Below are positions 1 through 64,000 of a DNA stretch of 64,000 nt, piece after piece. Location of the stretch: positions 76,767 to 140,766 of the IMG/VR virus record IMGVR_UViG_3300034065_000151; one strand, 5' to 3'. The DNA is from a virus (lineage: Duplodnaviria; Caudoviricetes). The notes beneath the pieces are model-generated. The model was not told where the DNA came from. It worked only from the letters and a program-made list of their open reading frames with translations, and ran no database searches. Numbering within the stretch: the first letter of the stretch is position 1; each line of letters opens with the position of its first letter. The translations under genes were made by a program, and so were the position numbers.

Positions 1-110
1 TCTTTTGGGTCATGACTATATTTGTTCCAAACAATATCCGGTACAACTTCATCAGCTTGTTTATGACCATGAATTAAATGGGGATTTTTATGAAACTGAT
101 ATAGATTCAT
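1..110 (-). CDS. MNLY-family Tyr-rich repeat protein, N-terminal part (runs off the left edge; not in the ORF track)
   Basis: Manual translation from ATG at 110: MNLYQFHKNPHLIHGHKQADEVVPDIVWNKYSHDPK, the same leader as the 25346-29641 paralogs. Its ATG overlaps the tape-measure stop (TAATG). Confidence 0.85.
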   Translation of the reverse strand, partial: MNLYQFHKNPHLIHGHKQADEVVPDIVWNKYSHDPK

Positions 111-2926
111 TACTTACTTCCCCCTTTGATATAGTTATTCACTGTACCAGGAGCTGGAGGTGTTCTATTAGAAACCTGTTCGGTTCCTGTATTCACAACC
201 ACCTGTTGCATTAATGATACTAACTGGATCATATTGTCATTAATATCTGAAAGGTATTCATGGGCTTTAATATCTGTGGTTGTAGTTTGCCCTGCTGCTG
301 TAACTGTTGCTTCATCAGGACCACTTAAAGCCCCTGCAGCTGCTTCACCACTGACATTACCTAATGCACTACCGCCCCAAGCACCAAGGCCCGCACCAAT
401 CAATCCACCAATAACTGTTCCTACTATCGGAACAACAGAACCAAGTGCTGCACCAGCAGCCATACCACCCCAAGCACCAAGACCACCACCTAAAGCACCA
501 CCAAGTGCTCCACCTTTTGCTTTGTTTGCTTGTCTATGTGTAATCTCGCCAGATGCTTCTTTATCAGCGGCGGTTGAATAACCTTCATAACCTTCATATA
601 AGGATCCTACTATAGCTAATGGAACTGCTGCTCGACCAAGAACCTTCCCAGCCATACTACCAGCACCTTTTAATAATCCCAATGCTCCGGCACCTTTACT
701 AGCAACTTGTGATGCTTCAGCAGCAATAACAGATTCACCTGCCCCAGCAACTGCCCCACCACCTTTACCAAATAATCCTTTAATACCATTAACAATTCCA
801 CCACCTTTACCACCGAGACTTAATCCGGCAGCACTGGCTTGCACCGCTAAACCAAGTAAAGCAACTGAAGCAGCACTTAAGCCACCTAAGAAACTATTAC
901 TCATAAATGATGATACTTTGTTAATTGCATCAGCAGCATCAGCAACCATTGCATTTGGTTGTGCTGCTTTTGCGGCTGCGGCTGCTTGCTCTGGTGTGTA
1001 TCCTAAATTAGCACGAGCAGCTTTTTCAGTAACTGAACCTTGATCTTCTTGTGCACCATATGCACCTATCCCATGAAGATTAGATGTAAGCATTTCCATC
1101 ATCTGAGTACCGGCAACATTCTGTCCTTGTGCACCAATACTCTTTTGTGCGGCTATACCAACTTCACCTAATGTCTTATTAAGCCATGCGGAATCCGCTT
1201 GACTAGCATTACGACCTAATTGCATAATTTGCATTGCTCGCATTGAGTCAGCTGGACTCCGTCCCTGCATCTGCATTTGCATAGCAACTTTAGCAGCTGA
1301 TTCATTACGGGATTTAACATCCATATGTTTAGCAGCTTCTTGGGTTTTGATCATTTCTTGAGCTTGCTCAATACTGATACCCTTCATGACTAAATCTTCA
1401 CGTTGGGCTTTCAATCCCTCAAAATACATTCCGGCTTGTTCTTTACCCAAGCCCATCATTGTGTTTGTTATATCTTGATTGGATAATAAATCACCATTCA
1501 ATTTAATAAATTCTGTTGCTGTAATTCCAAGGATACCTTGTAACTTCTGAAATCCGGTCATTGACTTACTTACATAATCATTTAACTTAGATTGGTTCTG
1601 TACATCAACACCTGCTGATGCTGCTTCTGCAATAGCAGGACCAATCATACTAGCTGACTGTGCAGCAGTAAATCCAAAATGTTTAAATGTAGAACCTAAT
1701 TGATTTGTTAATTGTGAAAATCCTGCGGCACCATACAATGCCATTGTCTGTTGGTTTTCTTTTAAGAACTTTGTGGTTTCTTCAAAAGACATACCCATTG
1801 CAATAGCTTGGCTTTTAACCTGCATAAAGGAAGCAGGAATATGCTGGACATTAAAGTCACCAATTTCTTTAGCAGCAACTATAGCAACTTCTTTAACCTT
1901 ACTAAGGGCGGCAAGGACGGCAGCAGTTTCACCAGCAGCCATTAATTTGTCTTGTAAAGAAGAACCAGTAATAGCACGACCAGCTTTATTAAATATAGAA
2001 TCAGTCGCACCATGGGCCACCTTATCTAAACCAAGCGCTGCATTATCTGCATCTGTAGAAAGTTTACCTAAAGCTGTTCCTAATTGAATATCACTAATTC
2101 TGGCAAGTTTCTTTAAACCATCAGCAGTTACTTCACCATTTTTAGTTATGCCTTCAAATGATTCACCAAGATCAAAACCAGCTGCTGATAATTGAAGTAA
2201 AGCATTACGTTGACCTTCAGGAGTTTTACCACTTTCGGAGATGATACCTTGAGCTTCACCTAATTTCATTCTTAATTTAGAGAAGTCTTCCGGAGATAGA
2301 TTTCTACGAAGTTCACCAGTATATTTGTCCATCAATCCAGTACTTGACAGGATACTCTTATTATTCTGTGTCAATCCTTTAACAGAATTACTAAGTTGAC
2401 TGATATAATCTTTATAGTGAGCTGAACCCTTTTCAAAACCTTTATGAGTTTCTAAAAGAGATGCACTAAGTAATGAGGAGTTACGTTGTGTTTGTGTTAA
2501 TGTATCTTGGAAATTACCGGTTGCTTTTGTTAATTCTTTAAGGGCAACTGACTGGCCATGGAAGCCTAATCTGGATAATTTATTGATTTCTTCACCAAGA
2601 GAATCATAATATTCAGTAGATTTTTTGATAGTTTTATTATATTCTACTAATGTGTCTTGACCATCTTGTGTTTCTTTGATCTGCTTATCAGTCATATTAC
2701 TAAGTTTTTTAGACTTTTCATTCAACTCTTTCATGATCTTAGCATGAGCAGATACCTGAACAAATAGCTCATCTTGAGCTTTTGCCGAATCATTTCTGTT
2801 TCTGGCACCACCACCCCAAGCACTACTAGCACTACTAGTATTACCACCCTTACCTGCCATAGCATCAGCAAAGGCTTTAGACATAGCCTTCGTTAGGTCA
2901 TTAAAATCAGTCTTATCAAGTGCCAT
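110..2926 (-). CDS. probable tail tape measure protein
   Basis: 938 aa, Ala/Gln/Met-rich helical body with a C-terminal glycine-zipper hydrophobic region (GGALGGALGGGLGAWGG); divergent from gp26/gp51-like genes and preceded by a late-promoter motif. Confidence 0.65.
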   Translation of the reverse strand: MALDKTDFNDLTKAMSKAFADAMAGKGGNTSSASSAWGGGARNRNDSAKAQDELFVQVSAHAKIMKELNEKSKKLSNMTDKQIKETQDGQDTLVEYNKTIKKSTEYYDSLGEEINKLSRLGFHGQSVALKELTKATGNFQDTLTQTQRNSSLLSASLLETHKGFEKGSAHYKDYISQLSNSVKGLTQNNKSILSSTGLMDKYTGELRRNLSPEDFSKLRMKLGEAQGIISESGKTPEGQRNALLQLSAAGFDLGESFEGITKNGEVTADGLKKLARISDIQLGTALGKLSTDADNAALGLDKVAHGATDSIFNKAGRAITGSSLQDKLMAAGETAAVLAALSKVKEVAIVAAKEIGDFNVQHIPASFMQVKSQAIAMGMSFEETTKFLKENQQTMALYGAAGFSQLTNQLGSTFKHFGFTAAQSASMIGPAIAEAASAGVDVQNQSKLNDYVSKSMTGFQKLQGILGITATEFIKLNGDLLSNQDITNTMMGLGKEQAGMYFEGLKAQREDLVMKGISIEQAQEMIKTQEAAKHMDVKSRNESAAKVAMQMQMQGRSPADSMRAMQIMQLGRNASQADSAWLNKTLGEVGIAAQKSIGAQGQNVAGTQMMEMLTSNLHGIGAYGAQEDQGSVTEKAARANLGYTPEQAAAAAKAAQPNAMVADAADAINKVSSFMSNSFLGGLSAASVALLGLAVQASAAGLSLGGKGGGIVNGIKGLFGKGGGAVAGAGESVIAAEASQVASKGAGALGLLKGAGSMAGKVLGRAAVPLAIVGSLYEGYEGYSTAADKEASGEITHRQANKAKGGALGGALGGGLGAWGGMAAGAALGSVVPIVGTVIGGLIGAGLGAWGGSALGNVSGEAAAGALSGPDEATVTAAGQTTTTDIKAHEYLSDINDNMIQLVSLMQQVVVNTGTEQVSNRTPPAPGTVNNYIKGGSK

Positions 2927-2956
2927 AAAGGGTAATTTCCTAAGTGTTTAGTTTGT

Positions 2957-2964
2957 TATAAATA
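2957..2964 (+). promoter_or_regulatory. T4-type late promoter TATAAATA
   Basis: Exact gp55 consensus upstream of the 3019 gene. Confidence 0.7.
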
Positions 2965-2975
2965 TAAGCATAATA

Positions 2976-2983
2976 TATTTATT
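2976..2983 (-). promoter_or_regulatory. late promoter variant AATAAATA for the tape measure gene
   Basis: One mismatch to TATAAATA, about 50 nt upstream of the 2926 ATG. Confidence 0.55.
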
Positions 2984-3018
2984 GTTAAATCATATATCTA
3001 AAATATAGGAGTCTCCGC

Positions 3019-3804
3019 ATGTCAGAAACCAATCCCCTCATTGCCAATCTTAAACTTCCAGGTCGAATCTTTCAGCTTCCATCTCGTGGTGAATTCTATA
3101 AGAATGGTGAACTATCAGCTGATGTCAGAGATGGTGAAATTCATATTCACCCAATGGCCGCACTTGATGAAATTAACATGAAAAACCCTGATCAATTGTT
3201 CTCTGGTGCTGCAGTTAATACAGTATTCAAACAATGTATCTCAGGTATTGAAAAGCCAGCAGAACTATTATCTAAAGATGTTGATGCCATTATGATGTAC
3301 CTTCGGGTAGTTACCTATGGTCCAACCTATGAATTCAATGCTCGTCACTTCTGTGAAGGCGGTAAAGAACACTCATATATCGCTGATATCGATACAATGA
3401 TTAATACTATGACAATTATTGATCCGACAACTATTGAAGATAATTATACTGTTACTTTACAGAATGGTCAAGTTGTAAAATTACAACCAAATAAGTATCA
3501 ACAGGTTTTGGATTTGATTAAACTGAATAGTAATAAAACAGAGATAACTGCAGAAGATCAGCAGAAGAATTTGATTATGATGATGATGGGTGTTATCAAG
3601 TCAGTTGACGATATTACTGATATCGTAAAGATTGAAGAATGGACAAAGAAAATACCTTCACCAATGGTGAATCGTATTGCTAAGAAAGTAGAGAATGTGA
3701 ATAGTTGGGGTCCAACATTGAAATGGACCTGTAACTGTAAAGATTGTGGTAAGGATTTTGAAGTTGAAATCCCTATCAACCCAATATCTTTCTTCACCGA
3801 ATAA
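3019..3804 (+). CDS. gp26: T4 gp26-like baseplate hub subunit / assembly chaperone
   Basis: LPSRG motif, C-terminal CxCxxCG and terminal FF typical of the gp26 family; AGGAG Shine-Dalgarno. Confidence 0.75.
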   Translation: MSETNPLIANLKLPGRIFQLPSRGEFYKNGELSADVRDGEIHIHPMAALDEINMKNPDQLFSGAAVNTVFKQCISGIEKPAELLSKDVDAIMMYLRVVTYGPTYEFNARHFCEGGKEHSYIADIDTMINTMTIIDPTTIEDNYTVTLQNGQVVKLQPNKYQQVLDLIKLNSNKTEITAEDQQKNLIMMMMGVIKSVDDITDIVKIEEWTKKIPSPMVNRIAKKVENVNSWGPTLKWTCNCKDCGKDFEVEIPINPISFFTE

Positions 3805-3818
3805 TAAACATTGGGGAT

Positions 3819-4025
3819 ATGCCAGCGGTTAATAAGTTGATTAAACGCTTAGGTAATGAAGTTAAGAATATAGTTAAGTCCGCCCTTGAAATTTCATACT
3901 TTTCAAGAGGAGCTTGGGGATATCATGAAGTGCTGATGATGTCTCAGGGGGAAAGGGAATTGGCAGTTGACTTTATTAACGAACGACTTAAAATAGCTTC
4001 TACCTCGCACTTCCCAGTTTATTGA
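3819..4025 (+). CDS. T4 gp51-like baseplate hub assembly protein
   Basis: Small ORF right after gp26-like gene with a W.Y.EVLMM...ER pattern. Confidence 0.6.
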   Translation: MPAVNKLIKRLGNEVKNIVKSALEISYFSRGAWGYHEVLMMSQGERELAVDFINERLKIASTSHFPVY

Positions 4026-4092
4026 TCCCAGGAATTCAAGCCAACTTATAATGGGAAGTTTAGCGTGCTTAAGCTGTTTAAAATTAAGTTTT

Positions 4093-4123
4093 AAAAAAGG
4101 ACCTTCAATAGGTCCTTTTTTTT
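4093..4123. terminator. bidirectional rho-independent terminator
   Basis: AAAAAA-GGACCT-tcaat-AGGTCC-TTTTTTTT between convergent genes. Confidence 0.85.
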
Positions 4124-5402
4124 ATGCTTCCATATAACTCGGTGCTTGATCCACACTAACTCGCACACCTGTTATTAGTAATACATGATCCACCAGTTGC
4201 TGGGGTTCCATATCAGATTTGATTCCATCTAGCCCATCATGTAACATCAATCCGGTTTGACCGATCGCATTCCAAATGGCATACCGACTTACTCGTTCCC
4301 AATCAAAATACAATTTGAAAATCTGTTTCTGATTCTTGGCTGTTGGTGGTAACTTCAATAAATGAATACACAAATCCCTTTTGGCAGCTTTAAACTGTCT
4401 GGTAATAGAAGCAAGTCTCTTACCAATATTAAGAAGTTCAGATGGAAGTAATTGTGAATTAGCTTGTAATATAATATTGACAGCTTCAGAATATCCCGCA
4501 CCACTCACCATCATTCTTGGTGATATAGTAGAACCATTAGCTAATGCCATTACTAACTTCTTAACAACATTGATATTATCTGATGTTGGTTCAAGCTTGA
4601 GTAAATGACAGAGTTCCCAACGGAAGGCAACTTTTTCACGATCAGCTCTTAAAATATCTGGATATAACATTTCTAAAGATTTTTGATTATCCTTATACTT
4701 TTCTTCCAGATGAGTAATCAGGAATTGACAATAAGAATTCTCAATATCAATGACATCACCAAATAAAGCTGTACGTAACCAACCTGGCCAACATTCAATA
4801 GATTTAATTGGCCAAACTGATTTATCTCTTGCTTGGAGTATTCCACTCTTTTCAAAATAGAAATCAATAGGTCCATCATGTTTGAATAACCAATTGATAG
4901 CTGGAAGTAGATCCTCTCGATTAGTTCTTTTTAATTCAGCCCTGACATGAGTCTGAGCCTTTTTATCTACTTGAACTTGGCTGATGGTATAGTCACCGAG
5001 TGGTTTGATACCAGGAGAAAATCGAACTTCATGGATGATAGCTTCAATGGCTTCAATCATATCCATATTAAGTTTCTTAGGACTTATTAAGGTGGGACTT
5101 TTCAAACCATTATTGAAGTTGAAACCCAACCGAGTGATAGTAAAGAAGTGTTCAAGAATGACCTTAGCATCCTTTACTTGACGGGTTAGATTGGTGAGAA
5201 GGACTTCTTCGTTGATGAACCCAGGAGCTGCACTATTTTGTTGGATACAATGATACCATGCAATGGCAATAGACAAGATGAGGTCTTGTCTTTGTTTACG
5301 TTTATTCCACCAAGTACCACTAATTCTAAAAAAATTACCCACGTAAAGTGGGCAATCTCTCCGAAATATTTGATCTGTTTTTACTGCATGAAAAAGAAGC
5401 AT
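4122..5402 (-). CDS. minimal family-A polymerase-fold protein
   Basis: Motif A-like DVIDIENSY, motif B-like KKLVMALANG and motif C-like LMLHDG in the expected order; no exonuclease domain visible. Confidence 0.5.
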   Translation of the reverse strand: MLLFHAVKTDQIFRRDCPLYVGNFFRISGTWWNKRKQRQDLILSIAIAWYHCIQQNSAAPGFINEEVLLTNLTRQVKDAKVILEHFFTITRLGFNFNNGLKSPTLISPKKLNMDMIEAIEAIIHEVRFSPGIKPLGDYTISQVQVDKKAQTHVRAELKRTNREDLLPAINWLFKHDGPIDFYFEKSGILQARDKSVWPIKSIECWPGWLRTALFGDVIDIENSYCQFLITHLEEKYKDNQKSLEMLYPDILRADREKVAFRWELCHLLKLEPTSDNINVVKKLVMALANGSTISPRMMVSGAGYSEAVNIILQANSQLLPSELLNIGKRLASITRQFKAAKRDLCIHLLKLPPTAKNQKQIFKLYFDWERVSRYAIWNAIGQTGLMLHDGLDGIKSDMEPQQLVDHVLLITGVRVSVDQAPSYMEA

Positions 5403-5404
5403 AG

Positions 5405-5890
5405 TTAGTCGTTAGGTTGAAAGGCTGCTAAGTAGTCAGTTAATGTAATGACTAATTCATCATAAGAATGAACTACAGGAATATCATATCTATGACAGAC
5501 AATATCCACATTACCTTTACAATAAAATCCATGAGGACAACATACAATGACATTATCCCAATCCCGATTTGCTGATAGTCCCAACTCCATAAGAGTTATA
5601 GGAGATTTGGTATTAGGATCAAAATAGAATACGGTTATTTGAGCAGATTCCAATCCATTTAATTCCCAAGTAACTTGTTCATTAAATTGTGGATTTTCAA
5701 ATTCTTGTACCCATGAGGCATCCCAATCAGTACGTCTTGGATTCAAAAAGAGAACAGAAAAGTCTCTAAAATCATTTACAAGACGTTCTTGCCATGGTTC
5801 AGCTAGCCCCATCTCAATTGATCCTGTCAAAAATACTTTTGGCAAGTGGGGATATACATTGATATTGTTTGGGGCTTTGACTTCAATCAT
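5405..5890 (-). CDS. nucleoside 2-deoxyribosyltransferase-like protein
   Basis: VFLTGSI..WQ, NPRRxDWD, QVxWEL and SPITLMELGL signature motifs. Confidence 0.85.
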   Translation of the reverse strand: MIEVKAPNNINVYPHLPKVFLTGSIEMGLAEPWQERLVNDFRDFSVLFLNPRRTDWDASWVQEFENPQFNEQVTWELNGLESAQITVFYFDPNTKSPITLMELGLSANRDWDNVIVCCPHGFYCKGNVDIVCHRYDIPVVHSYDELVITLTDYLAAFQPND

Positions 5891-6153
5891 TATGCATGAC
5901 CAAGAACAGCTTCAATACCATCACGCTTCATACGACGGTATACAGCTTTAGGACATTTTGGATCAAGAGTGACCGAATTGTGAATTTCAATTTGTGGCTG
6001 CATTTCTTTATGACCTTTGGCAGTTTTACCTTCTTTCATAACAGTCACTTTATGCTGGACATAACCGTAACGGGTATAAGCACCTTCAAGCACACCAGTT
6101 TTAACTAATTGGCGAACGATAATACGTAATGCTTTGGCTTTCTTTTGATTCAT
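5890..6153 (-). CDS. hypothetical basic protein
   Basis: 87-aa ORF translationally coupled to both neighbours. Confidence 0.7.
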   Translation of the reverse strand: MNQKKAKALRIIVRQLVKTGVLEGAYTRYGYVQHKVTVMKEGKTAKGHKEMQPQIEIHNSVTLDPKCPKAVYRRMKRDGIEAVLGHA

Positions 6154-6326
6154 TTTATTTCCTTGGTTGAATTGAGAACTTCTACAAAATTGATTGCTGC
6201 TTGTTTTACATCTTCTTCATATGCTCGTTGGGATTTTACTGCTGGAACCAAATCACTAACAATTTCCTGAATTTTTTCTTCAGGCAAATTACCAACATCC
6301 ACATAAAAAATTCTTCGATTACTCAT
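6150..6326 (-). CDS. 58-aa mini-protein carrying the T4-type portal clip motif (not in the ORF track)
   Basis: MSNRRIFYVDVGNLPEEKIQEIVSDLVPAVKSQRAYEEDVKQAAINFVEVLNSTKEIK; AAGGA Shine-Dalgarno; ATGA overlap with the next gene. Confidence 0.75.
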   Translation of the reverse strand: MSNRRIFYVDVGNLPEEKIQEIVSDLVPAVKSQRAYEEDVKQAAINFVEVLNSTKEIK

Positions 6327-6335
6327 CTTATTTCC

Positions 6336-6632
6336 TTAATAATTTAAAATACTATTGGTATTAAAGTACATATTATACAACTCAACTAATACATCACCAT
6401 GACAAGCATCAGGTTTACACCAACAGCCTAATGTTAAACCTTTTAATTCTGGTAGAGAATTAAATAATTCAGGAGTATCTAAAATATATTGTCTATACTT
6501 TTCGATAACTTCTTTACGAGTTCCATGAACTCCTATTATAAATGGATTTCCCCATTTACTTGGTCTCGTAATTATAAAATCGTAGTTGTCCCTTTTGCAG
6601 TGGACAACATTAATCTTCTTGTTTTTCTTCAT
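6336..6632 (-). CDS. DUF4326-family protein
   Basis: RPSKWGNPF and LGCWCKPxxCHGDVL motifs. Confidence 0.85.
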   Translation of the reverse strand: MKKNKKINVVHCKRDNYDFIITRPSKWGNPFIIGVHGTRKEVIEKYRQYILDTPELFNSLPELKGLTLGCWCKPDACHGDVLVELYNMYFNTNSILNY

Positions 6633-7035
6633 GTTTTAAATGGGCACGGTCAATAGCTTCAGCCGCCGCTTGAGGTACATCATTTGGAATCTCTACATAA
6701 GCACCAAGTACATATGCACGACCACCTTCAGCCCACTCGGGATTTACAATTTGTTTAGGTCCACCCAACCACGAGAATGCATGTGCATTCATGTTGTTAT
6801 TTGTGGTGACAAACCAATTAATATCACCGAGGTCATCACGACCTCGTTTGATAGTTTTTAGAATTTGATATGCTTCTTTTGAAACACCAAGATGTTTTCC
6901 CGTATTCATAATAACTTGACCAATACGAGTAGGACCATCAAGTGAAGTTGCTACTTCATTTTCAATTGATTTTGTTGCTATTAGGTCTATAATTAAAGAA
7001 CCTTTATAAGCAGTAATAGTTGCATGAATTGTCAT
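6610..7035 (-). CDS. hypothetical protein
   Basis: 141-aa ORF in a packed minus-strand operon. Confidence 0.7.
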   Translation of the reverse strand: MTIHATITAYKGSLIIDLIATKSIENEVATSLDGPTRIGQVIMNTGKHLGVSKEAYQILKTIKRGRDDLGDINWFVTTNNNMNAHAFSWLGGPKQIVNPEWAEGGRAYVLGAYVEIPNDVPQAAAEAIDRAHLKHEEKQED

Positions 7036-7038
7036 CTT

Positions 7039-7254
7039 TTAATCCTCAGTAAATTCAACAATAGTTTTCCAAGTAATAGGACCACAGCCTTCATATTGGC
7101 CCTCAAACTTAGTACCTTCTTTACATACATCAAATCGCCATGCTTCATCTTCTTGACCTTCAGTAGCAATCTTACTACGGAAAGCATAAAGACCTGCTTT
7201 AGTTACTGTGAATTGACCAATTTCAGATTCACAAATCATTGTTAGTTTTGACAT
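7039..7254 (-). CDS. hypothetical protein
   Basis: 71-aa ORF downstream of an extended -10 motif. Confidence 0.65.
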   Translation of the reverse strand: MSKLTMICESEIGQFTVTKAGLYAFRSKIATEGQEDEAWRFDVCKEGTKFEGQYEGCGPITWKTIVEFTED

Positions 7255-7289
7255 AATTATGTCCCAATAAATTAATATTTCGAACTTTA

Positions 7290-7298
7290 ATTATAACA
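7290..7298 (-). promoter_or_regulatory. sigma70-type extended -10 promoter (TGTTATAAT)
   Basis: Intergenic TGnTATAAT; the same motif recurs at 14660 and 53568. Confidence 0.55.
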
Positions 7299-7306
7299 CA
7301 AAATTG

Positions 7307-7915
7307 TCATAAAATACCAGAATATCTTGGATTTTTATCACTATCAACATGTTCAATAAGATAACCATTATTTTGTTTGAACAACAATACTTCCCATTTA
7401 GAAACACTTGCTGTTCCTAGCTTACCAAGCTTCGGCCGTAATATAATAAACTTAACTTGTTCCGGTGGAATCATTAGGTTTTCAATATATACTGAATCTG
7501 ACGCATGTGCAAAATCAATTTTATATAATTTCTTAGGACTACCATTAGGTATCTGTGTTATTTCAAAGGTACCACTCGGAAATTGTGCAGAGTGATGTGT
7601 ACTTGGGTTTGGATGAATTAATGCTTTTCTACCTTTTGTATCAGTAACAAATTTAACTAAGCAATCAATGAAAGCCGTTCGTGCTCTATAACTTATATTT
7701 GGGTTTTCCTTACCAAGGGCTGTTTTAATTGTTTCTTTATCAGGTGGGATGAACATCATCCCTGCTTGTTTGGAAATCCATGGGCCAAGATAATTACTTG
7801 CCCGCTGATACATTTCATAGTATCCGGTAATTATTTTAAGTAAGTCAGAAAAGTCTGAAGTGTTTCGAGAGATATCATGTTTTGCATTCCATCTATTTTT
7901 ATTGTCTGTATCCAT
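7307..7915 (-). CDS. hypothetical protein
   Basis: 202-aa ORF; only a weak resemblance to the TnpB N-terminal half. Confidence 0.7.
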   Translation of the reverse strand: MDTDNKNRWNAKHDISRNTSDFSDLLKIITGYYEMYQRASNYLGPWISKQAGMMFIPPDKETIKTALGKENPNISYRARTAFIDCLVKFVTDTKGRKALIHPNPSTHHSAQFPSGTFEITQIPNGSPKKLYKIDFAHASDSVYIENLMIPPEQVKFIILRPKLGKLGTASVSKWEVLLFKQNNGYLIEHVDSDKNPRYSGIL

Positions 7916-7944
7916 TATATCATAAGGTTGGGGTTGGGGGATTA

Positions 7945-8595
7945 CTATTCATCATTTGAATAGTCATGAGGAGTGCACCAAAAGGTTGGGCACTTTAATA
8001 GGTCATCGAAATAATGTACCTGGAGAGTTTGTTCACAACAACCATCTGATTCAAGATCATAAGTTGTAAGTTCAAATCGTGGAAGAGGAGTCTCTTGCTT
8101 TAGATCAGTATAAGCAGTATGACTTTTCTTAACAATAACAAATACGGGAGTACGATTCCATTTGAAAATCAACATTGGAAATTTACTTGTTTTTAAAGCA
8201 TCAACTTCAGATTCTTTAAACCATTTAAAAATGTTTGCAGTATTTGCAGCAAGAGAAGTAAAACTATCTGAGTCAGCATAACTCTTACATTCAATAGAAT
8301 GTAAGAAAGTTAAACCGGCTTTTTTTTCATTGATTGGTACAACGTCAGCGGTGAATATCTTCATAGCTTCAGCACCAAACATATCACCAAACTTTTCAAA
8401 GTTCTTACCACCAACTCGTGCACCAGAACCTGGACTACGAATGAAATTCAATGGTGCTAATGCAGCTGATAGCTTTTTAGCAACTTGTCCTTCAAATGAG
8501 TTACCTTTGGCTTTACCGCCACCGGGTCTCATTTTACGTTTTTTAGGGGAAACTGAATCCATGTCAGCATCGCTAATGGTAGATTTTTTAGTCAT
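7945..8595 (-). CDS. Holliday junction resolvase-like PD-(D/E)XK nuclease
   Basis: KGNSFE, RSPGSGA, ADV and IECK motifs. Confidence 0.75.
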   Translation of the reverse strand: MTKKSTISDADMDSVSPKKRKMRPGGGKAKGNSFEGQVAKKLSAALAPLNFIRSPGSGARVGGKNFEKFGDMFGAEAMKIFTADVVPINEKKAGLTFLHSIECKSYADSDSFTSLAANTANIFKWFKESEVDALKTSKFPMLIFKWNRTPVFVIVKKSHTAYTDLKQETPLPRFELTTYDLESDGCCEQTLQVHYFDDLLKCPTFWCTPHDYSNDE

Positions 8596-8630
8596 ATTTT
8601 ATAGGGAGTAGTTAAAAAGGAATTACCTTT

Positions 8631-8638
8631 TATTTATA
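8631..8638 (-). promoter_or_regulatory. late promoter TATAAATA
   Basis: Exact consensus upstream of the resolvase gene. Confidence 0.6.
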
Positions 8639-8926
8639 CTATTCCGGGTCCCATACTTTAAACCATGATGTTAAGGGCTTAGTATGATATAAAACAGTTC
8701 GTGAAAGGATGACCAATCTGAGTTGACATTTGCCCTTTTTGACCTCAAATGTCTTATGACAAACATATTTCTGTTTAACTTTAAATGGGAAATTGATGCA
8801 AATATACCAACCATTAAGGAATTCTGATTTATACTTATCTAACTGGATATTGTCACCATACACAATAAATGCATCTTTACTGAAAGGTTTTCCTTCTAGT
8901 CTATCTTGTTCTAATATTAATTTCAT
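8639..8926 (-). CDS. hypothetical protein
   Basis: Probable start at MKLILEQ (8926), giving an ATGA overlap with the upstream gene. Confidence 0.55.
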   Translation of the reverse strand: MKLILEQDRLEGKPFSKDAFIVYGDNIQLDKYKSEFLNGWYICINFPFKVKQKYVCHKTFEVKKGKCQLRLVILSRTVLYHTKPLTSWFKVWDPE

Positions 8927-9183
8927 GGGTTGGATAAGGTATAGATACACAAGTTTCTGGCCTGTGTAAGTCGGGTTAAACATTCAAATAATATGCCAGG
9001 AGTAACTAAATTGCCACTAGTCATATGACAAAGCTGTAAAATAGATGATTCAATTTCATTAATTGTTTTCTGATCAGGAATCACCGCTTTAAAATGAGTC
9101 TCAATAAAATATATTGGATCATGTATTAAACTAGCTTGTTGAGATAGGGTTAACTTTGGTGGTGGTATATTATTGTATGTCAT
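8923..9183 (-). CDS. small protein with a terminase large subunit N-terminal motif
   Basis: HDPIYFIETHFK resembles the DPxYFIxxY segment of T4-type gp17. Confidence 0.5.
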   Translation of the reverse strand: MTYNNIPPPKLTLSQQASLIHDPIYFIETHFKAVIPDQKTINEIESSILQLCHMTSGNLVTPGILFECLTRLTQARNLCIYTLSNP

Positions 9184-9581
9184 TCAGCATCATCTTCCGG
9201 GATAACATTAACACCAAGCAAATTGATATCAGTAATTTCTTTTGTACCATTATCTCGCATGTGTACATTACCTGTAGAATAAGAGCGATAAGAAACTGGA
9301 ACATGACCATTTATTAAGGTTTCTAATATATGTCCCTGATGTGTATCAGCAACTTTAATTGTACCAATCATGTTACCTCCTTCTAGTTTCAAATCAGAAA
9401 CAGTAAAGGCTACATCTTTTTGATCTATAGTACAACCAATTGAACAACCAATAATTCCAGGCAATGGCTGGTTCTTAGCCTTCCATTCATCAATCGCTTT
9501 TTGTAAAGCTTCTGATGAGTAACAATTGCCATTCCGTGTTGGTACATCAGCTTTTAATATATCAACCTTAAATTCTTCCAT
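9180..9581 (-). CDS. degenerate T4 gp21-like prohead protease (probably inactive)
   Basis: ADVPTRNGNCY, TIDxxDVAF and GTIKVADTHQGHILETLI align to gp21; catalytic GELxHP reads GIIGCS and GVSSRG reads VSYRSYS. Confidence 0.7.
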   Translation of the reverse strand: MEEFKVDILKADVPTRNGNCYSSEALQKAIDEWKAKNQPLPGIIGCSIGCTIDQKDVAFTVSDLKLEGGNMIGTIKVADTHQGHILETLINGHVPVSYRSYSTGNVHMRDNGTKEITDINLLGVNVIPEDDAE

Positions 9582-9582
9582 C

Positions 9583-11553
9583 TCAGTCTCCTAAAATTCG
9601 GGAAAAGCCCGATTCCTTTCTAACTACGACCGTTTTATCAAATCGGCCGACAGCCTCAGGACGATGTGAAATAATCCACATACTCAAATTATCTTCCCGA
9701 GTCTTACCCTTCAACAACTTAAATATGTTATTAACACCTAATGAATCCAAACCACCATCAATCTCATCAACAAACAAACAGTTCACATGAGAATGTAAAT
9801 GATGCAATACATCCCTAAATGATAATGACAATGAAAGATTAACACGTTTCTTTTCACCACTGGAAAGGTTACCGAAATCCAATTCACGACCATACTGTAC
9901 CACAGTACAGCTCATATCATCATCAAACTTAATAACATGAGGTAAACCCAATTCTCTGGTGTAATAAAATAAACGCTTATTCAAGAATGGAATTGTACGG
10001 CTAATAATTGTACGACGGATAAATGAATTCTTATCAGTTAACAGTTTCAATAGGAATTGCTGATGTTCTATCAGTTTCTTCAATCTATCAAGTTCTGTAT
10101 AATCAACTATATTTATAGGACTTTTCAACAGTTCTTCATGGGCTTCAATATGAGGATTAACAAGAACTGGTTGGTTTTTAAGCTGTTCAAGCACCTCAAT
10201 ATATGGATTAACTGGAATAGGCTGATTTTTAAGTTGTTCAAATACCTCAGTATATGGATTACTTGAATCCTTTAACTCTTTTATTTTGTTTTCAGCAATA
10301 ACAGCATTAGATTCAGCTTTAAGAACTTCTTCAAGACTGCCAAATTTCATTACTTCTAATGCTGATTTCTTATCATTCAATAATGTTGCTAGTTCTGCAT
10401 TTCTAATATTAATTTCATGAATCCATGTATTAACACTTGTTTCTTTATCATGAATAGATTCTTTTAATCCACTTATTTTCTTAGCAGCACCTTCAAATTT
10501 CTGTAAACAGTATGGACACTTTTCATCTACTAAATGCGATAATTCTTTAGTCAGTTTTTTAATATCTGTTTCTAAAATCAAATTATCTTTTTTTAATCCA
10601 TTAATCTCATTAGTGAGTCTGGTTTCTTCTGTTTTAATTCCATTAACTAATACATGAAGTTCCTTTTCTACTTCACTATCAAATGTGGAAATTAAATCAT
10701 AATCTTTTTGCAATTTAACAAGTTGGGATTGTTTTTCAGTATCCCATTTGGTGATACGATCTTCTGCTTCCTTAAGCTGTTTAACCGTTTGTTTTTCTGT
10801 ATCAGTATCCCATTTTTCAATACGATCTTTTGCTTCTTGAAGCTGATTAGCATATTGATTTACTGTATCATTATCCCATTTAGTAACACGCTCCTCGGCA
10901 TTTTTAACTTGCTTCTGGAATAAAGCTGATTGAGATTCCTGCTCTTTGATAACAGCTTCTTGAATAGCCGCATTACTTTCAGTTGCTTTGATAATAGCTT
11001 TCAACTTGATTGCCTTCTCAGACAACAAAGTGATATTAAACAATTCTTCAATCTGTGCACGTTGTTGAGCAACTGGCATCAACAAGAATGGGGTTGAGTC
11101 ACCGGAGAATACAATGATCTTAGTAAACAGTTCATAACTGATACCAATAACTTCAAGGATTAACTTATTGGTTTCTGCAGCACTTGCACAAGTAATATCT
11201 TCACCATTCTTAGTGAATGTGATTTCAGTTGATTCACCACGACTGCGATATATCTCATATGTGTCAATACCCTTATCAAAGAATAAGCGTACTTCCAACA
11301 TGGTTTTCTTCAGATTATTGGTTGCATTAATCAATCGCTGAAGCGATATCTGGCTTAATGGTTTATCATAAACCGCATAGACCAATGTATTAAGAATGGT
11401 GGTTTTACCGGAACCATTAGCACCATCATTATCAAGATTCTCGCCTTGAAGATGGGTAGTACCAGGATCACTTAAATCGATGACTGTGGTTTGATTACCA
11501 AAGGATAATACATTGCGGATATGTAGTTCTTTAAAACGAATTGGAATACTCAT
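9583..11553 (-). CDS. gp46: recombination exonuclease ATPase subunit (Rad50/SbcC-like)
   Basis: Walker A GANGSGKT, CPYC zinc hook, signature LSSGEK, Walker B FVDE, H-loop ISH. Confidence 0.95.
   Translation of the reverse strand: MSIPIRFKELHIRNVLSFGNQTTVIDLSDPGTTHLQGENLDNDGANGSGKTTILNTLVYAVYDKPLSQISLQRLINATNNLKKTMLEVRLFFDKGIDTYEIYRSRGESTEITFTKNGEDITCASAAETNKLILEVIGISYELFTKIIVFSGDSTPFLLMPVAQQRAQIEELFNITLLSEKAIKLKAIIKATESNAAIQEAVIKEQESQSALFQKQVKNAEERVTKWDNDTVNQYANQLQEAKDRIEKWDTDTEKQTVKQLKEAEDRITKWDTEKQSQLVKLQKDYDLISTFDSEVEKELHVLVNGIKTEETRLTNEINGLKKDNLILETDIKKLTKELSHLVDEKCPYCLQKFEGAAKKISGLKESIHDKETSVNTWIHEINIRNAELATLLNDKKSALEVMKFGSLEEVLKAESNAVIAENKIKELKDSSNPYTEVFEQLKNQPIPVNPYIEVLEQLKNQPVLVNPHIEAHEELLKSPINIVDYTELDRLKKLIEHQQFLLKLLTDKNSFIRRTIISRTIPFLNKRLFYYTRELGLPHVIKFDDDMSCTVVQYGRELDFGNLSSGEKKRVNLSLSLSFRDVLHHLHSHVNCLFVDEIDGGLDSLGVNNIFKLLKGKTREDNLSMWIISHRPEAVGRFDKTVVVRKESGFSRILGD
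10125..10260 (-). repeat. three 51-bp (17-aa) tandem repeats in gp46
   Basis: NPYTEVFEQLKNQPIPV / NPYIEVLEQLKNQPVLV / NPHIEAHEELLK. Confidence 0.85.
10735..10900 (-). repeat. three 66-bp (22-aa) tandem repeats in gp46
   Basis: ATCCCA recurs at 10741, 10807 and 10873; peptide RVTKWD / RIEKWD / RITKWD. Confidence 0.85.
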
Positions 11554-12044
11554 AGGAAATAGATTAACTTTGCATTAGTACGGCTGAAATTTATACAGGG
11601 AATGAGTGTTTCACGCATCTCATCAAAGGCTTGTGGACTGAATTGTTTTGAAATAATAAGGTGGTCAACTGTTTTACCACGACCACCATGGGGACGGCTT
11701 ATTAGAAAAATACGATTACCATTTTCAAATTCAATTACATCCTTAGTAAATCTTTTAATTGGGATTCGATATAATTCGGGAATGCTATAAAAAATATCCC
11801 TTAACTGATATAAGATATAATCTTTTAAATTGGCATTAGAAGAAGGAGTGGCAATGATAACATTTTTATTACTTTGATATAAACAAACCCATAAAGTAAA
11901 CAACAAAACATCATCAACATCAGCACCATCTATCAGCTTATCTTCAAAGGTATTACTAAGATCCCTTCCACCATACATAGTTGAAAAGACTTCAAACTTT
12001 GTATGACTTTGTAGTTCAATAATTTGTTGTAAAGTATAGGTCAT
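11550..12044 (-). CDS. degenerate terminase large subunit ATPase fragment (no Walker A; Walker B lost)
   Basis: LWVCLYQSNKNVIIA, IPELYR, KDVIEFENGNRI, RGKTVDHLIISK and LIPCI match the gp17 ATPase core. Confidence 0.7.
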   Translation of the reverse strand: MTYTLQQIIELQSHTKFEVFSTMYGGRDLSNTFEDKLIDGADVDDVLLFTLWVCLYQSNKNVIIATPSSNANLKDYILYQLRDIFYSIPELYRIPIKRFTKDVIEFENGNRIFLISRPHGGRGKTVDHLIISKQFSPQAFDEMRETLIPCINFSRTNAKLIYFL

Positions 12045-12412
12045 GTGAAATATATTGCCCTTCCATTTTTTGGATCCATTGTTAACAAAAGCAATGCCAA
12101 CTGATTCTTGTATCGTTCTAACTCATCAATAATACCCATTGAACAAGCAATCACATTATGCTTTACATTAGCAAATGAATGCATGGTATTGATACCAACA
12201 AAACTGAAATTGCATTTGTTGTATAACTCGATATTAGCAATTGGATGTGGGTTGTATTGAAAGGGAATACTATTCATGGTTGTTAAGATACCAGATAGTT
12301 CAACCGCTTTATCATAAGCAACTATACCCTCTTTATAGATGACAAGATACTTTTCATCTGGACTGTTTTGACCAATCCGAATCATTTTATCAAAGAGATA
12401 GATTTCTTTCAT
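12041..12412 (-). CDS. hypothetical protein, possibly a more diverged terminase-ATPase-like paralog
   Basis: IELYNKCNFSF, GIIDE and terminal GRAIYFT loosely parallel the neighbouring 164-aa protein. Confidence 0.4.
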   Translation of the reverse strand: MKEIYLFDKMIRIGQNSPDEKYLVIYKEGIVAYDKAVELSGILTTMNSIPFQYNPHPIANIELYNKCNFSFVGINTMHSFANVKHNVIACSMGIIDELERYKNQLALLLLTMDPKNGRAIYFT

Positions 12413-13449
12413 AGTGTTTCATAGATTTCTACAAGAATATCAGGTTCGATAGTTACAGTACGAGTTACACCAGTTTTTAACATAGTAATGACTGCATCAT
12501 TTAATAAACTTAAATCAAGATCATCAATGGTTTCATCACCATTAATTGAGTTCTTTTTCTCTTCAGAATTTTCTTCCAGTGAGAACTCACGGAATGTACC
12601 AGCCTTCAGCATTTCATCCTTAAAGGACTGGGCATCTGAATAGCTAATATCTGTGTCAATAATACATTGTACCCGACATTTAGGTGGGAATGTTAAGGTT
12701 GGATCATTCAACACATCTGAAAGTTTTACCTTACGGAATGTTGGACAGCCTTCCCAATTAATAAAATCCACATCTTCTGTTCTGGTATCTAATATTGACA
12801 TACCACGATTTTCATCCCAAGCATCACCGAAGTTAGTTGGAAAGGTATTACCAATATAGATTACATTATCATTAGCTTGACGTTTGTGATAGTGACCAGA
12901 GAAGATATAAGTTGGGCCTTTAAAGACTTTATGATCTGGACCATGTTCCATCATTCTATCGGAACCGGTTACTACAAAGTTCTTGAATTCAAAGTGACCG
13001 AATACATATTTAGGCTTATGCTTTTTAATAATAGCTGCAGCATTACCATATTCTGCATCAAATAAGTATGGGAAGAATATACACTTTTCATTATCAATGT
13101 GGTCATTAAGTGGTTCGTCCACTAATCGAACATTTAAGAATTGAGTGTAATGATAAGTAGAGAATTGGTACCGGTCATTGCGATGATAAAGATCATGATT
13201 ACCAACCAGAAAATAGATTGGTAAGCCGAGTTTATTTAATTTATCTAAGGCATCATAGGAAGCATTTAATGTAGCTACATTAATTGCATTCCTATTTTCA
13301 AACCAGTCACCCATGAAAACAATAGTATCACATTTATTCTTCTTGACCTGAGACATAAACCAGTCTACATATTCCGTGCAGTCTTGGTTATGTTGATCAC
13401 TATTATTACGACATCCCCAATGGATGTCGGTAAACATTGCTATTTTCAT
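12409..13449 (-). CDS. gp47: recombination endonuclease subunit (Mre11/SbcD-like)
   Basis: DIHWG, GDWF, GNHD, GHFE and SGHYH phosphoesterase motifs. Confidence 0.95.
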   Translation of the reverse strand: MKIAMFTDIHWGCRNNSDQHNQDCTEYVDWFMSQVKKNKCDTIVFMGDWFENRNAINVATLNASYDALDKLNKLGLPIYFLVGNHDLYHRNDRYQFSTYHYTQFLNVRLVDEPLNDHIDNEKCIFFPYLFDAEYGNAAAIIKKHKPKYVFGHFEFKNFVVTGSDRMMEHGPDHKVFKGPTYIFSGHYHKRQANDNVIYIGNTFPTNFGDAWDENRGMSILDTRTEDVDFINWEGCPTFRKVKLSDVLNDPTLTFPPKCRVQCIIDTDISYSDAQSFKDEMLKAGTFREFSLEENSEEKKNSINGDETIDDLDLSLLNDAVITMLKTGVTRTVTIEPDILVEIYETL

Positions 13450-13451
13450 TA

Positions 13452-13673
13452 TTAACCTTGAACTTTATTCATTGTCCATTTACCATCACGGAAATCACCA
13501 CGAGGATCATATTGACCTTCGGTACCAAATCCATCATTATTACCATGGATATCATTAATCATGAATTCTAAATCCTGTGCAAATTCTTTTGCAAAGTTAT
13601 TATCTTCATTGGATAATTTAATAAGACGAGTCAATACTAATTCAATATTTTTTTGAATTTTTGTTTGCTTCAT
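13452..13673 (-). CDS. hypothetical protein
   Basis: 73-aa ORF coupled to gp55; GFGTEGQxDPRGD motif. Confidence 0.7.
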   Translation of the reverse strand: MKQTKIQKNIELVLTRLIKLSNEDNNFAKEFAQDLEFMINDIHGNNDGFGTEGQYDPRGDFRDGKWTMNKVQG

Positions 13674-14614
13674 TACTTTTCCTTTTTGGCTTTTGGCATT
13701 TTCAAAATTTTAAGTTCTTTAACAACTTTAGGAGCTTTGACAGGTTTCTCTTTTTTAACTTTAGGAACCTTTAGCTTTACTACTTTTTCTTTCTTAACCT
13801 TAACAGGTTTCTCCACTGCAACTTCACCTTCGGGCTTTGGTTTACGCTGGAACATAATCCGTTTAGGAGGTGGAGCTTTAACTGGTAATGCGGCGACTTC
13901 ATCAACCTTACCAACAGCACCTTCTCGGATTGAAATAGCACCAGTTTCTGGGTCTATAATTATATCTTCTGCTTTGTATGTGGTAATAGAGCTTGGTGAT
14001 TTCCCCCGATTCCGTACTCGATCTTCAAATGGAGTAACTGGACATTGTGTTGGTGCTTTAGGAACATCGACAAGAACACCATCAACTAAGACTTTCTGTT
14101 GAAGTAGTTCTTCATCTTCGGCTTCTAAAAGGAACTGATTATATACTTCTACATGCTCATCTGATTCTTTAATTTCAAAATGAGATTCATCTTTTTCACC
14201 TTGTAAGAAATTGTATGATGGATTTGATCCAGCATCAATTAATAACATATCTCTAATATTTCGGTGTTTTTTCTCATCAGCAATACATTGTAAGAACGTA
14301 TTGTGAATAGCAGATGTGTAGTATGAGAAGGGATTTGGTTTATCACTTCTATCAAGATCAAAGTTTAAAGCGTTTTTACATAGATTTTCAACTGCAGTCG
14401 AAACCATATCAGCTCTAAAGGTATAATTTACAAAGTTACCTTTACGTGAATAGCGCTCTGCAATCATCCATATCATGGCGATAAGTTCACTTGTCACTTC
14501 ATTCAGTTCTTTGGCTTTGATAACTTCTGGTAATAATACACCATTCGTTACGTAATGCCCAACTTCACTTGTGGATTTCTCTCTTTTTACTCGTTTTGCT
14601 TTAGTTTGAATCAA
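13673..14614 (-). CDS. gp55: late-transcription sigma factor with a long C-terminal extension
   Basis: HYVTN, IAERYSRKGNFVNYTF, DMV, NFD..NPFSYYT and EKK motifs; T4-like 55-47-46 gene order; TTG start. Confidence 0.85.
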   Translation of the reverse strand: MIQTKAKRVKREKSTSEVGHYVTNGVLLPEVIKAKELNEVTSELIAMIWMIAERYSRKGNFVNYTFRADMVSTAVENLCKNALNFDLDRSDKPNPFSYYTSAIHNTFLQCIADEKKHRNIRDMLLIDAGSNPSYNFLQGEKDESHFEIKESDEHVEVYNQFLLEAEDEELLQQKVLVDGVLVDVPKAPTQCPVTPFEDRVRNRGKSPSSITTYKAEDIIIDPETGAISIREGAVGKVDEVAALPVKAPPPKRIMFQRKPKPEGEVAVEKPVKVKKEKVVKLKVPKVKKEKPVKAPKVVKELKILKMPKAKKEK

Positions 14615-14659
14615 AATCTGCTTCCCCTTTGTTTAATGCTACAATAAGGGATTAGTTGT

Positions 14660-14668
14660 ATTATAACA
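14660..14668 (-). promoter_or_regulatory. sigma70-type extended -10 promoter for the gp55-47-46 operon
   Basis: TGTTATAAT in the divergent intergenic region. Confidence 0.55.
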
Positions 14669-14691
14669 CGATTTTCAAAAGAAGGGAAACT

Positions 14692-14699
14692 AATAAATA
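14692..14699 (+). promoter_or_regulatory. late promoter variant AATAAATA
   Basis: Upstream of the 14726 gene. Confidence 0.5.
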
Positions 14700-14725
14700 A
14701 AAGAACGATATATCCAGGATAAAAT

Positions 14726-15421
14726 ATGCAAGAATTTACTACCCTTTTCGAAGCAGCTTTGAGCCCAGAAGCAACCAAAAAAGTTGCTGTCTTTGTGGGT
14801 AGATTTCAACCACCAACCCAAGGCCATTACACTGTCATCGACTTCATCAAGAAATTCATCCGTGATCATAAAAACCTTGGACTAGAAGCTAATCCTGTTA
14901 TCGTCATTATTGATAATGATAAGTCAAACCAAGACAAATCCCGTAACCCTTTATCTGTTGCCGATAGGGAAACATTTATGAAGGCATCTGGTAAAGCTAA
15001 TGGTTGTGTATTCTTTGATGCACACAATGCATTTGCTGCTTTTGCTGACCTACGAGACAAAGGATATGAACCAATTGCGATCGCGGCCGGTTCAGATAAT
15101 GTTGACAATTATATACATATTTTAGACCAGTACTTTAAGACTGATGATGATAAGGATATCAAGCATTATAAAATTCAGTTAGGTCGTACTGGCAATTCAA
15201 TAGAATCCAATAAAGAAGAAAAAATCAAAGGATTGGATTATGCACTCACCCACCTGGAAGATACTGGCGATATTAAAGTTAGTAACATTTCGGCATCATT
15301 AGCACGCTTTGCTGTTAAGAAAGATAAACTTGAACTATTTGCTAAGATCGTTGGGTTAGAAAATAAATTACCTTTAGCTAAGACTATGTTCAATAAAATA
15401 GCTAAAACTGTTAAGGAATAA
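14726..15421 (+). CDS. cytidylyltransferase-like (HxGH) nucleotidyltransferase
   Basis: VGRFQPPTQGH, RNPLS, AGSD and ISAS motifs. Confidence 0.8.
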   Translation: MQEFTTLFEAALSPEATKKVAVFVGRFQPPTQGHYTVIDFIKKFIRDHKNLGLEANPVIVIIDNDKSNQDKSRNPLSVADRETFMKASGKANGCVFFDAHNAFAAFADLRDKGYEPIAIAAGSDNVDNYIHILDQYFKTDDDKDIKHYKIQLGRTGNSIESNKEEKIKGLDYALTHLEDTGDIKVSNISASLARFAVKKDKLELFAKIVGLENKLPLAKTMFNKIAKTVKE

Positions 15422-15423
15422 CT

Positions 15424-16812
15424 ATGGCTACACTTTCCCAATTACAAGATAATGTAAATGCATATACTGAAAATGTAACTCAAGCAACTAATACATTACA
15501 AGTAGCTCAAACTAATCTTAATACTATTGTTGCTGATCCTAATAGTACAATAGCACAGAAAAGTACTGCACAAATAGCTGTTGGTGATGCTCAAACTGAA
15601 TTAAATGATAATCAACATAATTTGAATATTGCTCAAGGGGAATTAGATGCTGCACAAGCCTCTAGTAATCAACCATTACCTGTTCAAACAACTGCACCAC
15701 AATCTATCATCTCAGATAACTCAATCCCTACCCCTGCCCTCAAAGCTGCTGAAGGTAGAGATAAACAAGCTGAAACTGGTAATGGTGCCATCTTTACTAA
15801 TTCTGATGCTAACTCAACTAATATAGTTAATACACAAACAGGTACAGTTTCTGTTGTTGATACGACAACTGGAGTAGTTGTTGGTTCTGCTGGTACAACT
15901 CCAACTGGTACTCAGCCTGCTAATACAGTTCCTGTTTCATCTGTTCCATTATCAACCAATGAACGTAAAGTTATCATTACTGGTAACCCAACTACTGGTG
16001 GTGGTGATGTTGTTATCTTTGATGCAATGCCTCAGATTCAAGAACAAGGATCAGCAAATTATGAAAGCTTTACACCTATACAACATCCAGGTGAAATCTT
16101 AAAATACAAAGGATCATCAGCGAGAAGTTGGAATATCACCGCACATTTTATTTCCAGAACATCAGCTGAAGCTACTCGTAATATCTATATGCTTAATTTA
16201 ATCAGAAGTTGGCGTATGCCATACTATGGACAAGGTACAGCTACTAATCCAGCAACACAACAATTTTTGGGTGCCCCTCCTCCAATCCTTACCTTAAGTG
16301 CATACGGAGATTCAATGGTAGGACCTGTTAAGTGTGTTCTTGAAAACTATGGTACTGACTTTCCAAATGATGTTGATTATATACCAGCGATTGATGGTAC
16401 ACCATTTCCGGTTATTATGAATATAACAGTAACCCTAAAAGAATCATGGTCTCCTGCAGAATATAGTGGATTCGATTTACAATCATATCGCCTCGGAGAT
16501 ATGAAAGCGGCTTTTACAAAGAGAGCTCCATCACCACAGTTATTATCTAATCAGACACCTGCTCAAACAGCAATGACTTTACCGACTTTTTCAGCTGCAG
16601 AACCTGTTAACTTAAATCAATTCCAGGTTAATGCAGCAGGACCTATTACTATGCCTACTAGTTTAGCTGCTAAACAATCATTTGGCCAGGGTGATACTCA
16701 GTTACTAAATTCCAAAGCAATACAAAATTCATTAGCTGATGTTAGTTCATATGGTTCTAGTGCTCCTGAACCATCATTAACTGATCAACTTGGACCGTTA
16801 CAAGGACCTTAA
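15424..16812 (+). CDS. tail tube initiator / baseplate-tube junction protein (gp48/gp54-like)
   Basis: Central tube-fold-like segment (YKGSSARSW..GAPPPILTL..PVIMNITVTLKES) directly before the gp53-like gene. Confidence 0.55.
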   Translation: MATLSQLQDNVNAYTENVTQATNTLQVAQTNLNTIVADPNSTIAQKSTAQIAVGDAQTELNDNQHNLNIAQGELDAAQASSNQPLPVQTTAPQSIISDNSIPTPALKAAEGRDKQAETGNGAIFTNSDANSTNIVNTQTGTVSVVDTTTGVVVGSAGTTPTGTQPANTVPVSSVPLSTNERKVIITGNPTTGGGDVVIFDAMPQIQEQGSANYESFTPIQHPGEILKYKGSSARSWNITAHFISRTSAEATRNIYMLNLIRSWRMPYYGQGTATNPATQQFLGAPPPILTLSAYGDSMVGPVKCVLENYGTDFPNDVDYIPAIDGTPFPVIMNITVTLKESWSPAEYSGFDLQSYRLGDMKAAFTKRAPSPQLLSNQTPAQTAMTLPTFSAAEPVNLNQFQVNAAGPITMPTSLAAKQSFGQGDTQLLNSKAIQNSLADVSSYGSSAPEPSLTDQLGPLQGP

Positions 16813-16814
16813 TT

Positions 16815-17225
16815 ATGACAACTACAACTCCAATTGGAACAAACCTTTCCACTAATAATACCAATAGTCTATACAATAAATACTCTCGCTATGAACGTGG
16901 CGGTTTATCTGAACAAGCTAATGGATTTATTGAATGGTGGGAACGTACTGTATTCCCTAAAGATGCTACTGATATCACTTATGCAGTAGAAAACTTCTAT
17001 GCTCAACGCCTTGATCTTATTGCTAGTGTCTTTTATGATGAACCAAGATGGTGGTGGATCATTGCTCAATACAATAATATTTTAGATCCATTTACAGAAA
17101 TAACTGCCGGCCGTGTTTTATTAATACCAACCAAAGCCAGACTCAATTTAATGTTGCCTACTAATCAAGGCGGTACAGGTTCTACAAGAGAATCAGTTAA
17201 TCTTATATCTCCTATTATATCATAA
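16815..17225 (+). CDS. gp53: LysM-like baseplate wedge protein
   Basis: RLDLIASVFYDEPRWWWIIAQYNNILDP. Confidence 0.8.
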   Translation: MTTTTPIGTNLSTNNTNSLYNKYSRYERGGLSEQANGFIEWWERTVFPKDATDITYAVENFYAQRLDLIASVFYDEPRWWWIIAQYNNILDPFTEITAGRVLLIPTKARLNLMLPTNQGGTGSTRESVNLISPIIS

Positions 17226-19570
17226 TGACTCAAACCAATACAAATTATCCTAATCCTTTAGATAACTTTAGATCATATTCCTATCAATTTGTTATGACAG
17301 TTGCTGGAACTACTGAAGCTTTCAGGAAAATGGTAGGCGGTGGTGGCGCAGCTGGTTCAACTCAACCTGCTCCATTACTCCAAGCAGTCAACACTTCTAA
17401 AATTGGTGATCAAATCAACATTGAAGGTGAACGTGCCTACCTTCTTGTAGATACTCGCCGATTTTCACAGTTCTCTATTACTAATATGTCTCTTGGACAT
17501 ATCTATGGTACTGGTAATCCCAACAACCCATCGATGCCATCCACAACCCATACAATGACTCTGATTGATACAACTGGTCTCTCATTCATTAATATGCTTA
17601 TGGATATCATGAGAAACAAATTGCAGTCATCCAAGTCTTCTATATTCTTTTTACTGGCAGTTCTTTTCATTGGTCATGATGATGATGGTAATACTGAAAC
17701 TATCTCCACCACTTATATTCCATTCAGTATCATGAAACTCGGTATGAAATTTGATAGCTCTGGTGCTATCTTTGATATGGAATTTATTGAACTTCAAGGT
17801 GGTAACTTTAGTCAAGGATCAGGTACTCATAATAACTACCTTGGTACTATTAACTCTGTGACAACACAAGGTCGTGCCAATACTCTTGGTGGACTTATTA
17901 GTTCCCTTGAACAACAATTAAATGTTAACTCATTTGATATGTTTCAAAAATATAATAATGCTGTTCAAGCAGCTGGTGCTACTAATACCAATCCTACTTC
18001 AAACAGATTTGGTAAACTTGTACAGTATATGATTACTCTTCCGGATGGTTGGAGTGATTTTGAATTATCTGCTGCTGCTCAATCTGCTAATCTTGAGAAG
18101 ACATTCCTTGCAAATGGAGCAACACAAAAAGTTGCTGATGATCAACTAGCTGCGGCTCAAGTAGCTTTATTTAATCTTACCCAAGGTCAAGGTTCTGCTA
18201 ATGCAACTCCTGCTGATATTGCTGCAGCTAAAGCTGCTGTAACCTCTGCTTTGAATGCACAAAATAAAACTGCTGCTTCTAATACTGCTGCATATAAAGC
18301 CTCACAAGAAAACTTAAGACCATTACAACAACAGACTAAGAATAATATTCCTTATAGCCAAATGTCATTCTCATCTAATACAGAAATCACCGATGCGATC
18401 CGTGATATCTTGGAATGCTGTGAAGCTGTATTAAATTTAGCTAGTGAAGATAAACGCAAAGCTGGAACTGCTGTACTCTGGAAAGTGGTTCCTAATATTA
18501 CTTGTGATGATATTTCATTCACTTTACACTTTGATGTATTTGCTTATCCTATTGAAAAGCCGGTTTCTAATACAACCTCAACTCTTTCTGCTGGTTCAAC
18601 TAATACCCAAATCATTGGTGGTCCTGCTGGAACTATTAGAAATCTATTAACTTATGACTACTTATTCTCCGGATTCAATAGCCATATCAAAGATTTAAAT
18701 ATTAACTTCGATCCAACTGCTGGTGCCTTAATCATTGATACTAATGTCAGCCTTGGTAAACCACGTATGGCTATCCTATCTGCTGCAGGTCAAACCACTC
18801 AAGCAGTTAATGGTGCATCTGATGGACAAAAGAGTACCACCAAGTCAGCACCTGATGTTAGAGCTTCTGATCCAATCTTTTTCCCTATCCGTACCACTGA
18901 CCAACAAACAAATGGTTCTGGTATGAATCTTGATGACTTACCAACAACTAATGCAGTTAAGGTTGCACAAGCCAAAGCAGAATATCAACAGACTCTTGCA
19001 ACAGTTCACTTCATGAGTTCTATGGCTTTAGAAATGACAGTTCGTGGTAATCCTAATATCATTAAAAAGTTTGCTGATGCTTCTCAAAAGGGTGGACTGG
19101 CACCACATACTGTATTTGTTACTGGTCAAGAACTAAGTGCCATTCCATTAAACATTACCGTTAGTAATGCACAACAAGATTACTTAAACCTAGAAGCTAA
19201 AGTACAAGGTGCTAAAGCAAAATATATCAAGGATTATATTACCCCTAAAGTAGATTCTGTTCAGAAAGCTTTAGCTACTAGTGGTGGTGCCAAAGATGCT
19301 TTACTAAATGGATTAGATCCAATCTGTACCCCACTTTATGCACAGATAAATATCTATGCACCAAATATTGATTACTCAACTGCTGATTTTAAAGATGGTG
19401 AGAATTTATTTACCAATGAATTCTTTTATCAAGGTCCATACTTTATTTCATCTATTGTAACCAACTTTGTTAATGGTGAATTTACCCACACATTTAGTAT
19501 GATTCCATTCAATACTGATGATTCATACTCCGCTAATACAAGTACTACACCAACAGCTAAAAAACCATGA
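17225..19570 (+). CDS. baseplate hub protein (gp27-like)
   Basis: Lies between gp53 and gp5; C-terminal LEMTVRGNP and GPYFISSIVTNFVNGEFTHTF. Confidence 0.6.
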   Translation: MTQTNTNYPNPLDNFRSYSYQFVMTVAGTTEAFRKMVGGGGAAGSTQPAPLLQAVNTSKIGDQINIEGERAYLLVDTRRFSQFSITNMSLGHIYGTGNPNNPSMPSTTHTMTLIDTTGLSFINMLMDIMRNKLQSSKSSIFFLLAVLFIGHDDDGNTETISTTYIPFSIMKLGMKFDSSGAIFDMEFIELQGGNFSQGSGTHNNYLGTINSVTTQGRANTLGGLISSLEQQLNVNSFDMFQKYNNAVQAAGATNTNPTSNRFGKLVQYMITLPDGWSDFELSAAAQSANLEKTFLANGATQKVADDQLAAAQVALFNLTQGQGSANATPADIAAAKAAVTSALNAQNKTAASNTAAYKASQENLRPLQQQTKNNIPYSQMSFSSNTEITDAIRDILECCEAVLNLASEDKRKAGTAVLWKVVPNITCDDISFTLHFDVFAYPIEKPVSNTTSTLSAGSTNTQIIGGPAGTIRNLLTYDYLFSGFNSHIKDLNINFDPTAGALIIDTNVSLGKPRMAILSAAGQTTQAVNGASDGQKSTTKSAPDVRASDPIFFPIRTTDQQTNGSGMNLDDLPTTNAVKVAQAKAEYQQTLATVHFMSSMALEMTVRGNPNIIKKFADASQKGGLAPHTVFVTGQELSAIPLNITVSNAQQDYLNLEAKVQGAKAKYIKDYITPKVDSVQKALATSGGAKDALLNGLDPICTPLYAQINIYAPNIDYSTADFKDGENLFTNEFFYQGPYFISSIVTNFVNGEFTHTFSMIPFNTDDSYSANTSTTPTAKKP

Positions 19571-20946
19571 CAACTATCACCGATCGTTTCCCAACCTTTA
19601 ATCCATTTATCATGGATGGTACCGTTGTATCCACTGCCGACCCAGATCAAATGGGACGTGTCCGTGTATGGGTTCCCGCTCTCGATGGTGATGACTTTGT
19701 TATCGAACAACTCGCTTGGGCCGAATATGTTTCCCCTCTCATGGGATTCACGGTCGACTATCAAGCAGGTGAAGGTAATGCACAAAATACTTCCCAAGCT
19801 GCCTATGGCTTCTGGGCAATACCTAAAGTTGGATCAGAAGTAATGATCTTCTGTAAAAATGGTGATCCTCGTAAACGTTGCTACTTCGCTGCCTCTATGG
19901 GACTTCATACCAACCGCTCACTTCCTGCTGGCCGTAATGTAGATACTCTCGGTAACCAAGGACCATTCGGTGACTCAGGTGATGGTACTGGTAAACTCAA
20001 CCCAATCCAACCAGCTTATAACAATCTCCGTACCCAATTCGAAAATAAGATCACTGCCTCTGAAGCACAAACTCGTGGCGCCTATGAACGCCAAGCTGCA
20101 CAACCCGGTGAAAATAAAGATGGCTCTGAAGGTTATTCCACATCACCAGCTGATGCAACCTACTTAGATCCACAAACTTACTGTCTTGTTACTCCTGGTC
20201 GTAATGCAATCATCCTTCAAGATGATCCAGCTCATGCCCGCTTACGTTTCAAGACTGCTGAAGGTCATCAGATCATCCTCGATGATGCCAATGAACGTAT
20301 CTATATATCCACCTCGCAAGGTGCCTCCTGGATTGAAATGGACCAAGACGGCCATATCAATATCTATGGTACAGATTCAGTCTCACTCCGCTCTGGTAAA
20401 GATATCAACTTCTATGCTGATGGTAATATCAACTTTGAAGCCAAAGGTGGTATCAATATGATTGCCGTTAATAATGATGTCAGAATTACAGCTGGTAGTC
20501 ATTTCCAAGTTCAGGCCACAAAGAATATAGTACAGACTGCATGTGGATTATTTGATGTGGATGCCGAGTCTGGTATGCATTTATCTGCCACTGGTAATAT
20601 TGATATGAAAGCCACTAATGCACTTAATGCAACTGGTATTGCTTCGATCGATATGAGAACTGGTGGTGACCTTAAAGCTACTGGTTCTAAAGGTGTTGAT
20701 ATCCTTGGTGGTCCAGTTAAAATTGGTGGACTTACTGTGGATATTGGTGCAACTGCCGGTAATGTTACTATCTCTGGTAATAGTGTCAGTATTGATGGTC
20801 CTCCTGCAATGCCTCCTACTTCAGCCCAAACTGCTGCCGGTGCTTCTTGTGCAGATCAAGCAACTGGACCAGCTATTGTTCCTGGACATGAGCCTTGGAC
20901 TAGACCTACATCAACCACCAAGCGTGGTCAGTACTGGAAACCATGA
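19567..20946 (+). CDS. gp5: central baseplate spike (gp5/VgrG-like)
   Basis: OB-fold DPDQMGRVRVWVP, PKVGSEV, GHQIILDD and beta-helix repeats. Confidence 0.85.
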   Translation: MTTITDRFPTFNPFIMDGTVVSTADPDQMGRVRVWVPALDGDDFVIEQLAWAEYVSPLMGFTVDYQAGEGNAQNTSQAAYGFWAIPKVGSEVMIFCKNGDPRKRCYFAASMGLHTNRSLPAGRNVDTLGNQGPFGDSGDGTGKLNPIQPAYNNLRTQFENKITASEAQTRGAYERQAAQPGENKDGSEGYSTSPADATYLDPQTYCLVTPGRNAIILQDDPAHARLRFKTAEGHQIILDDANERIYISTSQGASWIEMDQDGHINIYGTDSVSLRSGKDINFYADGNINFEAKGGINMIAVNNDVRITAGSHFQVQATKNIVQTACGLFDVDAESGMHLSATGNIDMKATNALNATGIASIDMRTGGDLKATGSKGVDILGGPVKIGGLTVDIGATAGNVTISGNSVSIDGPPAMPPTSAQTAAGASCADQATGPAIVPGHEPWTRPTSTTKRGQYWKP

Positions 20947-20967
20947 TTTTTGTTATCAAGTGTTTCC

Positions 20968-20975
20968 AATAAATA
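20968..20975 (+). promoter_or_regulatory. late promoter variant AATAAATA
   Basis: Upstream of gp25. Confidence 0.5.
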
Positions 20976-21003
20976 TAATACTTGATAACTATTTTGATTG
21001 ATT

Positions 21004-21372
21004 ATGGCTTCTAACTACATTGGATTCTCTACAGCACAATGGGGTAAAACTAAATCGTTTACCTTAACAGGTATCGACATCGTTAAACAAGACCTGCTTA
21101 ACCATATTTGGACAATCCAAGGTACCAGACTTATGATGCCAGCTTTTGGTACTCGTATTCCTATTCTTACCTTTGAACCAAATGATCCAATCACTATCAA
21201 TATCATCAAAGAAGATTTAACCACTGTATTCAATTACGATCCACGTGTTAATCTCATTGCTCTCAATGTAATGAGCATTCCTGCCAATAATACAATTATT
21301 GCTGCCGCTGATCTATTCTATGTTGAATATGGTATCACCCAATTATTTCAAATTGAAATTCCGTCCCAATAA
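21004..21372 (+). CDS. gp25: baseplate wedge subunit (gp25-like)
   Basis: GTRLMMPAFGT, FEP and YDPRV motifs; ATG at 21004. Confidence 0.9.
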   Translation: MASNYIGFSTAQWGKTKSFTLTGIDIVKQDLLNHIWTIQGTRLMMPAFGTRIPILTFEPNDPITINIIKEDLTTVFNYDPRVNLIALNVMSIPANNTIIAAADLFYVEYGITQLFQIEIPSQ

Positions 21373-21389
21373 TTAACCTACTATAAACT

Positions 21390-24300
21390 ATGACAATTAT
21401 TAACAAATACGCAGCTGAAAGTTGGGATAAGGTTTATACCGCATTCACTCAAATCAATTTCACTTCTTTCGACTACGATACTGTCAAAGAATCACTAATC
21501 CAATACCTGCAAATCTACTACGCTGAATCATATAACGATATGATCGAATCGTCAGAATTAATTGCTATTCTAGAAATGTTTGCATATGCTGCTGAATTGA
21601 TAACCTATCGTGTTGACATAGCTTCGCATGAGAACTTTATTACTACTGCCCAACGTAAGCAGTCTATTCTTCGTCTCGCTAAGTTAATTTCATATTCGGC
21701 TTCCCGTAATATCCCAGCTCGTGGTTTGGTTAAACTTAATACCGTTCGTACCGATCAAACTGTTTATGACTCCCTTGGTAATAACTTAGCCAATGTCACC
21801 ATCACCTGGAATGATCCATCTAATTCTAATTGGAAAGAACAATTCTTCTTGGTAATGAACCTGTCTCTTACCACCACCTTCGGCCAACCATCTAAATCAT
21901 TCCAAGTTGCTGATGTACTCATGCAACAGTATACTTTTAACAATAACTTAGCTGCCTTTAATAATGGTGTCTTTGCCTTCAATGCATCTACTACTACCCA
22001 GTCTGTGCAGATGGAAGCTGTCCCTATTGATATCGATGCTAATGGTCCATTTGAACGTTCACCTGACTTAAATGCACAATTCAATATTGTCTATGCTTCT
22101 GATGGCCGCGGTGACGGCTCTGATTATACTGGCTTCCTTCTTTTCGTTAAACAAGGTTCCTTACTTCAAACCAATTATGTTATCCCAGAACCTACTGCTA
22201 ATCGCCGTATTGAACTTGATGCCATCAATATCAATAACACAGACGTCTGGCTTTATGGTGTAGATAATACTGGTACCATTACAGAAAACTGGCTTCCTGT
22301 CAATACACTTAATGACCAAACCCTTGCATTTAATAACAATACTACAACCAGAAAACAATACTCTATTGATACCCTAGAGAATGACCGTATTGCTATTAAC
22401 TTCGGTGATGGTAACTTCAGCGATGCCCCAGTCGGTGCCTACCAAATCTGGACCCGTGTTTCTGCTAACCAAGATATTACCGTACAGAAACAACAGATTG
22501 TTAACCAGAAAATGTCTTTCACATACTTGGATAATACCAATGTGTCCCATGTGTTTAACATGACATTCTCTCTTACTTCATCACTTCAAAACAACTCTGC
22601 TTCTGAAACTATTGAACACGTTCGTCAATCTGCTCCATCCACCTATTACGCCCAAGATCGTATGGTTAATGGCCAAGATTACAATACCTATATGCTTAAG
22701 GATTCTACTATCCTTAAACTCAATACTATCAACCGTACCTTCGCCGGTCAACCAAAATACATAGAATGGAATGATGCCTCTGGTGCCTACCAAAACATCA
22801 AACTATTCGGTGATGACCTCACCATGAACCTATCCACTTCAGTTGATATGGTTTTGACAACTACTAGTTCCCAAAGTATTATTGATTCTTATATAGAACC
22901 ATTACTACAGACTAATGCTTTACTTAATACTTTAACCCATCAAATTGCAAGTGCGGCCGATAGTTATGGTATCATTTCCTATCCTCGACGTGTTTTCATC
23001 GAAGATAACCAAAAGGTCTACTTTGATATCAATGGTAACCCAGTCAATCCTTACGGTAGACAATTACCTTCACCCGCTCAAATAGCTGCTAATGCTGCAT
23101 CTCCTGCACCATTACCATTATCCCAGATTGGTACCCCTTTACATACTGGTGATGGTTCCCTATTAGAAAAGACTGTTATCCAAGGTGCACTTGATAATCA
23201 TTGGTATGGTTCACCTACCTCTACTGTTACTATTAATGGTACTATCTCAGGTGTTATTCCTGATCCTGTTGCCGATCCAAGTTCTGATAGCAATATCTAT
23301 GCACCTAATATGCCAAGAACTATTGATGGTGTCAATCTATATCCACCTGGTGATACTGGTTCTGGTTTCCAAAATATTAACCTTCAACAGTATTTCGGGT
23401 TGAAATATAACCGATTCCTACAGGCATTTGGTACTGGTGATATTGCCCTTTATAACGTGAATGACTTCGTGCTATTAACCCCACCACAATTACCACCAAC
23501 CCAGAACTGGGGATATGGTGATGGTGCACCCAATAGCATTACTAATTCAAATGGTACCCTTGATAGTTCTCATAATCCTGTACCTTGTCCATGTAATGGA
23601 TTGAATGCCTATAACTATAAAATGGAAGTCCTTACAATTGAAATGACTTCTGATAGTACTACCTTTGCTATTACCAGTAATATCCGTGGTACTTTGCCTA
23701 GCTATAGCCTTACTAAAGCCGCTTCTGTTACCAATCCACAACCACGCTGGTCACAACAATCTCCTACTGCAGTTCCTTGCGATTTCATTATTTCAAATGG
23801 TACTACTCAGTATAAGGCAGGTGATGCATTTGTCATCAATATTACGTTCCAAAATGGCCAATGGGGTTCCGTTGTTCGCTCATTCGGCACAAATAATGCA
23901 CATAAAGCTAACCTTTCAGGATGGTGGGAATTAATCCCAGAAACGGTCATTAATGGATCTACTGCTGAAGGTGGCTTAAACCTATTCACTCAAGGCGCTT
24001 CTGACGGTCCTAACTCAGTTCAAGCCATGACATTTGACCAAGGTTCAGCCGGATCATCATGGATATTCTTAGTCGCTTCAACTCTTTCCACCTCTGGAAC
24101 AGTTGCTAGCTGGTCTATCTATAACCGTGATATGAAGATCATTGCATCCAGTCCTACTACTAAGTTCTGGTTCAATACCGCTTCACAAATCCTTGACCCA
24201 CAAACCCTAAAACCTCTTTATGACAAGATTCGTATCCTTCGCTCTAACCTCGACGAACTCGGTATGCCTCTTAAACAAGCTGATATCTATGACTGCGTAA

Positions 24301-25346
24301 ACTTTGTCTATGATATCAATGGTGAAGTTATTACCAATTCCCTTGAATTACTTCCTACTGATACCAGTACATTCACCCTTGCCGGTAACGGTTCTCCTGA
24401 TAATATCCTTCAGTTCGAAAACTTTGCCCAGAACTCCTACCAGTTCACTGTCATCAATGTTACCGATCCTACTAATCCTATCATCGATAATGTCCTTAAC
24501 TGCTCAGACTATACCTATATCTCTGGCTATGATATGACACAATATGATATCAATGGCTATGACTCAGGCGTCATCTCAGTCACTGGATTCTCACAACCAT
24601 TCAACTTCATCCCCGGCTCTTTCATGTCATCCAATACAGTCAATGGATTCCAAATCGCCAGACAACTCTACGTACCAGCTCCTGCTGTTGTCAGTCCTAC
24701 TACTAACCAATACAGCTGTAATATCACTACTGGTCTTGATTTCATGTGGCAACATTACACTCCGGACTCTAACCTTATTGACCCATCACCAAGTAATATC
24801 CATGATGCCTTCTTGTTAACATCTGGCTATTATACATCGGTAATGGATTATGTGAATGGATTTACTACTGTAGCTCCACAGCCACCTACTCCTCTCGATC
24901 TATTAACTTCTTATGGTTACCTTCTCGAGAATAAGATGTTGTCTGATACACTTGTCCTTCATTCAGGTAAGATTAAACTTCTATTCGGTTCCCTTGCTGA
25001 TCAAACCCTTCGTGCTAAATTCAGTGTTATCATGGCACCTACTGCTACCTTCTCATCAGAACGTATCAAACAAGAAGTTATTAATACCATCAACACCTAT
25101 TTCACAATACAATCATGGGACTTCGGCCAATCCTTCTATGCTACCGAACTATTGTCTCTTATTCACCAAGCCTTACCTACACAGATTTCATCAGTAGTTA
25201 TTGTGCCCACCTATAGCGTTAACTCATTCGGCTCTCTATTCACTATCAATGCAGGCTTCGATGAAGTCCTTCAATCCTGCACCCAAGTAACAGATGTGGA
25301 GATTGTTGCTGCTTTAACACCATCAGTTATTAGACAGGTTGTTTAA
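21390..25346 (+). CDS. gp6: baseplate wedge subunit (gp6-like, enlarged)
   Basis: FTSFDYD, ENFITTAQRKQSILRLAKLISY, FGDG, ETIEHVR..AP..YYAQDRMV and WDFG motifs. Confidence 0.85.
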   Translation: MTIINKYAAESWDKVYTAFTQINFTSFDYDTVKESLIQYLQIYYAESYNDMIESSELIAILEMFAYAAELITYRVDIASHENFITTAQRKQSILRLAKLISYSASRNIPARGLVKLNTVRTDQTVYDSLGNNLANVTITWNDPSNSNWKEQFFLVMNLSLTTTFGQPSKSFQVADVLMQQYTFNNNLAAFNNGVFAFNASTTTQSVQMEAVPIDIDANGPFERSPDLNAQFNIVYASDGRGDGSDYTGFLLFVKQGSLLQTNYVIPEPTANRRIELDAININNTDVWLYGVDNTGTITENWLPVNTLNDQTLAFNNNTTTRKQYSIDTLENDRIAINFGDGNFSDAPVGAYQIWTRVSANQDITVQKQQIVNQKMSFTYLDNTNVSHVFNMTFSLTSSLQNNSASETIEHVRQSAPSTYYAQDRMVNGQDYNTYMLKDSTILKLNTINRTFAGQPKYIEWNDASGAYQNIKLFGDDLTMNLSTSVDMVLTTTSSQSIIDSYIEPLLQTNALLNTLTHQIASAADSYGIISYPRRVFIEDNQKVYFDINGNPVNPYGRQLPSPAQIAANAASPAPLPLSQIGTPLHTGDGSLLEKTVIQGALDNHWYGSPTSTVTINGTISGVIPDPVADPSSDSNIYAPNMPRTIDGVNLYPPGDTGSGFQNINLQQYFGLKYNRFLQAFGTGDIALYNVNDFVLLTPPQLPPTQNWGYGDGAPNSITNSNGTLDSSHNPVPCPCNGLNAYNYKMEVLTIEMTSDSTTFAITSNIRGTLPSYSLTKAASVTNPQPRWSQQSPTAVPCDFIISNGTTQYKAGDAFVINITFQNGQWGSVVRSFGTNNAHKANLSGWWELIPETVINGSTAEGGLNLFTQGASDGPNSVQAMTFDQGSAGSSWIFLVASTLSTSGTVASWSIYNRDMKIIASSPTTKFWFNTASQILDPQTLKPLYDKIRILRSNLDELGMPLKQADIYDCVNFVYDINGEVITNSLELLPTDTSTFTLAGNGSPDNILQFENFAQNSYQFTVINVTDPTNPIIDNVLNCSDYTYISGYDMTQYDINGYDSGVISVTGFSQPFNFIPGSFMSSNTVNGFQIARQLYVPAPAVVSPTTNQYSCNITTGLDFMWQHYTPDSNLIDPSPSNIHDAFLLTSGYYTSVMDYVNGFTTVAPQPPTPLDLLTSYGYLLENKMLSDTLVLHSGKIKLLFGSLADQTLRAKFSVIMAPTATFSSERIKQEVINTINTYFTIQSWDFGQSFYATELLSLIHQALPTQISSVVIVPTYSVNSFGSLFTINAGFDEVLQSCTQVTDVEIVAALTPSVIRQVV

Positions 25347-25693
25347 TGAACCTATATCAATTCCATACAATACCTGAGTCACTCCATAAACATGCAGTTG
25401 CTCAGGAAACTGTACCTGAACTCGTCTGGAAGAAATATAAAAATGATCCCGAAGAACTAAAGAAATATGAAAACGTTCTCGCTAAATCCCCACAATATGC
25501 CTGCCAATATGCTATTGATATTCTCGGTAAAGCTTTCCCTAAAGGTGAACCTGCTATCATGAAAGATGCCTGGTATGCAGCCTGGTATGCCATGGATATT
25601 AAAGATAAACGATGGAAAGCCGCCGAACCAACCATCTTCGACGACGAAGAAGCTGCTAAAGACTATATCCGCTACTTTGGAATCAATCGATGA
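25346..25693 (+). CDS. MNLY-family repeat protein (2 repeats)
   Basis: Shared leader and 26-aa repeats; TAATG overlap with gp6. Confidence 0.85.
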   Translation: MNLYQFHTIPESLHKHAVAQETVPELVWKKYKNDPEELKKYENVLAKSPQYACQYAIDILGKAFPKGEPAIMKDAWYAAWYAMDIKDKRWKAAEPTIFDDEEAAKDYIRYFGINR

Positions 25694-26217
25694 ACCTCTA
25701 CCAATTCCACGATCACCCTGAATCTATCCATAGCCACGATAAAGCAGATACTCATGTAGTAGATGTCTTCTGGAACAAATATAAAAATAACCCTAAAGAA
25801 CTAAAAACTAGAAAACATGCTATTACTAAATCTTCTAAATACTCTTTCTATTATGCCAGCGATATACTAAAAGGTAGATTCCCATTAGGTGAACCCGCCA
25901 TCGCCACTGATCCCTATCAAGCTAAAGACTATGCCACCACAATACTTAAAGGTAGATTCAAACTAGCCGAACCCACTATCGCTAAAAATAGCTATGCTTC
26001 TTATATCTATGCACTAAAGGTTCTCAAAGGTCCATTCAAATTAGGTGAACCTGCCATTCTTAAAGACCCAGAAGATGCATTACTATATGCTAAAAACGTT
26101 CTAAAGAAACCATGGCCTAAAGCTGAACCCATCATTGCATCCAATATCTGGACAACCATAGAATATAATACATCCTTTAATCAACACCTAGCATATACAC
26201 GTACCTATAAAATATAA
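25690..26217 (+). CDS. MNLY-family repeat protein (4 repeats)
   Basis: KGRFPLGEPAIATDPYQAKDYATTIL-type units. Confidence 0.85.
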   Translation: MNLYQFHDHPESIHSHDKADTHVVDVFWNKYKNNPKELKTRKHAITKSSKYSFYYASDILKGRFPLGEPAIATDPYQAKDYATTILKGRFKLAEPTIAKNSYASYIYALKVLKGPFKLGEPAILKDPEDALLYAKNVLKKPWPKAEPIIASNIWTTIEYNTSFNQHLAYTRTYKI

Positions 26218-26324
26218 ACTACTCATGGATAAAACTATTTTAAGTAATTGAGTGTTAACCAATAGTAATTTGTAGTAGGTTTTAGAAAAGTTAGTTTGTC
26301 CCTTTGAATCGAACGGAATCGAGA
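26218..26324. other. candidate replication origin (G/C skew inversion point)
   Basis: AT-rich intergenic gap where the + strand switches from C-rich to G-rich; contains AGTAATT twice and GAATC three times. Confidence 0.5.
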
Positions 26325-26780
26325 ATGAATCTTTACCAGCTCCACTCAGCACCAACCAGCATATATGGACATGACAAAGCGCATGAGACAGTACCTGAAC
26401 TTATCTGGAAGAAGTATGAAGGTAACCCTGACCAAGATGAGCAGCTCAAGAGGTATGAGGACATCCTTGCAAAGGATCCTGGGTATGCTTACAAGTATGC
26501 ATTCCTGATTCTTAAGAAACCCTTTCCTAAGGGTGAGAAGGCGATTGCAACCAGTCCTGAATATGCTTTTAACTATGCTCTACATGTCCTTAAAGGACCA
26601 TTTAAAGCAGGAGAACCAGCTATATCCAAGGATGCTTATTATGCAGTATGGTATGCTGTGGACGTCTTAAAGAAGCGGTTTCCTATGGCAGAAGACTTGA
26701 TATATGATGATTATGACCTAGCCATTGAGTACAATAGTATGTTACATAAGCATGATATAAAGATCCCACATCGACCATAA
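26325..26780 (+). CDS. MNLY-family repeat protein (3 repeats)
   Basis: Start placed at ATG 26325 by homology of the MNLY leader. Confidence 0.85.
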   Translation: MNLYQLHSAPTSIYGHDKAHETVPELIWKKYEGNPDQDEQLKRYEDILAKDPGYAYKYAFLILKKPFPKGEKAIATSPEYAFNYALHVLKGPFKAGEPAISKDAYYAVWYAVDVLKKRFPMAEDLIYDDYDLAIEYNSMLHKHDIKIPHRP

Positions 26781-26803
26781 GTAAACCTTTTATTATATCA
26801 CAT
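26781..26803 (-). promoter_or_regulatory. antisense sigma70-like motif, copy 1
   Basis: GTAAACCTTTTATTATATCACAT, which reads TGATATAAT on the minus strand. Confidence 0.5.
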
Positions 26804-26865
26804 GATAAGTAATAAGTGTAGTAAGTGTAGTAAATATAGGAACTGTTGGATGATAATATCCTAAG

Positions 26866-26888
26866 TGAAACCTTCTATTATAACATAA
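26866..26888 (-). promoter_or_regulatory. antisense sigma70-like motif, copy 2
   Basis: TGAAACCTTCTATTATAACATAA, which reads TGTTATAAT on the minus strand. Confidence 0.5.
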
Positions 26889-26904
26889 AAATTGGAACTG
26901 ATGT

Positions 26905-27273
26905 ATGAAAGTTGCAGAATTATTTGAGGCCCGGATTAAGTATAAGCGTCCAGATTTCCAGGAAGAATGGAATGAGGCGCAACGTTATCCTGAACTTAAG
27001 AAGCTTGGTAAACAAGGATGGATTAAGTTAGTTAATGATGGACAGATTGTTAATAGTAAGACCTTATTAAATATAGGTAATATTGATTTAGATTTATCTG
27101 GTTTGGATAAGGCGAAGTTAGCCAGAGCTGAAGCGAGTATTAATAAGGGTGAGGTAGAGTTACCTATAGTGGTTAAGATTAATGGTAAGTATGATTTGCT
27201 TGGTGGTAATACCCGCTTTGCATATATGAAATCAAAGGGTATCAATCCTATAGTATGGTTAATTAAGATATGA
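26905..27273 (+). CDS. ParB/sulfiredoxin N-terminal domain protein
   Basis: ELPIVVKINGKYDLLGGNTR motif; N-terminus MKVAELFEA. Confidence 0.7.
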   Translation: MKVAELFEARIKYKRPDFQEEWNEAQRYPELKKLGKQGWIKLVNDGQIVNSKTLLNIGNIDLDLSGLDKAKLARAEASINKGEVELPIVVKINGKYDLLGGNTRFAYMKSKGINPIVWLIKI

Positions 27274-27761
27274 ATTTATATAAGCTACATGACAAACCTG
27301 AGAGTATCCATGGACATGATAAGATGGATACCCATGTCATCGATGCATTCTGGGATAAGTACAAAGATAATCCTGCTGAATTAAAGAAGCGTGAGAAAGC
27401 AATTGCTAAACATACAGAGTATGCACATCATTATGCCAATATATTAAAGGGACCATTCCCAGCTGGAGAAGATGCTATTGCTAAAGATGCATTTAGTTCT
27501 TTATATTATGCTGGGAGTATATTGAAGGGACGGTTTCCTAAGGGAGAGAAGGAAATAGCAAAGTATCCAGGATATGCTTATAGGTATGCTGAGTATGTAT
27601 TGAAAGGGCCTTTCAAATTAGGTGAGGATGCGATATCAAAGAATCCTGAGTATGCTTTTAAGTATGCTTATTATATATTAAAGAAGAAATGGTCTAAAGG
27701 AGAGGATGCGATTAATAAGGATCCATACTTTAAGGAAAGATATGCAAGGGAATTTAAATGA
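27270..27761 (+). CDS. MNLY-family repeat protein (4 repeats)
   Basis: Shared leader and repeats; ATGA overlaps. Confidence 0.85.
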   Translation: MNLYKLHDKPESIHGHDKMDTHVIDAFWDKYKDNPAELKKREKAIAKHTEYAHHYANILKGPFPAGEDAIAKDAFSSLYYAGSILKGRFPKGEKEIAKYPGYAYRYAEYVLKGPFKLGEDAISKNPEYAFKYAYYILKKKWSKGEDAINKDPYFKERYAREFK

Positions 27762-28333
27762 ATCTATATGATATGCATCATGATCCTAAGAGTATCCATA
27801 AACATGATGAAGCCGATATGACAATACCTAAAGTGTTTTGGGATAGGTATAATCATATGCCATCTGAATTAGAGAAACGTGAAGCAGCCCTCGCAAAGAG
27901 TCCTGAGTATGCTTACTATTATGCCAGGGAAGTATTAGATAAACGTTTCCCTAAAGGAGAAGCTGCCATTGCGACAAGTCCTAAGTATGCATATTATGCG
28001 TATTATGTGATAGATGGAAGGTTTCCTGTGGGAGAACCTGCTATAGCAAAGGATATAAAATACAGTGTGAATTATGCTATCCATGTAATACATGAGGAGT
28101 TTCCATTAGGGGAAGATATTATAGCGACTGATGTAGAGTATTCATATGAGTATGCATATGGATTGGGTAAAGTATTTAAGAAGGGTGAAGCTAAGATAGC
28201 AACAAATGCCGAGTATAGTTGTCTTTATGCTCTGTGGGTATTAGGAAAGAGATTCCCATTAGGAGAACCTGTGATAGCCAAAGATCTTCATTATAAACAT
28301 GAATACAATAAACAGTTTGGAACTAACCTATGA
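27758..28333 (+). CDS. MNLY-family repeat protein (5 repeats)
   Basis: Shared leader and repeats. Confidence 0.85.
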   Translation: MNLYDMHHDPKSIHKHDEADMTIPKVFWDRYNHMPSELEKREAALAKSPEYAYYYAREVLDKRFPKGEAAIATSPKYAYYAYYVIDGRFPVGEPAIAKDIKYSVNYAIHVIHEEFPLGEDIIATDVEYSYEYAYGLGKVFKKGEAKIATNAEYSCLYALWVLGKRFPLGEPVIAKDLHYKHEYNKQFGTNL

Positions 28334-28953
28334 ACTTTTATAAACTACATGATGAACCGGAAAGCATTCATAAGTACCAGGAAGCTTTAGATAAAGTAGT
28401 AGATGTATTCTGGCATAAATATAAAAATGATCCTGTTAAATTAAAAGAACGGGAACCAGAGATTGCTAAATCGGCAAAGTATAGTTATGCATATGCCTTT
28501 GGGGTATTACATAAAAGGTTTCCTGCAGGGGAAGCAGCTATATCTAAAGTACCACAGACAGCATATAATTATGCCAAGAATATAATACAGGGACCATGGC
28601 CAGAAGGAGAAGATGCCATTGGTAAAGAATCATACTTTGCTTACTATTATGTAGAAGAATACCTTAGGAAGAAGTTCCCTAAGGGAGAAGCTGCGATCGC
28701 AAAGGATCCATATTATGCTGCTGAGTATGCAAGGATAACAGGACAACCTTTTAAGGCAGGTGAGAAGGCAATTGCTACTAACAATTATGCATCGTATATC
28801 TATGCGAGGGATGTATTGAAGAAGCCATGGAAGCCTGGAGAGGCAGCTATCTTGAATGATAAGGATGGTACCGAATACAGTGAGAACTATATGAAGTTTT
28901 GTAATGAATGGTATGCTAACCAGAAGAAAAACAAAGGATCTAAAGATGAATGA
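28330..28953 (+). CDS. MNLY-family repeat protein (5 repeats)
   Basis: Shared leader (MNFY variant) and repeats. Confidence 0.85.
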   Translation: MNFYKLHDEPESIHKYQEALDKVVDVFWHKYKNDPVKLKEREPEIAKSAKYSYAYAFGVLHKRFPAGEAAISKVPQTAYNYAKNIIQGPWPEGEDAIGKESYFAYYYVEEYLRKKFPKGEAAIAKDPYYAAEYARITGQPFKAGEKAIATNNYASYIYARDVLKKPWKPGEAAILNDKDGTEYSENYMKFCNEWYANQKKNKGSKDE

Positions 28954-29203
28954 AAGTAAACCTATTATTATAACACATTGTGCAGATGATGTATATGATA
29001 AATTTTGGCGTAAGCAGAAACCAAACACCAGGGTATGTATTGATTCCTATGAGAATGAGATAGCAAAGATACCAGGACATGCTTGTGCTTATGCTAAGTA
29101 TGTATTGGGTGGAAGGTTTCATAAGGGAGAGAATGCTATCTATAGTGATTTGCATACTTCTGCTATCTATATACATTTCTTGGAGTCCTTGAATGATCAG
29201 TAA
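28946..29203 (+). CDS. degenerate MNLY-family member (1 repeat, leader replaced)
   Basis: VYDKFW..YENEIAKIPGHACAYAKYVLGGRFHKGENAI; the 5' end coincides with antisense motif copy 3. Confidence 0.6.
   Translation: MNESKPIIITHCADDVYDKFWRKQKPNTRVCIDSYENEIAKIPGHACAYAKYVLGGRFHKGENAIYSDLHTSAIYIHFLESLNDQ
28956..28978 (-). promoter_or_regulatory. antisense sigma70-like motif, copy 3
   Basis: GTAAACCTATTATTATAACACAT, 21/23 identical to copy 1; TATACA at the -35 position with a 17-nt spacer. Confidence 0.5.
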
Positions 29204-29291
29204 AGTCACTGCCGATAAGATTAGATATAGCTTCCTTATATTCTGGACCATATACCTAATTGCTAATGCTATCAAATGGATGGTATCATGA
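29193..29291 (+). CDS. 32-aa hydrophobic peptide (not in the ORF track)
   Basis: MISKVTADKIRYSFLIFWTIYLIANAIKWMVS; GGAG Shine-Dalgarno; ATGA overlap with the next gene. Confidence 0.45.
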   Translation: MISKVTADKIRYSFLIFWTIYLIANAIKWMVS

Positions 29292-29641
29292 ACCTTTATA
29301 CATTACATGATCATCCTGAAAGTATCCATGGACATGATAAAAAGGATTCACGAGTACCTGAACTCATTTGGGCCAAATATAAAAAAGATCCTGCTAGTAT
29401 GAAAAAATATGAATCAGTACTCGCAAAGGATTCTCATTATGCTTACCTCTATGCCGCCAATATCCTCAGACATAAATGGTTAAAGGGAGAACCTGCGATA
29501 GCTAAAGATGCAACATGTTCCTGGGAATATGTTATGCATGTATTAAAGAAGCCATTTCCTAAAGGAGAGAAGGCTATCCTTGGTAGTTCCTTTGCAGATG
29601 CATATAGATTAAACCTAGAAATATATAAAGATAAAGAATAA
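29288..29641 (+). CDS. MNLY-family repeat protein (2 repeats)
   Basis: Start placed at 29288 by leader homology. Confidence 0.85.
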   Translation: MNLYTLHDHPESIHGHDKKDSRVPELIWAKYKKDPASMKKYESVLAKDSHYAYLYAANILRHKWLKGEPAIAKDATCSWEYVMHVLKKPFPKGEKAILGSSFADAYRLNLEIYKDKE

Positions 29642-29700
29642 AAGCATTATGCTGTACACAAGTATCAAAGAATAGCAGTTTTTATAGTTTCCTGGAATCC

Positions 29701-29708
29701 GATAAATA
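29701..29708 (+). promoter_or_regulatory. late promoter variant GATAAATA
   Basis: Upstream of the 2855-aa gene. Confidence 0.5.
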
Positions 29709-29744
29709 TAGATACCTATCTCATCTATCATTCTCCAGGAAACT

Positions 29745-32700
29745 ATGTCACAGAATTTAGACTTCAATAAGCTCCTTCCATCAGGCATACAAAACGAAAC
29801 ACTATCTAGTCTGGTCTCTAACCTGTTCAACCGCTTTGTCTCCACAGAACAATCTGTTAACATCGCAGGTACAGTCGGTATCCCTATCTCTGGTAATGCA
29901 ATCATCCAACAACCTTCTCTCGATCGCCAAGAGAATGCCCTAGTCCCCAGTCTCTTCTACCAATCAGGTAATAAAAAATACCTATACACCTTCGAAGACT
30001 TTGTTAATAAGATGGCAACTCTTGATATTGATATCCAGGATATGAGAACCTGGATGGCTGAGCAGAGTTATAATTATTCCCCGCCTATTGACTATGATAA
30101 GTTTATTAGCTATTCTAATTACTATTGGACAGGATCATCCTTACCAGCCGGATCGGGACCTTCATGGAATCCTAATAACGTATCCGAGTTTTATGTAATA
30201 GAACGTCCTGCTCTTAATGACACTACAAAGATGCCGGTGGTTGCTGCGACCACCTTTAACATTAATTTGTATGCAAACAATCGTCCACCTGAAACCTTTA
30301 TCATTCAGTTCAGTTCACCTACCCAGTTCCACATTGCAAGTAACCTTGGTGCGGTTACATCAAGTGTTACCACCTTGGTATCTACTACCCCAGAAGATAT
30401 TACTCCAGTCATTATATCTGTTATCGATCCTGTCTTAGGACCTGGTAGTACTAACCTTGTTAGCTTTAATATCATTAATGGTACTAACCTATTCAATACC
30501 GGTGATTACTTTACCCTTAACATTAACTACTTCACCAGTTCTTTATTCGCTACTCTATCTCCAGGTACTACTATCAATCAAGGTGCCATTGCTTCTATCC
30601 AATCACTATCTCCTATGATGATCATCGATGGTGTACGTATTACTTCCGGTATGCGTATCCTCGTGAAGAACCAAACTGTACCTACCCAGAACGGTATCTA
30701 CATCGTATCAACAGGTAATCCTTGGTCTCTTGCTACTGATTCGACAACTACTAATCTTATTATTAACTCTGCAGTATATGTGACTAAGGGTTTGCTTAAC
30801 ATAGGAACCACTTGGAAGTATGACAATACGAATCACTTTGTGGAGGTCGTACCTAATCCTGTACCTAATGTGAATGCGTGGCAGTTGTATAACTATTGGG
30901 TACACAAAGATGATCTTAATAGTTTGGCACAGTTTGGTATCTCACAGAGTAATAGTATCCAGGCAAACCGTCCTATCATTGAGTACACTAATAAGTTACA
31001 GATGAACAAGTTCTTTGATAGTACAGATACCCCAAGTGATTCTGGTATCTCTTACCTACAAACAAAGACTCGCTTCAATCAGATACCACAGTTCGATCTA
31101 TATCGTTACGATGGTACACACGCAGGTATGACCTCCGGACTATTCTTCTATGCAGAAGGTCCTAACTATATAACAGACAACATATTACTCCGTAGAGTAG
31201 TAACTACATCGACAGGTGATTATGTATTCGGCATTGGTCTTACTGACAGTCAAAATCAATTTCTTTACTTTAAAGACAATGGCACGCTTAAATCTATCTG
31301 GCAACCCGGTGTTACAACCGCTACTGCATCTACTCCATTATATAATGGGACTGGTAACGGATCTATAACAATCACCCCTACTACCACTGCTGATAACCAA
31401 GAGTGGACAATCACCTGTCTTACTCCTATAACCTTCTCAGTCAATGGTACACGTTCAGGTTCCATCGGTACACTTACCATCGGTACTACCTTTACCTGTG
31501 ATGATCTTACACTCGGCATTACAGCAGGTACAACTCCATTCATTCCAGGTGACAACTTCTCCTTCGATGTATGGGCTCCTGTATCTCCTCGCTACATCAA
31601 ACAAAACCCAGATGGTTCCATCGTAAACTATCCAGGTGGATATGCTGCTGATCAAGCAACTGCTAATCCAAGTGGTGCGTGGTTGACACCAGGACGTATG
31701 TTCCAGAACTTGAGTCGTGAGTTGCAGCCTACTATTGCCTTTGGTGATTTCATTAACCATGGTCGTGCAGTCTTGAGATTGCAGGATGGTTTTACTGGTG
31801 CTTCATTCGGTGATAACAATAGTAGAACACTATCATTCAATCCTGGACTGGGTGGACGGATCAGAGAGTTCTCTAGTAACTTCCCATTGCTTGCCAGTAT
31901 GTTAATTGAACAGGATATATCTGTTCTTACTATCCTGGACTTCATCCAACAACAATACAATATCGGATTGGCAAGTATCACCCAGTTCGTTAACAACTCT
32001 TTGGCTGAGTACTTAGGTCAAGGTCATATCATTAACACAACCACCATCGATCCTAACGATCCAAGTATAGTTTCTTTTGAACAATACTTTGAAACCTTAC
32101 GTGGTCAGAATATGAATTTGAGTACTGTGTTTAGTGATAGTACTGCGTTGGTAAAGAATTGGCCGGCGACATTACCGATGATAGGATTGTTACCGAAGGT
32201 ACAGCCTACTATTGGGTTTGATGATGAGTTGAATATCCATACCATTGTGCATCATGATAATCATATTTCACCGGTGGTATTACCTAATGTTGAGTTTGAT
32301 AAGATGTTAGTTAAGACAGTAGTAGATCGTCCTGATGGAACAAAGAGTCCTGGTACCTTTGCACAGTTCGCTCCAGCTAATCCTTATCCTGGTCAACTCT
32401 GGATGCAAACTTCTACACAGTTGTTATATGTGTACTATCCAACTGGTTGGATATTATTCAATAGTAGTTACCTACAGAACAGTTTAGTGTTAGCAGTTGA
32501 ACAAAGGTTATATGATAGTGTACATCCTGCCCAGCAGTTGAATCTTAATCTTGAGACCGTACCTGTTACTACATCCCAGTATCAAGCAGTTGAGTTAGCA
32601 CAGTTCGCGGCAGAGTATAACTATGATATGTTTGCTCCTGACTATGTTGCTACTAATGCATTTACCTGGAACTATAAGCAGGCAGTAGTACCTGGATTGG

Positions 32701-35700
32701 TGGGACCTACTCCTGCCCGTTGGTATGATTTATACAATGATTACTTTGACAACTTTGGATCAGGTGTCTTGGCGACTGACCGACCTGATTTATATCCATG
32801 GAGATTATTAGGATATGCAACCGAGCCCGCTAACTGGGCAAGTTTATATGCATGTACTGTTCAAGCGACAAGTAATGTAGTAACAGCAATTGTGTGTGCT
32901 AATAGTAATGATGGTTCTTTGAATGGTTTAGGTATCATTGATGGTTATAATTTAAATACTGGTGATCGTGTATTATTAACTGCACAGACTAATCATACAG
33001 AGAATGGATTATGGATAGCAGGACCTGGTGCTTGGGGTCGTGCAAGTGATCCATTAGTGGATGGCTTAACTGTTAATGTCACTAGTGGTTCACAATGTGC
33101 AGGAACTACTTGGGTAATCACTACACCTAATCCTATCCTATTAGGAACTACTCCTGTAACATTCCAACAAGCAAGAATCTGGAACATCAATATGTGGGCT
33201 AGTATCCATGCCACACATCCTACCTTAAAACGTTGTGTTAATATTAACACTGATATGTTATTACCGCCATATGTATCGTCAACAATACCTGCATCATTAG
33301 ATGCATTATTGACAGTGATCCCTGTAGGAATATCTGATGGGTATGTATTTGGGGATAATGGTCCTATTGAATTGGTATGGAGAAAGTCATTAGAGTATAA
33401 CTATGGATTGGCCCGTAGTTATTTTAGGTTATATCCATTACAGTTCTTGGATAAGTCATGGGGTGAAACCTATATGTCAGTTGGAACTAACCTTCGTACT
33501 GAGCGTAACCTAATGACATCATTACCAAGTAGTAATTTCTTATTGCATGGAGAACGTCTTACCATCAGTAATGTATACACACCTGCTGAGATACAAGCCA
33601 GAGTCCAAGGTCCTATTACCTGGACAGGAGCTGCTAATGTTTCCTTTGTGGTTACCCATTGTGCAGATAATACAACTGTCTTTTATGCATATGTGAATGG
33701 TCAGCTTCAAGGTATGGTCTATGAAGAAGTACCATTCTCCTTTAGTTATACCGATCCTGTAACTGGTGCAGTGATATCTTTTGTTAATAATGTTATAGAA
33801 GATTTAGGTATCCCTTTCAATATGGGTGATACTATCAACATCACCTTCTACAATGATATAGTAGATCCATCCTATGTTCCACCTGTTGCTAATCCACTAG
33901 GAGAACAAGGCTGCGTCATTCCTGGTATAGTTACCACAGTAACAACTATTCCAATGGTACAGGTGTTACCGACATATGTGCATGTACCAGCGACTACAAA
34001 GATTTTTAAGGGTGTGGGTCAGTGGTTTACCAATTTGATTAGATACAATAGTATAGACAGTGTAGTATCATTGACAGCAGAAGCGTATCGTGGATGGAGT
34101 GTTAACTTAGTGAATCGTATTGGATCATTGATGCGTCCTGATTCATTGGCGATTAATACTGCCCAAGGAGTTATGCCAGATACCGGATATAGTGTGGTCT
34201 TGAAGAAGTCCAGCAATACAAAGAGTCTATGGATCAGCGGACTACGTATCCAATTAACAAAGGTAGGAGCTGCCACATTAACAGCACCTGGATATTATGT
34301 ACCTGTTGGGGTTGGTGCTGATTGGGTATTCCGTGTTGAGGTTTACAATAATGCATATCCTCAGGCGACGTATTATGTATTGGATACTGCTGGACCTTAT
34401 GAGACCTTTAATGTATTGGATCAGAGTGCTACCAAGTTAGCATGGAATCGATATATGAATGTATTGAGTACTGAGACGATAGTAATGCCGTTACAGATAA
34501 CTGGTATACAGAATGTGATTAACTTTGTTTATGGATATAGTAATTACTTGCAGGATCAGGGTTTCAAGATTAATGCAAGTGATGTACCGATGACAGATCA
34601 ATTGACTGGACGTAATATCGATTGGCAGTTAGAGATAGAGAAGTTTATTAATCAGGTATACTTAGAGATGTCACCTGGACAAGGTACCATCTTAAATCCA
34701 TTTATGGATAAGTTATATGTACAGACTCCTATTGGGTTGCAGAGTCCATATACCGAATCTAATTTCATGGATGCCTTCTCTACCCAAGCATGTTATGATG
34801 TTATCGGAAGTATAATCCCAGTTAATAAATTGAATGTGATTAGGACTGATGATCAGACTATAACGTATTCACAGACACCTATCTATAGTGCGCATATCTT
34901 CTTGGATGAGTATGAGCATGCGATTGTGTTTAACGATAACTTTTCAAGTGATCCTGCATCAGCTACAGTCTTTAATAGTTTCTTGGGTGAGTATATGCAG
35001 ACTGTATACTTAACCTTCTCCCGTCAGGATGTTGTCGATAGTAAACCTACCTTCGATGGCTTCTTCCTATCAGGTGATAATGTAGCCCGTAACTTTACCG
35101 CAGCCACAGATAATATTGCTAACTATTATGATTCTGACAAGACCTTTAATGATCCAGTAACTGCGCAGCATGCAATGTCTCTGGTAGGATTTCAGACCAA
35201 GGATTACTTTGATCAGATTGATATAAGTCCTACAACCCAGTTGAATTTCTGGAAGGGTATGATTGCAGCTAAAGGAACTAACCTTACTATTGATGCCTTT
35301 GCAAACTATGTTGCGTTTAACAATACATCGACCGATGAATTTTGGGCATACAAGTTAGCAACATATGGTGATGCACGTGAACGTACTATGCCAGAGTTGA
35401 AAGTACAACCAGCGGATGTAGTGGGAACCTTTACCCAGTTACAGTTCTATTCTGCGAGTGATCCAAATTATGTGCCATTGCCATTATATACACAGGTGGA
35501 AGCGAATGATGATACCCGTTGGTATTCTATCGATGATTTAGGAACTACCTTAAGGTTTGATGCCAATGCAATAAGTGAATCTGTTACAGTAACAGGAACT
35601 GGTGTACAGTATATTACCTTGAAGAATATCTATCATAATGGTGACACAATGGCACCAGTAGTAACTGGACCTTCTGGTGCCAGTATTGTATCTGCGAATA

Positions 35701-38312
35701 TGTTGAAGGTAACACAGGCAGGAACATATGAAGTATCAGGATATACTTGGTTGAATCCAACTAAGTTATCACCTATTAAATTGTATGATTATAGTGAACA
35801 GACCTTAGATTTGCAATTAGGTTTATGGCATCCTGCTATCGGTATCCATGCATATGAACCATTAGAAGTTATCAATATGGTAACTGATAGTGATCCAGCT
35901 AATTATAGTTATACCCAACAGTTGACAGACAATCCTAACTATATGAATTTGAAGCCATGGGGTGATAATGAAGTTGGGCGAGTATGGTGGGATACGAGTA
36001 ACCTTGGATACATGCCGTATTATGATGCAACGATCTTTGGCAGTATTGAATCGAGATTAGCGCGTTGGGGTAAGTTAGCAGATTGGGCGAGTATTGATTT
36101 GTATGAATGGACAGAGAGTGAATTTAGTCCATCGCAATATAATGCACAGGCATTATTACAGCAGGGTGATAGTACAATAGATCCATCGATTGCATTATCA
36201 GGACAGGTTGGATTTGTTAATACATATTCAAGTGATCGTAATATAACAGTACGTCCTGTGGCATGGTCACAAGCAGGAGTTGGTAATGGTAATGCACATC
36301 CTGCATTTGGTCCTACCCAATTAGTAACGATGTATGTATCAGGTAATACCTTGATTGCAGATAGTGGAAGACTTGCAGCTATTAATGTAACCAGTGGTTA
36401 TAACTTTGGTGGATGGGATACCATCAATCAAGTACCTGTAAATGAAGTTAACATAGGAACAACAGTTACATATAATGTAGGGTCATCGTTGCAGTTGAGT
36501 AATCCTGTATTGGTATATCCGAGTGTGCAGGCGACTGGAACTATTGCGACTATTTCGGTAGAGAATGTACCTGACAATAGTATCTATGGAACAATTATTG
36601 GTGCGATTAGTTTATATGTATTGAATGCCGCAGATGGAACTGTATCCTTGAGGATGTTGAGTTCAACTGGTGGTTTTCAAGATATGCCAGTTACCGATTG
36701 GTATAGTGATAACTTATTAACCAATTCAAGTTTGACATATGTATATGAAGCATTTGGATTGCAGGTAGTAATAACCAGATCAACGATAGGAACTATAGTA
36801 GCTGGTGATATAGCTACAGCTATTGCAAATTCAGGTAATGATATCTATGTACGTGAGTGTGTGGATTTTACTGCGATCGTGCCTATTACACAATCATTGT
36901 TTGTTAATGATCCGAGTGATCCATTGTTTGGATCAGCTGATTATATGTGGAAGACATGGCCAGTACCATCTCAGGCATTATTGAATGTGGATTTACCTCC
37001 ACCATATAATATGTGGTTACCAATTTTGGGTGCCGAGATACCTGTGGTAACAACTGCAGCAGTTATAACCGAGATGGGAAGTGGTACTAATACTTGGATA
37101 TTACCAAGTGGTATAACTATTACCCGATACAATTCTACATGGACACCAATGGCACAGTTAATGAATACCAAGATGAGTCATGTATCTAATGGTGTGAATG
37201 TTGTTTCCTTTACAGTAGCCAGTGAAACAAGTCTTGATCAGAATAGATTATCCATATATATTAACAATGCGCAGATAGCACCTGCATTGTACACAGTGTT
37301 TAACAATGTGATAACCTTATCTAAGGTATATCCAGAGGCAAGTATTGTATCGATGTTATATAGACAGTATACACCGACTGCATTGGATTTATCATTTGAT
37401 CCAACAGTGGCAGATAATGTGAAGATACAGACATGGTACGTACAGGATTATGAGTATACGCAGAAGGATGTTAGAGATAGTTCTGGAAATATAACAGGAA
37501 GCAAGTATTATTTCTGGGTGACTAATAAGACAATCCCTCAGGTGAATCAAACTATGTCCTTGAGTCAGGCAGCGCAGATATTAGAGGATGGCGAAAGTAC
37601 TTATACGACCTTTAGTAGATTGCTTCCAGATAGTAGTTCATCTTCTGGAGCTGGATATGATTCATGTGCGATAGCAGGATTGAATATATATGTGACAAAG
37701 ACTAACAGTTACAAGTTAAGGTTCTTGCGTGATTTCACGTTGAGAGATGATCCAGAGCAGATTAGTTTGAAGAATGTGCATACTGAGTGGTTATTAATTA
37801 ACAGGCATCAAGTGACAGTGATACCGCAGCAGTTATGGGCAGTATTGACAAATGCGGCATGTGGGCAGGATCCATTGGGTAATCAATTACCCTCTTTGGT
37901 GAGAACTAACTATGACAATAAATATAATACTAATTATAGATATGGTTTTGGTGATGGTCAGATATTTGCTGATACAAGTCTTATCCAAGAGTCTATAGTT
38001 AATACTATTTTGAATACTTCACTTACAATTGATGTTGGAACAACTGTAATACCGGAATACATAACAGTATTAAATATGTCACAAAGTGCATTATGGTTTA
38101 GTACACCAGCTATTGCAAGAACAACAATGAATTTGATTTATGAGTATGCGCGAGCTAATCAGATAAATGAGATTTTCTTTAATGCATTGAATGTTGCTTT
38201 GGCGTGTAATTATGAAATGACAGATATATTTAAGACCAGTTATATTACAGTTAATTCATCGACAGTTGTTGCTCAACAAACCCAAGGGGAACAGGTAGAT
38301 GAGTTCTATTAA
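29745..38312 (+). CDS. giant virion structural protein (baseplate wedge / gp7-like scaffold)
   Basis: 2855 aa, follows gp6; PPIDYDKFISYSNYYW motif; two copies of the fibre-type G.R.L...QT....NG.Y/W module. Confidence 0.65.
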   Translation: MSQNLDFNKLLPSGIQNETLSSLVSNLFNRFVSTEQSVNIAGTVGIPISGNAIIQQPSLDRQENALVPSLFYQSGNKKYLYTFEDFVNKMATLDIDIQDMRTWMAEQSYNYSPPIDYDKFISYSNYYWTGSSLPAGSGPSWNPNNVSEFYVIERPALNDTTKMPVVAATTFNINLYANNRPPETFIIQFSSPTQFHIASNLGAVTSSVTTLVSTTPEDITPVIISVIDPVLGPGSTNLVSFNIINGTNLFNTGDYFTLNINYFTSSLFATLSPGTTINQGAIASIQSLSPMMIIDGVRITSGMRILVKNQTVPTQNGIYIVSTGNPWSLATDSTTTNLIINSAVYVTKGLLNIGTTWKYDNTNHFVEVVPNPVPNVNAWQLYNYWVHKDDLNSLAQFGISQSNSIQANRPIIEYTNKLQMNKFFDSTDTPSDSGISYLQTKTRFNQIPQFDLYRYDGTHAGMTSGLFFYAEGPNYITDNILLRRVVTTSTGDYVFGIGLTDSQNQFLYFKDNGTLKSIWQPGVTTATASTPLYNGTGNGSITITPTTTADNQEWTITCLTPITFSVNGTRSGSIGTLTIGTTFTCDDLTLGITAGTTPFIPGDNFSFDVWAPVSPRYIKQNPDGSIVNYPGGYAADQATANPSGAWLTPGRMFQNLSRELQPTIAFGDFINHGRAVLRLQDGFTGASFGDNNSRTLSFNPGLGGRIREFSSNFPLLASMLIEQDISVLTILDFIQQQYNIGLASITQFVNNSLAEYLGQGHIINTTTIDPNDPSIVSFEQYFETLRGQNMNLSTVFSDSTALVKNWPATLPMIGLLPKVQPTIGFDDELNIHTIVHHDNHISPVVLPNVEFDKMLVKTVVDRPDGTKSPGTFAQFAPANPYPGQLWMQTSTQLLYVYYPTGWILFNSSYLQNSLVLAVEQRLYDSVHPAQQLNLNLETVPVTTSQYQAVELAQFAAEYNYDMFAPDYVATNAFTWNYKQAVVPGLVGPTPARWYDLYNDYFDNFGSGVLATDRPDLYPWRLLGYATEPANWASLYACTVQATSNVVTAIVCANSNDGSLNGLGIIDGYNLNTGDRVLLTAQTNHTENGLWIAGPGAWGRASDPLVDGLTVNVTSGSQCAGTTWVITTPNPILLGTTPVTFQQARIWNINMWASIHATHPTLKRCVNINTDMLLPPYVSSTIPASLDALLTVIPVGISDGYVFGDNGPIELVWRKSLEYNYGLARSYFRLYPLQFLDKSWGETYMSVGTNLRTERNLMTSLPSSNFLLHGERLTISNVYTPAEIQARVQGPITWTGAANVSFVVTHCADNTTVFYAYVNGQLQGMVYEEVPFSFSYTDPVTGAVISFVNNVIEDLGIPFNMGDTINITFYNDIVDPSYVPPVANPLGEQGCVIPGIVTTVTTIPMVQVLPTYVHVPATTKIFKGVGQWFTNLIRYNSIDSVVSLTAEAYRGWSVNLVNRIGSLMRPDSLAINTAQGVMPDTGYSVVLKKSSNTKSLWISGLRIQLTKVGAATLTAPGYYVPVGVGADWVFRVEVYNNAYPQATYYVLDTAGPYETFNVLDQSATKLAWNRYMNVLSTETIVMPLQITGIQNVINFVYGYSNYLQDQGFKINASDVPMTDQLTGRNIDWQLEIEKFINQVYLEMSPGQGTILNPFMDKLYVQTPIGLQSPYTESNFMDAFSTQACYDVIGSIIPVNKLNVIRTDDQTITYSQTPIYSAHIFLDEYEHAIVFNDNFSSDPASATVFNSFLGEYMQTVYLTFSRQDVVDSKPTFDGFFLSGDNVARNFTAATDNIANYYDSDKTFNDPVTAQHAMSLVGFQTKDYFDQIDISPTTQLNFWKGMIAAKGTNLTIDAFANYVAFNNTSTDEFWAYKLATYGDARERTMPELKVQPADVVGTFTQLQFYSASDPNYVPLPLYTQVEANDDTRWYSIDDLGTTLRFDANAISESVTVTGTGVQYITLKNIYHNGDTMAPVVTGPSGASIVSANMLKVTQAGTYEVSGYTWLNPTKLSPIKLYDYSEQTLDLQLGLWHPAIGIHAYEPLEVINMVTDSDPANYSYTQQLTDNPNYMNLKPWGDNEVGRVWWDTSNLGYMPYYDATIFGSIESRLARWGKLADWASIDLYEWTESEFSPSQYNAQALLQQGDSTIDPSIALSGQVGFVNTYSSDRNITVRPVAWSQAGVGNGNAHPAFGPTQLVTMYVSGNTLIADSGRLAAINVTSGYNFGGWDTINQVPVNEVNIGTTVTYNVGSSLQLSNPVLVYPSVQATGTIATISVENVPDNSIYGTIIGAISLYVLNAADGTVSLRMLSSTGGFQDMPVTDWYSDNLLTNSSLTYVYEAFGLQVVITRSTIGTIVAGDIATAIANSGNDIYVRECVDFTAIVPITQSLFVNDPSDPLFGSADYMWKTWPVPSQALLNVDLPPPYNMWLPILGAEIPVVTTAAVITEMGSGTNTWILPSGITITRYNSTWTPMAQLMNTKMSHVSNGVNVVSFTVASETSLDQNRLSIYINNAQIAPALYTVFNNVITLSKVYPEASIVSMLYRQYTPTALDLSFDPTVADNVKIQTWYVQDYEYTQKDVRDSSGNITGSKYYFWVTNKTIPQVNQTMSLSQAAQILEDGESTYTTFSRLLPDSSSSSGAGYDSCAIAGLNIYVTKTNSYKLRFLRDFTLRDDPEQISLKNVHTEWLLINRHQVTVIPQQLWAVLTNAACGQDPLGNQLPSLVRTNYDNKYNTNYRYGFGDGQIFADTSLIQESIVNTILNTSLTIDVGTTVIPEYITVLNMSQSALWFSTPAIARTTMNLIYEYARANQINEIFFNALNVALACNYEMTDIFKTSYITVNSSTVVAQQTQGEQVDEFY

Positions 38313-41300
38313 TAATGCAACATCAGGTTTATATCTTGACAGTTTGGTCAGTTATATAAATGATGTTAAACCTTATCGTACTAAGATAGCTACAGGAACC
38401 GGTGCCGTCACAGAGAGTTATTTATTTTCTGATGTGATGAATGTAGCTATTTCAGAGTCTGATAAGATGACTGTTTTCTTAGGGGCGGATATTATGCCAT
38501 CAGCCGCCACCTTGATAACACGAGCTCGTAGATCGCAGTCTTGGTATCAGGATATTGTATCGGATGGTCAGCGTAATGTATGGCCAGTACCTTTATTATC
38601 AGTACCAAAGTTTGCAAGTCAGGCCAGTTTACAGAATTTCGTATATGGTGATCACAATGAGTATACAGGAATTCCTGGATTAACTCATGGTGTGTTTAAT
38701 GATAAGCGTTGGGATGGTCCTGGTATTTCTGATGTTCAAAAGAATGGTGTCCATCAACAGGATACTATTGGATATACATTAAGTCATGGTGTCTTTACCT
38801 TTGATATATTAACAACTGATCAAGGGGTACCTGGAAGATATTGGAAGCAGTCTGATTTAGAGAATATCACCGGAACATTTGCCCATACTTTCAACAACAA
38901 TCCTGGTCAACTTATCTATGATAATGTGTATCAGAGCATTGGTAATATTATTAATATTACAGGAACTACTTATGAGGAGTGGACATTAACTTGTACTAAT
39001 GAGAGTCCATTCCAAGTTAGTGTGGTTGGTAATATTTCAGGTAATATTGGAACAGCAACCTTTGAAACACCATTTGTGAGTGCTGAGATATCTTTTACAT
39101 GGGTACCTGCATTCCCTGCTGATACCAGTACAGATATTATTCTTGGTCAGAAGTTTATATTGACACCAAGTGCGACAGTTACAATTAGTCCAACAGCACC
39201 AGTAGAAACCTGGTCATTAATAAAAAGTAATCCTATTGCATTAACAAGTGCACCAGTGTTTACATCTTCAGTGATTCGTGATACGCCAGCATTAGAAGTA
39301 CACACTCGCAATATTGATTCAAATGGTATAGCAGTAACTTGGACATTAGTATTCCAAGGAAATGGCACCTATAATCTTAACAGATCAACTGCAAGTCCGA
39401 ATGGTATTAGTTATCCAATTAATGTAGATCTTCAGAATGGTTGTTCTTTTAAGAATGCTGATATAGCATTTACTATATTGACTACAACAACCCCATTCAT
39501 ATTGAATGATACATTTACATGGGTATGTAACGCATGTCCAGCGCATTATAAAGTATTTGGTAGTGTATCAGGATGGCAACCAGATGCGACTATTGGTAAG
39601 TGGTATTGGAATGGTTTGATTGGATTTAAGATTCCAGCATTAACATATTTTGCACAGTCACCTGCAATTAATCAGGCATCAACTGGTAATCCGCCTGATT
39701 GGATAGCTGGCCCTGCTCCATTATTTGTAGCATTGAAAAATGTACGTTCAATAGCAGAGCCTTCTGTTTATACGATAACCTTTACATCACCAACAAATGC
39801 AACAGTCCAGAATAATATCTATGGATGGTGTGCGGGTTTAATTACGAATACACCATGGTATGATGAGTTTAGTTCATTCCAGATTAACACAGTACCGGGA
39901 TTGTCTGAGTATGTTGCTGGAGATATAGTACAGGTTTATTTGGCACCATCCCAGAGTATGTCAGTTCAGTTAGCTGGATATGATTCAACTGGTTATGATA
40001 GTGCAGGATATGATGCAGATGCAACTGATCAATTAATAGCAGCTGGATATAATCAAGAAAAATTCCCATTGTATCATGGTTATGGAGCTGTGATATTCCC
40101 TAATGCAGCAACTGGTGATCAGTATATTATTGACAAGACATTCTATGATAGGATGCAGTTTAAGCTAGTTGGTTCTTCATTGAATCATCCTGAGTTAGCT
40201 GCTGTGAATGATTGGGTGCCGTTAGAGTTTAGGTATTTTGACCGTGTAGATACAGTTACTGGATTGCCAACATCACCATCAGACTTTTCTGATTTAACAA
40301 CATATGTACAGGCATATAGTGCAGCGAATCCTAATCAGTTAATTTTTAGTATTGCATTACCACGTTATGAGAAGACTAATAGAAATGCCTCTGCGATATT
40401 AACTATTGACAGTACATTTTTTGCTACATATCTTGGAGTGAGTAACAGGTATTCATTTGAGTTTTTACCTGATCAGAGTTATGGTCAGACTATTAGAGTT
40501 AAGATTACAGAGAACATTAAGATATATGAGATAGCGCGTTTGGATTTTGCTGAAGGTCCGGCTAATAATTACTACTTATATCAATACAATTGGAATACAG
40601 GATTGTATAGTTTGGTGCATAAAACCACCCCTGCTTTACCGTATCCATTTAACATTAATATTATTGAAGATGCAAGTAATCCGTTTCAATTTTATGATGT
40701 GAAAATTTGGTATACTGATCTTATAAATACAACCATTGCTGAGGGTGGGTCATTACCATTCTTGCGACCTGGATATGGAATAGTCCCTTATGGAACACTT
40801 CCGTATCAGGATATTACCCCTAATGGTATTTTACCTGAAATGACAGGAACACCACCATTTAGTCTTGGGAACAAGCCGGTTTATACTGGTAATCCTAATG
40901 ATTGGATAATGGTAAGTCCTACAACTTTCCCGAGTATTGCGGTATTTGACAATCCCCCGCCTGATGTAGCATCTTCTCAGATAACTGAGGGATTGACTAT
41001 TATGGAGACCATTTTAGCGAGTGATTTGGGTTATGACGATATGCCATATGATACTGATTTTTATGATTCAAGTCCAACCGATATTTGGAGTAACAGGTTG
41101 AGTGTATTAATGGATGCTACACAGTATCCAATTAACAATCAATCACCCCCAAATGGTGGATTATTGATTAGTATAGTTGCTGGAGAGTATTTAGTTAACT
41201 GGACAGGTGCGCAATTTACTGGTACCCCAACGGTAGTTATAGCATCGACAGCTAATCCTGGGTCGTATTATAGTCCTTCTGTTAGTTTGTATGTGTACTT

Positions 41301-41403
41301 ACAGGATCCAACTTTAGTGAGTAAGAATGCTTTTATGTTTAATTTAAGTGGTGCTCCAGTGGGTTTTACAGCTCCGTTTAAATTATGGATAACACAACTT
41401 TAA
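38299..41403 (+). CDS. large virion structural protein
   Basis: 1034 aa; YINDVKPYRTK motif, beta-rich repeats and GYD motifs. Confidence 0.6.
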   Translation: MSSINNATSGLYLDSLVSYINDVKPYRTKIATGTGAVTESYLFSDVMNVAISESDKMTVFLGADIMPSAATLITRARRSQSWYQDIVSDGQRNVWPVPLLSVPKFASQASLQNFVYGDHNEYTGIPGLTHGVFNDKRWDGPGISDVQKNGVHQQDTIGYTLSHGVFTFDILTTDQGVPGRYWKQSDLENITGTFAHTFNNNPGQLIYDNVYQSIGNIINITGTTYEEWTLTCTNESPFQVSVVGNISGNIGTATFETPFVSAEISFTWVPAFPADTSTDIILGQKFILTPSATVTISPTAPVETWSLIKSNPIALTSAPVFTSSVIRDTPALEVHTRNIDSNGIAVTWTLVFQGNGTYNLNRSTASPNGISYPINVDLQNGCSFKNADIAFTILTTTTPFILNDTFTWVCNACPAHYKVFGSVSGWQPDATIGKWYWNGLIGFKIPALTYFAQSPAINQASTGNPPDWIAGPAPLFVALKNVRSIAEPSVYTITFTSPTNATVQNNIYGWCAGLITNTPWYDEFSSFQINTVPGLSEYVAGDIVQVYLAPSQSMSVQLAGYDSTGYDSAGYDADATDQLIAAGYNQEKFPLYHGYGAVIFPNAATGDQYIIDKTFYDRMQFKLVGSSLNHPELAAVNDWVPLEFRYFDRVDTVTGLPTSPSDFSDLTTYVQAYSAANPNQLIFSIALPRYEKTNRNASAILTIDSTFFATYLGVSNRYSFEFLPDQSYGQTIRVKITENIKIYEIARLDFAEGPANNYYLYQYNWNTGLYSLVHKTTPALPYPFNINIIEDASNPFQFYDVKIWYTDLINTTIAEGGSLPFLRPGYGIVPYGTLPYQDITPNGILPEMTGTPPFSLGNKPVYTGNPNDWIMVSPTTFPSIAVFDNPPPDVASSQITEGLTIMETILASDLGYDDMPYDTDFYDSSPTDIWSNRLSVLMDATQYPINNQSPPNGGLLISIVAGEYLVNWTGAQFTGTPTVVIASTANPGSYYSPSVSLYVYLQDPTLVSKNAFMFNLSGAPVGFTAPFKLWITQL

Positions 41404-41417
41404 AAATACCTTTAAAC

Positions 41418-41425
41418 TATAAATA
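41418..41425 (+). promoter_or_regulatory. late promoter TATAAATA
   Basis: Exact consensus, followed by a perfect 14-bp palindrome. Confidence 0.7.
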
Positions 41426-41464
41426 AATGAGTGCTATAGCACTATAAATTAAAATGGAGATACA

Positions 41465-42118
41465 ATGAATTCAGCATTAATTAAAACCCACGTACATGGC
41501 CATGTTCATATTAAAGATGGTATAACGGGTGAAGTCCTTGTCGATCAAGACAATGCTATTCACAACCAGAATATGGCTGTTGCTTTAGCACGTGGTTTAT
41601 CAAACGATCCAGGTCAAAGTGGTATACAAACTAGCCAAATCTTTGCTCTTGAGCTCGGTAATGGTGGATCAGTTACAACAGGTGGTGTAATTACTTATCA
41701 GTCTCCAAATGTTACTGGTACTAATGCTCGCCTATACAACCAAACATATTTCGATCAAGTTGATGAAAATACATCAGGATTTGGTCCTGGTAATTCTGTA
41801 ACATATCAACAATCCCAAACCGATACAACCTCTATTGTTATTGTCACAATGACAGTAGCTGCAGGTGAGCCGAGTGGACAGGACACATCAGATTCAACAC
41901 CACCGACAACTGCGCAGGATGCATATGATTTTGATGAATTAGGATTGTTTACAAATGGTGTTGCCAATTCTACTGGGATACCAGGGGTGAGTACATTTGG
42001 ATATACACAGACACCTGATACAGCATTGTTATTATCCCATATTATATTTTCACCAATATTAAAAACAAGCTCTAGAGAGTTGGTTATAACTTATACACTT
42101 ACAATATCGGTTTCATGA
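41465..42118 (+). CDS. baseplate / tail-fibre attachment protein
   Basis: GHVHIKD..NAIH, LGNGG, FDELGLF and SHIIFSPILK..R...ITYTL motifs. Confidence 0.6.
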   Translation: MNSALIKTHVHGHVHIKDGITGEVLVDQDNAIHNQNMAVALARGLSNDPGQSGIQTSQIFALELGNGGSVTTGGVITYQSPNVTGTNARLYNQTYFDQVDENTSGFGPGNSVTYQQSQTDTTSIVIVTMTVAAGEPSGQDTSDSTPPTTAQDAYDFDELGLFTNGVANSTGIPGVSTFGYTQTPDTALLLSHIIFSPILKTSSRELVITYTLTISVS

Positions 42119-42122
42119 TTTT

Positions 42123-42359
42123 ATGAATTATCAAATGCATTATGATAGGCTTATTGAAAGAGCAAGAATTAGAAAATTGGAAGGATATGTTGAAAAACAT
42201 CATATTCTTCCTAAATGCATTGGTGGTTCAAATGATAAAACAAATATTGTATCTTTAACACCAGAAGAACACTATGTTGCTCATCAGTTATTAGTTAAAA
42301 TATATCCAGGAGTGCAAGGATTAATTTATCTCGTAAAGCAAATAGACCTTTTTCAATAA
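42123..42359 (+). pseudogene. truncated HNH homing endonuclease
   Basis: EKHHILPKCIGGSNDKTNIVSLTPEEHYVAHQLL; ends at 78 aa with no C-terminal DNA-binding domain. Confidence 0.7.
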
Positions 42360-42373
42360 TAGGGAATTAATAA

Positions 42374-43372
42374 ATGCAATTATCGTTTCGACAAGGTATT
42401 ATAAGATATCAGACTACTCTACAGGGACCGCAATGGTTGTTGAAGACGAGTATGTCTGGTACCAGTGTTGATCTTAATGCGAATGGTGAACCGACTGTAA
42501 TGACATTTGCTCATTATGGTGCTAACTATGTTATGGAAGAAAACCATACAGTAGTTGGTGCATGGGGTAGTGGAGCAGTAGGTTCGACAAATGGTCCATT
42601 GGCACCAAATGTTACTCAGTATTTGTATTGGGATGTTGATTTAGCAACTGGTGCATTGACACGTGGTTGGACTTTATTGGCACCGATAACAAATGGAACT
42701 GCACCAGTAAATCCAGTAAATGATCAGCATTGGTTTGATTCAGTTAATACGAGAATGCGAGTATGGCGTCAAAATGGATCCGCTCCTGGAATGTGGCAGG
42801 ATAAGATTCGTTTATTTGCTGGTACCTATTTATCTAATGCTATATTAGTACCGAGTCCATTGGGAAGTCAGGTTGGAATAACTGGAACTTTCACTGGTGG
42901 TAATCTAATATTAGGTATTAACAATGTACCTTTGAAACAGTCAGATGGTACATTTGCAACGACTGCATCTTCCTTAATTATTCAGCAGACAAGTGGACAG
43001 AATGTTCAGTTTGATATGGTCCTCACTTATGGACAGTCAATTGAAGATATTCCTGCATTTTATCTTGTTGCATATCAACCAAATAAAACTATTAAATTAG
43101 CATCAAGTAACAGTGTGACCAGTTTTGTGCATGGTGTTGTTATAGAAGATTTGTATCAGAATGAGCCAGGTCAAATTATATCAAATGGTGTTGTAAGAAA
43201 TGATCAATGGTCATGGCCGACATCGAGTATTGGTGCTCCGTTATTTTGTGGTCCATCAGGACAGTTACAATTAACACCACCACCTGTTGGATTTGTTCAG
43301 CAGGTAGGAACTGTATATGATATTGATTCTATTTACATGAACCTTTTCCCTCCAGTTAGATTGAGTATATAA
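42374..43372 (+). CDS. virion structural / fibre-associated protein
   Basis: Late cluster; APVNPVNDQHWFD and a C-terminal W.W...GAPLFCG..G.L capsid-fibre-like domain. Confidence 0.55.
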   Translation: MQLSFRQGIIRYQTTLQGPQWLLKTSMSGTSVDLNANGEPTVMTFAHYGANYVMEENHTVVGAWGSGAVGSTNGPLAPNVTQYLYWDVDLATGALTRGWTLLAPITNGTAPVNPVNDQHWFDSVNTRMRVWRQNGSAPGMWQDKIRLFAGTYLSNAILVPSPLGSQVGITGTFTGGNLILGINNVPLKQSDGTFATTASSLIIQQTSGQNVQFDMVLTYGQSIEDIPAFYLVAYQPNKTIKLASSNSVTSFVHGVVIEDLYQNEPGQIISNGVVRNDQWSWPTSSIGAPLFCGPSGQLQLTPPPVGFVQQVGTVYDIDSIYMNLFPPVRLSI

Positions 43373-44329
43373 ATGACAAATACAGTAAAACCTCTAATTT
43401 TAGGAAATGATGGTACATTTGCCCAATTAACTACTGGTGATATTATTAACACTGGTGGTACTGTTTGTACAACTTTTACTGTTGGTGGTCGTGGTTTATT
43501 ATTTGATGATGGATCCAGTACAGGTGGTGGAAGCGGTGGTGACGGATCAACAACCATTAATCTTCAGACCGCTTATGACAATTCCCCGACAGTAAGTGGT
43601 CAAGCTGGGATTGTATTGTATCCAGGTAAAGATTTCATAATTAAAGATTCTCATGCTGATGGTAACTTTTTTACCGTATCAGCTGCTAATGGTACAGTCA
43701 CAATTAATGGTGATTTAAATGTTATGGGATCGACAACAACTATTGAGACTTCAGTAATTGTTAGTGATCATCAGTTTATTAATCCTGCTAGTGGAACAAC
43801 AATACCATTGCGTATTGAGCCACAGAGTGGTGTTACACCAATTGTAGATTTGTTTAATGTGAAGTGTATTTTTGGTGGTGTACCAGTTTTCAAAATTGAT
43901 TCAAGTGGTAATCTTGTATCTACTGGAACTCTTACTATTTCTGGCCTAATTAATGGTGTGGATATAGTAGCAAATCAGACCATATTGAATGCTCATATTG
44001 CAGGTACAAGTTATCAGCATACGGCGTCAGTTATTAATATTACTCCAATTGCTAGTATTCCAGCAGCTACAAATGTGCAGCAGGCATTAGAAGCTGTGGC
44101 GGCACAAGCTGTGGCGAATACTGCTTGGGGCTATGAATTTACCCAGATTGCTCCGGTAACTACATGGACAATCAATCATAATGGTAATACTTTACGGGCT
44201 TCAGTGACAATTTATGATACTTCTTGGGCTCAAATTATCCCCGCTCAGGTTCAAATTGTTAACGCAAATCAGATAGTTGTGTCATTTACAAGCGCTATTG
44301 CTGGAAGTGCTATGGTAATTTTGTTCTAA
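43373..44329 (+). CDS. fibre protein
   Basis: LQTAYDN, ATNVQQALE and a C-terminal WTINHN module. Confidence 0.6.
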   Translation: MTNTVKPLILGNDGTFAQLTTGDIINTGGTVCTTFTVGGRGLLFDDGSSTGGGSGGDGSTTINLQTAYDNSPTVSGQAGIVLYPGKDFIIKDSHADGNFFTVSAANGTVTINGDLNVMGSTTTIETSVIVSDHQFINPASGTTIPLRIEPQSGVTPIVDLFNVKCIFGGVPVFKIDSSGNLVSTGTLTISGLINGVDIVANQTILNAHIAGTSYQHTASVINITPIASIPAATNVQQALEAVAAQAVANTAWGYEFTQIAPVTTWTINHNGNTLRASVTIYDTSWAQIIPAQVQIVNANQIVVSFTSAIAGSAMVILF

Positions 44330-44341
44330 TTTGGCCCTTAT

Positions 44342-44349
44342 AATAAATA
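44342..44349 (+). promoter_or_regulatory. late promoter variant AATAAATA
   Basis: Intergenic, upstream of 44394. Confidence 0.5.
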
Positions 44350-44393
44350 CATATTAGAAATTCTATCATTATCTTATAGGGCAACATCACAAC

Positions 44394-44618
44394 ATGAAAA
44401 CAATTGAAACTCAAGATATTGTATTGGCTGCAACCCTTAAGGTGTTGGGATATAAGCTAGATACGATTCAAAAGATTGGCAATAAAGGCATTTTCTTTTT
44501 CAATGAAGTGAATAATGATATTATCAATGAATATGATCTTGGCAATCTTAAGGTTGAACCAGTCGCATTTAATTCAGCTATCAAAGCATTAACTACGGCT
44601 AGTCGTAGAATCACGTAA
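44394..44618 (+). CDS. small protein, DUF5659-like
   Basis: TQDIVLAATL..GY.L and L.VEP..F...IKAL pattern. Confidence 0.5.
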   Translation: MKTIETQDIVLAATLKVLGYKLDTIQKIGNKGIFFFNEVNNDIINEYDLGNLKVEPVAFNSAIKALTTASRRIT

Positions 44619-44640
44619 AACATAACAAGGGGAATTAAAA

Positions 44641-47511
44641 ATGAAAATTAATGGTAATCTAGTATTTAATAGCGACGCAACTGGTGAAATCCAGTATGCT
44701 TTCTTAGACAGACTTAGTGCTGCACCGACATTTAATGCAGCTGAAGCTGGTCGTATTTACTACGATACAACTGCTAAGCTTTATTATTTCAATGACTCTA
44801 CTGCTTGGGTTGCGATCGCAACTGGTGGTAATGCGACTGCACTTCAAACTGAAGTTAATGCAATCGAAACATCTTTAGGTACAATCGTTAATTCTGATGG
44901 TACATATAATGGTGGTAATGCTCTTTCAGGCGTTCCATTCATTTCAGCGGCAACCTCAGTTACTGATGCTTTAACAATCCTTGCTACTGAAGCACAAGGT
45001 AAAGTTGATCTTTCAGAATTGAATGACGTTAGCCTTACAGCTCTTACTAATGGTCAATTCTTAGTATATAGTACAACAGATTCAAAATGGGAAAATAAAA
45101 CCTTAGTATTAGCTGCTGTGACTGATGTTACTGCAACTGCTACTGAAGTTAATCAACTTTCCGGTGCTGTTGTAACTGCTGGTGATCTTAACAAACTTCA
45201 TGCTGTAACTGCATCTGCTGCTGACCTTAATGTAAGTACTGGTCTTGCTGCAACTAATGTAACTTCAACTGAACTTGGTTATGTACATGGTGTTACTTCT
45301 GCAATTCAAACTCAATTAAATAACCAACAGCCACTTAATGCTGGTCTTACTGATTTAGCTTCTTTAGCTAATGGTGTTGGTACTGGTCTTGTTGTTCAGA
45401 CTGGTGTTAATACATTCTTAGATCGTTCACTTGTTGCTCCTTCAGATGGTTTCAGTATTACTGATCCTGATGGTGTTGCTGGTGCTCCAACCTTTGCATT
45501 GACAAATAATCTTTTAGCTCTTGCTGGTGTTTCTGCTAATGGTTTTGTTACCTATGTTGGTGGTAATGCTTTTGCAGAACGTTCAATTACTGGTACTGCT
45601 AATAACATCGTTGTTACAAATGGTGATGGTGTTGCTGGTTCTCCAACAATTAACCTTGCTGCAGTAACACAAGGTACTTCAGGTGCATTCTTAAAATTCG
45701 CTGTTGATAGTCTTGGTCGTGTTGTAAGTAACACACCTGTTACTACTGGTGATATTACTTCACTTGTTGATGCTACATACGTAAATGTTTCAGGCGATAC
45801 AATGTCTGGTAATCTTGTTATGTCTAGTGGTTCAACAGTAACTGGTTTACCTACTCCAGTTGGTGCTACTGATGCAGCTTCTAAAGCTTATGTTGATGCA
45901 GTTGCTTCTAACCTTAATATCAAAGGTTCTGTACAATCAGCTTCAACTGTAAACATGCCTGCAACATATTCAAATGGTGCAAGTGGTGTTGGTGCTACTC
46001 TTACAAACACAGGTACTCTTGCTGCATTGATGCTTGATGGTGTTGCTGCTACTGTTGGTGAACGCGTTCTTGTTAAAAATCAAACTACCGCTGTACAAAA
46101 CGGTGTCTATACTGTAACAACAGTTGGTTCTGGTTCAGTTGCTTGGGTTCTTACTCGTGCTCCTGATTCTGATAATAGTATTAACAATGCTGTAACTCCA
46201 GGTGATTTCGTATTCGTATCACAAGGTTCTACACAAGCAAATACTGGTTGGACTGAAACTGCAGTTGGTACTGGTTCTAATGGTGATATCGTTCTTGGTA
46301 CTGATGTTATCCACTTTACACAATTCTCTGGTGCTGGTACATACACTGCTGGTGATGGTCTTACACTTTCAGGTACTGTATTCTCAGTTGATTATGGTGC
46401 TGGTATTGGTTCACTTCCATCAGGCGACGTAGGTATTGATCTTTACAGTTCAGTTGGTGCATTGCTTCTTACTACTGATGGTTCTACACAGAATCCAGTT
46501 GTTGGTTCTATGTTGGCACTTTTACTTAAATCAGCTGGCGGTCTTACACAAGATACAACTGGTCTTTACATTCCAACTGCCGGTGTTTCAAATGCAATGC
46601 TTGCAAATAGCATAATCACTTTAGACGTTGATGGTGCTGGTACTAGTACTGTTGCTCTTGGTGGTACATTGACTATTCTTGGTACAGCTGCTCAAGGTAT
46701 TTCTACTTCGATTGCTGGTTCAACAATCACTATTAATGCTGCTAATGCTTCAACCTCTAATAAAGGTGTTGCAAGTTTTGATGGTTCAGTATTCACTGTA
46801 ACAACTGGTAATGTAACTGTTTCAGCTGGTGGTATTACTAATGCCATGCTTGCAAATAGCACAATCGCTTTCTCTGGTACAACTGGTGGTACACAAACTA
46901 TAGCTCTTGGTGGTACACCATTGTCTATCGTTGGTGGTTCTTCTCCAGTAACTACTGTTTCATCTGCTGGCGTATTAACAATTAATGTTGCTTCAGCTAC
47001 TGTTTCAACTCTTGGTCTTGCAAGTTTCGCAAGTACATACTTTGCAGTTACTGCAGGTGCTGTATCTCTTGCAACAACTTTCGGTGCTGGTGGTATCACA
47101 AATGTTAATTCAACTGTTGATTCTGCTGCTGCTAATGACTTGTTAACATTTGAGTCTGGTAAATGGGTTAATAATACTCGTGCTGCAGTATTTGGTACAC
47201 AATCAGTTGGTTCATTATCTGATGTTACTACTACTGGTGTTGCTTCTGGCGATACATTGGTATGGAATGCTTCAACTTCTAAGTTCGCTGCAATCCCAAC
47301 CTACTTCTTGTACTCTGCTGGTTCAGCTTTAACAAGCCACACAGTTTCACACAGTTTAGGTCAAAAGTATTGTAACGTAACAGTTGTTGATGGTTCAGAT
47401 GAAGTTGTTATCCCACAATCAATTACTTTCGTAGATGCTAATACATTAACAGTAACCTTTACATCAGCATTACAATGTAAAGTTGTTGTAATGGGTGTTG
47501 CTCAAGCCTAA
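44641..47511 (+). CDS. long tail/head fibre protein
   Basis: 956 aa, Gly/Ala/Thr-rich; TELGYVHGVTSAIQTQLN, DAASKAYVD, GERVLVKNQT and LSDV..GDTLVWN fibre motifs. Confidence 0.8.
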   Translation: MKINGNLVFNSDATGEIQYAFLDRLSAAPTFNAAEAGRIYYDTTAKLYYFNDSTAWVAIATGGNATALQTEVNAIETSLGTIVNSDGTYNGGNALSGVPFISAATSVTDALTILATEAQGKVDLSELNDVSLTALTNGQFLVYSTTDSKWENKTLVLAAVTDVTATATEVNQLSGAVVTAGDLNKLHAVTASAADLNVSTGLAATNVTSTELGYVHGVTSAIQTQLNNQQPLNAGLTDLASLANGVGTGLVVQTGVNTFLDRSLVAPSDGFSITDPDGVAGAPTFALTNNLLALAGVSANGFVTYVGGNAFAERSITGTANNIVVTNGDGVAGSPTINLAAVTQGTSGAFLKFAVDSLGRVVSNTPVTTGDITSLVDATYVNVSGDTMSGNLVMSSGSTVTGLPTPVGATDAASKAYVDAVASNLNIKGSVQSASTVNMPATYSNGASGVGATLTNTGTLAALMLDGVAATVGERVLVKNQTTAVQNGVYTVTTVGSGSVAWVLTRAPDSDNSINNAVTPGDFVFVSQGSTQANTGWTETAVGTGSNGDIVLGTDVIHFTQFSGAGTYTAGDGLTLSGTVFSVDYGAGIGSLPSGDVGIDLYSSVGALLLTTDGSTQNPVVGSMLALLLKSAGGLTQDTTGLYIPTAGVSNAMLANSIITLDVDGAGTSTVALGGTLTILGTAAQGISTSIAGSTITINAANASTSNKGVASFDGSVFTVTTGNVTVSAGGITNAMLANSTIAFSGTTGGTQTIALGGTPLSIVGGSSPVTTVSSAGVLTINVASATVSTLGLASFASTYFAVTAGAVSLATTFGAGGITNVNSTVDSAAANDLLTFESGKWVNNTRAAVFGTQSVGSLSDVTTTGVASGDTLVWNASTSKFAAIPTYFLYSAGSALTSHTVSHSLGQKYCNVTVVDGSDEVVIPQSITFVDANTLTVTFTSALQCKVVVMGVAQA

Positions 47512-47525
47512 TAGTAATATGCTTT

Positions 47526-47560
47526 AATAAAGGGGGATTCTTCGGAATTCCCTTTTTATT
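47526..47560 (+). terminator. rho-independent terminator
   Basis: GGGGGATTC-TTCG-GAATTCCC followed by TTTTT. Confidence 0.85.
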
Positions 47561-47570
47561 TGCCGTTTTT

Positions 47571-47578
47571 GATAAATA
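47571..47578 (+). promoter_or_regulatory. late promoter variant GATAAATA
   Basis: Just after the terminator, upstream of 47620. Confidence 0.5.
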
Positions 47579-47619
47579 CCTATAACTAATTCATTCAGTT
47601 TACTTCGAGAGGTTATAAA

Positions 47620-48222
47620 ATGAAATTCTATGGTTCCGCTGATCTACAGCAAAATCTTTTAATCGATGCCGTATTACCGTTAGATACTTATTTTCCTGTA
47701 TCTCCTGTCGTAGGACAACTTGCATTTACAAACAGTATTCTTTATATTTGTGTTGCTGTCACAAATAGTTTACCAGTTTGGGTCCCGCTAACACAGCAGC
47801 TTACCGCATTTACCTATATACAAAGCTCACCATCTGCATCTTGGACAATTAATCACCCATTAAATAGTTCAAATTTACAAGTACAAGTCTTTGATACTAA
47901 CAATATGTTAGTCATTCCGGATTCAGCTACAATCAATAATCCTGGACAAATTACTGTTGGTTTTGCCAATAACTTCCAAGGTTCAGCAGTTCTTTTAACT
48001 GGTGTCACTGAAGGTTTACCAGCACCAACATATGCATATGAATTCTATCAAACCACTCCAGCAACCACCTGGACAATTAATCATGGCTTGGGTCGTTATC
48101 CAATGGTACGTGTATTCATTGGTTTCGAAGAAGTTCAACCTGCTTCAGTTGTGTTTACCAGTTTGAATACTGTTACATTGACATTTACTACTGCACAAGT
48201 AGGTCAAGCAAAACTTATATAA
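47620..48222 (+). CDS. fibre-associated protein with two WxIxH modules
   Basis: WTINHPL and WTINHGLGRYP. Confidence 0.6.
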   Translation: MKFYGSADLQQNLLIDAVLPLDTYFPVSPVVGQLAFTNSILYICVAVTNSLPVWVPLTQQLTAFTYIQSSPSASWTINHPLNSSNLQVQVFDTNNMLVIPDSATINNPGQITVGFANNFQGSAVLLTGVTEGLPAPTYAYEFYQTTPATTWTINHGLGRYPMVRVFIGFEEVQPASVVFTSLNTVTLTFTTAQVGQAKLI

Positions 48223-48232
48223 TAGGATTTAT

Positions 48233-48472
48233 ATGCCAAGAGTTATACCGGCCGTTTTCAGATTTACCCAAGCAACACCATCAGCTACTTGGAATATTCA
48301 ACATAATTTAGGTAGTAATGGTAGTAAAGGTGTTCCTATTGTAGATACCTTTATTAATGTTGCTGGTGTTCCAACAAAGATTATTCCTGCTAGTGTTCAT
48401 ATGGTTGATGCTAATAATATTACTATTCTTTTTAGTGTAGCACGAACAGGTTTTGCAGTTATAACAGCTTAA
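48233..48472 (+). CDS. stand-alone WxIxH module protein
   Basis: QATPSATWNIQHNLG. Confidence 0.6.
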   Translation: MPRVIPAVFRFTQATPSATWNIQHNLGSNGSKGVPIVDTFINVAGVPTKIIPASVHMVDANNITILFSVARTGFAVITA

Positions 48473-48481
48473 GAGGATAAT

Positions 48482-48706
48482 ATGGCAGGTATTAATTTTT
48501 TATCAGTAACACAAAGTACTCCATCAACTGCTTGGGCTATTCAACATAATATGGGTTCTATGCCATCTGTTGATACTAATGTTTATGATAGTTATGGAGT
48601 ATTACAAAAAGCATTTCCATTATCAGTCACACAAATTGATGCAAATAATATTCTTATTACTTGGTCAACTCCATTTGCAGGATTTGCCACTTTAACAACA
48701 GTATAA
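48482..48706 (+). CDS. stand-alone WxIxH module protein
   Basis: QSTPSTAWAIQHNMG. Confidence 0.6.
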   Translation: MAGINFLSVTQSTPSTAWAIQHNMGSMPSVDTNVYDSYGVLQKAFPLSVTQIDANNILITWSTPFAGFATLTTV

Positions 48707-48710
48707 AACA

Positions 48711-48718
48711 TATAAATA
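48711..48718 (+). promoter_or_regulatory. late promoter TATAAATA
   Basis: Exact consensus upstream of the lysis genes. Confidence 0.7.
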
Positions 48719-48742
48719 ATATATCACATAGAGGAGATTAGC

Positions 48743-49183
48743 ATGGCAGTTACAGATTTAATTCCCGGAGTAGAAGAAGTAAGAATGGTTATAGCTGGTA
48801 TAGTTTTACTTGCTGTACTTGGTGGTATTGGTTATGTTTGGTGGACTCATGAAGAACTGTCCGCACTTAGAACTGCCAATGCAACATTAACTTCTAATAA
48901 CAAAATATTACAAGAAAACAATGATGTCATTAAAAATAACTTCAATGTTTGTACTAATGCCAATGTAACAAATCAGGCAACTGTACAAAGTTTTCTTAAA
49001 GAACGTGAAAGTTCACAGATAGCAATTACTTCATTAGCCCAACAAAAGAAAGCTGGTGATGCTATAATTGGAAATCTCCAACAGAAACTTTCTGCTATGG
49101 AAAAGGATCCAGCTAATAATGGTGTTTTAGCACCTGACCTACGTGAGACAATCCGTGGTATCCAAGCAGCAAGGAGCAAATAA
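48743..49183 (+). CDS. inner-membrane spanin (Rz-like)
   Basis: N-terminal transmembrane helix followed by coiled coil; next gene is a lipoprotein. Confidence 0.7.
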   Translation: MAVTDLIPGVEEVRMVIAGIVLLAVLGGIGYVWWTHEELSALRTANATLTSNNKILQENNDVIKNNFNVCTNANVTNQATVQSFLKERESSQIAITSLAQQKKAGDAIIGNLQQKLSAMEKDPANNGVLAPDLRETIRGIQAARSK

Positions 49184-49587
49184 TGAAAAAAATAATTATG
49201 ATATTATGTACAGCTATACTATGTGCATGTAATCCAGTTAAACCAGTTCCTTTAGCATTGCCTGTTATTAAACAAACACAATATGTAATTAAGATTCCAC
49301 CTGCCGAATTGATGACCTTACCAGCTAAGGTTCCTGATATTAATGTCGATACTGCTTTACAAGCTGAAGTAGCACAGTGGGTTATTAATAATGAAAAGTA
49401 TACAACACAATGTACAAATCAGTTAAAGGATATTGCCACATTCTTTGTTACCCAACAGAACCAATTAAATGATACAGCTGCTGCACAGAATGCTCAACAA
49501 AAACAAGCCGCTCAAGATTCATACAATAGTGAAGCTGAAAAAGCTGCAGAGAAAACTGTTAATCTTAATGCCCAACCGGTAAAATAA
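49183..49587 (+). CDS. outer-membrane spanin lipoprotein (Rz1-like)
   Basis: MKK signal with LCAC lipobox and Pro-rich mature region. Confidence 0.7.
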   Translation: MKKIIMILCTAILCACNPVKPVPLALPVIKQTQYVIKIPPAELMTLPAKVPDINVDTALQAEVAQWVINNEKYTTQCTNQLKDIATFFVTQQNQLNDTAAAQNAQQKQAAQDSYNSEAEKAAEKTVNLNAQPVK

Positions 49588-49588
49588 A

Positions 49589-51226
49589 ATGTCATGTAAT
49601 TGTGTCAAGCCAGTAGTAACTCCTTTATGGACACCAATCCCTGCTTATCGTGCACCAACGGCAATTCAGCCAGGTGAAAATATAGACTGCTATATGCAAC
49701 GAGCAGGGAATACTTCTGGTTTAATGAATGACTCTGGTGCAAAAGTTCCCAACTTAATCAACAATACCACACTCACTTCCGATTTAAATTTGGCAGTTAA
49801 TACAACTTTCACATTGACACCGGGCTCGGATAGAACACCAACATCATGGACAATTAATGTTAATGGTGTAGATGGTTTGGCTCCCTTAACTGAATTACAT
49901 TTTGATACAACTGCAGGTACCTTATCTGGTACTGTCTCTGATACAAATACAAATACAAATCAATCCTATGCTGTTTTAATAACCGCGCTCGATGGAACTG
50001 GTGAAATTGATTCCCGTTCCTTTAACTTCTTTCCCAAGAAAGCAGCTAAGGGTGATGCAATAACTTTCATTATTCCACTGGATGGTAATGTACATTGTAC
50101 AAGTCCATTTGGTCCACGTAATCCACCAGCAGCCGGTGCATCAAGTATTCATCATGGTATGGATTTTGCTCGAGTAGATCATTCAATTGGAAATATATTA
50201 GCATCAGCAGATGGTACAGTTGTCCGCTGTGGACCTGGAACAGGTTGGGGTAATATTATTTTCATCAATCACTATAATGATCAGGGAACATTAATTTGTG
50301 CAACAGGTTATGCACACTGGTCAACTTCTTATGTGAAGGTCGGTGATAAGGTTTCTCAGGGACAGAAGATTGCTCTTGAGGGGAATGTTGGTATTGGTTC
50401 AGGTGCCCACCTTCATTTTGAAATGCATAAAGGTGGATTTAAAAATCCGGTTGATCCAGCTCCATATCTTCAGGGTGCTTTATCTATTGCGAATGATAAT
50501 TCAGATACACAGGTTGGACCTGATGGTACTGCTTTACCAACAAGTTTTGTGTCACAAAATAATTCAAATGTGGGTATGACTTCAGCTGAAGCAAGTAATC
50601 CAAATTCAGGTTGTCCTTTAGTATTGCCAAGTGATACAGGATTACCACCAGTTCCAGCAGGCAATCCACCTGCAGTTCCAGCAACTAATATAGCTAAAGT
50701 TAGATCATCTTGTGCTTTACCACCTGCACAGACACCATCACCTGCAACAGTTATTGCTGCTATACAACAGGCTTGTACTGAAGCTGGATATCCAGTGGGT
50801 TCCGCAGATGCAACATTTATACAAACTGTGGCTACTATTGAGAGCGGATTGGATCCATATGCTAAGAATCCAACCACAACTTGCACTGGTTTATACCAAA
50901 TGACCGATGCCTTAGCAGTTGTGATGTTTGGGAAGATTGGGATAAGTCCAACCTGTGAGAATAGATGTGATCCATATCTTGCAACAAAAGCAATGATACA
51001 GTGGTATCAATCAGAGTTTATTACATATTGGAACACTTGGATATCTTCAGGTAAGACACAAATTAAAACAAATGCACCATTGACTCCAACTCCTTGGTCA
51101 GCACAGTATGCTAACTTTACACAAGGGGAATTCCTATATGGATTGATTCACCATGATGGAGTTGGTAATGCAAATGCCGGCAAAGACTTAGGTGGTGTTG
51201 CTTATTGGCGTAAGGTTACTACTTAA
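49589..51226 (+). CDS. multidomain peptidoglycan hydrolase: Ig-like + M23 peptidase + lytic-transglycosylase-like
   Basis: HHGMDF, YAH and HLHFE (M23); ATIESG..AKN...GLYQM (SLT-like). Confidence 0.85.
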   Translation: MSCNCVKPVVTPLWTPIPAYRAPTAIQPGENIDCYMQRAGNTSGLMNDSGAKVPNLINNTTLTSDLNLAVNTTFTLTPGSDRTPTSWTINVNGVDGLAPLTELHFDTTAGTLSGTVSDTNTNTNQSYAVLITALDGTGEIDSRSFNFFPKKAAKGDAITFIIPLDGNVHCTSPFGPRNPPAAGASSIHHGMDFARVDHSIGNILASADGTVVRCGPGTGWGNIIFINHYNDQGTLICATGYAHWSTSYVKVGDKVSQGQKIALEGNVGIGSGAHLHFEMHKGGFKNPVDPAPYLQGALSIANDNSDTQVGPDGTALPTSFVSQNNSNVGMTSAEASNPNSGCPLVLPSDTGLPPVPAGNPPAVPATNIAKVRSSCALPPAQTPSPATVIAAIQQACTEAGYPVGSADATFIQTVATIESGLDPYAKNPTTTCTGLYQMTDALAVVMFGKIGISPTCENRCDPYLATKAMIQWYQSEFITYWNTWISSGKTQIKTNAPLTPTPWSAQYANFTQGEFLYGLIHHDGVGNANAGKDLGGVAYWRKVTT

Positions 51227-51477
51227 TTATATAATGATTTCCAACTTGTTTTTGGGTCAGCTTCGATTTCCTTAATACAGTTATCTAAACTGGTACTCCA
51301 ACTTGGATCATTAAATTTTCCCATTCTATCTGCTATATTAACACAATTTACCCATGCTTCATTACGAGCAGTAAGGATATCAAGTTTCTTTTGCATATTA
51401 AGTTTTTGCATATTAAGCTTTCCCCCAAATCCGTTTACCTTCGATAGATACAAATTCACCATCAAAGTATTCTTCAT
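51223..51477 (-). CDS. hypothetical protein (start uncertain)
   Basis: Convergent ORF containing a short KLNMQ duplication. Confidence 0.45.
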   Translation of the reverse strand: MKNTLMVNLYLSKVNGFGGKLNMQKLNMQKKLDILTARNEAWVNCVNIADRMGKFNDPSWSTSLDNCIKEIEADPKTSWKSLYN

Positions 51478-52255
51478 AAGCCTTAGGACATAAAATTACT
51501 GGTATTTTATCTTCCCGTGCAATCTTAACCACATGGGCTGCAGCGCTTCCAACTTCAGTAATAATGGCACCTGCATGACGAATGATTGCATCATAATCAA
51601 CAGAGCAGTTAGGGATAACTGCAACCATATAAAACTTTGGAAATTTACCATTGTCGGCTTTTGGATCATGCCATTGTGCTTTATCAACAAACCTTATAAT
51701 ATCTTCTTCCGTTCTGATATGCATAACCCGACCTTCAATTACTTCCTTACTTCTTTTAGAAACCAAGAAAATAGAATTACGTTCACGATCTTTAGTAGAA
51801 TCAAAGCGATATTTCCAAGCTGCAGTATTAAGACGTTTAGCTAGCTTTACTAAATCTTGTGGTGCTGGTGCTTTGTACATTGGATCATCTGGTTCTAAAT
51901 CTTCTCTCCATGATTTATATCCTCTGTCATAAGCATATTCCAGTGGTACACCAGAACTCAACCACCAGTCAGAATGGTCACGATCATCCATTTGCATTTT
52001 CAAAAATGGAGGGGCAACATTAGCCCAATCATTTCCCCGATGATCTGATGTGTTTCGCATCCAGCGCTCAAATGGAATACGAGCAACTTTTACTGTTGTT
52101 TCGGGATCACCTTCATCAGTAGCTGCAAGTGTTAATGTAAGCCAACCATCAGGCATAGAATTACAACGGTTTTTAATTTCCGTAACCATTTCAGCAATAA
52201 GTTCTGCCCTTGTCTTTTCTACATTAGCAACAAGTTCAACTTTAGTTTTTATCAT
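51413..52255 (-). CDS. protein with a C-terminal PEP-utilising enzyme mobile (phospho-His) domain
   Basis: AGAIITEVGSAAAHVVKIAREDKIPVI. Confidence 0.75.
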   Translation of the reverse strand: MIKTKVELVANVEKTRAELIAEMVTEIKNRCNSMPDGWLTLTLAATDEGDPETTVKVARIPFERWMRNTSDHRGNDWANVAPPFLKMQMDDRDHSDWWLSSGVPLEYAYDRGYKSWREDLEPDDPMYKAPAPQDLVKLAKRLNTAAWKYRFDSTKDRERNSIFLVSKRSKEVIEGRVMHIRTEEDIIRFVDKAQWHDPKADNGKFPKFYMVAVIPNCSVDYDAIIRHAGAIITEVGSAAAHVVKIAREDKIPVILCPKAYEEYFDGEFVSIEGKRIWGKA

Positions 52256-52261
52256 AATAGT

Positions 52262-52642
52262 TTATCTCGCAGAGGCATAAGCCCAGTGGTTAACTTGTCC
52301 ATCAAATTCCAGTTTACAATATTCAAGTGCTGCTGCAATATCACCTGAGGCACCTCTTGCTAAAAGATTAGAGCAGTAATCATTGTGTTTGATTCGATTT
52401 TCATCATCGAGTTTTTGTTGTAGTTCTTCAGCATCAAGAATCATTTCGACATCACATGGACAATATCCTTTTTCATTTCGTGTCCAATGAAATGGAATCC
52501 ATGGTTTCCCATCTTTTAATGAACGAGAAATATCTAAAGCAACAGAAACAGGTACATCAGGGTTTAATTTTGATTTAACCCATTTAGCCAATTCAAGAGT
52601 AGAGATATCTTTGTCACGTAGTATATATTTAGCATCAGCCAT
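52262..52642 (-). CDS. hypothetical protein
   Basis: 126-aa ORF with GAGG Shine-Dalgarno. Confidence 0.7.
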   Translation of the reverse strand: MADAKYILRDKDISTLELAKWVKSKLNPDVPVSVALDISRSLKDGKPWIPFHWTRNEKGYCPCDVEMILDAEELQQKLDDENRIKHNDYCSNLLARGASGDIAAALEYCKLEFDGQVNHWAYASAR

Positions 52643-52653
52643 AATGACCTCGA

Positions 52654-52764
52654 TTATTTAAAATATTGTGGATACAAAAGCCATGAAGCCACGGCAATAA
52701 AGAGAGCAGAGATAATATCAATGTTTGTCTGTCTTAACAGATAGAAGTATCTTCTAAATGTCAT
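52654..52764 (-). CDS. 36-aa putative membrane peptide (not in the ORF track)
   Basis: MTFRRYFYLLRQTNIDIISALFIAVASWLLYPQYFK fills the intergenic gap. Confidence 0.4.
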   Translation of the reverse strand: MTFRRYFYLLRQTNIDIISALFIAVASWLLYPQYFK

Positions 52765-53101
52765 ACTTCACCCATTTATCATTAGTGGAAAAATAGTATT
52801 CTCCCGGCAAATATGTTTTACCACGACCATTAGCTAAGGGGTCATACATATAAAATGTACTAGTTAAGACAAATAGTTCACCGTATTTGGGTCTTAATGG
52901 AAATTCAATTCCACATGCAACAAAACGTAGAACAACCTTTGCATCACTTTCAGTTGTTACCCCTTTAAAGTTAGCAACTTTAGGTTGAGAAGTTTGGCTT
53001 GCTTTATAAGTTTCTTTACGTTGGTATATTTTACCTAACGTAAAACCAATTACCCCTGAACAAAAAAATCCAAATAGTGCTGCTCCGATTGTGATTATCA
53101 T
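52754..53101 (-). CDS. membrane-anchored hypothetical protein
   Basis: Start at 53101 (ATGA overlap); N-terminal transmembrane helix. Confidence 0.6.
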   Translation of the reverse strand: MIITIGAALFGFFCSGVIGFTLGKIYQRKETYKASQTSQPKVANFKGVTTESDAKVVLRFVACGIEFPLRPKYGELFVLTSTFYMYDPLANGRGKTYLPGEYYFSTNDKWVKYDI

Positions 53102-53247
53102 TTTGGTGCCTTTTGAAAAAGTGCTGCGCTTTCTACATTCAGTCGATCGGTAAGTTCTTTGGATTCCCATCGTTGGGCTTCATTCCATTTACCCGCTTTA
53201 TAGCAGGCAATACCAAATACTATTGTTGGGATAATCATCATTAACAT
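53098..53247 (-). CDS. 49-aa putative membrane peptide (not in the ORF track)
   Basis: MLMMIIPTIVFGIACYKAGKW...; coupled to neighbours at both ends. Confidence 0.5.
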   Translation of the reverse strand: MLMMIIPTIVFGIACYKAGKWNEAQRWESKELTDRLNVESAALFQKAPK

Positions 53248-53528
53248 TATTCATCTCCGTCAGGATATTCAAGTAAACCTAATTCCAATAAACAATTACA
53301 AATTCTGTTGTGAGAATGTAATGAATCACGTGGTGCTTCATCTTGACCAATAATTTTACCACGAGTTTTAGTTTCTGGGAACCATTCCCAAACTAAAGTT
53401 TCTGCATAATAAGATACATAACTCAATTGAGCTGAAGAAGTACGGTTAATTGTTGATACTAAATAAGTTTTGTCACCATGAGAAACAATGTCTTGCTTCA
53501 ACATTGTCGTAGGTATAATGTAGTCCAA
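53247..53528 (-). CDS. hypothetical protein
   Basis: 93 aa; LVSTIN and YAETLVWEW; TTG start with GGAG. Confidence 0.65.
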   Translation of the reverse strand: MDYIIPTTMLKQDIVSHGDKTYLVSTINRTSSAQLSYVSYYAETLVWEWFPETKTRGKIIGQDEAPRDSLHSHNRICNCLLELGLLEYPDGDE

Positions 53529-53567
53529 TTGATATCTCCAATGCTATAATTACCAACATAATGGCTA

Positions 53568-53576
53568 ATTATAACA
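53568..53576 (-). promoter_or_regulatory. sigma70-type extended -10 promoter
   Basis: TGTTATAAT upstream of the 53528 operon. Confidence 0.55.
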
Positions 53577-53614
53577 CTGACAATATGGGAAGTACATAGG
53601 TAAATTGTAACGGA

Positions 53615-54250
53615 TTAAAAGTGATCTTTAAACCATTCTTGCCAAGTTCCTGGGAAGTTTGTTGGTTGGTAGAACCAGCGGGCGCCGTTATTTTTGATTG
53701 ATATGTTTAGTTTGATCTGGTAAAGATCACTATACATAACTGGAGATGTTACTGTAATGAAGTGAGGACCTGCAGGGAATAATACTAATGTTCCACGTTG
53801 TGGAACCAAACTAAAGTTATAAGCTGGGAATTCTAATTTCCCACCGAACACTTCATGACGTACATCTAGTGGTACATTTTCATTATAATCTTTGAGCCAG
53901 ATATAACCGACAAGATCAACATCTTTTATCATTACCCATTTCTTTCTAAGATACTTAGAATTTTCACAACCTGGTTGTTCTGCTGGTGATTTAGCATTTT
54001 CAGGATAGTATTGAAATAAAGGTTTTTCTAATCCCTGATACGTACATGAATACGTATCTTCAATAGTAGGTATGATATCATGTATTCTTGAACCAATTTC
54101 TTGTTCCCAAAAAAGATTATGTTTTTCTAACTTTTTAGAATTACCTTCGATATCAGTATCAGGACTACTAACTTTTATATCATCGACAATCTTTTCACAG
54201 ATCATTGGGGATAAAAAATTAGGTAGCACAATAAATGGTGATTTTGTCAT
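53615..54250 (-). CDS. 2OG-Fe(II) oxygenase-fold protein (metal ligands atypical)
   Basis: NFLSP..CE, GGKLEFP and PQRGTLVLFP motifs. Confidence 0.7.
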   Translation of the reverse strand: MTKSPFIVLPNFLSPMICEKIVDDIKVSSPDTDIEGNSKKLEKHNLFWEQEIGSRIHDIIPTIEDTYSCTYQGLEKPLFQYYPENAKSPAEQPGCENSKYLRKKWVMIKDVDLVGYIWLKDYNENVPLDVRHEVFGGKLEFPAYNFSLVPQRGTLVLFPAGPHFITVTSPVMYSDLYQIKLNISIKNNGARWFYQPTNFPGTWQEWFKDHF

Positions 54251-54280
54251 ATATTATTTTCTATAGGTTATTAAAAATTA

Positions 54281-54961
54281 TTAACGAAGTTTAACTGCGT
54301 TATCAATATTTATCTGTGATAAAACGCTTCTTTCAACTAATGCCACATCACGACTAAGTGCATTGATTTCTTTATTTAGTTCCTGGTAATTACTTCTAAC
54401 TTCAGGAAGGAACATCTTTGTAAAGTCATCAATTTTTTCTATTTGTGCTGACAATTTAGTAACTACATCAACAGATCGTTGTAGTAATTCTTTTAAGTTA
54501 TCATATGAATGTTCATCACGAAGATTAGATATTTTGGTATCCTGTCTAATTTCATCTAATTCTTTACCAACATCAGAACTGATTTTTGATATGTCTTTTT
54601 TCAGACTGGCAAAATCAACAATAATTGATTGTAAAGTTGAACTATTTTCACGTTCCGTTTCTTTGATTAATTCAATAGCAGAAACCACAGTAAGCATAGA
54701 TTCATTACTTTGTTCTGCTAATTCTAAAATCTTGGCATGTAGTGTTTCAAGCATTGATGTCATTTCAACACTTAAATCTTCTAATTTGGTTACTTCAGTT
54801 GCTCCGAACCATTCAAAGAGCCAACCCTTCTTTTTTAATCTGTGTAGAAAAAACTTTGAAATGTTAAATGAAAACATGACAACTACTACAATTATAAACA
54901 AGAATTCACCGGTGGATAAATCCCCCGATAATTGTTTCAATAATGCAAAAACTATTTCCAT
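54281..54961 (-). CDS. membrane-anchored coiled-coil protein
   Basis: N-terminal hydrophobic helix and long heptad region; late-promoter variant at 54984-54991. Confidence 0.6.
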   Translation of the reverse strand: MEIVFALLKQLSGDLSTGEFLFIIVVVVMFSFNISKFFLHRLKKKGWLFEWFGATEVTKLEDLSVEMTSMLETLHAKILELAEQSNESMLTVVSAIELIKETERENSSTLQSIIVDFASLKKDISKISSDVGKELDEIRQDTKISNLRDEHSYDNLKELLQRSVDVVTKLSAQIEKIDDFTKMFLPEVRSNYQELNKEINALSRDVALVERSVLSQINIDNAVKLR

Positions 54962-55014
54962 TTATTCCCCCATATTCAGCTTATATTTATTATTCTACTG
55001 GCAATATAAAATTT

Positions 55015-55740
55015 TTATAGATACTCAGACTCTGGTAAAAGTTTTATATCAAACCTGGATAGATAGTCCTGTGCTGCATCAAAAACGAATCCATCGCAAG
55101 AATAATTTTTTAATATAAAAGGGGTATTTACACCAAGGTTCTTGAAAAAACTAGCACGCTTATATAACATTGAGAATTTAGTAGTCTCATTAATGTTTAT
55201 TAGTGAAAAGTCCGCTATACTTAAAAATGGTGTTGCTTCTTTTGTAACCACATTATTACTAAATTCATGTAATGAAATTAATAAGTGTTGTAGGTGTTGT
55301 GTAAGTATAGTCGAAAAAGCACTAAAGGTATTAGCAATACTAGCACCGATTTGTTCTTCTAACCATTTGTCAAAAATCTCTAACGAGTAACTGTGGATAA
55401 GTCTTATGAAATCCGCAAGTTCTTTTGAAAATGTTTCCGGGTTAACATCAATAACTTTTTGTACATGATTCATCTCATCAGCAATATATTTTAATGTTAA
55501 TTTTTTGATGGCAGCAGTGTAGTTTTTCGCATTTCGTACTATGTAACTTTTTTCAGTTTTCATTAGACGATCTGAATAACATTCATATTCGAGTAATAGA
55601 GCCTCTTTGGCACCATTGTCAAATTTGAGTTCACCCCTTGAAATTTGCATCAATGAGTGGGCTTGCGCTAATTTAAAATTGCTTATGGCATCAGATGCCG
55701 CAATTTTAAATATAATATTATTGTACTGAGACGGATTCAT
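55015..55740 (-). CDS. hypothetical protein
   Basis: 241-aa ORF. Confidence 0.7.
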   Translation of the reverse strand: MNPSQYNNIIFKIAASDAISNFKLAQAHSLMQISRGELKFDNGAKEALLLEYECYSDRLMKTEKSYIVRNAKNYTAAIKKLTLKYIADEMNHVQKVIDVNPETFSKELADFIRLIHSYSLEIFDKWLEEQIGASIANTFSAFSTILTQHLQHLLISLHEFSNNVVTKEATPFLSIADFSLININETTKFSMLYKRASFFKNLGVNTPFILKNYSCDGFVFDAAQDYLSRFDIKLLPESEYL

Positions 55741-56455
55741 TTGGTGTTCCCTTCATGGCACCAATTATGATACTATTCAAATCAGAACCAATAACTACAC
55801 CAGAATCATCTGAACTTTGAACAAGTTTTAGAAGGACTGGTAACATAGTATTGCTTCCATTTGGTAATTCGATAGTAACTCTAATGGATGTGGTAGTAAA
55901 CTGGGGATCAACATTTACAATTGTATTCTGCATTTCTGGTTTTTCAACCGGGAATTTATATGTCATATCACAGCAATTAAATGACACATAGTCATCCATA
56001 GGAGTGATATCCTTTGCCTTAAGTTCACTGCATGGATTACCAGCAGCAAAAGTGAAAGGAAGTTGTTTTGATGTTGAAAGGTTTTTAATTATTAATTCAC
56101 CGCCAGTTTGCTCAGGTTCTGCTGGGATTGTGTCCTGCATTGCTGTAGCTATATCAGTAACTGTGCCAGGAGTTAATGATACATCAAAAGAAGGTATGTC
56201 CGCGTCTTGTGGGGCTTCGGTAGTTGGTGGTAATTCAATGGCTATTTCTGGGGATAATTCTGCAGCAGGAACAATAGGAGCTGTATCACCAATTGATGGT
56301 AAAGTTTCTCCACTTGCTACTGCATATACAAAGGTGCTATCACCAGCATTGCTTGTTTCCACATTACAGTTCATTGTAGTAAACAAAGCTTTAAGGGCTG
56401 TTAAAAACTCTTCTTGTTTATCACCAACGGCTGCATGTATTATAACTGTATTCAT
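55718..56455 (-). CDS. hypothetical acidic protein
   Basis: 245-aa ORF with a Pro/Glu/Thr-rich linker. Confidence 0.7.
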   Translation of the reverse strand: MNTVIIHAAVGDKQEEFLTALKALFTTMNCNVETSNAGDSTFVYAVASGETLPSIGDTAPIVPAAELSPEIAIELPPTTEAPQDADIPSFDVSLTPGTVTDIATAMQDTIPAEPEQTGGELIIKNLSTSKQLPFTFAAGNPCSELKAKDITPMDDYVSFNCCDMTYKFPVEKPEMQNTIVNVDPQFTTTSIRVTIELPNGSNTMLPVLLKLVQSSDDSGVVIGSDLNSIIIGAMKGTPNESVSVQ

Positions 56456-56459
56456 AGTA

Positions 56460-57134
56460 TTACTCTTTTATGGTTAATGTTAATTTTTTGTAAAACTCAT
56501 CTATTCGTGTAACAAGTGGGTCAACATAGTCTAATAAATTTACAATAAATTCTTGTGGAAATCCACCAGCTGAAGTCATAAGAATAACCCCAGTATCAAT
56601 ATCAGTCCCAAACATTTCATTATGTGATAATGCATAAAATAACAATTGCAAATTATAATCTTCTACTTCTTTTTTTGATTTAAGTCGATCTGATGTTTTG
56701 AAATCTATAATACTTTCTTTGCCATTATAAATGCCAATCACATCACAACGGCCCGCAACCTCGAGGATATCAGAGCATAGAGCAACTTCTTGGCCATACA
56801 CTTCTGTGATTTTATTTAATTTAAGTTTTAATGAATTGAATGATGCTATATCAGCAGGACTAAATTTATCGCCCTGATTTAATTCTTCTTTTTTAAGATA
56901 TCGTTCTGCCATCAAATGCACAGCAGTACCACGATCGGCAGCTTGCTGTGTTTTTAATGCAGCTTTTTCAAGACCTAAAGAATTACGCCAGTTGGTTAAT
57001 GCTTTAGTTTTTTCTTCCGACATTGTTCCACCAAGTACTGTAGTAATACTTGGATAATATTTACCAGCTGGCGTTTCATAGAAACGCATCCCATTAAAGG
57101 GAACTGTTATCATATCTGGATAGTTAAATTTCAT
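56460..57134 (-). CDS. PD-(D/E)XK exonuclease
   Basis: YPSITTVL, RGTAVH, AGRCD, IIDFKTS and QLLFYA motifs. Confidence 0.9.
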   Translation of the reverse strand: MKFNYPDMITVPFNGMRFYETPAGKYYPSITTVLGGTMSEEKTKALTNWRNSLGLEKAALKTQQAADRGTAVHLMAERYLKKEELNQGDKFSPADIASFNSLKLKLNKITEVYGQEVALCSDILEVAGRCDVIGIYNGKESIIDFKTSDRLKSKKEVEDYNLQLLFYALSHNEMFGTDIDTGVILMTSAGGFPQEFIVNLLDYVDPLVTRIDEFYKKLTLTIKE

Positions 57135-60100
57135 TTGCCTGCCATCATTGTAAGTATTTCTTGTGCTTGATCAGCTGTTAATAAAACACCAGCCGGAAAC
57201 TTAATACTATCAGTTGTTTCAATTATTGAATAACCATTTGAAATTGGACTGAATAAGAATTCACCACCATCAGTTGATTTCACTGAAACTTTCTTTTTAT
57301 TTTTCAATGCATCAAATAAGGTTTTAGTATTTTCTTCATCTAACTTAAGACGCATACCTTTAGTTGTCAATGACAATCCCATATTACCCAACTTAGCAAT
57401 GATCCAAGGACCTTGATTAGCAACATATGCTTCAGCAACCATATCACCAATCAATTTAAAACCGGAGAATTGTGGAGCTGGATTAGCACCAGGAGTTGCA
57501 GCAGGAGCATTAGCTGGAACTGTATTGGCCGCGGCAGCCGGACCAGTAGTTGGTATAGACTGAATCAACTTAGTTAAAATAGCACCAGCTTTATTTAGCT
57601 CTAATGTAAGTGCAGAATTTTTAGCAGCAATAAATTTTGGTGAATTCAATAATGCTTTTGCTTGTACAGTAAATGATTTATTAGCATTAAGATCAAGTCC
57701 TAAAGCTGCTAACAATCCAGCAATTGCATCGATCGCGGGGTTTCTAAATACTGCAGCAGCTTCATCCAATGTATTCATTTCTGAAATCATTTTACCAGCA
57801 ACAACTTTAGATTCTTCAGCTTTTTTCTTTTTACTTTTCTTGATGATCTGACCAAATTCGTCACGTTCTTCACCCTTACCTGGTTTAGCTTTAGTTTCAG
57901 CAGATTCTTCATCTGACTCTTCTTCTTCAGGTTCTTCTTCTGATGATTCAGAACCCGGTTCTGAATCAGTTTCAACATCCATATTTACATCAGAATTTTC
58001 GCCTTCAGGTTGTTCGCCTTCAGGAGCAGCTTCTGGTTCAGCTTCTGGTTGTTCACCTTCAGGCTGTTTAGCAGCAGGTGATGGTTCTTCACCACCATTG
58101 GCAATATCAGCTGCAATTTGTTTTGGCCATTCAACATCAACAATATCAAACTTATTAGCAAGGGTATCGATAACTTCTTCGATATCATCTTCTTGACCAA
58201 GTAATTGTGCGACAGCAGTTTCAAATTCTTCCGCTTGTTCTGCATTAACATAAACTTTAACGATTGAACCATCGCTCATTTCCATACCATAAGTGACTGT
58301 ATCAACTTCATCATTTAAATCATGGGCTTTATCCAAATACTTATTAACATCCATCTGAGTAATATCATCACCCATATTAACGTTGTTTCGTAATTGATTA
58401 AACTCAATATCATTCTGTGCACGGGCACTATCATCAACGTCAGTTGCAAATTTCATATCTTTAACATGAGCCCAGTCTTCTTTAACATCACGACTGATGA
58501 TACTGTTAAGGAAACTATATTTTTTCTTCTTAGGAGTCGGTTCATTTATCTTAGTTGACAATGCAGCTTTAGCAGCCTTAGGTCCAAGAGATGGGCCTAA
58601 ACGTTGTGGGAATGCAGCAATGGATCCTGCTGCAGTTGTACCACCACCAGCAGCAACTTCTTCTTTAACTTTTAAATCAGTTGGTTTCTTGTTAGCATCA
58701 TCGGCTTTGATTGCAGCCAATGTTGGTCTTGGAAACTTCTTAGGTTTAATAAAATTACGTTTATGTTTTGAGACAACTCTGTTATCAGCAATCTGCAATT
58801 TTGGTGTTTGGTCTTGAGCATCTGTTGTAGGTTTAATAGCAACACTATTAACCTTATCTTTATTAACAGATTTAATTAGGTTCAATGATTCATTCATTTC
58901 AGATTTTTCTCCAGAGAAAATGGATTCTATTGTTTTGCCATATAGTGCCATTAATAATTCAGCTACACTATTGCTTTTAAGGATACCCGCATTTATTTCC
59001 GCAATATCCTTTTTGGTTTCTGCAAATGCAGTTAGGGTGTGTTTCATTACTTCCGGAGTAATACCAATTTCTTTCCCGGTTTTTAATTTAAGTTTAAACT
59101 CACCTGATTCTTGATTAAAATTATGTAAGATACCATTTACTTCATCAACTGCATTAACAAGAATGGCTGATATCTTTGTCTTAAGTGATTCAAGATTGTT
59201 TATATTTAAACTTTGAGCTACTGCTTCTAAGGTAGCTTCTGGTGTGTCTTTTTTAAACTTAGTAATAAATCTACGAGTACCTGAAGATAGTGCCAATTCT
59301 TTAGCACCTAACAATTCAGCAATACGGATTTTAGCCTGACCAAATGCACCACCACGCATATCAATGGTTGCTTGTTGATCAGTGGTTCTTACTAGTCCTG
59401 ATATATTAGCTTCAACTGATGAATTAAAAGAGTTGATTGCTAAGAAGACATCACGGTCTCTAATTGTAATTTGACTGCCTGAAATAGGATCATTAATAGT
59501 AACTCCTTCAACCCCTAACTCATTCTTCTTTTTACTTTTTTGAAGGAAGGGTTTTAAATTACGTACTAACTTATCAAGCAATATTTCTTTGATTGGTGCT
59601 TTATAAGTATTCATTATATAAGCATTAATCTTTTCACGTTCTGCCTTTGCGGCCTCACGGTTATCTTTTGGAATCTGTCCCAAGTTAACTTCAGCCACTT
59701 CTAAGTTTGTTAGGTCAGGTAAGACTTTATTCTTCTGAACAATAAAGTTACTCAACTTATCCAACAAATCATCAGCTTCACTTATATCAACCTTATCTGT
59801 TGCAATAGGAGCAACATTTACAAATCTCCAGGTCATTGATTCTTTTTTAGATTCAAGTTTATTCCCATCTGGAGATGAGACAATATCAGAATGAATAGTT
59901 ACCTTTTTGTCATCAATAGCTTTGATTAATGAGGTAACATGTTCTTCAGGTGTTGCATTAATACCTTGTTGGATCACAATAAAGTTTTTCCCAGAACTGT
60001 ATTTAACAGCATTTGGTTGCTGACTGAATAAAATTTCAGCCTTAACTAAATCACCCACAACAAGGTGCTTACGAATCTGTGGTTCAATCTTTGTAATTGC

Positions 60101-60367
60101 AATATGGGCAGCTCTATAACCATTATAACCAGCTGTTTGGTTATAGTCATTAATATCATAAAAGCGGTTCTTTTTACCAGCTCTTATGTCCAAAGTTGTA
60201 AATAAACCGATATCATCGATACCAAAAATAATCTCATCACCATCCAATTTTTCAGTTATTACTTTTTCTTTTATTGATTGGACTGCACGAATAAATTCCA
60301 TAACAGGAAGATCTTCAATGTGTGAAACGCTTTCAGTTAATAATACCAAAGGTAGTAATTTACTCAT
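57131..60367 (-). CDS. large protein with an N-terminal ligase-like nucleotidyltransferase fold (DUF6267-like), probable head-packaged protein
   Basis: SHIEDL, TEKLDG and GVEGV motifs; acidic low-complexity region; late promoter upstream. Confidence 0.55.
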   Translation of the reverse strand: MSKLLPLVLLTESVSHIEDLPVMEFIRAVQSIKEKVITEKLDGDEIIFGIDDIGLFTTLDIRAGKKNRFYDINDYNQTAGYNGYRAAHIAITKIEPQIRKHLVVGDLVKAEILFSQQPNAVKYSSGKNFIVIQQGINATPEEHVTSLIKAIDDKKVTIHSDIVSSPDGNKLESKKESMTWRFVNVAPIATDKVDISEADDLLDKLSNFIVQKNKVLPDLTNLEVAEVNLGQIPKDNREAAKAEREKINAYIMNTYKAPIKEILLDKLVRNLKPFLQKSKKKNELGVEGVTINDPISGSQITIRDRDVFLAINSFNSSVEANISGLVRTTDQQATIDMRGGAFGQAKIRIAELLGAKELALSSGTRRFITKFKKDTPEATLEAVAQSLNINNLESLKTKISAILVNAVDEVNGILHNFNQESGEFKLKLKTGKEIGITPEVMKHTLTAFAETKKDIAEINAGILKSNSVAELLMALYGKTIESIFSGEKSEMNESLNLIKSVNKDKVNSVAIKPTTDAQDQTPKLQIADNRVVSKHKRNFIKPKKFPRPTLAAIKADDANKKPTDLKVKEEVAAGGGTTAAGSIAAFPQRLGPSLGPKAAKAALSTKINEPTPKKKKYSFLNSIISRDVKEDWAHVKDMKFATDVDDSARAQNDIEFNQLRNNVNMGDDITQMDVNKYLDKAHDLNDEVDTVTYGMEMSDGSIVKVYVNAEQAEEFETAVAQLLGQEDDIEEVIDTLANKFDIVDVEWPKQIAADIANGGEEPSPAAKQPEGEQPEAEPEAAPEGEQPEGENSDVNMDVETDSEPGSESSEEEPEEEESDEESAETKAKPGKGEERDEFGQIIKKSKKKKAEESKVVAGKMISEMNTLDEAAAVFRNPAIDAIAGLLAALGLDLNANKSFTVQAKALLNSPKFIAAKNSALTLELNKAGAILTKLIQSIPTTGPAAAANTVPANAPAATPGANPAPQFSGFKLIGDMVAEAYVANQGPWIIAKLGNMGLSLTTKGMRLKLDEENTKTLFDALKNKKKVSVKSTDGGEFLFSPISNGYSIIETTDSIKFPAGVLLTADQAQEILTMMAGK

Positions 60368-60393
60368 TATTTTGCCGGGTTACAATTATTATA

Positions 60394-60401
60394 TATTTAT
60401 A
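60394..60401 (-). promoter_or_regulatory. late promoter TATAAATA
   Basis: Exact consensus upstream of 60367, just past a terminator. Confidence 0.7.
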
Positions 60402-60420
60402 GATTATTACTTCTGAAAGT

Positions 60421-60447
60421 AAAAAGGAACCCAAAAGGGTTCCTTTT
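60421..60447 (-). terminator. rho-independent terminator
   Basis: AAAAA-GGAACCC-aaaa-GGGTTCC-TTTT. Confidence 0.85.
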
Positions 60448-60465
60448 ACATACAAAAACTACATA

Positions 60466-60816
60466 TTATGCTGTAGTAGCGGCTGGATCAGCTGCTACTG
60501 GAGCAGGTGCTGCATCTACTACGGCTGCTGGAGCTTGTGCATCATTTGCTGCAGCTGGGACTTCTGTTACGACCGCAGCAGTTGCTGCTGCATCAGCAGC
60601 GGCTTTATCAGCCAATTCTTTAGCAACCAAACCTGAAAGTTCAGTATCCAAACCACGGATAGCTGCTTCAGTTTTAGCAACGTCAAGACGTTCTACTGTA
60701 AGGTCATTTCTCCATGTAGTATGGATTTCAACTAAACGCTGAACTGTTTCGCTGAAAGAAGAAACTTGGTGTTCGGTGCCATCGATAGTGATAGTTGTTG
60801 GTGTTGTAAATTGCAT
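60466..60816 (-). CDS. hypothetical protein with an Ala-rich tail
   Basis: Strong AGGAGA Shine-Dalgarno; followed by a terminator. Confidence 0.75.
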   Translation of the reverse strand: MQFTTPTTITIDGTEHQVSSFSETVQRLVEIHTTWRNDLTVERLDVAKTEAAIRGLDTELSGLVAKELADKAAADAAATAAVVTEVPAAANDAQAPAAVVDAAPAPVAADPAATTA

Positions 60817-60844
60817 ATAGGTATCTCCTGTGGGTTTTAAAAAA

Positions 60845-62173
60845 TTAAATGTTCATCAAGTTCAAAATGCCGTCATCTTTGGGTTTACTAAATATCGTAC
60901 CATCTGTTCCCAGAATAGTAGCTTTAGATTTCTTTACTAAGTCAAGGCCATCACCCTTTTTTCTTAATGTATTTATACATAATGAAATTGGGTCCCAACC
61001 TAACAATATTCGCAATCCTTTACTTCCGGAATTACGTGTTTTCATTAACTCGAACCAGATTTCTCCTGAGGCCCGCATTAAATCATCCTGCTTAATACCA
61101 ATCACATAATCAGCTGTTTGTATCTTTGAGATACCACCCTGGATATGGGAATGGTTAAATGAATCTTGTCCAACTGCAGTTCGGTTCAACTGTGAAGCTG
61201 ATATCATCATTGCATTAAAATCAAAACCGAGACTACGAATTTCTTCAGTCACATATTTATCTTTAATGAATAAATTATCCAATGAGATATTATGTGTACA
61301 ACCTAAAATATCAATATAATCGATGATAATAAAGTCTGGTTTAAAACCAGTAGACTGCTCTAATTGCAACAAATAAGAACGGATATCATTAATATTTGTT
61401 CTATTTTCTGCCATACGTTTAATGATAAACGTACCCATGGTATCACGAGAGTTTTCAATTTCAACAAGAACCTTATCAATTTCTTTTAATAAGTTTTCCT
61501 GTGCAACCTTGGAAATCATTGAATCTAAACGTTTTGAAACTGAACCTTCAGACATTTCAAGGGAGATATAAACCCCATTGAGTTTCTGTTTCAATAAGTT
61601 ACGACCAATATTTAACATAGTCATACTCTTACCACCACCAGACTCAGCAGCAAGAATAAGTAATTCTTGACGACCTAAACCACCCCCTAAACCAGCATCA
61701 ACTTCAGGCCAACCAATTGAATATTTCTTTTCATCAACTAGTGTTTTTCTTAAACGTTCTTCTGGATTCAAGAAGTAATTAAGACCTGCATCCTTATGAA
61801 GTCCAACTGATGTTGCTATCTTCATTGACTCAATAAGAGAACCAAAGTCACCCTTAGCAATTAATTCTGGTCCAGCAATAACAGCTTCCATTGCTGCCCG
61901 ATTACGACAGAAGGTTTCTAATTCTGTTGATACATAAGCAATATCTGCTTTGGAAACTTCACCAACTGGTTCAAGGATTGCACCAGCTTCTGCACGAATA
62001 GTTGCTAGTTGTGGAATGTCACGATACTTACCATAATACTCTTGTACAAATTTTACGGTCTTTTTTAGAGTCGGATCAAAATATGAAGGCTTAATAATTC
62101 CATTACACAGTGCCATTAAATCACGACTTGAAACGATACAATTTAATAATAAACGTTGTTTCTCTAATTCCAT
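60845..62173 (-). CDS. gp41: replicative DnaB-like helicase
   Basis: Walker A AESGGGKS, SLEMSE, IIDYID, SQLNR and KTRN motifs. Confidence 0.95.
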   Translation of the reverse strand: MELEKQRLLLNCIVSSRDLMALCNGIIKPSYFDPTLKKTVKFVQEYYGKYRDIPQLATIRAEAGAILEPVGEVSKADIAYVSTELETFCRNRAAMEAVIAGPELIAKGDFGSLIESMKIATSVGLHKDAGLNYFLNPEERLRKTLVDEKKYSIGWPEVDAGLGGGLGRQELLILAAESGGGKSMTMLNIGRNLLKQKLNGVYISLEMSEGSVSKRLDSMISKVAQENLLKEIDKVLVEIENSRDTMGTFIIKRMAENRTNINDIRSYLLQLEQSTGFKPDFIIIDYIDILGCTHNISLDNLFIKDKYVTEEIRSLGFDFNAMMISASQLNRTAVGQDSFNHSHIQGGISKIQTADYVIGIKQDDLMRASGEIWFELMKTRNSGSKGLRILLGWDPISLCINTLRKKGDGLDLVKKSKATILGTDGTIFSKPKDDGILNLMNI

Positions 62174-62180
62174 ATTACTC

Positions 62181-62363
62181 CTACTTAACTACATTGAATG
62201 TCTGAACATATAATTCATGTTTTGGTGTACTAAGGTTATCCACATCGACCTTCTGTCCAACTTTAATTCTGCTAATGTTTCGGGTAAAGGTAATTGTATG
62301 TCCATCAATTGATAATCCCTCAGCTAGCTTTTTATCAATTACTTTGGTAACTATAACATGCAT
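62181..62363 (-). CDS. hypothetical protein
   Basis: 60 aa with AGGAG Shine-Dalgarno. Confidence 0.6.
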   Translation of the reverse strand: MHVIVTKVIDKKLAEGLSIDGHTITFTRNISRIKVGQKVDVDNLSTPKHELYVQTFNVVK

Positions 62364-62427
62364 TTAGTTCTCCTTATTTATATTATCTTCTTTAGCTATT
62401 TTTATTAGGTCATCCACGATTGCAGTA

Positions 62428-62754
62428 TCAATTAAACAAGTAATTAATCCCCCTATTACATTCATCTGTACCAGCTCCAGGCTGTGCAAAATAGGCATCA
62501 ATTGCCCGATCGATCTGGTCATCTGTTAGAATTAATTCTTTTGGTTGGGGTTCATTTTCTCGCTCAACAGCCATTGTATAGTAGGCTTCTAATGCAGATA
62601 AAGCAAATTCAGATATTACATACTGAGCACTCATATTTATGACATTCAAAATCTGCTTTGAGGTCGGCTCATCATTCCACTCCTGAACTAAAACACGTAG
62701 TTCAACTGATAGATCAGATGGGGGTGCAGCAAGAAAGAATGATTTGAGTGACAT
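62428..62754 (-). CDS. hypothetical protein
   Basis: 108-aa ORF following the primase gene. Confidence 0.6.
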   Translation of the reverse strand: MSLKSFFLAAPPSDLSVELRVLVQEWNDEPTSKQILNVINMSAQYVISEFALSALEAYYTMAVERENEPQPKELILTDDQIDRAIDAYFAQPGAGTDECNRGINYLFN

Positions 62755-62755
62755 A

Positions 62756-63745
62756 TTATTTACAGTATTGATTGATCATAAATCGGGCTTTATCCGATTC
62801 TTTTGTTGTATTTTTTATTAATCCTTGTATGGTCCAAATGAATCCATACTTAGCAACACTATCACTGATATCTTCTGAACCTTCAGGTGAGAATGTTATT
62901 TCATATCCAAGTCCTAAAACATCTTCAGCAAGGTGTTGTCCATTCCGATCTTTATCAATTACAAATATTAATCGTCTATGTGATTTACCAAGTAGTATGG
63001 TTTTAGCTTCTGTTAATTTACTACCAACCAAACCCAATCCATTAACTAACATGGCATCAAAAGCGCCTTCAGAAATAAAGAGGGGAGCATTGGTATATTG
63101 ATTAAGAGCATCCATGTTAAACATGACTGCATCTCTTTTAGTGGATATACAATTGTCATATCGTTTTGGTTCATCTTTTAATATGGTACGAGCTTGCCAA
63201 TATATAAGACGTCCATCACGATAATAAGGAATTATTATTCTATTATTATAACGTGTTTCTAACGAAAAGTAAAATGGATACTTGTTAATATCTATATTTC
63301 TGTCAATTAAATAGGTTATTAATTTGACCTGATATTCAGCAAATTCTTCAGTACCACCCAGCCTAAAACTCTTAGGTGGAAAACTTACCTCTGATGTAGA
63401 AGTATCAACTTTTGTAAGACTTGATAGGGTGATTTTCTTTTCTTCAGGTGGCTTTGCAAAGAATGCAGTATTAACAACTGAACTAATATCAGTGTCATCT
63501 ATACCGAAGTCATTAAGAATACCACGCATCTTTTTGGAGATACTACCGGTGAATTCTTCATACTTACAGGCCATCCCACAATTAAAGCAGGAGTAACCAA
63601 TAGTTCCATTTTTAAATTTAAACCCGCCTCGGACTTTATAGTCGTTGCAGCAGGCACATTTTAATGTATGAAATCCGCGGGAATCTAATGCTTTAAAAGG
63701 AATATTCTCACGAATAAGATCTTCTAATTTAGCAGGTTGAATCAT
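62756..63745 (-). CDS. gp61: DNA primase
   Basis: Zn finger CACC..CFNCG, RIIIP, WQAR and TOPRIM motifs EGAFD, DKD. Confidence 0.9.
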   Translation of the reverse strand: MIQPAKLEDLIRENIPFKALDSRGFHTLKCACCNDYKVRGGFKFKNGTIGYSCFNCGMACKYEEFTGSISKKMRGILNDFGIDDTDISSVVNTAFFAKPPEEKKITLSSLTKVDTSTSEVSFPPKSFRLGGTEEFAEYQVKLITYLIDRNIDINKYPFYFSLETRYNNRIIIPYYRDGRLIYWQARTILKDEPKRYDNCISTKRDAVMFNMDALNQYTNAPLFISEGAFDAMLVNGLGLVGSKLTEAKTILLGKSHRRLIFVIDKDRNGQHLAEDVLGLGYEITFSPEGSEDISDSVAKYGFIWTIQGLIKNTTKESDKARFMINQYCK

Positions 63746-64000
63746 GTTTTTTCTGTTTTACAAGCTGTCGAATGAATACACTATAGATAATAATACAACA
63801 CCAACTTTCAGCTGAGTTTAGTAACTCCGGTTTAAATCTTAAACCATTTCTGATAAGTTCCCACATGGCTTCCTTCTTCCATTCTTCTTCAAAACATTTA
63901 TATTTCCTAAAAGATTTTGAAATCTTAGTCCAGCGACGATCTATTTCTCTTTGCCAGAGTTCAATAAGATGTGGTGAAGGTGCTCCTCTTTCATGAGCAG
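63729..64000 (-). CDS. second, C-terminally truncated gp55-like protein (partial; not in the ORF track)
   Basis: Manual translation ...LIELWQREIDRRWTKISKSFRKYKCFEEEWKKEAMWELIRNGLRFKPELLNSAESWCCIIIYSVFIRQLVKQKKHDSTC is collinear with the core of the 13673-14614 gp55. Confidence 0.55.
   Translation of the reverse strand, partial: AHERGAPSPHLIELWQREIDRRWTKISKSFRKYKCFEEEWKKEAMWELIRNGLRFKPELLNSAESWCCIIIYSVFIRQLVKQKKHDSTC

Follow-up and report, generated by a model that had tools for sequence, protein, structure and literature searches.

Gene organization of the gp55-gp47-gp46 region

The window, i.e., the 64-kb stretch of DNA analyzed here, makes up the right-hand part of a 140.8-kb contig from an uncultured jumbo T4-like peat phage related to RaK2 and XacN1. 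Its minus strand carries an operon in which small ORFs lie among and beyond genes for gp55, gp47 and gp46, as follows.

14660-14668, minus strand: extended -10 promoter-like motif TGTTATAAT, read from the sequence upstream of gp55
13673-14614, minus strand: gp55 late sigma factor (phrog_234, E 8e-26) with a C-terminal tail rich in Lys, encoded at the head of the operon
12409-13449, minus strand: gp47, Mre11/SbcD-like nuclease subunit, operon backbone (Metallophos, E 2.8e-12; phrog_100, E 1e-66)
12041-12412, minus strand: orf123, probable second, more diverged TerL-ATPase-like mini-protein (predicted structure)
11550-12044, minus strand: mini-TerL of 164 aa (orf164), inert and like TerL ATPase subdomain I, between gp47 and gp46
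9583-11553, minus strand: gp46, Rad50/SbcC-like ATPase subunit, operon backbone (SMC_N, E 5e-16; phrog_77, E 1e-83)
9180-9581, minus strand: mini-protease of 133 aa, inert gp21/S77 prohead protease core, directly downstream of gp46
8923-9183, minus strand: orf86, fast-evolving small helical protein without a family match, coupled to the mini-protease
6150-6326, minus strand: portal clip-tip microprotein of 58 aa (Portal_T4 match), residues 3-38 homologous to T4 gp20 281-316

An earlier note on this DNA described several of these ORFs as catalytically dead mini-copies of portal, large terminase and prohead protease, an observation that proved largely real and was partly confirmed. The ORFs were intact and translationally coupled, as the note had stated, through start/stop overlaps of 4 nt or gaps of 1 nt, and the expected full-length portal, gp21 and TerL, the last of split-intein type, were found elsewhere on the same contig; identity between the minis and these counterparts was only 25-27%. 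A gene for a PDDEXK/RusA-like nuclease was also present downstream in this operon region. The proposed sigma70-like promoter stood in part, in that TGTTATAAT at 14660-14668 was identical in the close relative L009, whereas a generic promoter scan was at chance level, with sites no more numerous than in shuffled sequence. No match to the late-promoter consensus was seen directly upstream of the mini genes. The supposed truncated gp55 copy at 63729 was not supported, as this ORF runs off the end of the contig and showed no significant similarity to gp55.

Relationship of the mini-proteins to TerL, prohead protease and portal

Derivation of the mini-TerL from large terminase was borne out by profile matches to phrog_5989 TerL (E 6.5e-8) and Terminase_6N (E 0.008), by BLASTP similarity to the N-terminal part of the phage's own TerL (27% identity, E 1e-11) and by an AF2 model (pLDDT 95.5) that matched the T4 gp17 ATPase domain at TM 0.82 and the TerL chain of the Avs3-TerL complex 8dgc at TM 0.71. 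The fold is that of gp17 ATPase N-subdomain I (PDB 2o0h, 3cpe; Terminase_6N), with N-terminal helices, an LW helix after the P-loop position, an IEFxNG strand and an RG motif in colinear order. Unlike T4 gp17, which is about 600 aa long, the mini-TerL is of about 160 aa, lacks the P-loop lysine, the arginine finger, the Walker B Asp-Glu and the nuclease domain, and is encoded in a recombination operon rather than among packaging genes; neither Walker A GK[ST] nor Walker B DE was present in its sequence. Since it stops at about gp17 residue 290, it is also without N-subdomain II, the canonical portal-docking surface.

The mini-TerL belongs to a new family of about 160-aa proteins, all without the Walker A lysine or the Walker B DE pair. 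At least five lineages (window/L009, L016, L017, L018 and L019) encode such a protein between gp47 and gp46. One member (P0020) instead follows gp23 among clustered head/neck genes, a placement that fits a packaging-related role. Small proteins of TerL-ATPase fold, all uncharacterized, also occur among BFVD models of cultured phages, including Yersinia phage fHe-Yen9-04 (185 aa), Pectobacterium phage CBB (235 aa) and Acinetobacter phage AbTZA1 (140 aa). They share fold and small size with the mini-TerL, although the fHe-Yen9-04 gene, unlike that of the mini-TerL, is not between gp47 and gp46. In metagenomic TerL-N-like proteins of 240-320 aa, likewise small, uncharacterized and of this fold, the Walker A lysine was replaced, and many had lost the catalytic lysine or the Walker B DE. 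Some of these small proteins from cultured phages and metagenomes may be halves of split TerL genes.

The prohead-protease origin of the mini-protease was likewise upheld by matches to phrog_207 (E 5e-11) and to Peptidase_S77 positions 51-167 (E 1e-5; 25.4 bits, slightly below the cut-off of 27 bits), by recovery of annotated prohead proteases by tblastn and by 25% identity to the phage's own gp21. The matched S77 positions are the protease core of T4 gp21 (PDB 5jbl; Peptidase_S77), relative to which the mini-protease is shorter by about 28 residues at the N terminus and about 50 at the C terminus. In contrast with T4 gp21, its gene adjoins gp46 and its catalytic triad is gone. The catalytic His is replaced by Cys, the Ser position is not conserved (Pro or Leu in relatives) and, in the LDIV motif, Asn or Ser stands in place of the conserved Asp; none of the four mini-proteases compared kept the His, Ser or conserved Asp. 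Together with loss of the TerL Walker A and B residues, these replacements agree with the earlier statement that the enzyme-derived minis had lost catalytic residues. L016 and L017 encode homologs at the corresponding site (32% and 25% identity, respectively), and these also matched phrog_207.

The 58-aa product of 6150-6326 was portal-derived, as had been suggested, with matches to Portal_T4 positions 205-240 (E 4.5e-6; 26.1 bits, above the curated cut-off of 22.9 bits) and phrog_213 (E 2e-7) and alignment of its residues 3-38 with T4 gp20 281-316; the L009 ortholog matched the same Portal_T4 positions (E 4.9e-5). Detection of this gene was limited to the window/L009 lineage. In T4, the counterpart of residues 10-33 of the portal piece is the gp20 288-311 peptide, which, according to earlier work cited in PMC4493910, binds gp17 and inhibits packaging. 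Clip-tip residues N291, M292, R295 and K296 of T4 gp20 contact gp17 (PMC4493910). The portal piece and the synthetic T4 peptide share, as homologous features, a beta-strand, a GN(M/L)P tip and helix alpha6, but the portal piece is a natural gene product with an extra conserved C-terminal tail of 26 aa, is hypervariable between close relatives and is acidic at the basic R295 of T4 (PEEK in the window, PADK in L009). An acidic TerL patch of the T4 type may thus not be a binding site for it.

Assignment of the remaining two ORFs was less direct. No significant Pfam, PHROG or other sequence-level match was found for orf123, which the earlier note had only tentatively called a terminase piece, whereas its ESM Atlas model (pTM 0.74) matched TerL ATPase domains in 10 of 10 rows (TM 0.72-0.82). 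A Walker-B-like IIDE is kept and the P-loop is absent. Alignment with the mini-TerL family by hhalign was weak (E 0.014, probability 3%) although colinear, and an IYF C-terminus is common to both. Judged from the predicted structure, orf123 is thus a probable second TerL-ATPase-like mini-protein; it was present in L009 and absent from L016, L017 and L018. For orf86, also listed as a large-terminase piece, this assignment was not supported. The protein had no Pfam or PHROG family match, shared only a DPIYFI motif with TerL (pairwise E 0.024) and was modeled in the Atlas as a generic helical bundle.

Conservation and selection

Stop/start overlaps of the mini-TerL gene, at its place between gp47 and gp46, were noted in the window, L009, L016 and L017, and a mini-protease gene follows gp46 in three lineages (window/L009, L016 and L017), an arrangement that is also new. 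Among the mini-carrying lineages, identity was 55-65% for gp46 and gp47 (55-61% for gp46), as compared with 22-28% for the mini-TerL and 22-32% for the minis overall, a rate of change more than double that of gp46/47. The same operon occurs without minis in cultured relatives, including XacN1, in which gp47 and gp46 are fused, and homing-endonuclease genes were seen in relatives at several operon junctions. The region also has indels.

In comparisons with L009, from which the rate estimates rest on two close genomes, dN/dS was 0.24 for the mini-TerL, 0.20 for the mini-protease and 0.06 for orf123, as compared with 0.057 for gp47, 0.068 for gp46 and about 0.06 for gp55; orf86 (40% identity) gave 0.60. 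The mini ORFs were intact in both phages at dS 0.5-0.8. The minis were 73-80% identical between these phages, in contrast with 98% for the real portal and 99% for the real gp21. The mini-TerL and mini-protease are therefore under purifying selection (dN/dS about 0.2), yet they diverge much more quickly than do gp46/47 and the real head genes. They are old, fixed members of the gp47-gp46 operon and not patchy island genes, while the portal piece and orf123 were added later and are specific to their lineage.

A different pattern was evident in the portal piece. Codons 9-32 contained 13 nonsynonymous changes and one synonymous change between the window and L009 (Fisher p 8e-7), so that the clip-tip patch differed at 13 of 24 residues, whereas the remaining 34 codons had no amino-acid change; nucleotide divergence was 28% in this segment and 1% in the rest of the gene. 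The real portals of the two phages are identical across the same segment. This hypervariable patch, matching gp20 288-311, is a further new feature. Over the whole gene dN/dS was about 1 for this one pair, a value that may indicate relaxed constraint.

Possible functions of the mini-proteins

Judged from their sequences, the minis appear to be exapted, non-catalytic, domain-sized derivatives of three head-packaging-vertex proteins, and they probably work through binding rather than catalysis. The mini-TerL and mini-protease would have been inserted into the conserved gp55-gp47-gp46 operon of one uncultured jumbo T4-like clade and then retained in translational coupling with gp47 and gp46. Because the minis keep fold and surfaces of their parents but cannot hydrolyze ATP, cut DNA or cleave protein, we infer competitive binding, and the reading that we tentatively favor, as a possibility short of even odds, is that they are non-catalytic competitive binders of packaging-machine partners. 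Each, presumably expressed before the late genes, would occupy a partner or substrate of its full-length parent, as when the clip-tip piece fills the portal-docking site of TerL, and packaging or maturation would be jammed or delayed. Points against this reading are the loss of the portal-docking N-subdomain II from the mini-TerL, the acidic residues of the portal piece at the R295 position and its whole-gene dN/dS of about 1. The fast divergence of the minis, next to an almost unchanging portal and protease of the phage itself, suggests that the target is variable and not part of the phage's own conserved machinery, candidates being co-infecting phages, satellites and host factors. Mimic-type counter-defense proteins and satellite proteins that interfere with packaging are known, e.g., the DNA mimic Ocr and SaPI Ppi, which act by site occupancy and not catalysis at interfaces of host-phage or phage-satellite conflict, including terminase. 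Unlike the minis, such proteins are not derived from the proteins with which they interfere. The interpretation in the earlier note, which invoked either sensor decoys or dominant-negative inhibitors, was partly supported, and homology of the portal piece to the packaging-inhibiting gp20 288-311 peptide lends indirect support, by analogy, to dominant-negative packaging interference.

Competitive binding of packaging partners has to be weighed against a role in immune evasion, in which inert minis occupy sensors of TerL (Avs1-3), portal (Avs4, Avs11) and prohead-protease activity (CBASS) without activating them. The dead protease could, for instance, trap its substrate and in this way protect the CD-NTase activation loop. 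All three parent proteins are documented triggers, in that Avs sensors detect TerL and portal (PMC13581612) and cleavage by prohead protease activates CBASS CD-NTases (PMC12991175). The resemblance of the mini-TerL model to TerL in complex with Avs3, the arms-race-like divergence of the minis and clip-tip patch and the upstream promoter-like motif, which suggests transcription by host RNA polymerase, speak for this role. Truncated or catalytically inactive targets can, however, still activate Avs sensors (PMC13581612), so that a mimic produced early might set off a sensor instead of blocking it; moreover, the mini-TerL is without P-loop and nuclease domain, and the deep, fixed synteny of the mini-TerL and mini-protease in an essential operon differs from the patchy islands in which anti-defense genes usually occur. 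A literature search found no paper describing such decoys, and we consider this role unlikely. Similarly improbable is that the minis are accessory or regulatory subunits of the Mre11/Rad50-like gp47/gp46 complex, i.e., modules recruited for non-catalytic binding to the complex or to DNA ends, e.g., so that end resection is coordinated with packaging, without mimicry being involved. The coupled placement between gp47 and gp46 would be explained equally well by a role in that complex, for which the position of the mini-protease directly after gp46, the nuclease gene downstream and the purifying selection also speak. Against it, the minis have diverged over twofold faster than gp46/47, are dispensed with in the operons of cultured relatives, including the fused gp47-gp46 of XacN1, and have one family member in a head/neck cluster; copying of three different head-vertex proteins is also left unexplained.

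We give still less credence to self-directed timing, in which the minis hold the terminase and protease of their own phage in check for a time, and so prevent premature cutting or maturation, until late protein suffices. The operon is presumably pre-late, late-promoter consensus is missing directly upstream of the minis and the T4 clip peptide inhibits packaging by T4 itself, but near-identity of the phages' own portal and gp21 (98-99%) next to minis that differ by 20-27%, and by 13 of 24 residues in the clip tip, is unexpected if the target is the phage's own machinery, and most T4-like phages manage without such genes. Least credible is that the minis are what recombination or homing-endonuclease traffic has left of another set of head genes, now decaying and functionless. 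Homing-endonuclease genes in relatives and indels in the region are in keeping with such traffic, and orf86 and the portal piece are weakly constrained. For the mini-TerL, mini-protease and orf123, this explanation already largely fails, since their frames are intact at dN/dS of 0.06-0.24, which argues against neutral relics as does the synteny kept where gp46 is 55-61% identical. Lengths as well as positions are kept across lineages with about 45% gp46 divergence, the mini-TerL is predicted to fold confidently and, even in the portal piece, amino-acid substitutions are confined to a single 24-codon patch.

Gene order and expression signals

The window covers bases 76767-140766 of a linear IMG/VR contig of 140,766 bp (completeness about 40% by CheckV), and near-identical DNA to this contig is present in peat metagenomes. 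The nearest relatives of its gp47 were those of the jumbo myoviruses Ralstonia phage RsoM2USA (44%) and Xanthomonas phage XacN1 (40%), followed by those of RaK2-like phages. The small genes under study (here called minis) lie in and behind the gp55-gp47-gp46 backbone operon, in the following order.

Minus-strand genes of the operon and the region behind it, in gene order
13673-14614 (-), gp55, late sigma factor, first in order and followed by a 73-aa ORF
12409-13449 (-), gp47, Mre11/SbcD-like nuclease subunit, after the 73-aa ORF
12041-12412 (-), orf123, after gp47
11550-12044 (-), orf164 (mini-TerL), after orf123
9583-11553 (-), gp46, Rad50/SbcC-like ATPase subunit, after orf164
9180-9581 (-), orf133 (mini-protease), after gp46
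8923-9183 (-), orf86, after orf133
8639-8926 (-), 95-aa ORF, after orf86 and followed by a gene for a PDDEXK/RusA-like nuclease and several small ORFs
6150-6326 (-), 58-aa ORF (portal piece), last of those listed

Translational coupling of the minis, as described in the earlier note, was evident from the spacing of adjacent genes, which are 1 nt apart or overlap by 4 nt. The promoter proposed ahead of the operon received mixed support: an extended -10 motif, TGTTATAAT, precedes the start of gp55 by about 45 nt and is unchanged in the close relative L009, whereas promoter and late-promoter counts from the scans were both at chance level. The T4-type late-promoter consensus TATAAATA was not found directly upstream of the minis; one copy was noted at 8631-8638 (-), where it precedes the PDDEXK/RusA-like gene by about 35 nt. 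The position of this copy suggests that a separate late transcript begins downstream of the mini genes, and pre-late expression of the minis is plausible from these sequence signals.

An inert terminase-like protein between gp47 and gp46

Homology of orf164 to the large terminase (TerL) was borne out by matches to phrog_5989 (6.5e-8) and, in BLASTP, to the TerL of the same phage (1e-11), as well as by structural similarity to the ATPase of T4 gp17 (Foldseek E 2.4e-8, TM 0.82). An AF2 model built from a 52-sequence alignment (pLDDT 95.5) also matched the TerL chain of an Avs3-TerL complex (TM 0.71) and, in BFVD, TerLs together with a few small uncharacterised phage proteins. Catalytic motifs of the minis were mapped via T4 gp17 and gp21. 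The predicted loss of TerL catalytic residues was readily seen, as SRQSGKT (Walker A) of the phage's own TerL corresponds to LIDGADV in orf164, which leaves no Walker A lysine or arginine finger, and LYLDE (Walker B) corresponds to LIISKQ, and none of 15 aligned family members carries GK[ST] or a DE pair, while W52 and G123 are invariant. The protein stops at a point corresponding to about residue 290 of gp17 and thus lacks N-subdomain II, which docks the portal, and the nuclease domain; a profile search gave no Terminase_6C match in orf164.

When a profile was searched against 1.84 billion representative proteins, end-to-end homologs of 157-193 aa were found. The gene lies between gp47 and gp46 in the window, in L009 and in the more distant lineages L016, L017, L018 (a 332-kb contig) and L019, with stop/start codon overlaps in the window, L009, L016 and L017. 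Identities across lineages were 58-65% for gp47, 55-61% for gp46 and 22-28% for mini-TerL. The cultured relatives RsoM2USA, XaC1 and fHe-Yen9-04 carry gp55-gp47-gp46 without an insert, and gp47 and gp46 are fused in XacN1. No match to mini-TerL was found among cultured phages by megablast or tblastn, and genuine TerLs were the only cultured-phage matches of other family members. Two family members lie outside the gp47-gp46 position, one of them within a head/neck cluster after gp23.

In another T4-like phage, a 182-aa family member without a P-loop was noted in such a head/neck cluster, with gp23 on one side and gp13-gp15 on the other (sequence piece L020, 6001-6549). Metagenomic proteins P0007-P0054 include many TerL-N-like proteins of 240-320 aa in which the Walker A lysine is replaced (RQxG[T/G/M/V/I/S/R]T) and the Walker B DE is missing; judged by these motifs, inactive paralogs of the TerL ATPase may form a broader class.

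An inert protease-like protein behind gp46

The assignment of 9180-9581 to the prohead proteases likewise held, with matches to phrog_207 (5e-11), to annotated proteases (to 4e-8 in tblastn) and to Peptidase_S77 (1e-5, with a score of 25.4 bits against a cut-off of 27 bits). Here too the catalytic residues are gone: Cys replaces the catalytic His of ELNHP, Asn replaces the conserved Asp of LDIV, and the Ser of SSRG is not conserved, being Ser in the window mini-protease and Pro in that of L009. Across four mini-proteases the His position is occupied by C, C, G or T, the Ser position by S, P, P or L and the Asp position by N, N, S or S. A mini-protease also lies directly 3' of gp46 in L016 (130 aa, 32% identity) and L017 (121 aa, 25%), and these proteins too are devoid of the catalytic residues. 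The profile matches given here for the minis were obtained again, independently, with orthologs from L009 and with homologs from L016 and L017. Scans of IMG/VR with mini-TerL, mini-protease and protein P0005 gave no relatives, and a word-based protein search with each mini returned L009-lineage orthologs only. The best tblastn match of mini-protease, in a 595-kb phage record, was rejected, as it lies in a 297-aa ORF and not in a mini.

Full-length genes and selection on the minis

Full-length counterparts of the three parent genes are present elsewhere on the contig, namely a 545-aa portal, a 204-aa gp21 and TerL, so that the minis are not the sole copies. Identity between the minis and the full-length genes of the same phage is only 25-27%, and they are therefore not recent duplicates. 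TerL is a fractured gene outside the window, at 38891-41869 of the contig (positions 2892-5870, minus strand, of sequence piece L007). Its first part, TerL-N (294 aa), has a short intein N-fragment at its end (...EVL/CLSAST...). Next come ORFs of 99/87 aa and 222 aa that resemble homing endonucleases, and after them the second part, of 381 aa, which begins with an intein C-fragment (...VISHN/CQF...) and continues with the nuclease domain. The same layout was repeated in an independent assembly (L036), and we take it to resemble the atypical naturally split TerL inteins. An exact-sequence look-up of this TerL-N returned the same phage only.

Between the window phage and L009, the real head genes are nearly invariant (portal 98% and gp21 99% identical) compared with 73-80% for the minis. 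At a backbone dS of 0.5-0.8, dN/dS values against L009 were about 0.06 for gp46, gp47 and gp55, 0.06 for orf123, 0.20 for mini-protease, 0.24 for mini-TerL, 0.60 for orf86 and 1.05 for the portal piece. We conclude that mini-TerL and mini-protease are pseudoenzymes of ancient origin, maintained by selection and fixed within the gp47-gp46 operon of a single clade.

A hypervariable copy of the portal clip tip

The 58-aa ORF at 6150-6326 proved to be portal-derived, as had been proposed, with matches to Portal_T4 (4.5e-6, over the curated cut-off) and phrog_213 (2e-7). The match covers only positions 205-240 of the 433 in Portal_T4, which correspond to T4 gp20 281-316 in the clip, and the wing/stem/clip/crown architecture of portals is not present in this ORF. 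In T4, the clip domain comprises residues 279-358, its tip residues N291, M292, R295 and K296 touch gp17, and a 24-aa gp20 peptide (288-311) is reported to bind gp17 and inhibit packaging (PMC4493910). By alignment, the counterpart of this peptide is residues 10-33 of the 58-aa ORF.

Differences between the window and L009 were concentrated in the same segment. Thus, codons 9-32 contain 13 nonsynonymous changes and 1 synonymous change, as opposed to zero amino-acid changes in the rest of the ORF, and nucleotide divergence is 28% in this patch versus 1% in the remaining gene (Fisher p 8e-7), while the real portals of the two phages are identical over the clip-tip segment. Unchanged residues within the patch keep identical codons, and this speaks against an exchange of the patch for sequence from a diverged homolog. 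A diversity-generating retroelement was also considered as the source of the patch and rejected, since no template-like repeat was found in the contig. The portal piece was found in the window/L009 lineage only; IMG/VR matches to it fell in the acidic N-terminus of an unrelated 822-aa portal and were treated as chance. The portal piece is a young copy of the TerL-docking tip that is hypervariable in one patch.

Status of orf123 and orf86

The earlier note had also attributed orf123, with reservation, and orf86 to TerL. For orf123 the attribution was supported by predicted structure and not by sequence, for which no match was obtained. The ESM Atlas model of the exact protein matched TerL ATPase domains in 10 of 10 rows (TM 0.72-0.82), whereas hhalign against the mini-TerL family gave a probability of 3%, so that the link to TerL comes from the Atlas model only; the weak alignment is colinear and a C-terminal IYF is common to both. 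Single-sequence AF2 of orf123 gave a pLDDT of 31. On the Atlas model, orf123 is probably a second TerL-like copy. An apparent truncated orf123 in sequence piece L013 was a scaffold gap of Ns. The attribution of orf86 was not sustained, as a DPIYFI motif is all that it has in common with TerL and structure prediction gave a generic helix bundle.

Possible modes of action

Among tailed phages, no proteins are better conserved than TerL, portal and prohead protease, which are also now recognised as major triggers of bacterial immunity. In the literature, no precedent was found for anti-defence trigger decoys, terminase decoys among them, for inactive terminase-like proteins or for inactive prohead-protease paralogs, nor any description of inert derivatives of TerL, portal and prohead protease maintained by selection in one locus. 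The minis are new families made from known folds, and their putative mode of action is testable. Our tentative preference is for competitive binding, by which the minis would occupy partners of the packaging or maturation machinery, with a target that is presumably variable and external. This reading is favoured because of the T4 peptide precedent, because the minis evolve fast compared with the near-invariant head genes of their own phage, and because catalysis is absent. It is possible, if somewhat doubtful, that the locus as a whole is a mimicry module in which inert replicas of the TerL ATPase, protease and clip tip would jam packaging motors and proteases belonging to phages or satellites that co-infect the cell or, alternatively, blind host sensors (Avs for TerL and portal, and protease-activated CBASS); the hypervariable clip-tip patch would then be the footprint of an arms race.

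Immune decoys in the strict sense, the first choice of the earlier note, are unlikely. Although the parent proteins are documented triggers (PMC13581612, PMC12991175), truncated or inactive targets are still able to activate Avs sensors (PMC13581612), and the deep synteny seen here is atypical of anti-defence genes. Equally improbable is an accessory subunit of gp46/47, which would fit the position and translational coupling of the minis but less well their evolution at a different rate from gp46/47 or the existence of relatives without the genes. Self-directed timing control is given a lower likelihood still, and the view of the minis as relics, a live option mainly for orf86, a very small one.

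Acting as competitive binders, the minis would inhibit DNA packaging or head maturation by natural means, and weapons between viruses or timing devices of this sort would form a new class; were they instead to blind immune sensors, they would be the first trigger-mimic decoys. The families of approximately 160-aa mini-TerL and approximately 130-aa mini-protease offer compact, well-folding reagents for probing terminase, protease and sensor interfaces, and the portal piece, as a naturally occurring version of the inhibitory T4 peptide (gp20 288-311), is directly suited to existing T4 packaging assays.

Other features of the region

The truncated gp55 copy reported at 63729 was not substantiated; the ORF (63729-63998, minus strand) extends past the end of the contig, and it does not significantly resemble gp55 or any other family. 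Its neighbour encodes a 329-aa protein (62756-63745) with a Cys-rich, zinc-finger-like N-terminus. The gp55 of the operon (13673-14614, minus strand) has 313 aa and is much longer than the phrog_234 profile of about 180 positions, which it matches over residues 36-164; its Lys-, Pro- and Val-rich tail (about 130 aa, KPVKVKKEK-like) is conserved in L009. The 95-aa ORF at 8639-8926 (-), for which no family match was found, has an ATG start that overlaps the orf86 stop codon (ATGA), and its C-terminal 58 aa are kept in L009 at 13201-13389, a stretch without a called gene. An indel at 6610-7160 of the window accounts for a 141-aa ORF and the end of a 71-aa ORF that are missing from L009, the backbone around it being 85-93% identical between the two. 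GIY-YIG homing-endonuclease genes were noted at differing gp55-gp47-gp46 junctions in L017 (4225-4956) and L018 (4420-4989).

Follow-up and report, generated by a model that had tools for sequence, protein, structure and literature searches.

No proteins of tailed phages are more conserved than the portal and the terminase, which is why several bacterial immune sensors are directed at them. In the T4 portal protein gp20, the clip (residues 279-358) is built of three strands and helix alpha-6 and docks the motor and the neck (PMC4493910). At the tip of the clip, residues N291, M292, R295, and K296 face or contact the terminase gp17, and the clip sheet, in which one strand from one subunit joins two from the next, is the sole main-chain contact between subunits (PMC4493910). 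As cited in PMC4493910, a synthetic 24-residue peptide that spans gp20 288-311 binds gp17 and is inhibitory to DNA packaging. Portal clips are also documented immune targets: SpbK docks on the clip of YonE, the portal of SP-beta, and the contacts that Avs4 makes include the clip as well as other parts (PMC12847820). The papers on SpbK and Avs4 describe no phage-encoded clip decoy (PMC12847820), and the known counter-defence of SP-beta is reported to be a different protein.

Our literature search returned no description of a natural stand-alone clip gene, clip mimic, or decoy. In plant and animal biology, microProteins are small paralogues that keep only the interaction surface of a larger protein and act by titration. 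To our knowledge, no one has yet extended this concept to the virion proteins of phages. The phage mini-protein described here resembles microProteins as a short, single-element copy of a multidomain protein, with the partner-binding part kept and the working parts gone; it differs from them in that its mode of action is one that we infer. The synthetic gp20 peptide comes closest to it as a precedent, together with the broader notion of small paralogues that act as dominant negatives.

Portal homology of a 58-codon mini-gene

The window, that is, the whole 64,000-nt stretch of DNA analysed here, belongs to an IMG/VR record of an uncultured phage, 140,766 b long with an estimated completeness of 40%. 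Relatives found via the terminase are 310 to 360 kb long, and the phage is thus a jumbo T4-like phage, which fits the first-pass annotation. An intact 58-codon ORF of the ORF list lies on the minus strand at 6150..6326 of the window. Its product begins with MSN and continues with RRIFYVDVGNLP. The gene and its translation signals are as follows.

6150..6326, minus strand: mini-gene of 58 codons (ORF list, Pfam PF07230, T4 gp20 alignment)
6333..6337, minus strand: Shine-Dalgarno sequence AAGGA, 6 nt ahead of the mini-gene ATG (read from the sequence)
6150..6153, minus strand: ATGA overlap between the mini-gene stop and the start of the 5890..6153 gene

The AAGGA of the mini-gene overlaps the stop codon of the DUF4326 gene upstream, and the AAGGA of the downstream 87-aa gene is supplied by the last codons of the mini-gene. 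The first-pass annotation had described a 58-aa peptide with a portal clip motif, a Shine-Dalgarno sequence, and ATGA coupling at this place. All three hold for the intact ORF, to which we add the minus strand. It had also called the peptide unannotated, which is true of its own track only; gene callers list the ORF in a public protein collection.

The mini-protein scored 26.1 bits against the Pfam profile Portal_T4 (PF07230; E = 4.5e-6; curated cut-off, 22.9 bits), with residues 3-38 placed on profile positions 205-240 of 433, and it matched PHROG 213 'portal protein' (E = 2e-7). A tblastn search with the mini-protein matched 1,719 of 50,697 phage records, and all of the best 40 rows (40/40) fell in gp20-type portal genes or in unannotated DNA at the same motif. 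Alignment to solved structures placed residues 3-38 on T4 gp20 281-316, a match that covers the first strand of the clip, the terminase-touching tip, and helix alpha-6. The mini-protein can be divided accordingly.

Residues 4-10: portal clip strand beta-1
Residues 11-15: clip tip
Residues 16-34: helix alpha-6
Residues 35-38: start of beta-2
Residues 39-58: tail, not portal-related

When the mini-protein was aligned with 13 clip segments from portals, the likeness extended to about residue 38, where a conserved Tyr and an acidic residue mark the start of beta-2, and the mini-protein departed from the portals thereafter. By these comparisons, the portal likeness of the mini-protein exceeds chance. 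The likeness to T4-type gp20 claimed earlier is confirmed by the profile, tblastn, and structure-based results, and so is the assignment of the conserved stretch to the region where the motor docks, given the position of the T4 clip with its tip facing gp17 (PMC4493910). Two small phage protein families, PHROG 12349 (97 positions; E = 1.2e-4) and PHROG 23805 (72 positions; E = 8e-3), also matched the mini-protein; a real clip segment of a portal matches both of them too, at this same motif, and fragments of disrupted portal genes may be among their members. The motif of phrog_12349 is located in the C-terminal part of the profile (positions 57-89), so its build differs from that of the mini-protein.

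The comparison with complete portals of the T4 type (PF07230; PDB 3JA7 and 6UZC) showed homology between mini-protein residues 3-38 and gp20 281-316 together with clear differences. A full portal has a wing, stem, clip, and crown (about 500 residues, forming a dodecameric channel) and is about 520 to 550 aa long, whereas the mini-protein has 58 aa and its portal alignment ends at residue 38. The clip domain itself, with three beta-strands and alpha-6, is incomplete: the match runs from beta-1 through the tip and alpha-6 only into the first residues of beta-2, and an unrelated 20-residue tail stands in place of the beta-2/beta-3 hairpin. Lacking the wing, stem, crown, and beta-hairpin, the mini-protein is unable to build a portal; it is a portal-derived piece, not a portal. 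The mini-gene is also separate from a complete portal gene. The phage encodes its own full-length portal of 545 aa about 7 kb away, followed by the prohead protease, and the mini-gene is thus an extra copy of a piece. Because the mini-gene and the phage's own portal gene share only 41% DNA identity over 108 shared nt, the copy is old, and a recent duplication of the phage's own portal is ruled out.

Residues 10-33 of the mini-protein align with gp20 288-311, and by segment the mini-protein is the natural counterpart of the synthetic peptide. It differs from this laboratory reagent in being genome-encoded, in its preceding strand and added tail, and in an acidic residue at the position of R295. 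N13, L14, and K18 correspond to T4 N291, M292, and K296, and E17 stands at the R295 position. The mini-protein of the one close relative has D at the R295 position and also D13 and I14. In the phage's own portal, the positions matching R295-K296 hold His-Arg. With an acidic residue in the one and His-Arg in the other, the charge pattern reported to hold gp17 is not copied in the mini-protein.

These positions bear on a reading in which the mini-protein regulates the phage's own motor. It would bind the phage's own large terminase at the portal-docking site and could either keep the terminase from docking before proheads are ready or detach it when packaging ends. The three matching residues, and the coverage of the same segment as in the T4 peptide that is cited as binding gp17 and inhibiting packaging, are in its favour; the Glu, or Asp in the relative, at the R295 position speaks against it. 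We consider such a regulator unlikely. If it were true, the gene would encode a natural packaging inhibitor or timer.

The strand part of the mini-protein raises a further explanation. At all 12 positions of residues 4-15, the mini-protein has the residue that is the consensus among 12 environmental T4-like portals, compared with 9 of 12 in the phage's own portal. AlphaFold2 modelled the mini-protein alone with moderate confidence (pLDDT 69) as a loose N-terminus, with residues 1-15 unfolded, and one long helix. The loose N-terminus fits a strand that needs a partner, and it proves nothing; the ESM Atlas gave nothing usable for the mini-protein. A free beta-1 could pair with the beta-hairpin of a portal subunit in place of the neighbour's strand, and it would thereby either prevent premature assembly of the phage's own portal monomers or block ring closure in a rival T4-like phage. 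The near-consensus strand (12/12 against marine T4-like portals), its unfolded state in the model, and the sharing of the clip sheet between T4 subunits are what such a cap or poison would lead one to expect. However, the phage's own portal has almost this same strand and would be affected by a cap just as much, and it is the helix of the mini-protein, not the strand, that changes fast. We therefore rate this explanation as quite improbable.

Operon, late promoter motif, and neighbouring genes

The mini-gene lies in a tightly packed minus-strand gene row that starts at 8595 and consists of the genes for PDDEXK, a 202-aa protein, a 71-aa protein, a 141-aa protein, DUF4326, the mini-protein, the 87-aa protein, a nucleoside deoxyribosyltransferase-like protein, and a 426-aa protein. 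Three features of this row are relevant to the mini-gene.

8631..8638, minus strand: late-promoter motif TATAAATA, 35 nt before the PDDEXK nuclease gene heading the operon
5890..6153, minus strand: 87-aa gene, translationally coupled to the mini-gene, with a variable central patch
4093..4121, no strand assigned: hairpin of 12 bp with A and T runs on its flanks, just past the operon's last gene (4122..5402)

The hairpin is likely a two-way terminator. The motif TATAAATA has 18 copies in the 140-kb record, and 14 of the 18 are intergenic and lie 11 to 79 nt upstream of a same-strand ORF, that of the portal included. The copy at 8631 is kept in the relative though the neighbouring bases differ. 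Copies also occur at window positions 2957, 41418, 48711, and 60394, among others, and are likely T4-type late promoters. With its operon behind a late-type promoter motif, the mini-protein is probably made alongside the portal and the terminase, and late coexpression of the mini-gene with both appears plausible from the placement of the motif. Production together with TerL and the portal would also suit a regulator of the phage's own motor.

The 87-aa gene matched no Pfam or PHROG family, and its only Atlas relatives were in unnamed viral clusters. It is 72% identical to the gene of the relative, with a dN/dS of 0.41. Its central patch (5967-6086, minus strand) has 57 to 67% DNA identity between conserved ends, mirroring the pattern of the mini-gene. 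The 141-aa ORF (6610-7035, minus strand) has no family match and is absent in the relative, which has a 50-aa ORF there; because the DNA flanking 6610-7035 is 98 to 100% identical, this is a gene-content swap point beside the mini-gene. Scans seeded with the 426-aa gene and with the PDDEXK gene found no relatives of either.

The mini-gene could be a domesticated relic, that is, an old portal fragment with a role unrelated to the clip, for example with the 87-aa protein or with the nearby junction-resolving nuclease, so that the clip likeness would reflect ancestry only. Such a role would account for the tight coupling to the 87-aa gene and for the non-portal-like tail (residues 39-58). It would also suit the position downstream of a Holliday-junction-type nuclease near gp46, which is found here and in the record of a 95-aa mini-ORF (G015). 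On the other hand, what has been retained is exactly those clip elements that are exposed and bind partners, and the same elements are kept at three genomic sites, one of which, that of a 64-aa copy (G007), is not near a nuclease. A relic of this kind is, in our judgment, not probable.

Divergence from the single close relative

A word search of 5.8 billion clusters and an HMMER scan of 1.84 billion representatives yielded a single true relative of the mini-protein, a 58-aa protein with 78% identity, encoded in the same gene order on a metagenome contig of 101 kb. A 2,332-aa repetitive vWA protein matched in the HMMER scan was rejected as a summed chance match. The differences between the two mini-genes are concentrated in one patch.

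6231..6302, minus strand: variable patch, codons 9-32 (tip and alpha-6-like helix), with 20 nt and 13 aa differences from the relative

All 13 amino acid differences (13/13) fall within the 24 residues of codons 9-32, and the rest of the gene has one synonymous change (0 nonsynonymous:1 synonymous). The patch is about 70% identical in DNA sequence, whereas about 150 b upstream and 90 b downstream are 97 to 100% identical; the dS of the patch flanks is 0.05, compared with 0.4 to 0.8 in neighbouring genes. This mosaic pattern could stem from short-patch recombination in a generally mosaic region. Hypermutation of the DGR type was rejected: a short-word blastn search of the 140-kb record (40% complete) found no template repeat, and the only match was one of 21 nt and 90% in the portal gene.

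The dN/dS of the patch was 1.6 (16.8 nonsynonymous:3.2 synonymous), compared with 0.05 to 0.4 in neighbouring genes; with two alleles and 20 changes, the patch value is statistically inseparable from neutrality. For the whole mini-gene, the dN/dS was about 1. The replacements were nevertheless conservative, with a mean BLOSUM62 score of +0.77 against -0.58 ± 0.48 for simulated mutation (10,877 sets; P = 0.003), and the hydrophobic positions of the helix keep I, V, or L. Both observations indicate that the fold is constrained while the surface is changing. In addition, the mini-gene of the relative has retained the start codon and ribosome-binding site, is of equal length, and shows the same ATGA coupling.

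These data bear on the simplest alternative, a decaying, nonfunctional leftover whose frame is open by chance. A whole-gene dN/dS near 1, taken from two alleles only, is what decay would give, and by a rough estimate 20 substitutions would leave the frame open in about 4 of 10 cases by chance. Decay would not explain the conservative replacements, the retained start, ribosome-binding site, length, and coupling, or the independent mini-ORFs of the same build in other phages, and the product still scores above the Pfam cut-off despite the low DNA identity to the parent gene. A leftover is very unlikely, and we take the mini-gene to be a real, maintained gene.

The mini-protein evolves about 10 times faster than the portal, with amino acid differences of 22% and 2%, respectively, between the two phages. 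The two portals are 98% identical overall and identical over 140 residues around the clip, and the N parts of TerL are identical at 290 of 294 positions (99%). Since the phage's own portal clip and terminase are unchanged while the tip and helix of the mini-protein differ, the surface of the mini-protein is not tracking the phage's own portal or motor. Change at 13 of 24 tip and helix residues next to a constant TerL and clip likewise argues against a regulator of the phage's own terminase.

Distribution, candidate targets, and neighbouring mini-paralogues

We searched 20 related virus records that were reached via the terminase. Two of the 20 contained further mini-ORFs of the same build at different genomic sites.

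L179:1405-1599, minus strand: 64-aa clip-like mini-ORF directly after nrdB and before a glutaredoxin gene, beginning four residues ahead of the motif
L190:1372-1659, minus strand: 95-aa clip-like mini-ORF overlapping the end of a RuvC-like gene beside gp46

For both, Portal_T4 was the sole Pfam match, at the same profile positions as for the mini-protein; these matches are weak and below the cut-off (E = 7.7e-4 and 0.01, respectively). In five relatives of 310 to 360 kb (87 to 100% complete), we found the full portal and no mini-ORF. The patchy distribution and the differing sites are the behaviour of an accessory gene. Among related phages with the same motor, most lack the gene, which is a further point against a regulator of that motor.

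A profile search of short proteins with the clip-segment alignment gave 258 matches. Among the 118 listed and read, nearly all were pieces of genuine portal genes, recognised by portal sequence flanking the motif or as frameshifted tails or contig ends. As broken portal pieces, these short matches are no evidence for stand-alone genes, and naive counts overstate the class. A scan of IMG/VR with the mini-protein alignment returned 80 loci, all of them portal genes of at least 200 aa. A 48-aa protein, P0237 (NCBI, Logan, and ENA; 3 contigs), carries the clip motif and helix behind an N-terminus that is not portal-like, and it could represent either a further stand-alone copy or one end of a portal gene that has been split.

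The mini-protein consists of the clip beta-1 strand, the exposed tip, and alpha-6, joined to what appears to be a short, unrelated helical tail. Because the kept parts are the exposed, partner-binding elements and the missing parts are the channel builders, a soluble competitor is the most economical reading. The gene's product is probably a soluble mimic of the clip tip. The first-pass annotation had proposed a clip mimic that could bind terminase, poison portal rings, or block Avs4: what stands of this is the homology to the terminase-docking clip segment and the signs of a maintained gene, namely, an intact copy in the relative, conservative replacements, and analogues in two phages. A separately encoded docking tip would be a simple means to compete for tip binders, be they a host sensor, a rival motor, or the phage's own motor.

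We tentatively favour, with somewhat less than even confidence, a soluble mimic of the clip that would compete for a factor binding there, the factor being more likely foreign than the phage's own motor. The mini-protein, probably produced in the late phase alongside the portal and the terminase, would tie up a factor that recognises the exposed clip. The target could be a clip-docking immune sensor of the host or the packaging machinery of a coinfecting T4-like phage. A foreign target is favoured by the change in the tip and helix (13/24) while the phage's own portal clip and TerL do not change, and by the acidic residue at the R295 position compared with the His-Arg of the phage's own portal; both of these lean toward a foreign target and do not decide. 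The absence of the gene from most relatives with the same motor points the same way. As would be expected of a decoy, a patchy accessory distribution (2 of 20 records) was found together with a fast-changing presumed contact surface (13 of 24 residues). As SpbK and Avs4 show, the exposed clip helix is a surface that host immunity recognises, and in the mini-protein it is this helix, along with the tip, that changes fast.

However, Avs4 reads a much larger surface than 36 residues, which counts against the mimic reading, and a clip piece that binds a sensor might trigger the sensor rather than block it. A link to the reported action of the portal on RelA and SpoT was ruled out, as that paper finds the clip dispensable. 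A decoy, if confirmed, would show how phages can protect triggers that they are unable to change. Whether it acts as a decoy or on the terminase, the mini-protein would offer a compact, defined tool for probing the interface between portal and motor.

Competition of this kind may also account for dead mini-copies of the protease and the terminase nearby. Both lie within 6 kb of the mini-gene and flank a gp46-like gene.

9180..9581, minus strand: mini-protease of 133 aa, a prohead protease paralogue with both catalytic positions replaced
11550..12044, minus strand: mini-terminase of 164 aa, a terminase ATPase paralogue whose match begins after Walker A and whose Walker B acidic pair is replaced

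In an all-against-all BLASTP of the record's ORFs, the mini-protease matched the phage's own protease (E = 2e-9); it also matched PHROG 207 (E = 5e-11) and scored 25.4 bits against Pfam S77, below the cut-off of 27. It has Cys and Arg at the positions of the protease's GELNHP His and GVSSRG first Ser. We take this His and Ser to be catalytic, since they are Ala in the T4 protease chain 5JBL. The dN/dS of the mini-protease pair was 0.2, indicating purifying selection. The mini-terminase matched the N part of the phage's own TerL at residues 84-191 (BLASTP E = 1e-11) and PHROG 5989 (E = 6.5e-8). The relative has ORFs of matching size at the places corresponding to the two mini-copies. An 86-aa ORF at 8923..9183 matched no Pfam or PHROG family.

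The mini-copies of the portal clip, the terminase ATPase, and the prohead protease might form one set of decoys that blunts host pattern-recognition sensors, both Avs-type and clip-docking, with the tip and helix of the mini-protein tracking the sensors. We regard such a set as a rather doubtful possibility. If true, it would be a new counter-defence principle, the mimicry of a phage's own conserved triggers.

Two other features of the genome were observed. The large terminase (C1:38891-41869, outside the window) is encoded by two genes, and an atypically split intein connects them. An ORF of 294 aa contains the N-extein (residues 1-258) and a 36-residue N-intein that starts with Cys, and a 222-aa ORF comes next; a 381-aa ORF contains the C part of the intein (about 118 residues, matching the engineered CatC intein, PDB 6DSL), followed by the nuclease domain. 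The split is common to many relatives, and others have an unsplit terminase of about 510 aa. In addition, at least 10 paralogous genes of 84 to 207 aa are present at window positions 25346-29641 (plus strand) and -144..110 (minus strand) and at C1:50699-51570, mostly in one tandem row, with 40 to 57% identity over a shared N-terminal region of about 100 residues.

What the first reader, a model, noticed from the sequence alone, without database searches (positions are those of the whole stretch)
25346..29641. Array of variable Tyr-rich 26-aa repeat proteins between baseplate genes
Seen: eight paralogs, seven with the leader MN(L/F)YxxHxxPxS(I/L)(H/Y)x(H/Y)...WxxY, carrying 2, 4, 3, 4, 5, 5, 1 and 2 copies of a unit like KG(R/P)FPxGExAIAKxPxxAxxYAxxxL. 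Framework positions are conserved while the xx positions vary and are rich in Tyr. I do not recognise the repeat as ankyrin, TPR or PPR. Inference: a helical-solenoid binder repertoire diversified by repeat shuffling, with the His-rich leader as a common docking or metal-binding tag. Candidate roles are anti-defence factors, virion-attached adaptors or nucleic-acid readers.
Basis: partly seen in the sequence, partly recalled or inferred. Interest (0 to 1): 0.85.

Follow-up and report, generated by a model that had tools for sequence, protein, structure and literature searches.

The report
Phage array of tyrosine-faced solenoid proteins
Eight neighbouring genes of an uncultured giant T4-like phage encode small helical-repeat proteins of a large, unnamed family known almost only from uncultured phages. 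Their tyrosine-rich surface and repeat number change quickly between related phages, so they are probably a panel of protein binders, but what they bind is unknown.

Summary
Eight same-strand paralogs lie at 25346-29641, and three more lie elsewhere in the 140-kb phage fragment. Each is an N-cap, 1-5 copies of a 26-residue two-helix repeat, and a C-cap. AlphaFold gives a confident all-helical solenoid (pLDDT 96) with no specific match among solved or viral structures.

The repeat has no Pfam or PHROG model. A profile still finds 6,865 cluster representatives, and the nearest atlas clusters are all viral. Tandem arrays of 9 to 30 or more copies occur in other large phages, at varied genome positions.

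The closest cultured phage, RsoM2USA, has none, and its two flanking genes are adjacent, so the array is an insertion. A close metagenomic relative with 96%-identical flanks carries 14 members. Its orthologs are only 77-84% identical (dN/dS 0.21-0.30 against 0.05-0.10 for the flanks). Exact one-repeat indels and chimeric genes are seen.

Variable positions fall on one face of helix B, where Tyr is 27%. I found no reverse transcriptase or template repeat, so this is not a DGR. The "leader" is the module's N-cap, not a metal or docking tag.

The most likely function is a fast-evolving panel of protein-binding modules, with the target untested. The scan has noted analogous phage repeat families on other DNA.

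The parts
21390..25346 (+). Upstream flank: gp6-like baseplate wedge gene (1318 aa). Its stop overlaps the A1 start by 1 nt.
   Evidence: phrog_10646 baseplate wedge, E 1.8e-242. 56% aa identity to the RsoM2USA homolog. 96% aa identity to the L004 ortholog, dN/dS 0.047.
25346..25693 (+). A1, 115 aa: N-cap, 2 repeats, degenerate C-cap.
   Evidence: (E 4e-46). The first ~235 nt are still collinear with L004 at 89%, then the sequences diverge.
25690..26217 (+). A2, 175 aa: N-cap, 4 repeats, C-cap. ATGA overlap with A1.
   Evidence: (E 2.9e-70).
26325..26780 (+). A3, 151 aa: N-cap, 3 repeats, C-cap. The ORF is open from TTG 26304; ATG 26325 is chosen by homology of the leader.
   Evidence: Ortholog L004 R4: 77% aa identity, dN/dS 0.30.
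26779..26803 (.). Copy 1 of a 25-nt intergenic motif (AAGTAAACCT.TTATTATA.CACAT). Its reverse complement carries TGATATAAT.
   Evidence: family D14; 3 matches against 0.2 expected.
26864..26888 (.). Copy 2 of the motif (more diverged), 17 nt upstream of the ParB_N-like ORF.
26905..27273 (+). Unrelated 122-aa ORF inside the array, weakly ParB_N-like. L004 carries a different 91-aa ORF here (BubE hit on record).
   Evidence: PF02195 E 0.034, below threshold. No PHROG. Cassette difference.
27270..27761 (+). A4, 163 aa: N-cap, 4 repeats, partial C-terminal unit.
   Evidence: (E 2.2e-70). Ortholog L004 R5 (= P0005): 78% aa identity, dN/dS 0.21.
27758..28333 (+). A5, 191 aa: N-cap, 5 repeats, C-cap. 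This is the protein that was modelled.
   Evidence: AF2 pLDDT 96.2, pTM 0.87, 17 helices. Ortholog L004 R6: 78% aa identity, dN/dS 0.24.
28330..28953 (+). A6, 207 aa: N-cap, 5 repeats, C-cap with a Lys-rich tail.
   Evidence: Ortholog L004 R7: 84% aa identity, dN/dS 0.24.
28954..28978 (.). Copy 3 of the 25-nt motif, lying inside the 5' end of the A7 reading frame.
   Evidence: In L004 and L005 the same motif sits after R7 and 18 nt upstream of an intact family gene. On the minus strand it scores as a sigma70-like site, TATACA-17-TATAAT with TG.
28946..29203 (+). A7, 85 aa (99 aa from ATG 28904): a 5'-truncated copy lacking the first ~20 leader residues, with 1 full repeat. Possibly a remnant.
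   Evidence: (E 3.2e-12).
29288..29641 (+). A8, 117 aa: N-cap, 2 repeats, C-cap. It is a chimera of the N-cap and a late repeat of L004 R9 with the C-cap of R14.
   Evidence: DNA collinearity 29192-29463 with L004 10339-10610 (90%) and 29552 onward with L004 13283 onward (86%). Protein comparison.
29745..38312 (+). Downstream flank: 2855-aa virion structural protein.
   Evidence: phrog_10938 virion structural protein, E 5e-74, plus Ig-like tail-fibre or decoration domains. 91% aa identity to L004 over the N-terminal ~1,500 aligned residues, dN/dS 0.095.
1..110 (-). 5' part of paralog B3 (84 aa; G000 76622-76876), which runs off the window start. It lies directly downstream of the 938-aa tape-measure or tail-lysin-like gene (110-2926, minus strand).
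   Evidence: (E 1.2e-31).

Best explanation
The array is a lineage-specific expansion of a large, so far unnamed protein family known almost only from uncultured phages. Each member is a self-contained capped alpha-solenoid. It has a ~40-residue N-cap (the 'leader'), 1-5 copies of a 26-residue helix-turn-helix unit (consensus GE.AIAK.P.YA..YA..VLKGRFP.) and a C-cap (..EY...F). The framework residues (G1, E2, A4, I5, A6, A12, Y15, A16, V19, L20, F24, P25) build the core and turns. Positions 10, 13, 14, 17, 18 and 21 line one face of the long helix B and form a continuous, Tyr-rich, fast-changing stripe. The array has been inserted into a late structural operon, between the gp6-like wedge gene and a giant virion protein gene. 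It evolves by unequal recombination between repeats and between genes (repeat indels, gene gain and loss, chimeras) and by raised amino-acid substitution on the variable face. Those steps are shown. The next step is inferred: the proteins act as a panel of protein-binding modules that each grip a different host (or phage) protein through the Tyr-rich face. That would make them host-takeover or counter-defence accessory proteins, not building blocks of the baseplate.
For: Fold: AF2 gives pLDDT 96.2 and an all-helical model with a short helix A and a long helix B per unit. The ESM Atlas model is independently confident. Only generic solenoid matches appear, with Z no higher than 6.5. Family size: the profile finds 6,865 representatives at E<=1e-3 and 1,676 at E<=1e-30. 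The nearest atlas clusters are 100% viral and unnamed. Insertion: RsoM2USA has the gp6-like and giant genes adjacent and no family member in its 344 kb. Turnover: L004 has 14 members between 96%-identical flanks, against 8 here. L004 and L005 differ by an exact 26-aa unit in an otherwise identical gene. A8 is a chimera. Selection: dN/dS is 0.21-0.30 for four ortholog pairs against 0.05-0.10 for the flanks, at similar dS. Framework columns give 0.12, variable columns 0.31 and the five hypervariable columns 0.41. Amino-acid differences are 47/185 at variable columns against 20/241 at framework columns, Fisher p 2e-6. One face: the variable positions span helical-wheel angles 300-80 degrees and the framework positions 140-280 degrees. 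Tyr is 27% on that face against 3.7% background. Tyr-rich surfaces are typical of protein-binding paratopes (established knowledge). Modular use: in long proteins the same repeats are fused to ankyrin, guanylate kinase, 2H phosphoesterase and (weakly) PARP domains. Not tied to baseplates: other phages carry arrays next to topoisomerase, helicase, RNA ligase, tail sheath or head genes.
Against: No binding partner is known and no experiment exists. dN/dS stays below 1 even at the hypervariable columns, so positive selection is not shown; relaxed constraint on a surface would look similar. In this phage all three sites holding paralogs are inside tail or baseplate modules, co-oriented and start/stop-coupled with structural genes. 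That fits late expression, which is unusual for host-takeover genes and also fits a virion-associated role. The mapping of variable residues to one face rests on helix periodicity and DSSP, not on inspected coordinates. Expression timing is unknown: no TATAAATA late promoter lies inside the array.
Confidence: 0.6

Rival explanations
1. Virion-associated accessory proteins: adaptors, decorations or assembly chaperones of the baseplate or tail. They would be made late with the structural genes, with the variable face contacting variable tail-fibre or receptor-binding parts.
For: A1's start overlaps the gp6-like stop, and the array is co-oriented with the operon. The other paralogs follow the tail sheath/tube cluster and the tape-measure-like gene. 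In other phages members sit near tail genes (L002; L011 tail sheath) and inside the head module of a 622-kb T4-like phage.
Against: The closest cultured phage builds the same baseplate without any member. Gene number varies from 8 to 14 between phages with 96%-identical wedge proteins. Other arrays sit next to topoisomerase, helicase, RNA ligase or an aminotransferase/QueC-like (phrog_10428/phrog_1550) gene. The held fragment is largely the structural half of the genome, so proximity to structural genes is expected by chance.
Confidence: 0.2
2. Capsid-packaged, injected 'internal proteins': the conserved N-terminal leader acts as a targeting sequence like the T4 capsid-targeting sequence (CTS), and the solenoids are delivered with the DNA to neutralise host defences.
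For: The leader starts exactly at Met1 and is better conserved than the body among paralogs. It loosely resembles the T4 CTS, with an aromatic at position 4, then Q-F and a later Glu. B1 and B2 sit within a cluster of about 15 genes that carry this phage's own CTS-like leader. The comparison with T4 internal-protein loci, which are hyperplastic, rests on established knowledge.
Against: The phage's own leader is MITFKQFL.E with a T4-type L-x-E site. The family leader, MNLY..H..PE, differs and lacks L/I at position -3. Other subfamilies have a different leader or none. In natural fusions the leader recurs internally, once per module, as expected of a structural cap. AF2 models it as ordered (pLDDT 82-95).
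Confidence: 0.08
3. Sequence-reading nucleic-acid binders of the PUF/PPR/TALE type, with one repeat reading one base through the variable residues.
For: The architecture is modular, with 2-5 variable positions per repeat and abundant Tyr, which can stack on bases. Some paralogs are basic, with pI 9.0-9.5. VIA-align lists Pumilio and PPR-like mitoribosomal proteins among weak matches, Z 4-5.
Against: Five of the eleven paralogs are acidic (pI 5.7-6.5) and two more are near neutral (pI ~7.0). Only 1-5 repeats are present, too few for specific reading. No conserved basic stripe is seen. The structural matches are no better than those to generic HEAT/ARM or designed repeats.
Confidence: 0.05
4. 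Diversity-generating retroelement (DGR) target genes: the variable positions would be rewritten by a reverse transcriptase from a template repeat.
For: Only the pattern of conserved framework with variable positions.
Against: No RVT_1 match at E<=1 in the 140-kb fragment. The best DNA repeat between the array and the rest of the genome is 81% over 57-60 nt. Variable codons are not adenine-specific differences from a template. Orthologs differ by ordinary substitutions with dS about 0.5. Only about 40% of the genome is held, so a distant RT cannot be excluded.
Confidence: 0.02

Closest known systems
HEAT-like / ARM alpha-solenoids, including the artificial alphaRep binder scaffold (PMC5703948) and designed helical repeat proteins (e.g. 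PDB 5cwk, 5h7c, 9k7u)
   Same: Stacked two-helix repeats with dedicated N- and C-caps. Framework residues are conserved, and a handful of variable positions lie on one helix face and form the binding surface. These are the best structural matches (Z 5-6.5).
   Different: The unit is only 26 residues, against 31-47 for those families. No sequence match to any HEAT, ARM, TPR, Sel1 or ankyrin model at E<=1 or to any solved chain. TM-scores are low. This family is natural and known almost only from uncultured phages.
Pfam DUF4116 (PF13475)
   Same: As I recall it (not tested here), DUF4116 is a ~25-residue helical half-repeat with a similar pattern (..E..I.A...P.YA..YA...L). It gives one sub-threshold hit on A4 (12.5 bits, E 0.11). 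Its function is also unknown.
   Different: The hit is below the 24.9-bit cut-off. A six-frame search of the genome gives nothing at E<=10. Long family members show no DUF4116 hit.
Pfam HTH_35 (PF13693, YdaS-like winged HTH), the source of the JGI label 'lambda repressor-like predicted transcriptional regulator'
   Same: Profile positions ~19-49 resemble one repeat unit. In long proteins, summed partial hits push the score over the threshold (up to 52 bits).
   Different: No single stretch passes on its own, only a third of the profile is matched, and the fold is a solenoid and not a winged helix. The label is an artefact.
Ankyrin-repeat and other repeat multigene families of poxviruses and giant viruses (host-range factors and substrate adaptors)
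   Same: Lineage-specific tandem expansions of small repeat proteins, with variable repeat number, rapid gene turnover and a presumed role in binding host proteins.
   Different: A different repeat and a different virus realm. No F-box/PRANC-type effector domain is present. The function here is untested.
T4 internal proteins IPI-IPIII and their hyperplastic locus
   Same: Small, fast-turning-over accessory genes of T4-like phages that share a conserved N-terminal leader. This genome does use a T4-like capsid-targeting leader on other genes.
   Different: The family leader is not that sequence and behaves as a structural cap. Packaging has not been shown.

Membership tests
Unnamed phage 26-residue solenoid family (defined here by alignment A2) | Tandem 26-aa units with the GE.AI...P.YA..YA..(V/I)L.G.FP framework, matched by the family profile | tested here: met
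   All 8 array genes and 3 more in the genome score E 3e-12 to 1e-75. 32 units aligned. Homologs P0001-P0031 found. 6,865 representatives found.
Unnamed phage 26-residue solenoid family (defined here by alignment A2) | Capped all-helical solenoid fold | tested here: met
   AF2 pLDDT 96.2, pTM 0.87, 17 helices in an A/B pattern. The atlas model has pTM 0.79.
HTH_35 (PF13693) | Score over the 25-bit gathering cut-off, with a stretch covering the 75-position winged HTH | tested here: not met
   Best 24.3 bits (A6). No stretch passes on its own, and only profile positions ~20-50 match.
DUF4116 (PF13475) | Score over the 24.9-bit cut-off | tested here: not met
   12.5 bits, E 0.11 on A4 only. No six-frame match at E<=10 in the genome.
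Ankyrin / TPR / PPR / HEAT / Sel1 / LRV repeats | Match to the Pfam repeat models | tested here: not met
   No such family at E<=1 for any of the nine proteins. No solved chain at E<0.1 with the family profile.
Ankyrin / TPR / PPR / HEAT / Sel1 / LRV repeats | Specific fold match standing above the background of helical repeats | tested here: inconclusive
   Best Z is 6.5, to a designed repeat and to the PP2A A subunit. This is within the range the tool calls common for helical repeats. Foldseek E>=0.59.
DGR variable proteins | Reverse transcriptase plus a near-identical template repeat with adenine-specific differences | tested here: not met
   No RVT_1 match. Best internal DNA repeat is 81% over 57-60 nt. 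Only ~40% of the genome is held.
T4-type capsid-targeted internal proteins | The phage's own ~10-residue CTS ending in (L/I)-x-E at the N-terminus | tested here: not met
   This genome's CTS is MITFKQFL.E, found on 15 ORFs. The family starts MNLY..H..PE, and its leader is internal in fused forms.
T4-type capsid-targeted internal proteins | Presence in the capsid and processing by the prohead protease | not testable with these tools
   Needs virion proteomics.

The most novel reading that the evidence does not exclude
These arrays are a natural, phage-encoded binder library. The scaffold is a minimal 26-residue solenoid whose Tyr-rich face is diversified by repeat and gene recombination. Large T4-like phages would use it as an adaptable repertoire to neutralise varying host defence or takeover targets, with the same module serving as the aiming part when fused to enzymes. 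If so, it would be a widespread, undescribed counter-defence strategy and a ready-made small binder scaffold.
Probability: 0.3. Interest if true: 0.8.

Novelty: new variant of a known kind. Interest (0 to 1): 0.6.

Why it matters
The repeat has thousands of relatives in uncultured large phages, yet no family model, no name, no structure and no paper that I could find. Some databases mislabel it as a lambda-repressor-like regulator. Single phages devote up to 30 or more genes to it. Between near-identical phages the genes differ by whole repeats and whole genes, which is the signature of genes engaged in a conflict or in changing recognition. Defining the family would correct the annotation. 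It would also give a target list for finding what large phages bind in their hosts, and it offers an unusually small capped solenoid as a possible binder scaffold.

Tried and rejected
- **Cultured-phage searches.** blastn and tblastn against 50,697 phage records found nothing for the region, nothing for A5, and only E 0.08 to Salicola phage SCTP-2 for A4.
- **PHROGs.** No family for the paralogs except weak phrog_28193 and phrog_769 hits.
- **Fold searches.** Foldseek against PDB gave nothing at E<0.5. BFVD gave one uncharacterised uncultured-phage protein (E 0.009, TM 0.55). VIA-align wide gave only generic repeats. The atlas fold library was unavailable.
- **PDB by profile.** Nothing relevant.
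- **DGR.** No RT and no template repeat.
- **DUF4116.** Not met.
- **Prokaryote genomes.** A single-protein scan gave two hits on 2.7- and 5.4-kb contigs of Pacearchaeota and Omnitrophota MAGs, most likely mis-binned phage DNA.
- **Promoters.** The T4 late promoter TATAAATA is absent from the array. The sigma70 and terminator scan was not enriched over shuffles.
- **Literature.** Searches found no description of the family. One search failed on a short term.
- **Not run.** No complex prediction, because no candidate partner has any support beyond gene neighbourhood. I could not inspect model coordinates, so the one-face claim rests on DSSP and helix periodicity.

Full report
**Setting.** The window is bases 76767-140766 of a 140.8-kb IMG/VR virus record that CheckV rates about 40% complete. 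The genes around the finding are those of a large T4-like myovirus:
- a gp5/VgrG-like hub (19567-20946);
- gp25-like (20998-21372);
- a 1318-aa gp6-like wedge protein (21390-25346; phrog_10646, E 1.8e-242);
- after the array, a 2855-aa virion structural protein.

The nearest cultured phage by the wedge protein is the 344-kb Ralstonia jumbo phage RsoM2USA, at 56% aa identity.

Eight same-strand ORFs fill 25346-29641. The DNA period is 78 nt, and copies are only 60-83% identical.
- In 32 aligned units G1, E2 and Y15 are invariant. A4, I5, A6, K7, A16, L20 and F/W24 are strongly conserved. Positions 10, 13, 14, 17 and 18 carry the highest entropy.
- Tyr makes up 27% of the variable face (positions 10, 11, 13, 14, 17 and 18), against 3.7% in the phage's other long ORFs.
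- An unrelated 122-aa ORF with a weak ParB_N-like match interrupts the array at 26905-27273.
- A7 lacks about 20 leader residues. A 25-nt intergenic motif lies in its 5' end, and in a relative that motif precedes an intact gene, so A7 looks like a 5'-truncated copy.
- Three more paralogs lie elsewhere in the record, at G000 50699-51058, 51055-51570 and 76622-76876 on the minus strand.

**Fold.** With a 38-sequence alignment, AlphaFold2 models A5 at mean pLDDT 96.2 and pTM 0.87. The model is a stack of a short helix A (GE.AIAK) and a long helix B (.YA..YA..VL.), preceded by a helical N-terminal region and closed by a C-terminal helix. The ESM Atlas holds an independent confident model with pTM 0.79.
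- Foldseek finds no solved structure at E<0.5.
- An exhaustive VIA-align search gives only generic HEAT, ARM or designed-repeat matches with Z no higher than 6.5. The tool itself rates that range as common for helical repeats.
- BFVD returns only one uncharacterised uncultured-phage protein.

On a helical wheel the variable positions 10, 13, 14, 17, 18 and 21 occupy a 140-degree arc. The framework positions 12, 15, 16, 19 and 20 occupy the opposite arc. The variable residues therefore form one stripe along the B-helix layer. I could not inspect coordinates, so this rests on DSSP and periodicity.

**Family.** Pfam gives only sub-threshold hits: HTH_35 at up to 24.3 bits and DUF4116 at 12.5 bits. 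PHROGs gives essentially nothing. The word-indexed search found 31 unnamed metagenomic homologs, about two-thirds of them with the same MNLY..H..P start.
- A profile search of 1.84 billion representatives found 6,865 proteins at E<=1e-3 and 1,676 at E<=1e-30. Many are long, up to 2,253 aa with 18 matched stretches.
- The nearest ESM Atlas clusters are 100% viral (Uroviricota) and unnamed.
- In the long proteins Pfam sees fused ankyrin, guanylate kinase plus DUF5754, 2H phosphoesterase and (weakly) PARP domains.
- HTH_35 crosses its threshold there only by summing partial hits. This explains the JGI name 'lambda repressor-like predicted transcriptional regulator', which is an artefact.
- No cultured phage in INPHARED carries the family, and RsoM2USA has none in its whole genome.

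**The array is an insertion and a hot spot.** In RsoM2USA the gp6-like gene is followed directly by the giant gene. A close metagenomic relative (L004, ENA GROS21 scaffold_510) has the same flanks at 92-96% aa identity but 14 family members between them. A second relative (L005) differs again.
- Only A3-A6 have orthologs there, at 77-84% aa identity. A1, A2, A7 and A8 do not.
- A8 combines the N-cap and a late repeat of L004 gene R9 with the C-cap of R14. That implies deletions within R9 and between R9 and R14.
- One L004 gene (141 aa) and its L005 counterpart (167 aa) are identical except for an exact 26-residue unit.
- The ParB_N-like cassette is replaced in L004 by a different 91-aa ORF.

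**Selection.** Nei-Gojobori estimates give dN/dS of 0.21-0.30 for the four ortholog pairs. The flanks give 0.047-0.10, at similar dS of 0.37-0.66.
- Split by repeat column, framework positions give 0.12, variable positions 0.31 and the five hypervariable columns 0.41.
- Amino-acid differences are 47/185 at variable columns against 20/241 at framework columns (Fisher p 2e-6).

The genes are therefore real and constrained, and their variable face changes several times faster than the rest. Omega above 1 is not shown.

**The leader.**
- His14 and His16 are not conserved in homologs.
- One 125-kb phage (IMGVR_UViG_3300031463_000001) has at least 30 members in three arrays, with a different leader, MNI.DLLKDP.K.
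- A 622-kb T4-like phage has nine tandem members with no common leader.
- In long natural fusions such as P0041 and P0034, each internal module carries its own leader.
- Residues 13-40 look like a degenerate capping repeat, and AF2 models them as ordered.

Paralogs B1 and B2 sit among those genes, but the family's leader is a different sequence.

**Where arrays sit elsewhere.**
- Next to topoisomerase and dNMP kinase: L006, 13 tandem copies.
- Next to an HNH endonuclease and tail sheath, an aminotransferase/QueC-like (phrog_10428/phrog_1550) gene, DNA helicases and an RNA ligase.
- Among tail genes: L002.
- In a head module: L017.

In this phage all three sites are inside tail or baseplate modules and are coupled to the upstream structural gene. 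The held fragment is mostly the structural half of the genome, so this is weak evidence. Baseplate adjacency is not a family trait.

**What was excluded.** No reverse transcriptase was found. No template-like repeat was found either, the best being 81% over 57-60 nt. DGR diversification is therefore rejected for the DNA held. Nucleic-acid reading is unlikely, because pI spans 5.7-9.5 and proteins have only 1-5 repeats. Literature searches found no description of the family.

**Conclusion.**
- Shown: this is a capped 26-residue alpha-solenoid family, widespread in uncultured large phages and without a name. Here it is expanded into a recombination-prone array inserted in a baseplate operon, with one fast-evolving Tyr-rich face.
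- Inferred, at about 0.55-0.6: the proteins are a panel of protein-binding modules aimed at host (or phage) proteins. This would be analogous to repeat multigene families of large eukaryotic viruses and to engineered alphaRep or DARPin binders.
- Main rival, at about 0.2: a virion-associated accessory role.

Earlier notes of this scan describe analogous phage repeat families with Tyr-rich variable faces on other DNA (29-residue repeats behind ART-like heads; 26-residue repeats in an Alt-like enzyme). I did not test whether they are related to this family.

Noticed in passing
window 26779-26803, 26864-26888, 28954-28978; L004 9776-9798; L005 2489-2511: A 25-nt intergenic motif (AAGTAAACCT.TTATTATA.CACAT) occurs three times in the array, against 0.2 expected, and is conserved after the A6 ortholog in two relatives. 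Its reverse complement reads TGATATAAT, an extended -10. At the third copy it forms a 10/12 sigma70-like site facing against the array. It could be an antisense early promoter or a cassette boundary.
   Followed up: partly
window 26905-27273; L004 7698-7973: The ORF interrupting the array is a 122-aa weak ParB_N-like protein (..LLGGNTRF..). At the same place the relative L004 carries an unrelated 91-aa ORF with a BubE (PF20137) hit on record. This is a cassette swap inside the array.
   Followed up: partly
G000 41941-63922 (outside the window, minus strand); L015: About 15 ORFs start with a T4-like capsid-targeting leader, M(I/L)(T/S)FKQF(L/I).E, followed by unrelated bodies. These are candidate head-packaged, injected proteins. 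Solenoid paralogs B1 and B2 lie among them.
   Followed up: partly
window 2957, 8631(-), 41418, 48711, 60394(-): The T4 late-promoter octamer TATAAATA sits in intergenic gaps just upstream of co-oriented structural genes, although the total count is not above chance. None lies in the array.
   Followed up: no
proteins P0041, P0034, P0100 (metagenomic): Long family members are head-to-tail concatenations of complete modules (leader, repeats, C-cap). Some keep an internal Met at each module start, and some are joined by poly-Lys linkers. They could be gene fusions of arrays or polyprotein-like forms.
   Followed up: partly
L018 (JAWALV010000031.1, Pacearchaeota MAG) and L019 (JAMWDA010000208.1, Omnitrophota MAG): The only family hits in 185,579 prokaryote genomes lie on 5.4-kb and 2.7-kb contigs of two MAGs. 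They are probably phage contigs binned by mistake.
   Followed up: no
window 24001-30000: GC skew flips from -0.27 in the wedge gene to +0.15 in the array, and AT skew rises to +0.10. This fits the Lys, Glu, Gly and Ala-rich (purine-rich) codons of the repeat, not a change of strand.
   Followed up: no
window 110-2926 (-) and 1-110 (-): A 938-aa tape-measure or tail-lysin-like gene is followed, start on stop, by the truncated one-repeat paralog B3 (84 aa), then by a 195-aa unknown ORF and the portal gene.
   Followed up: partly
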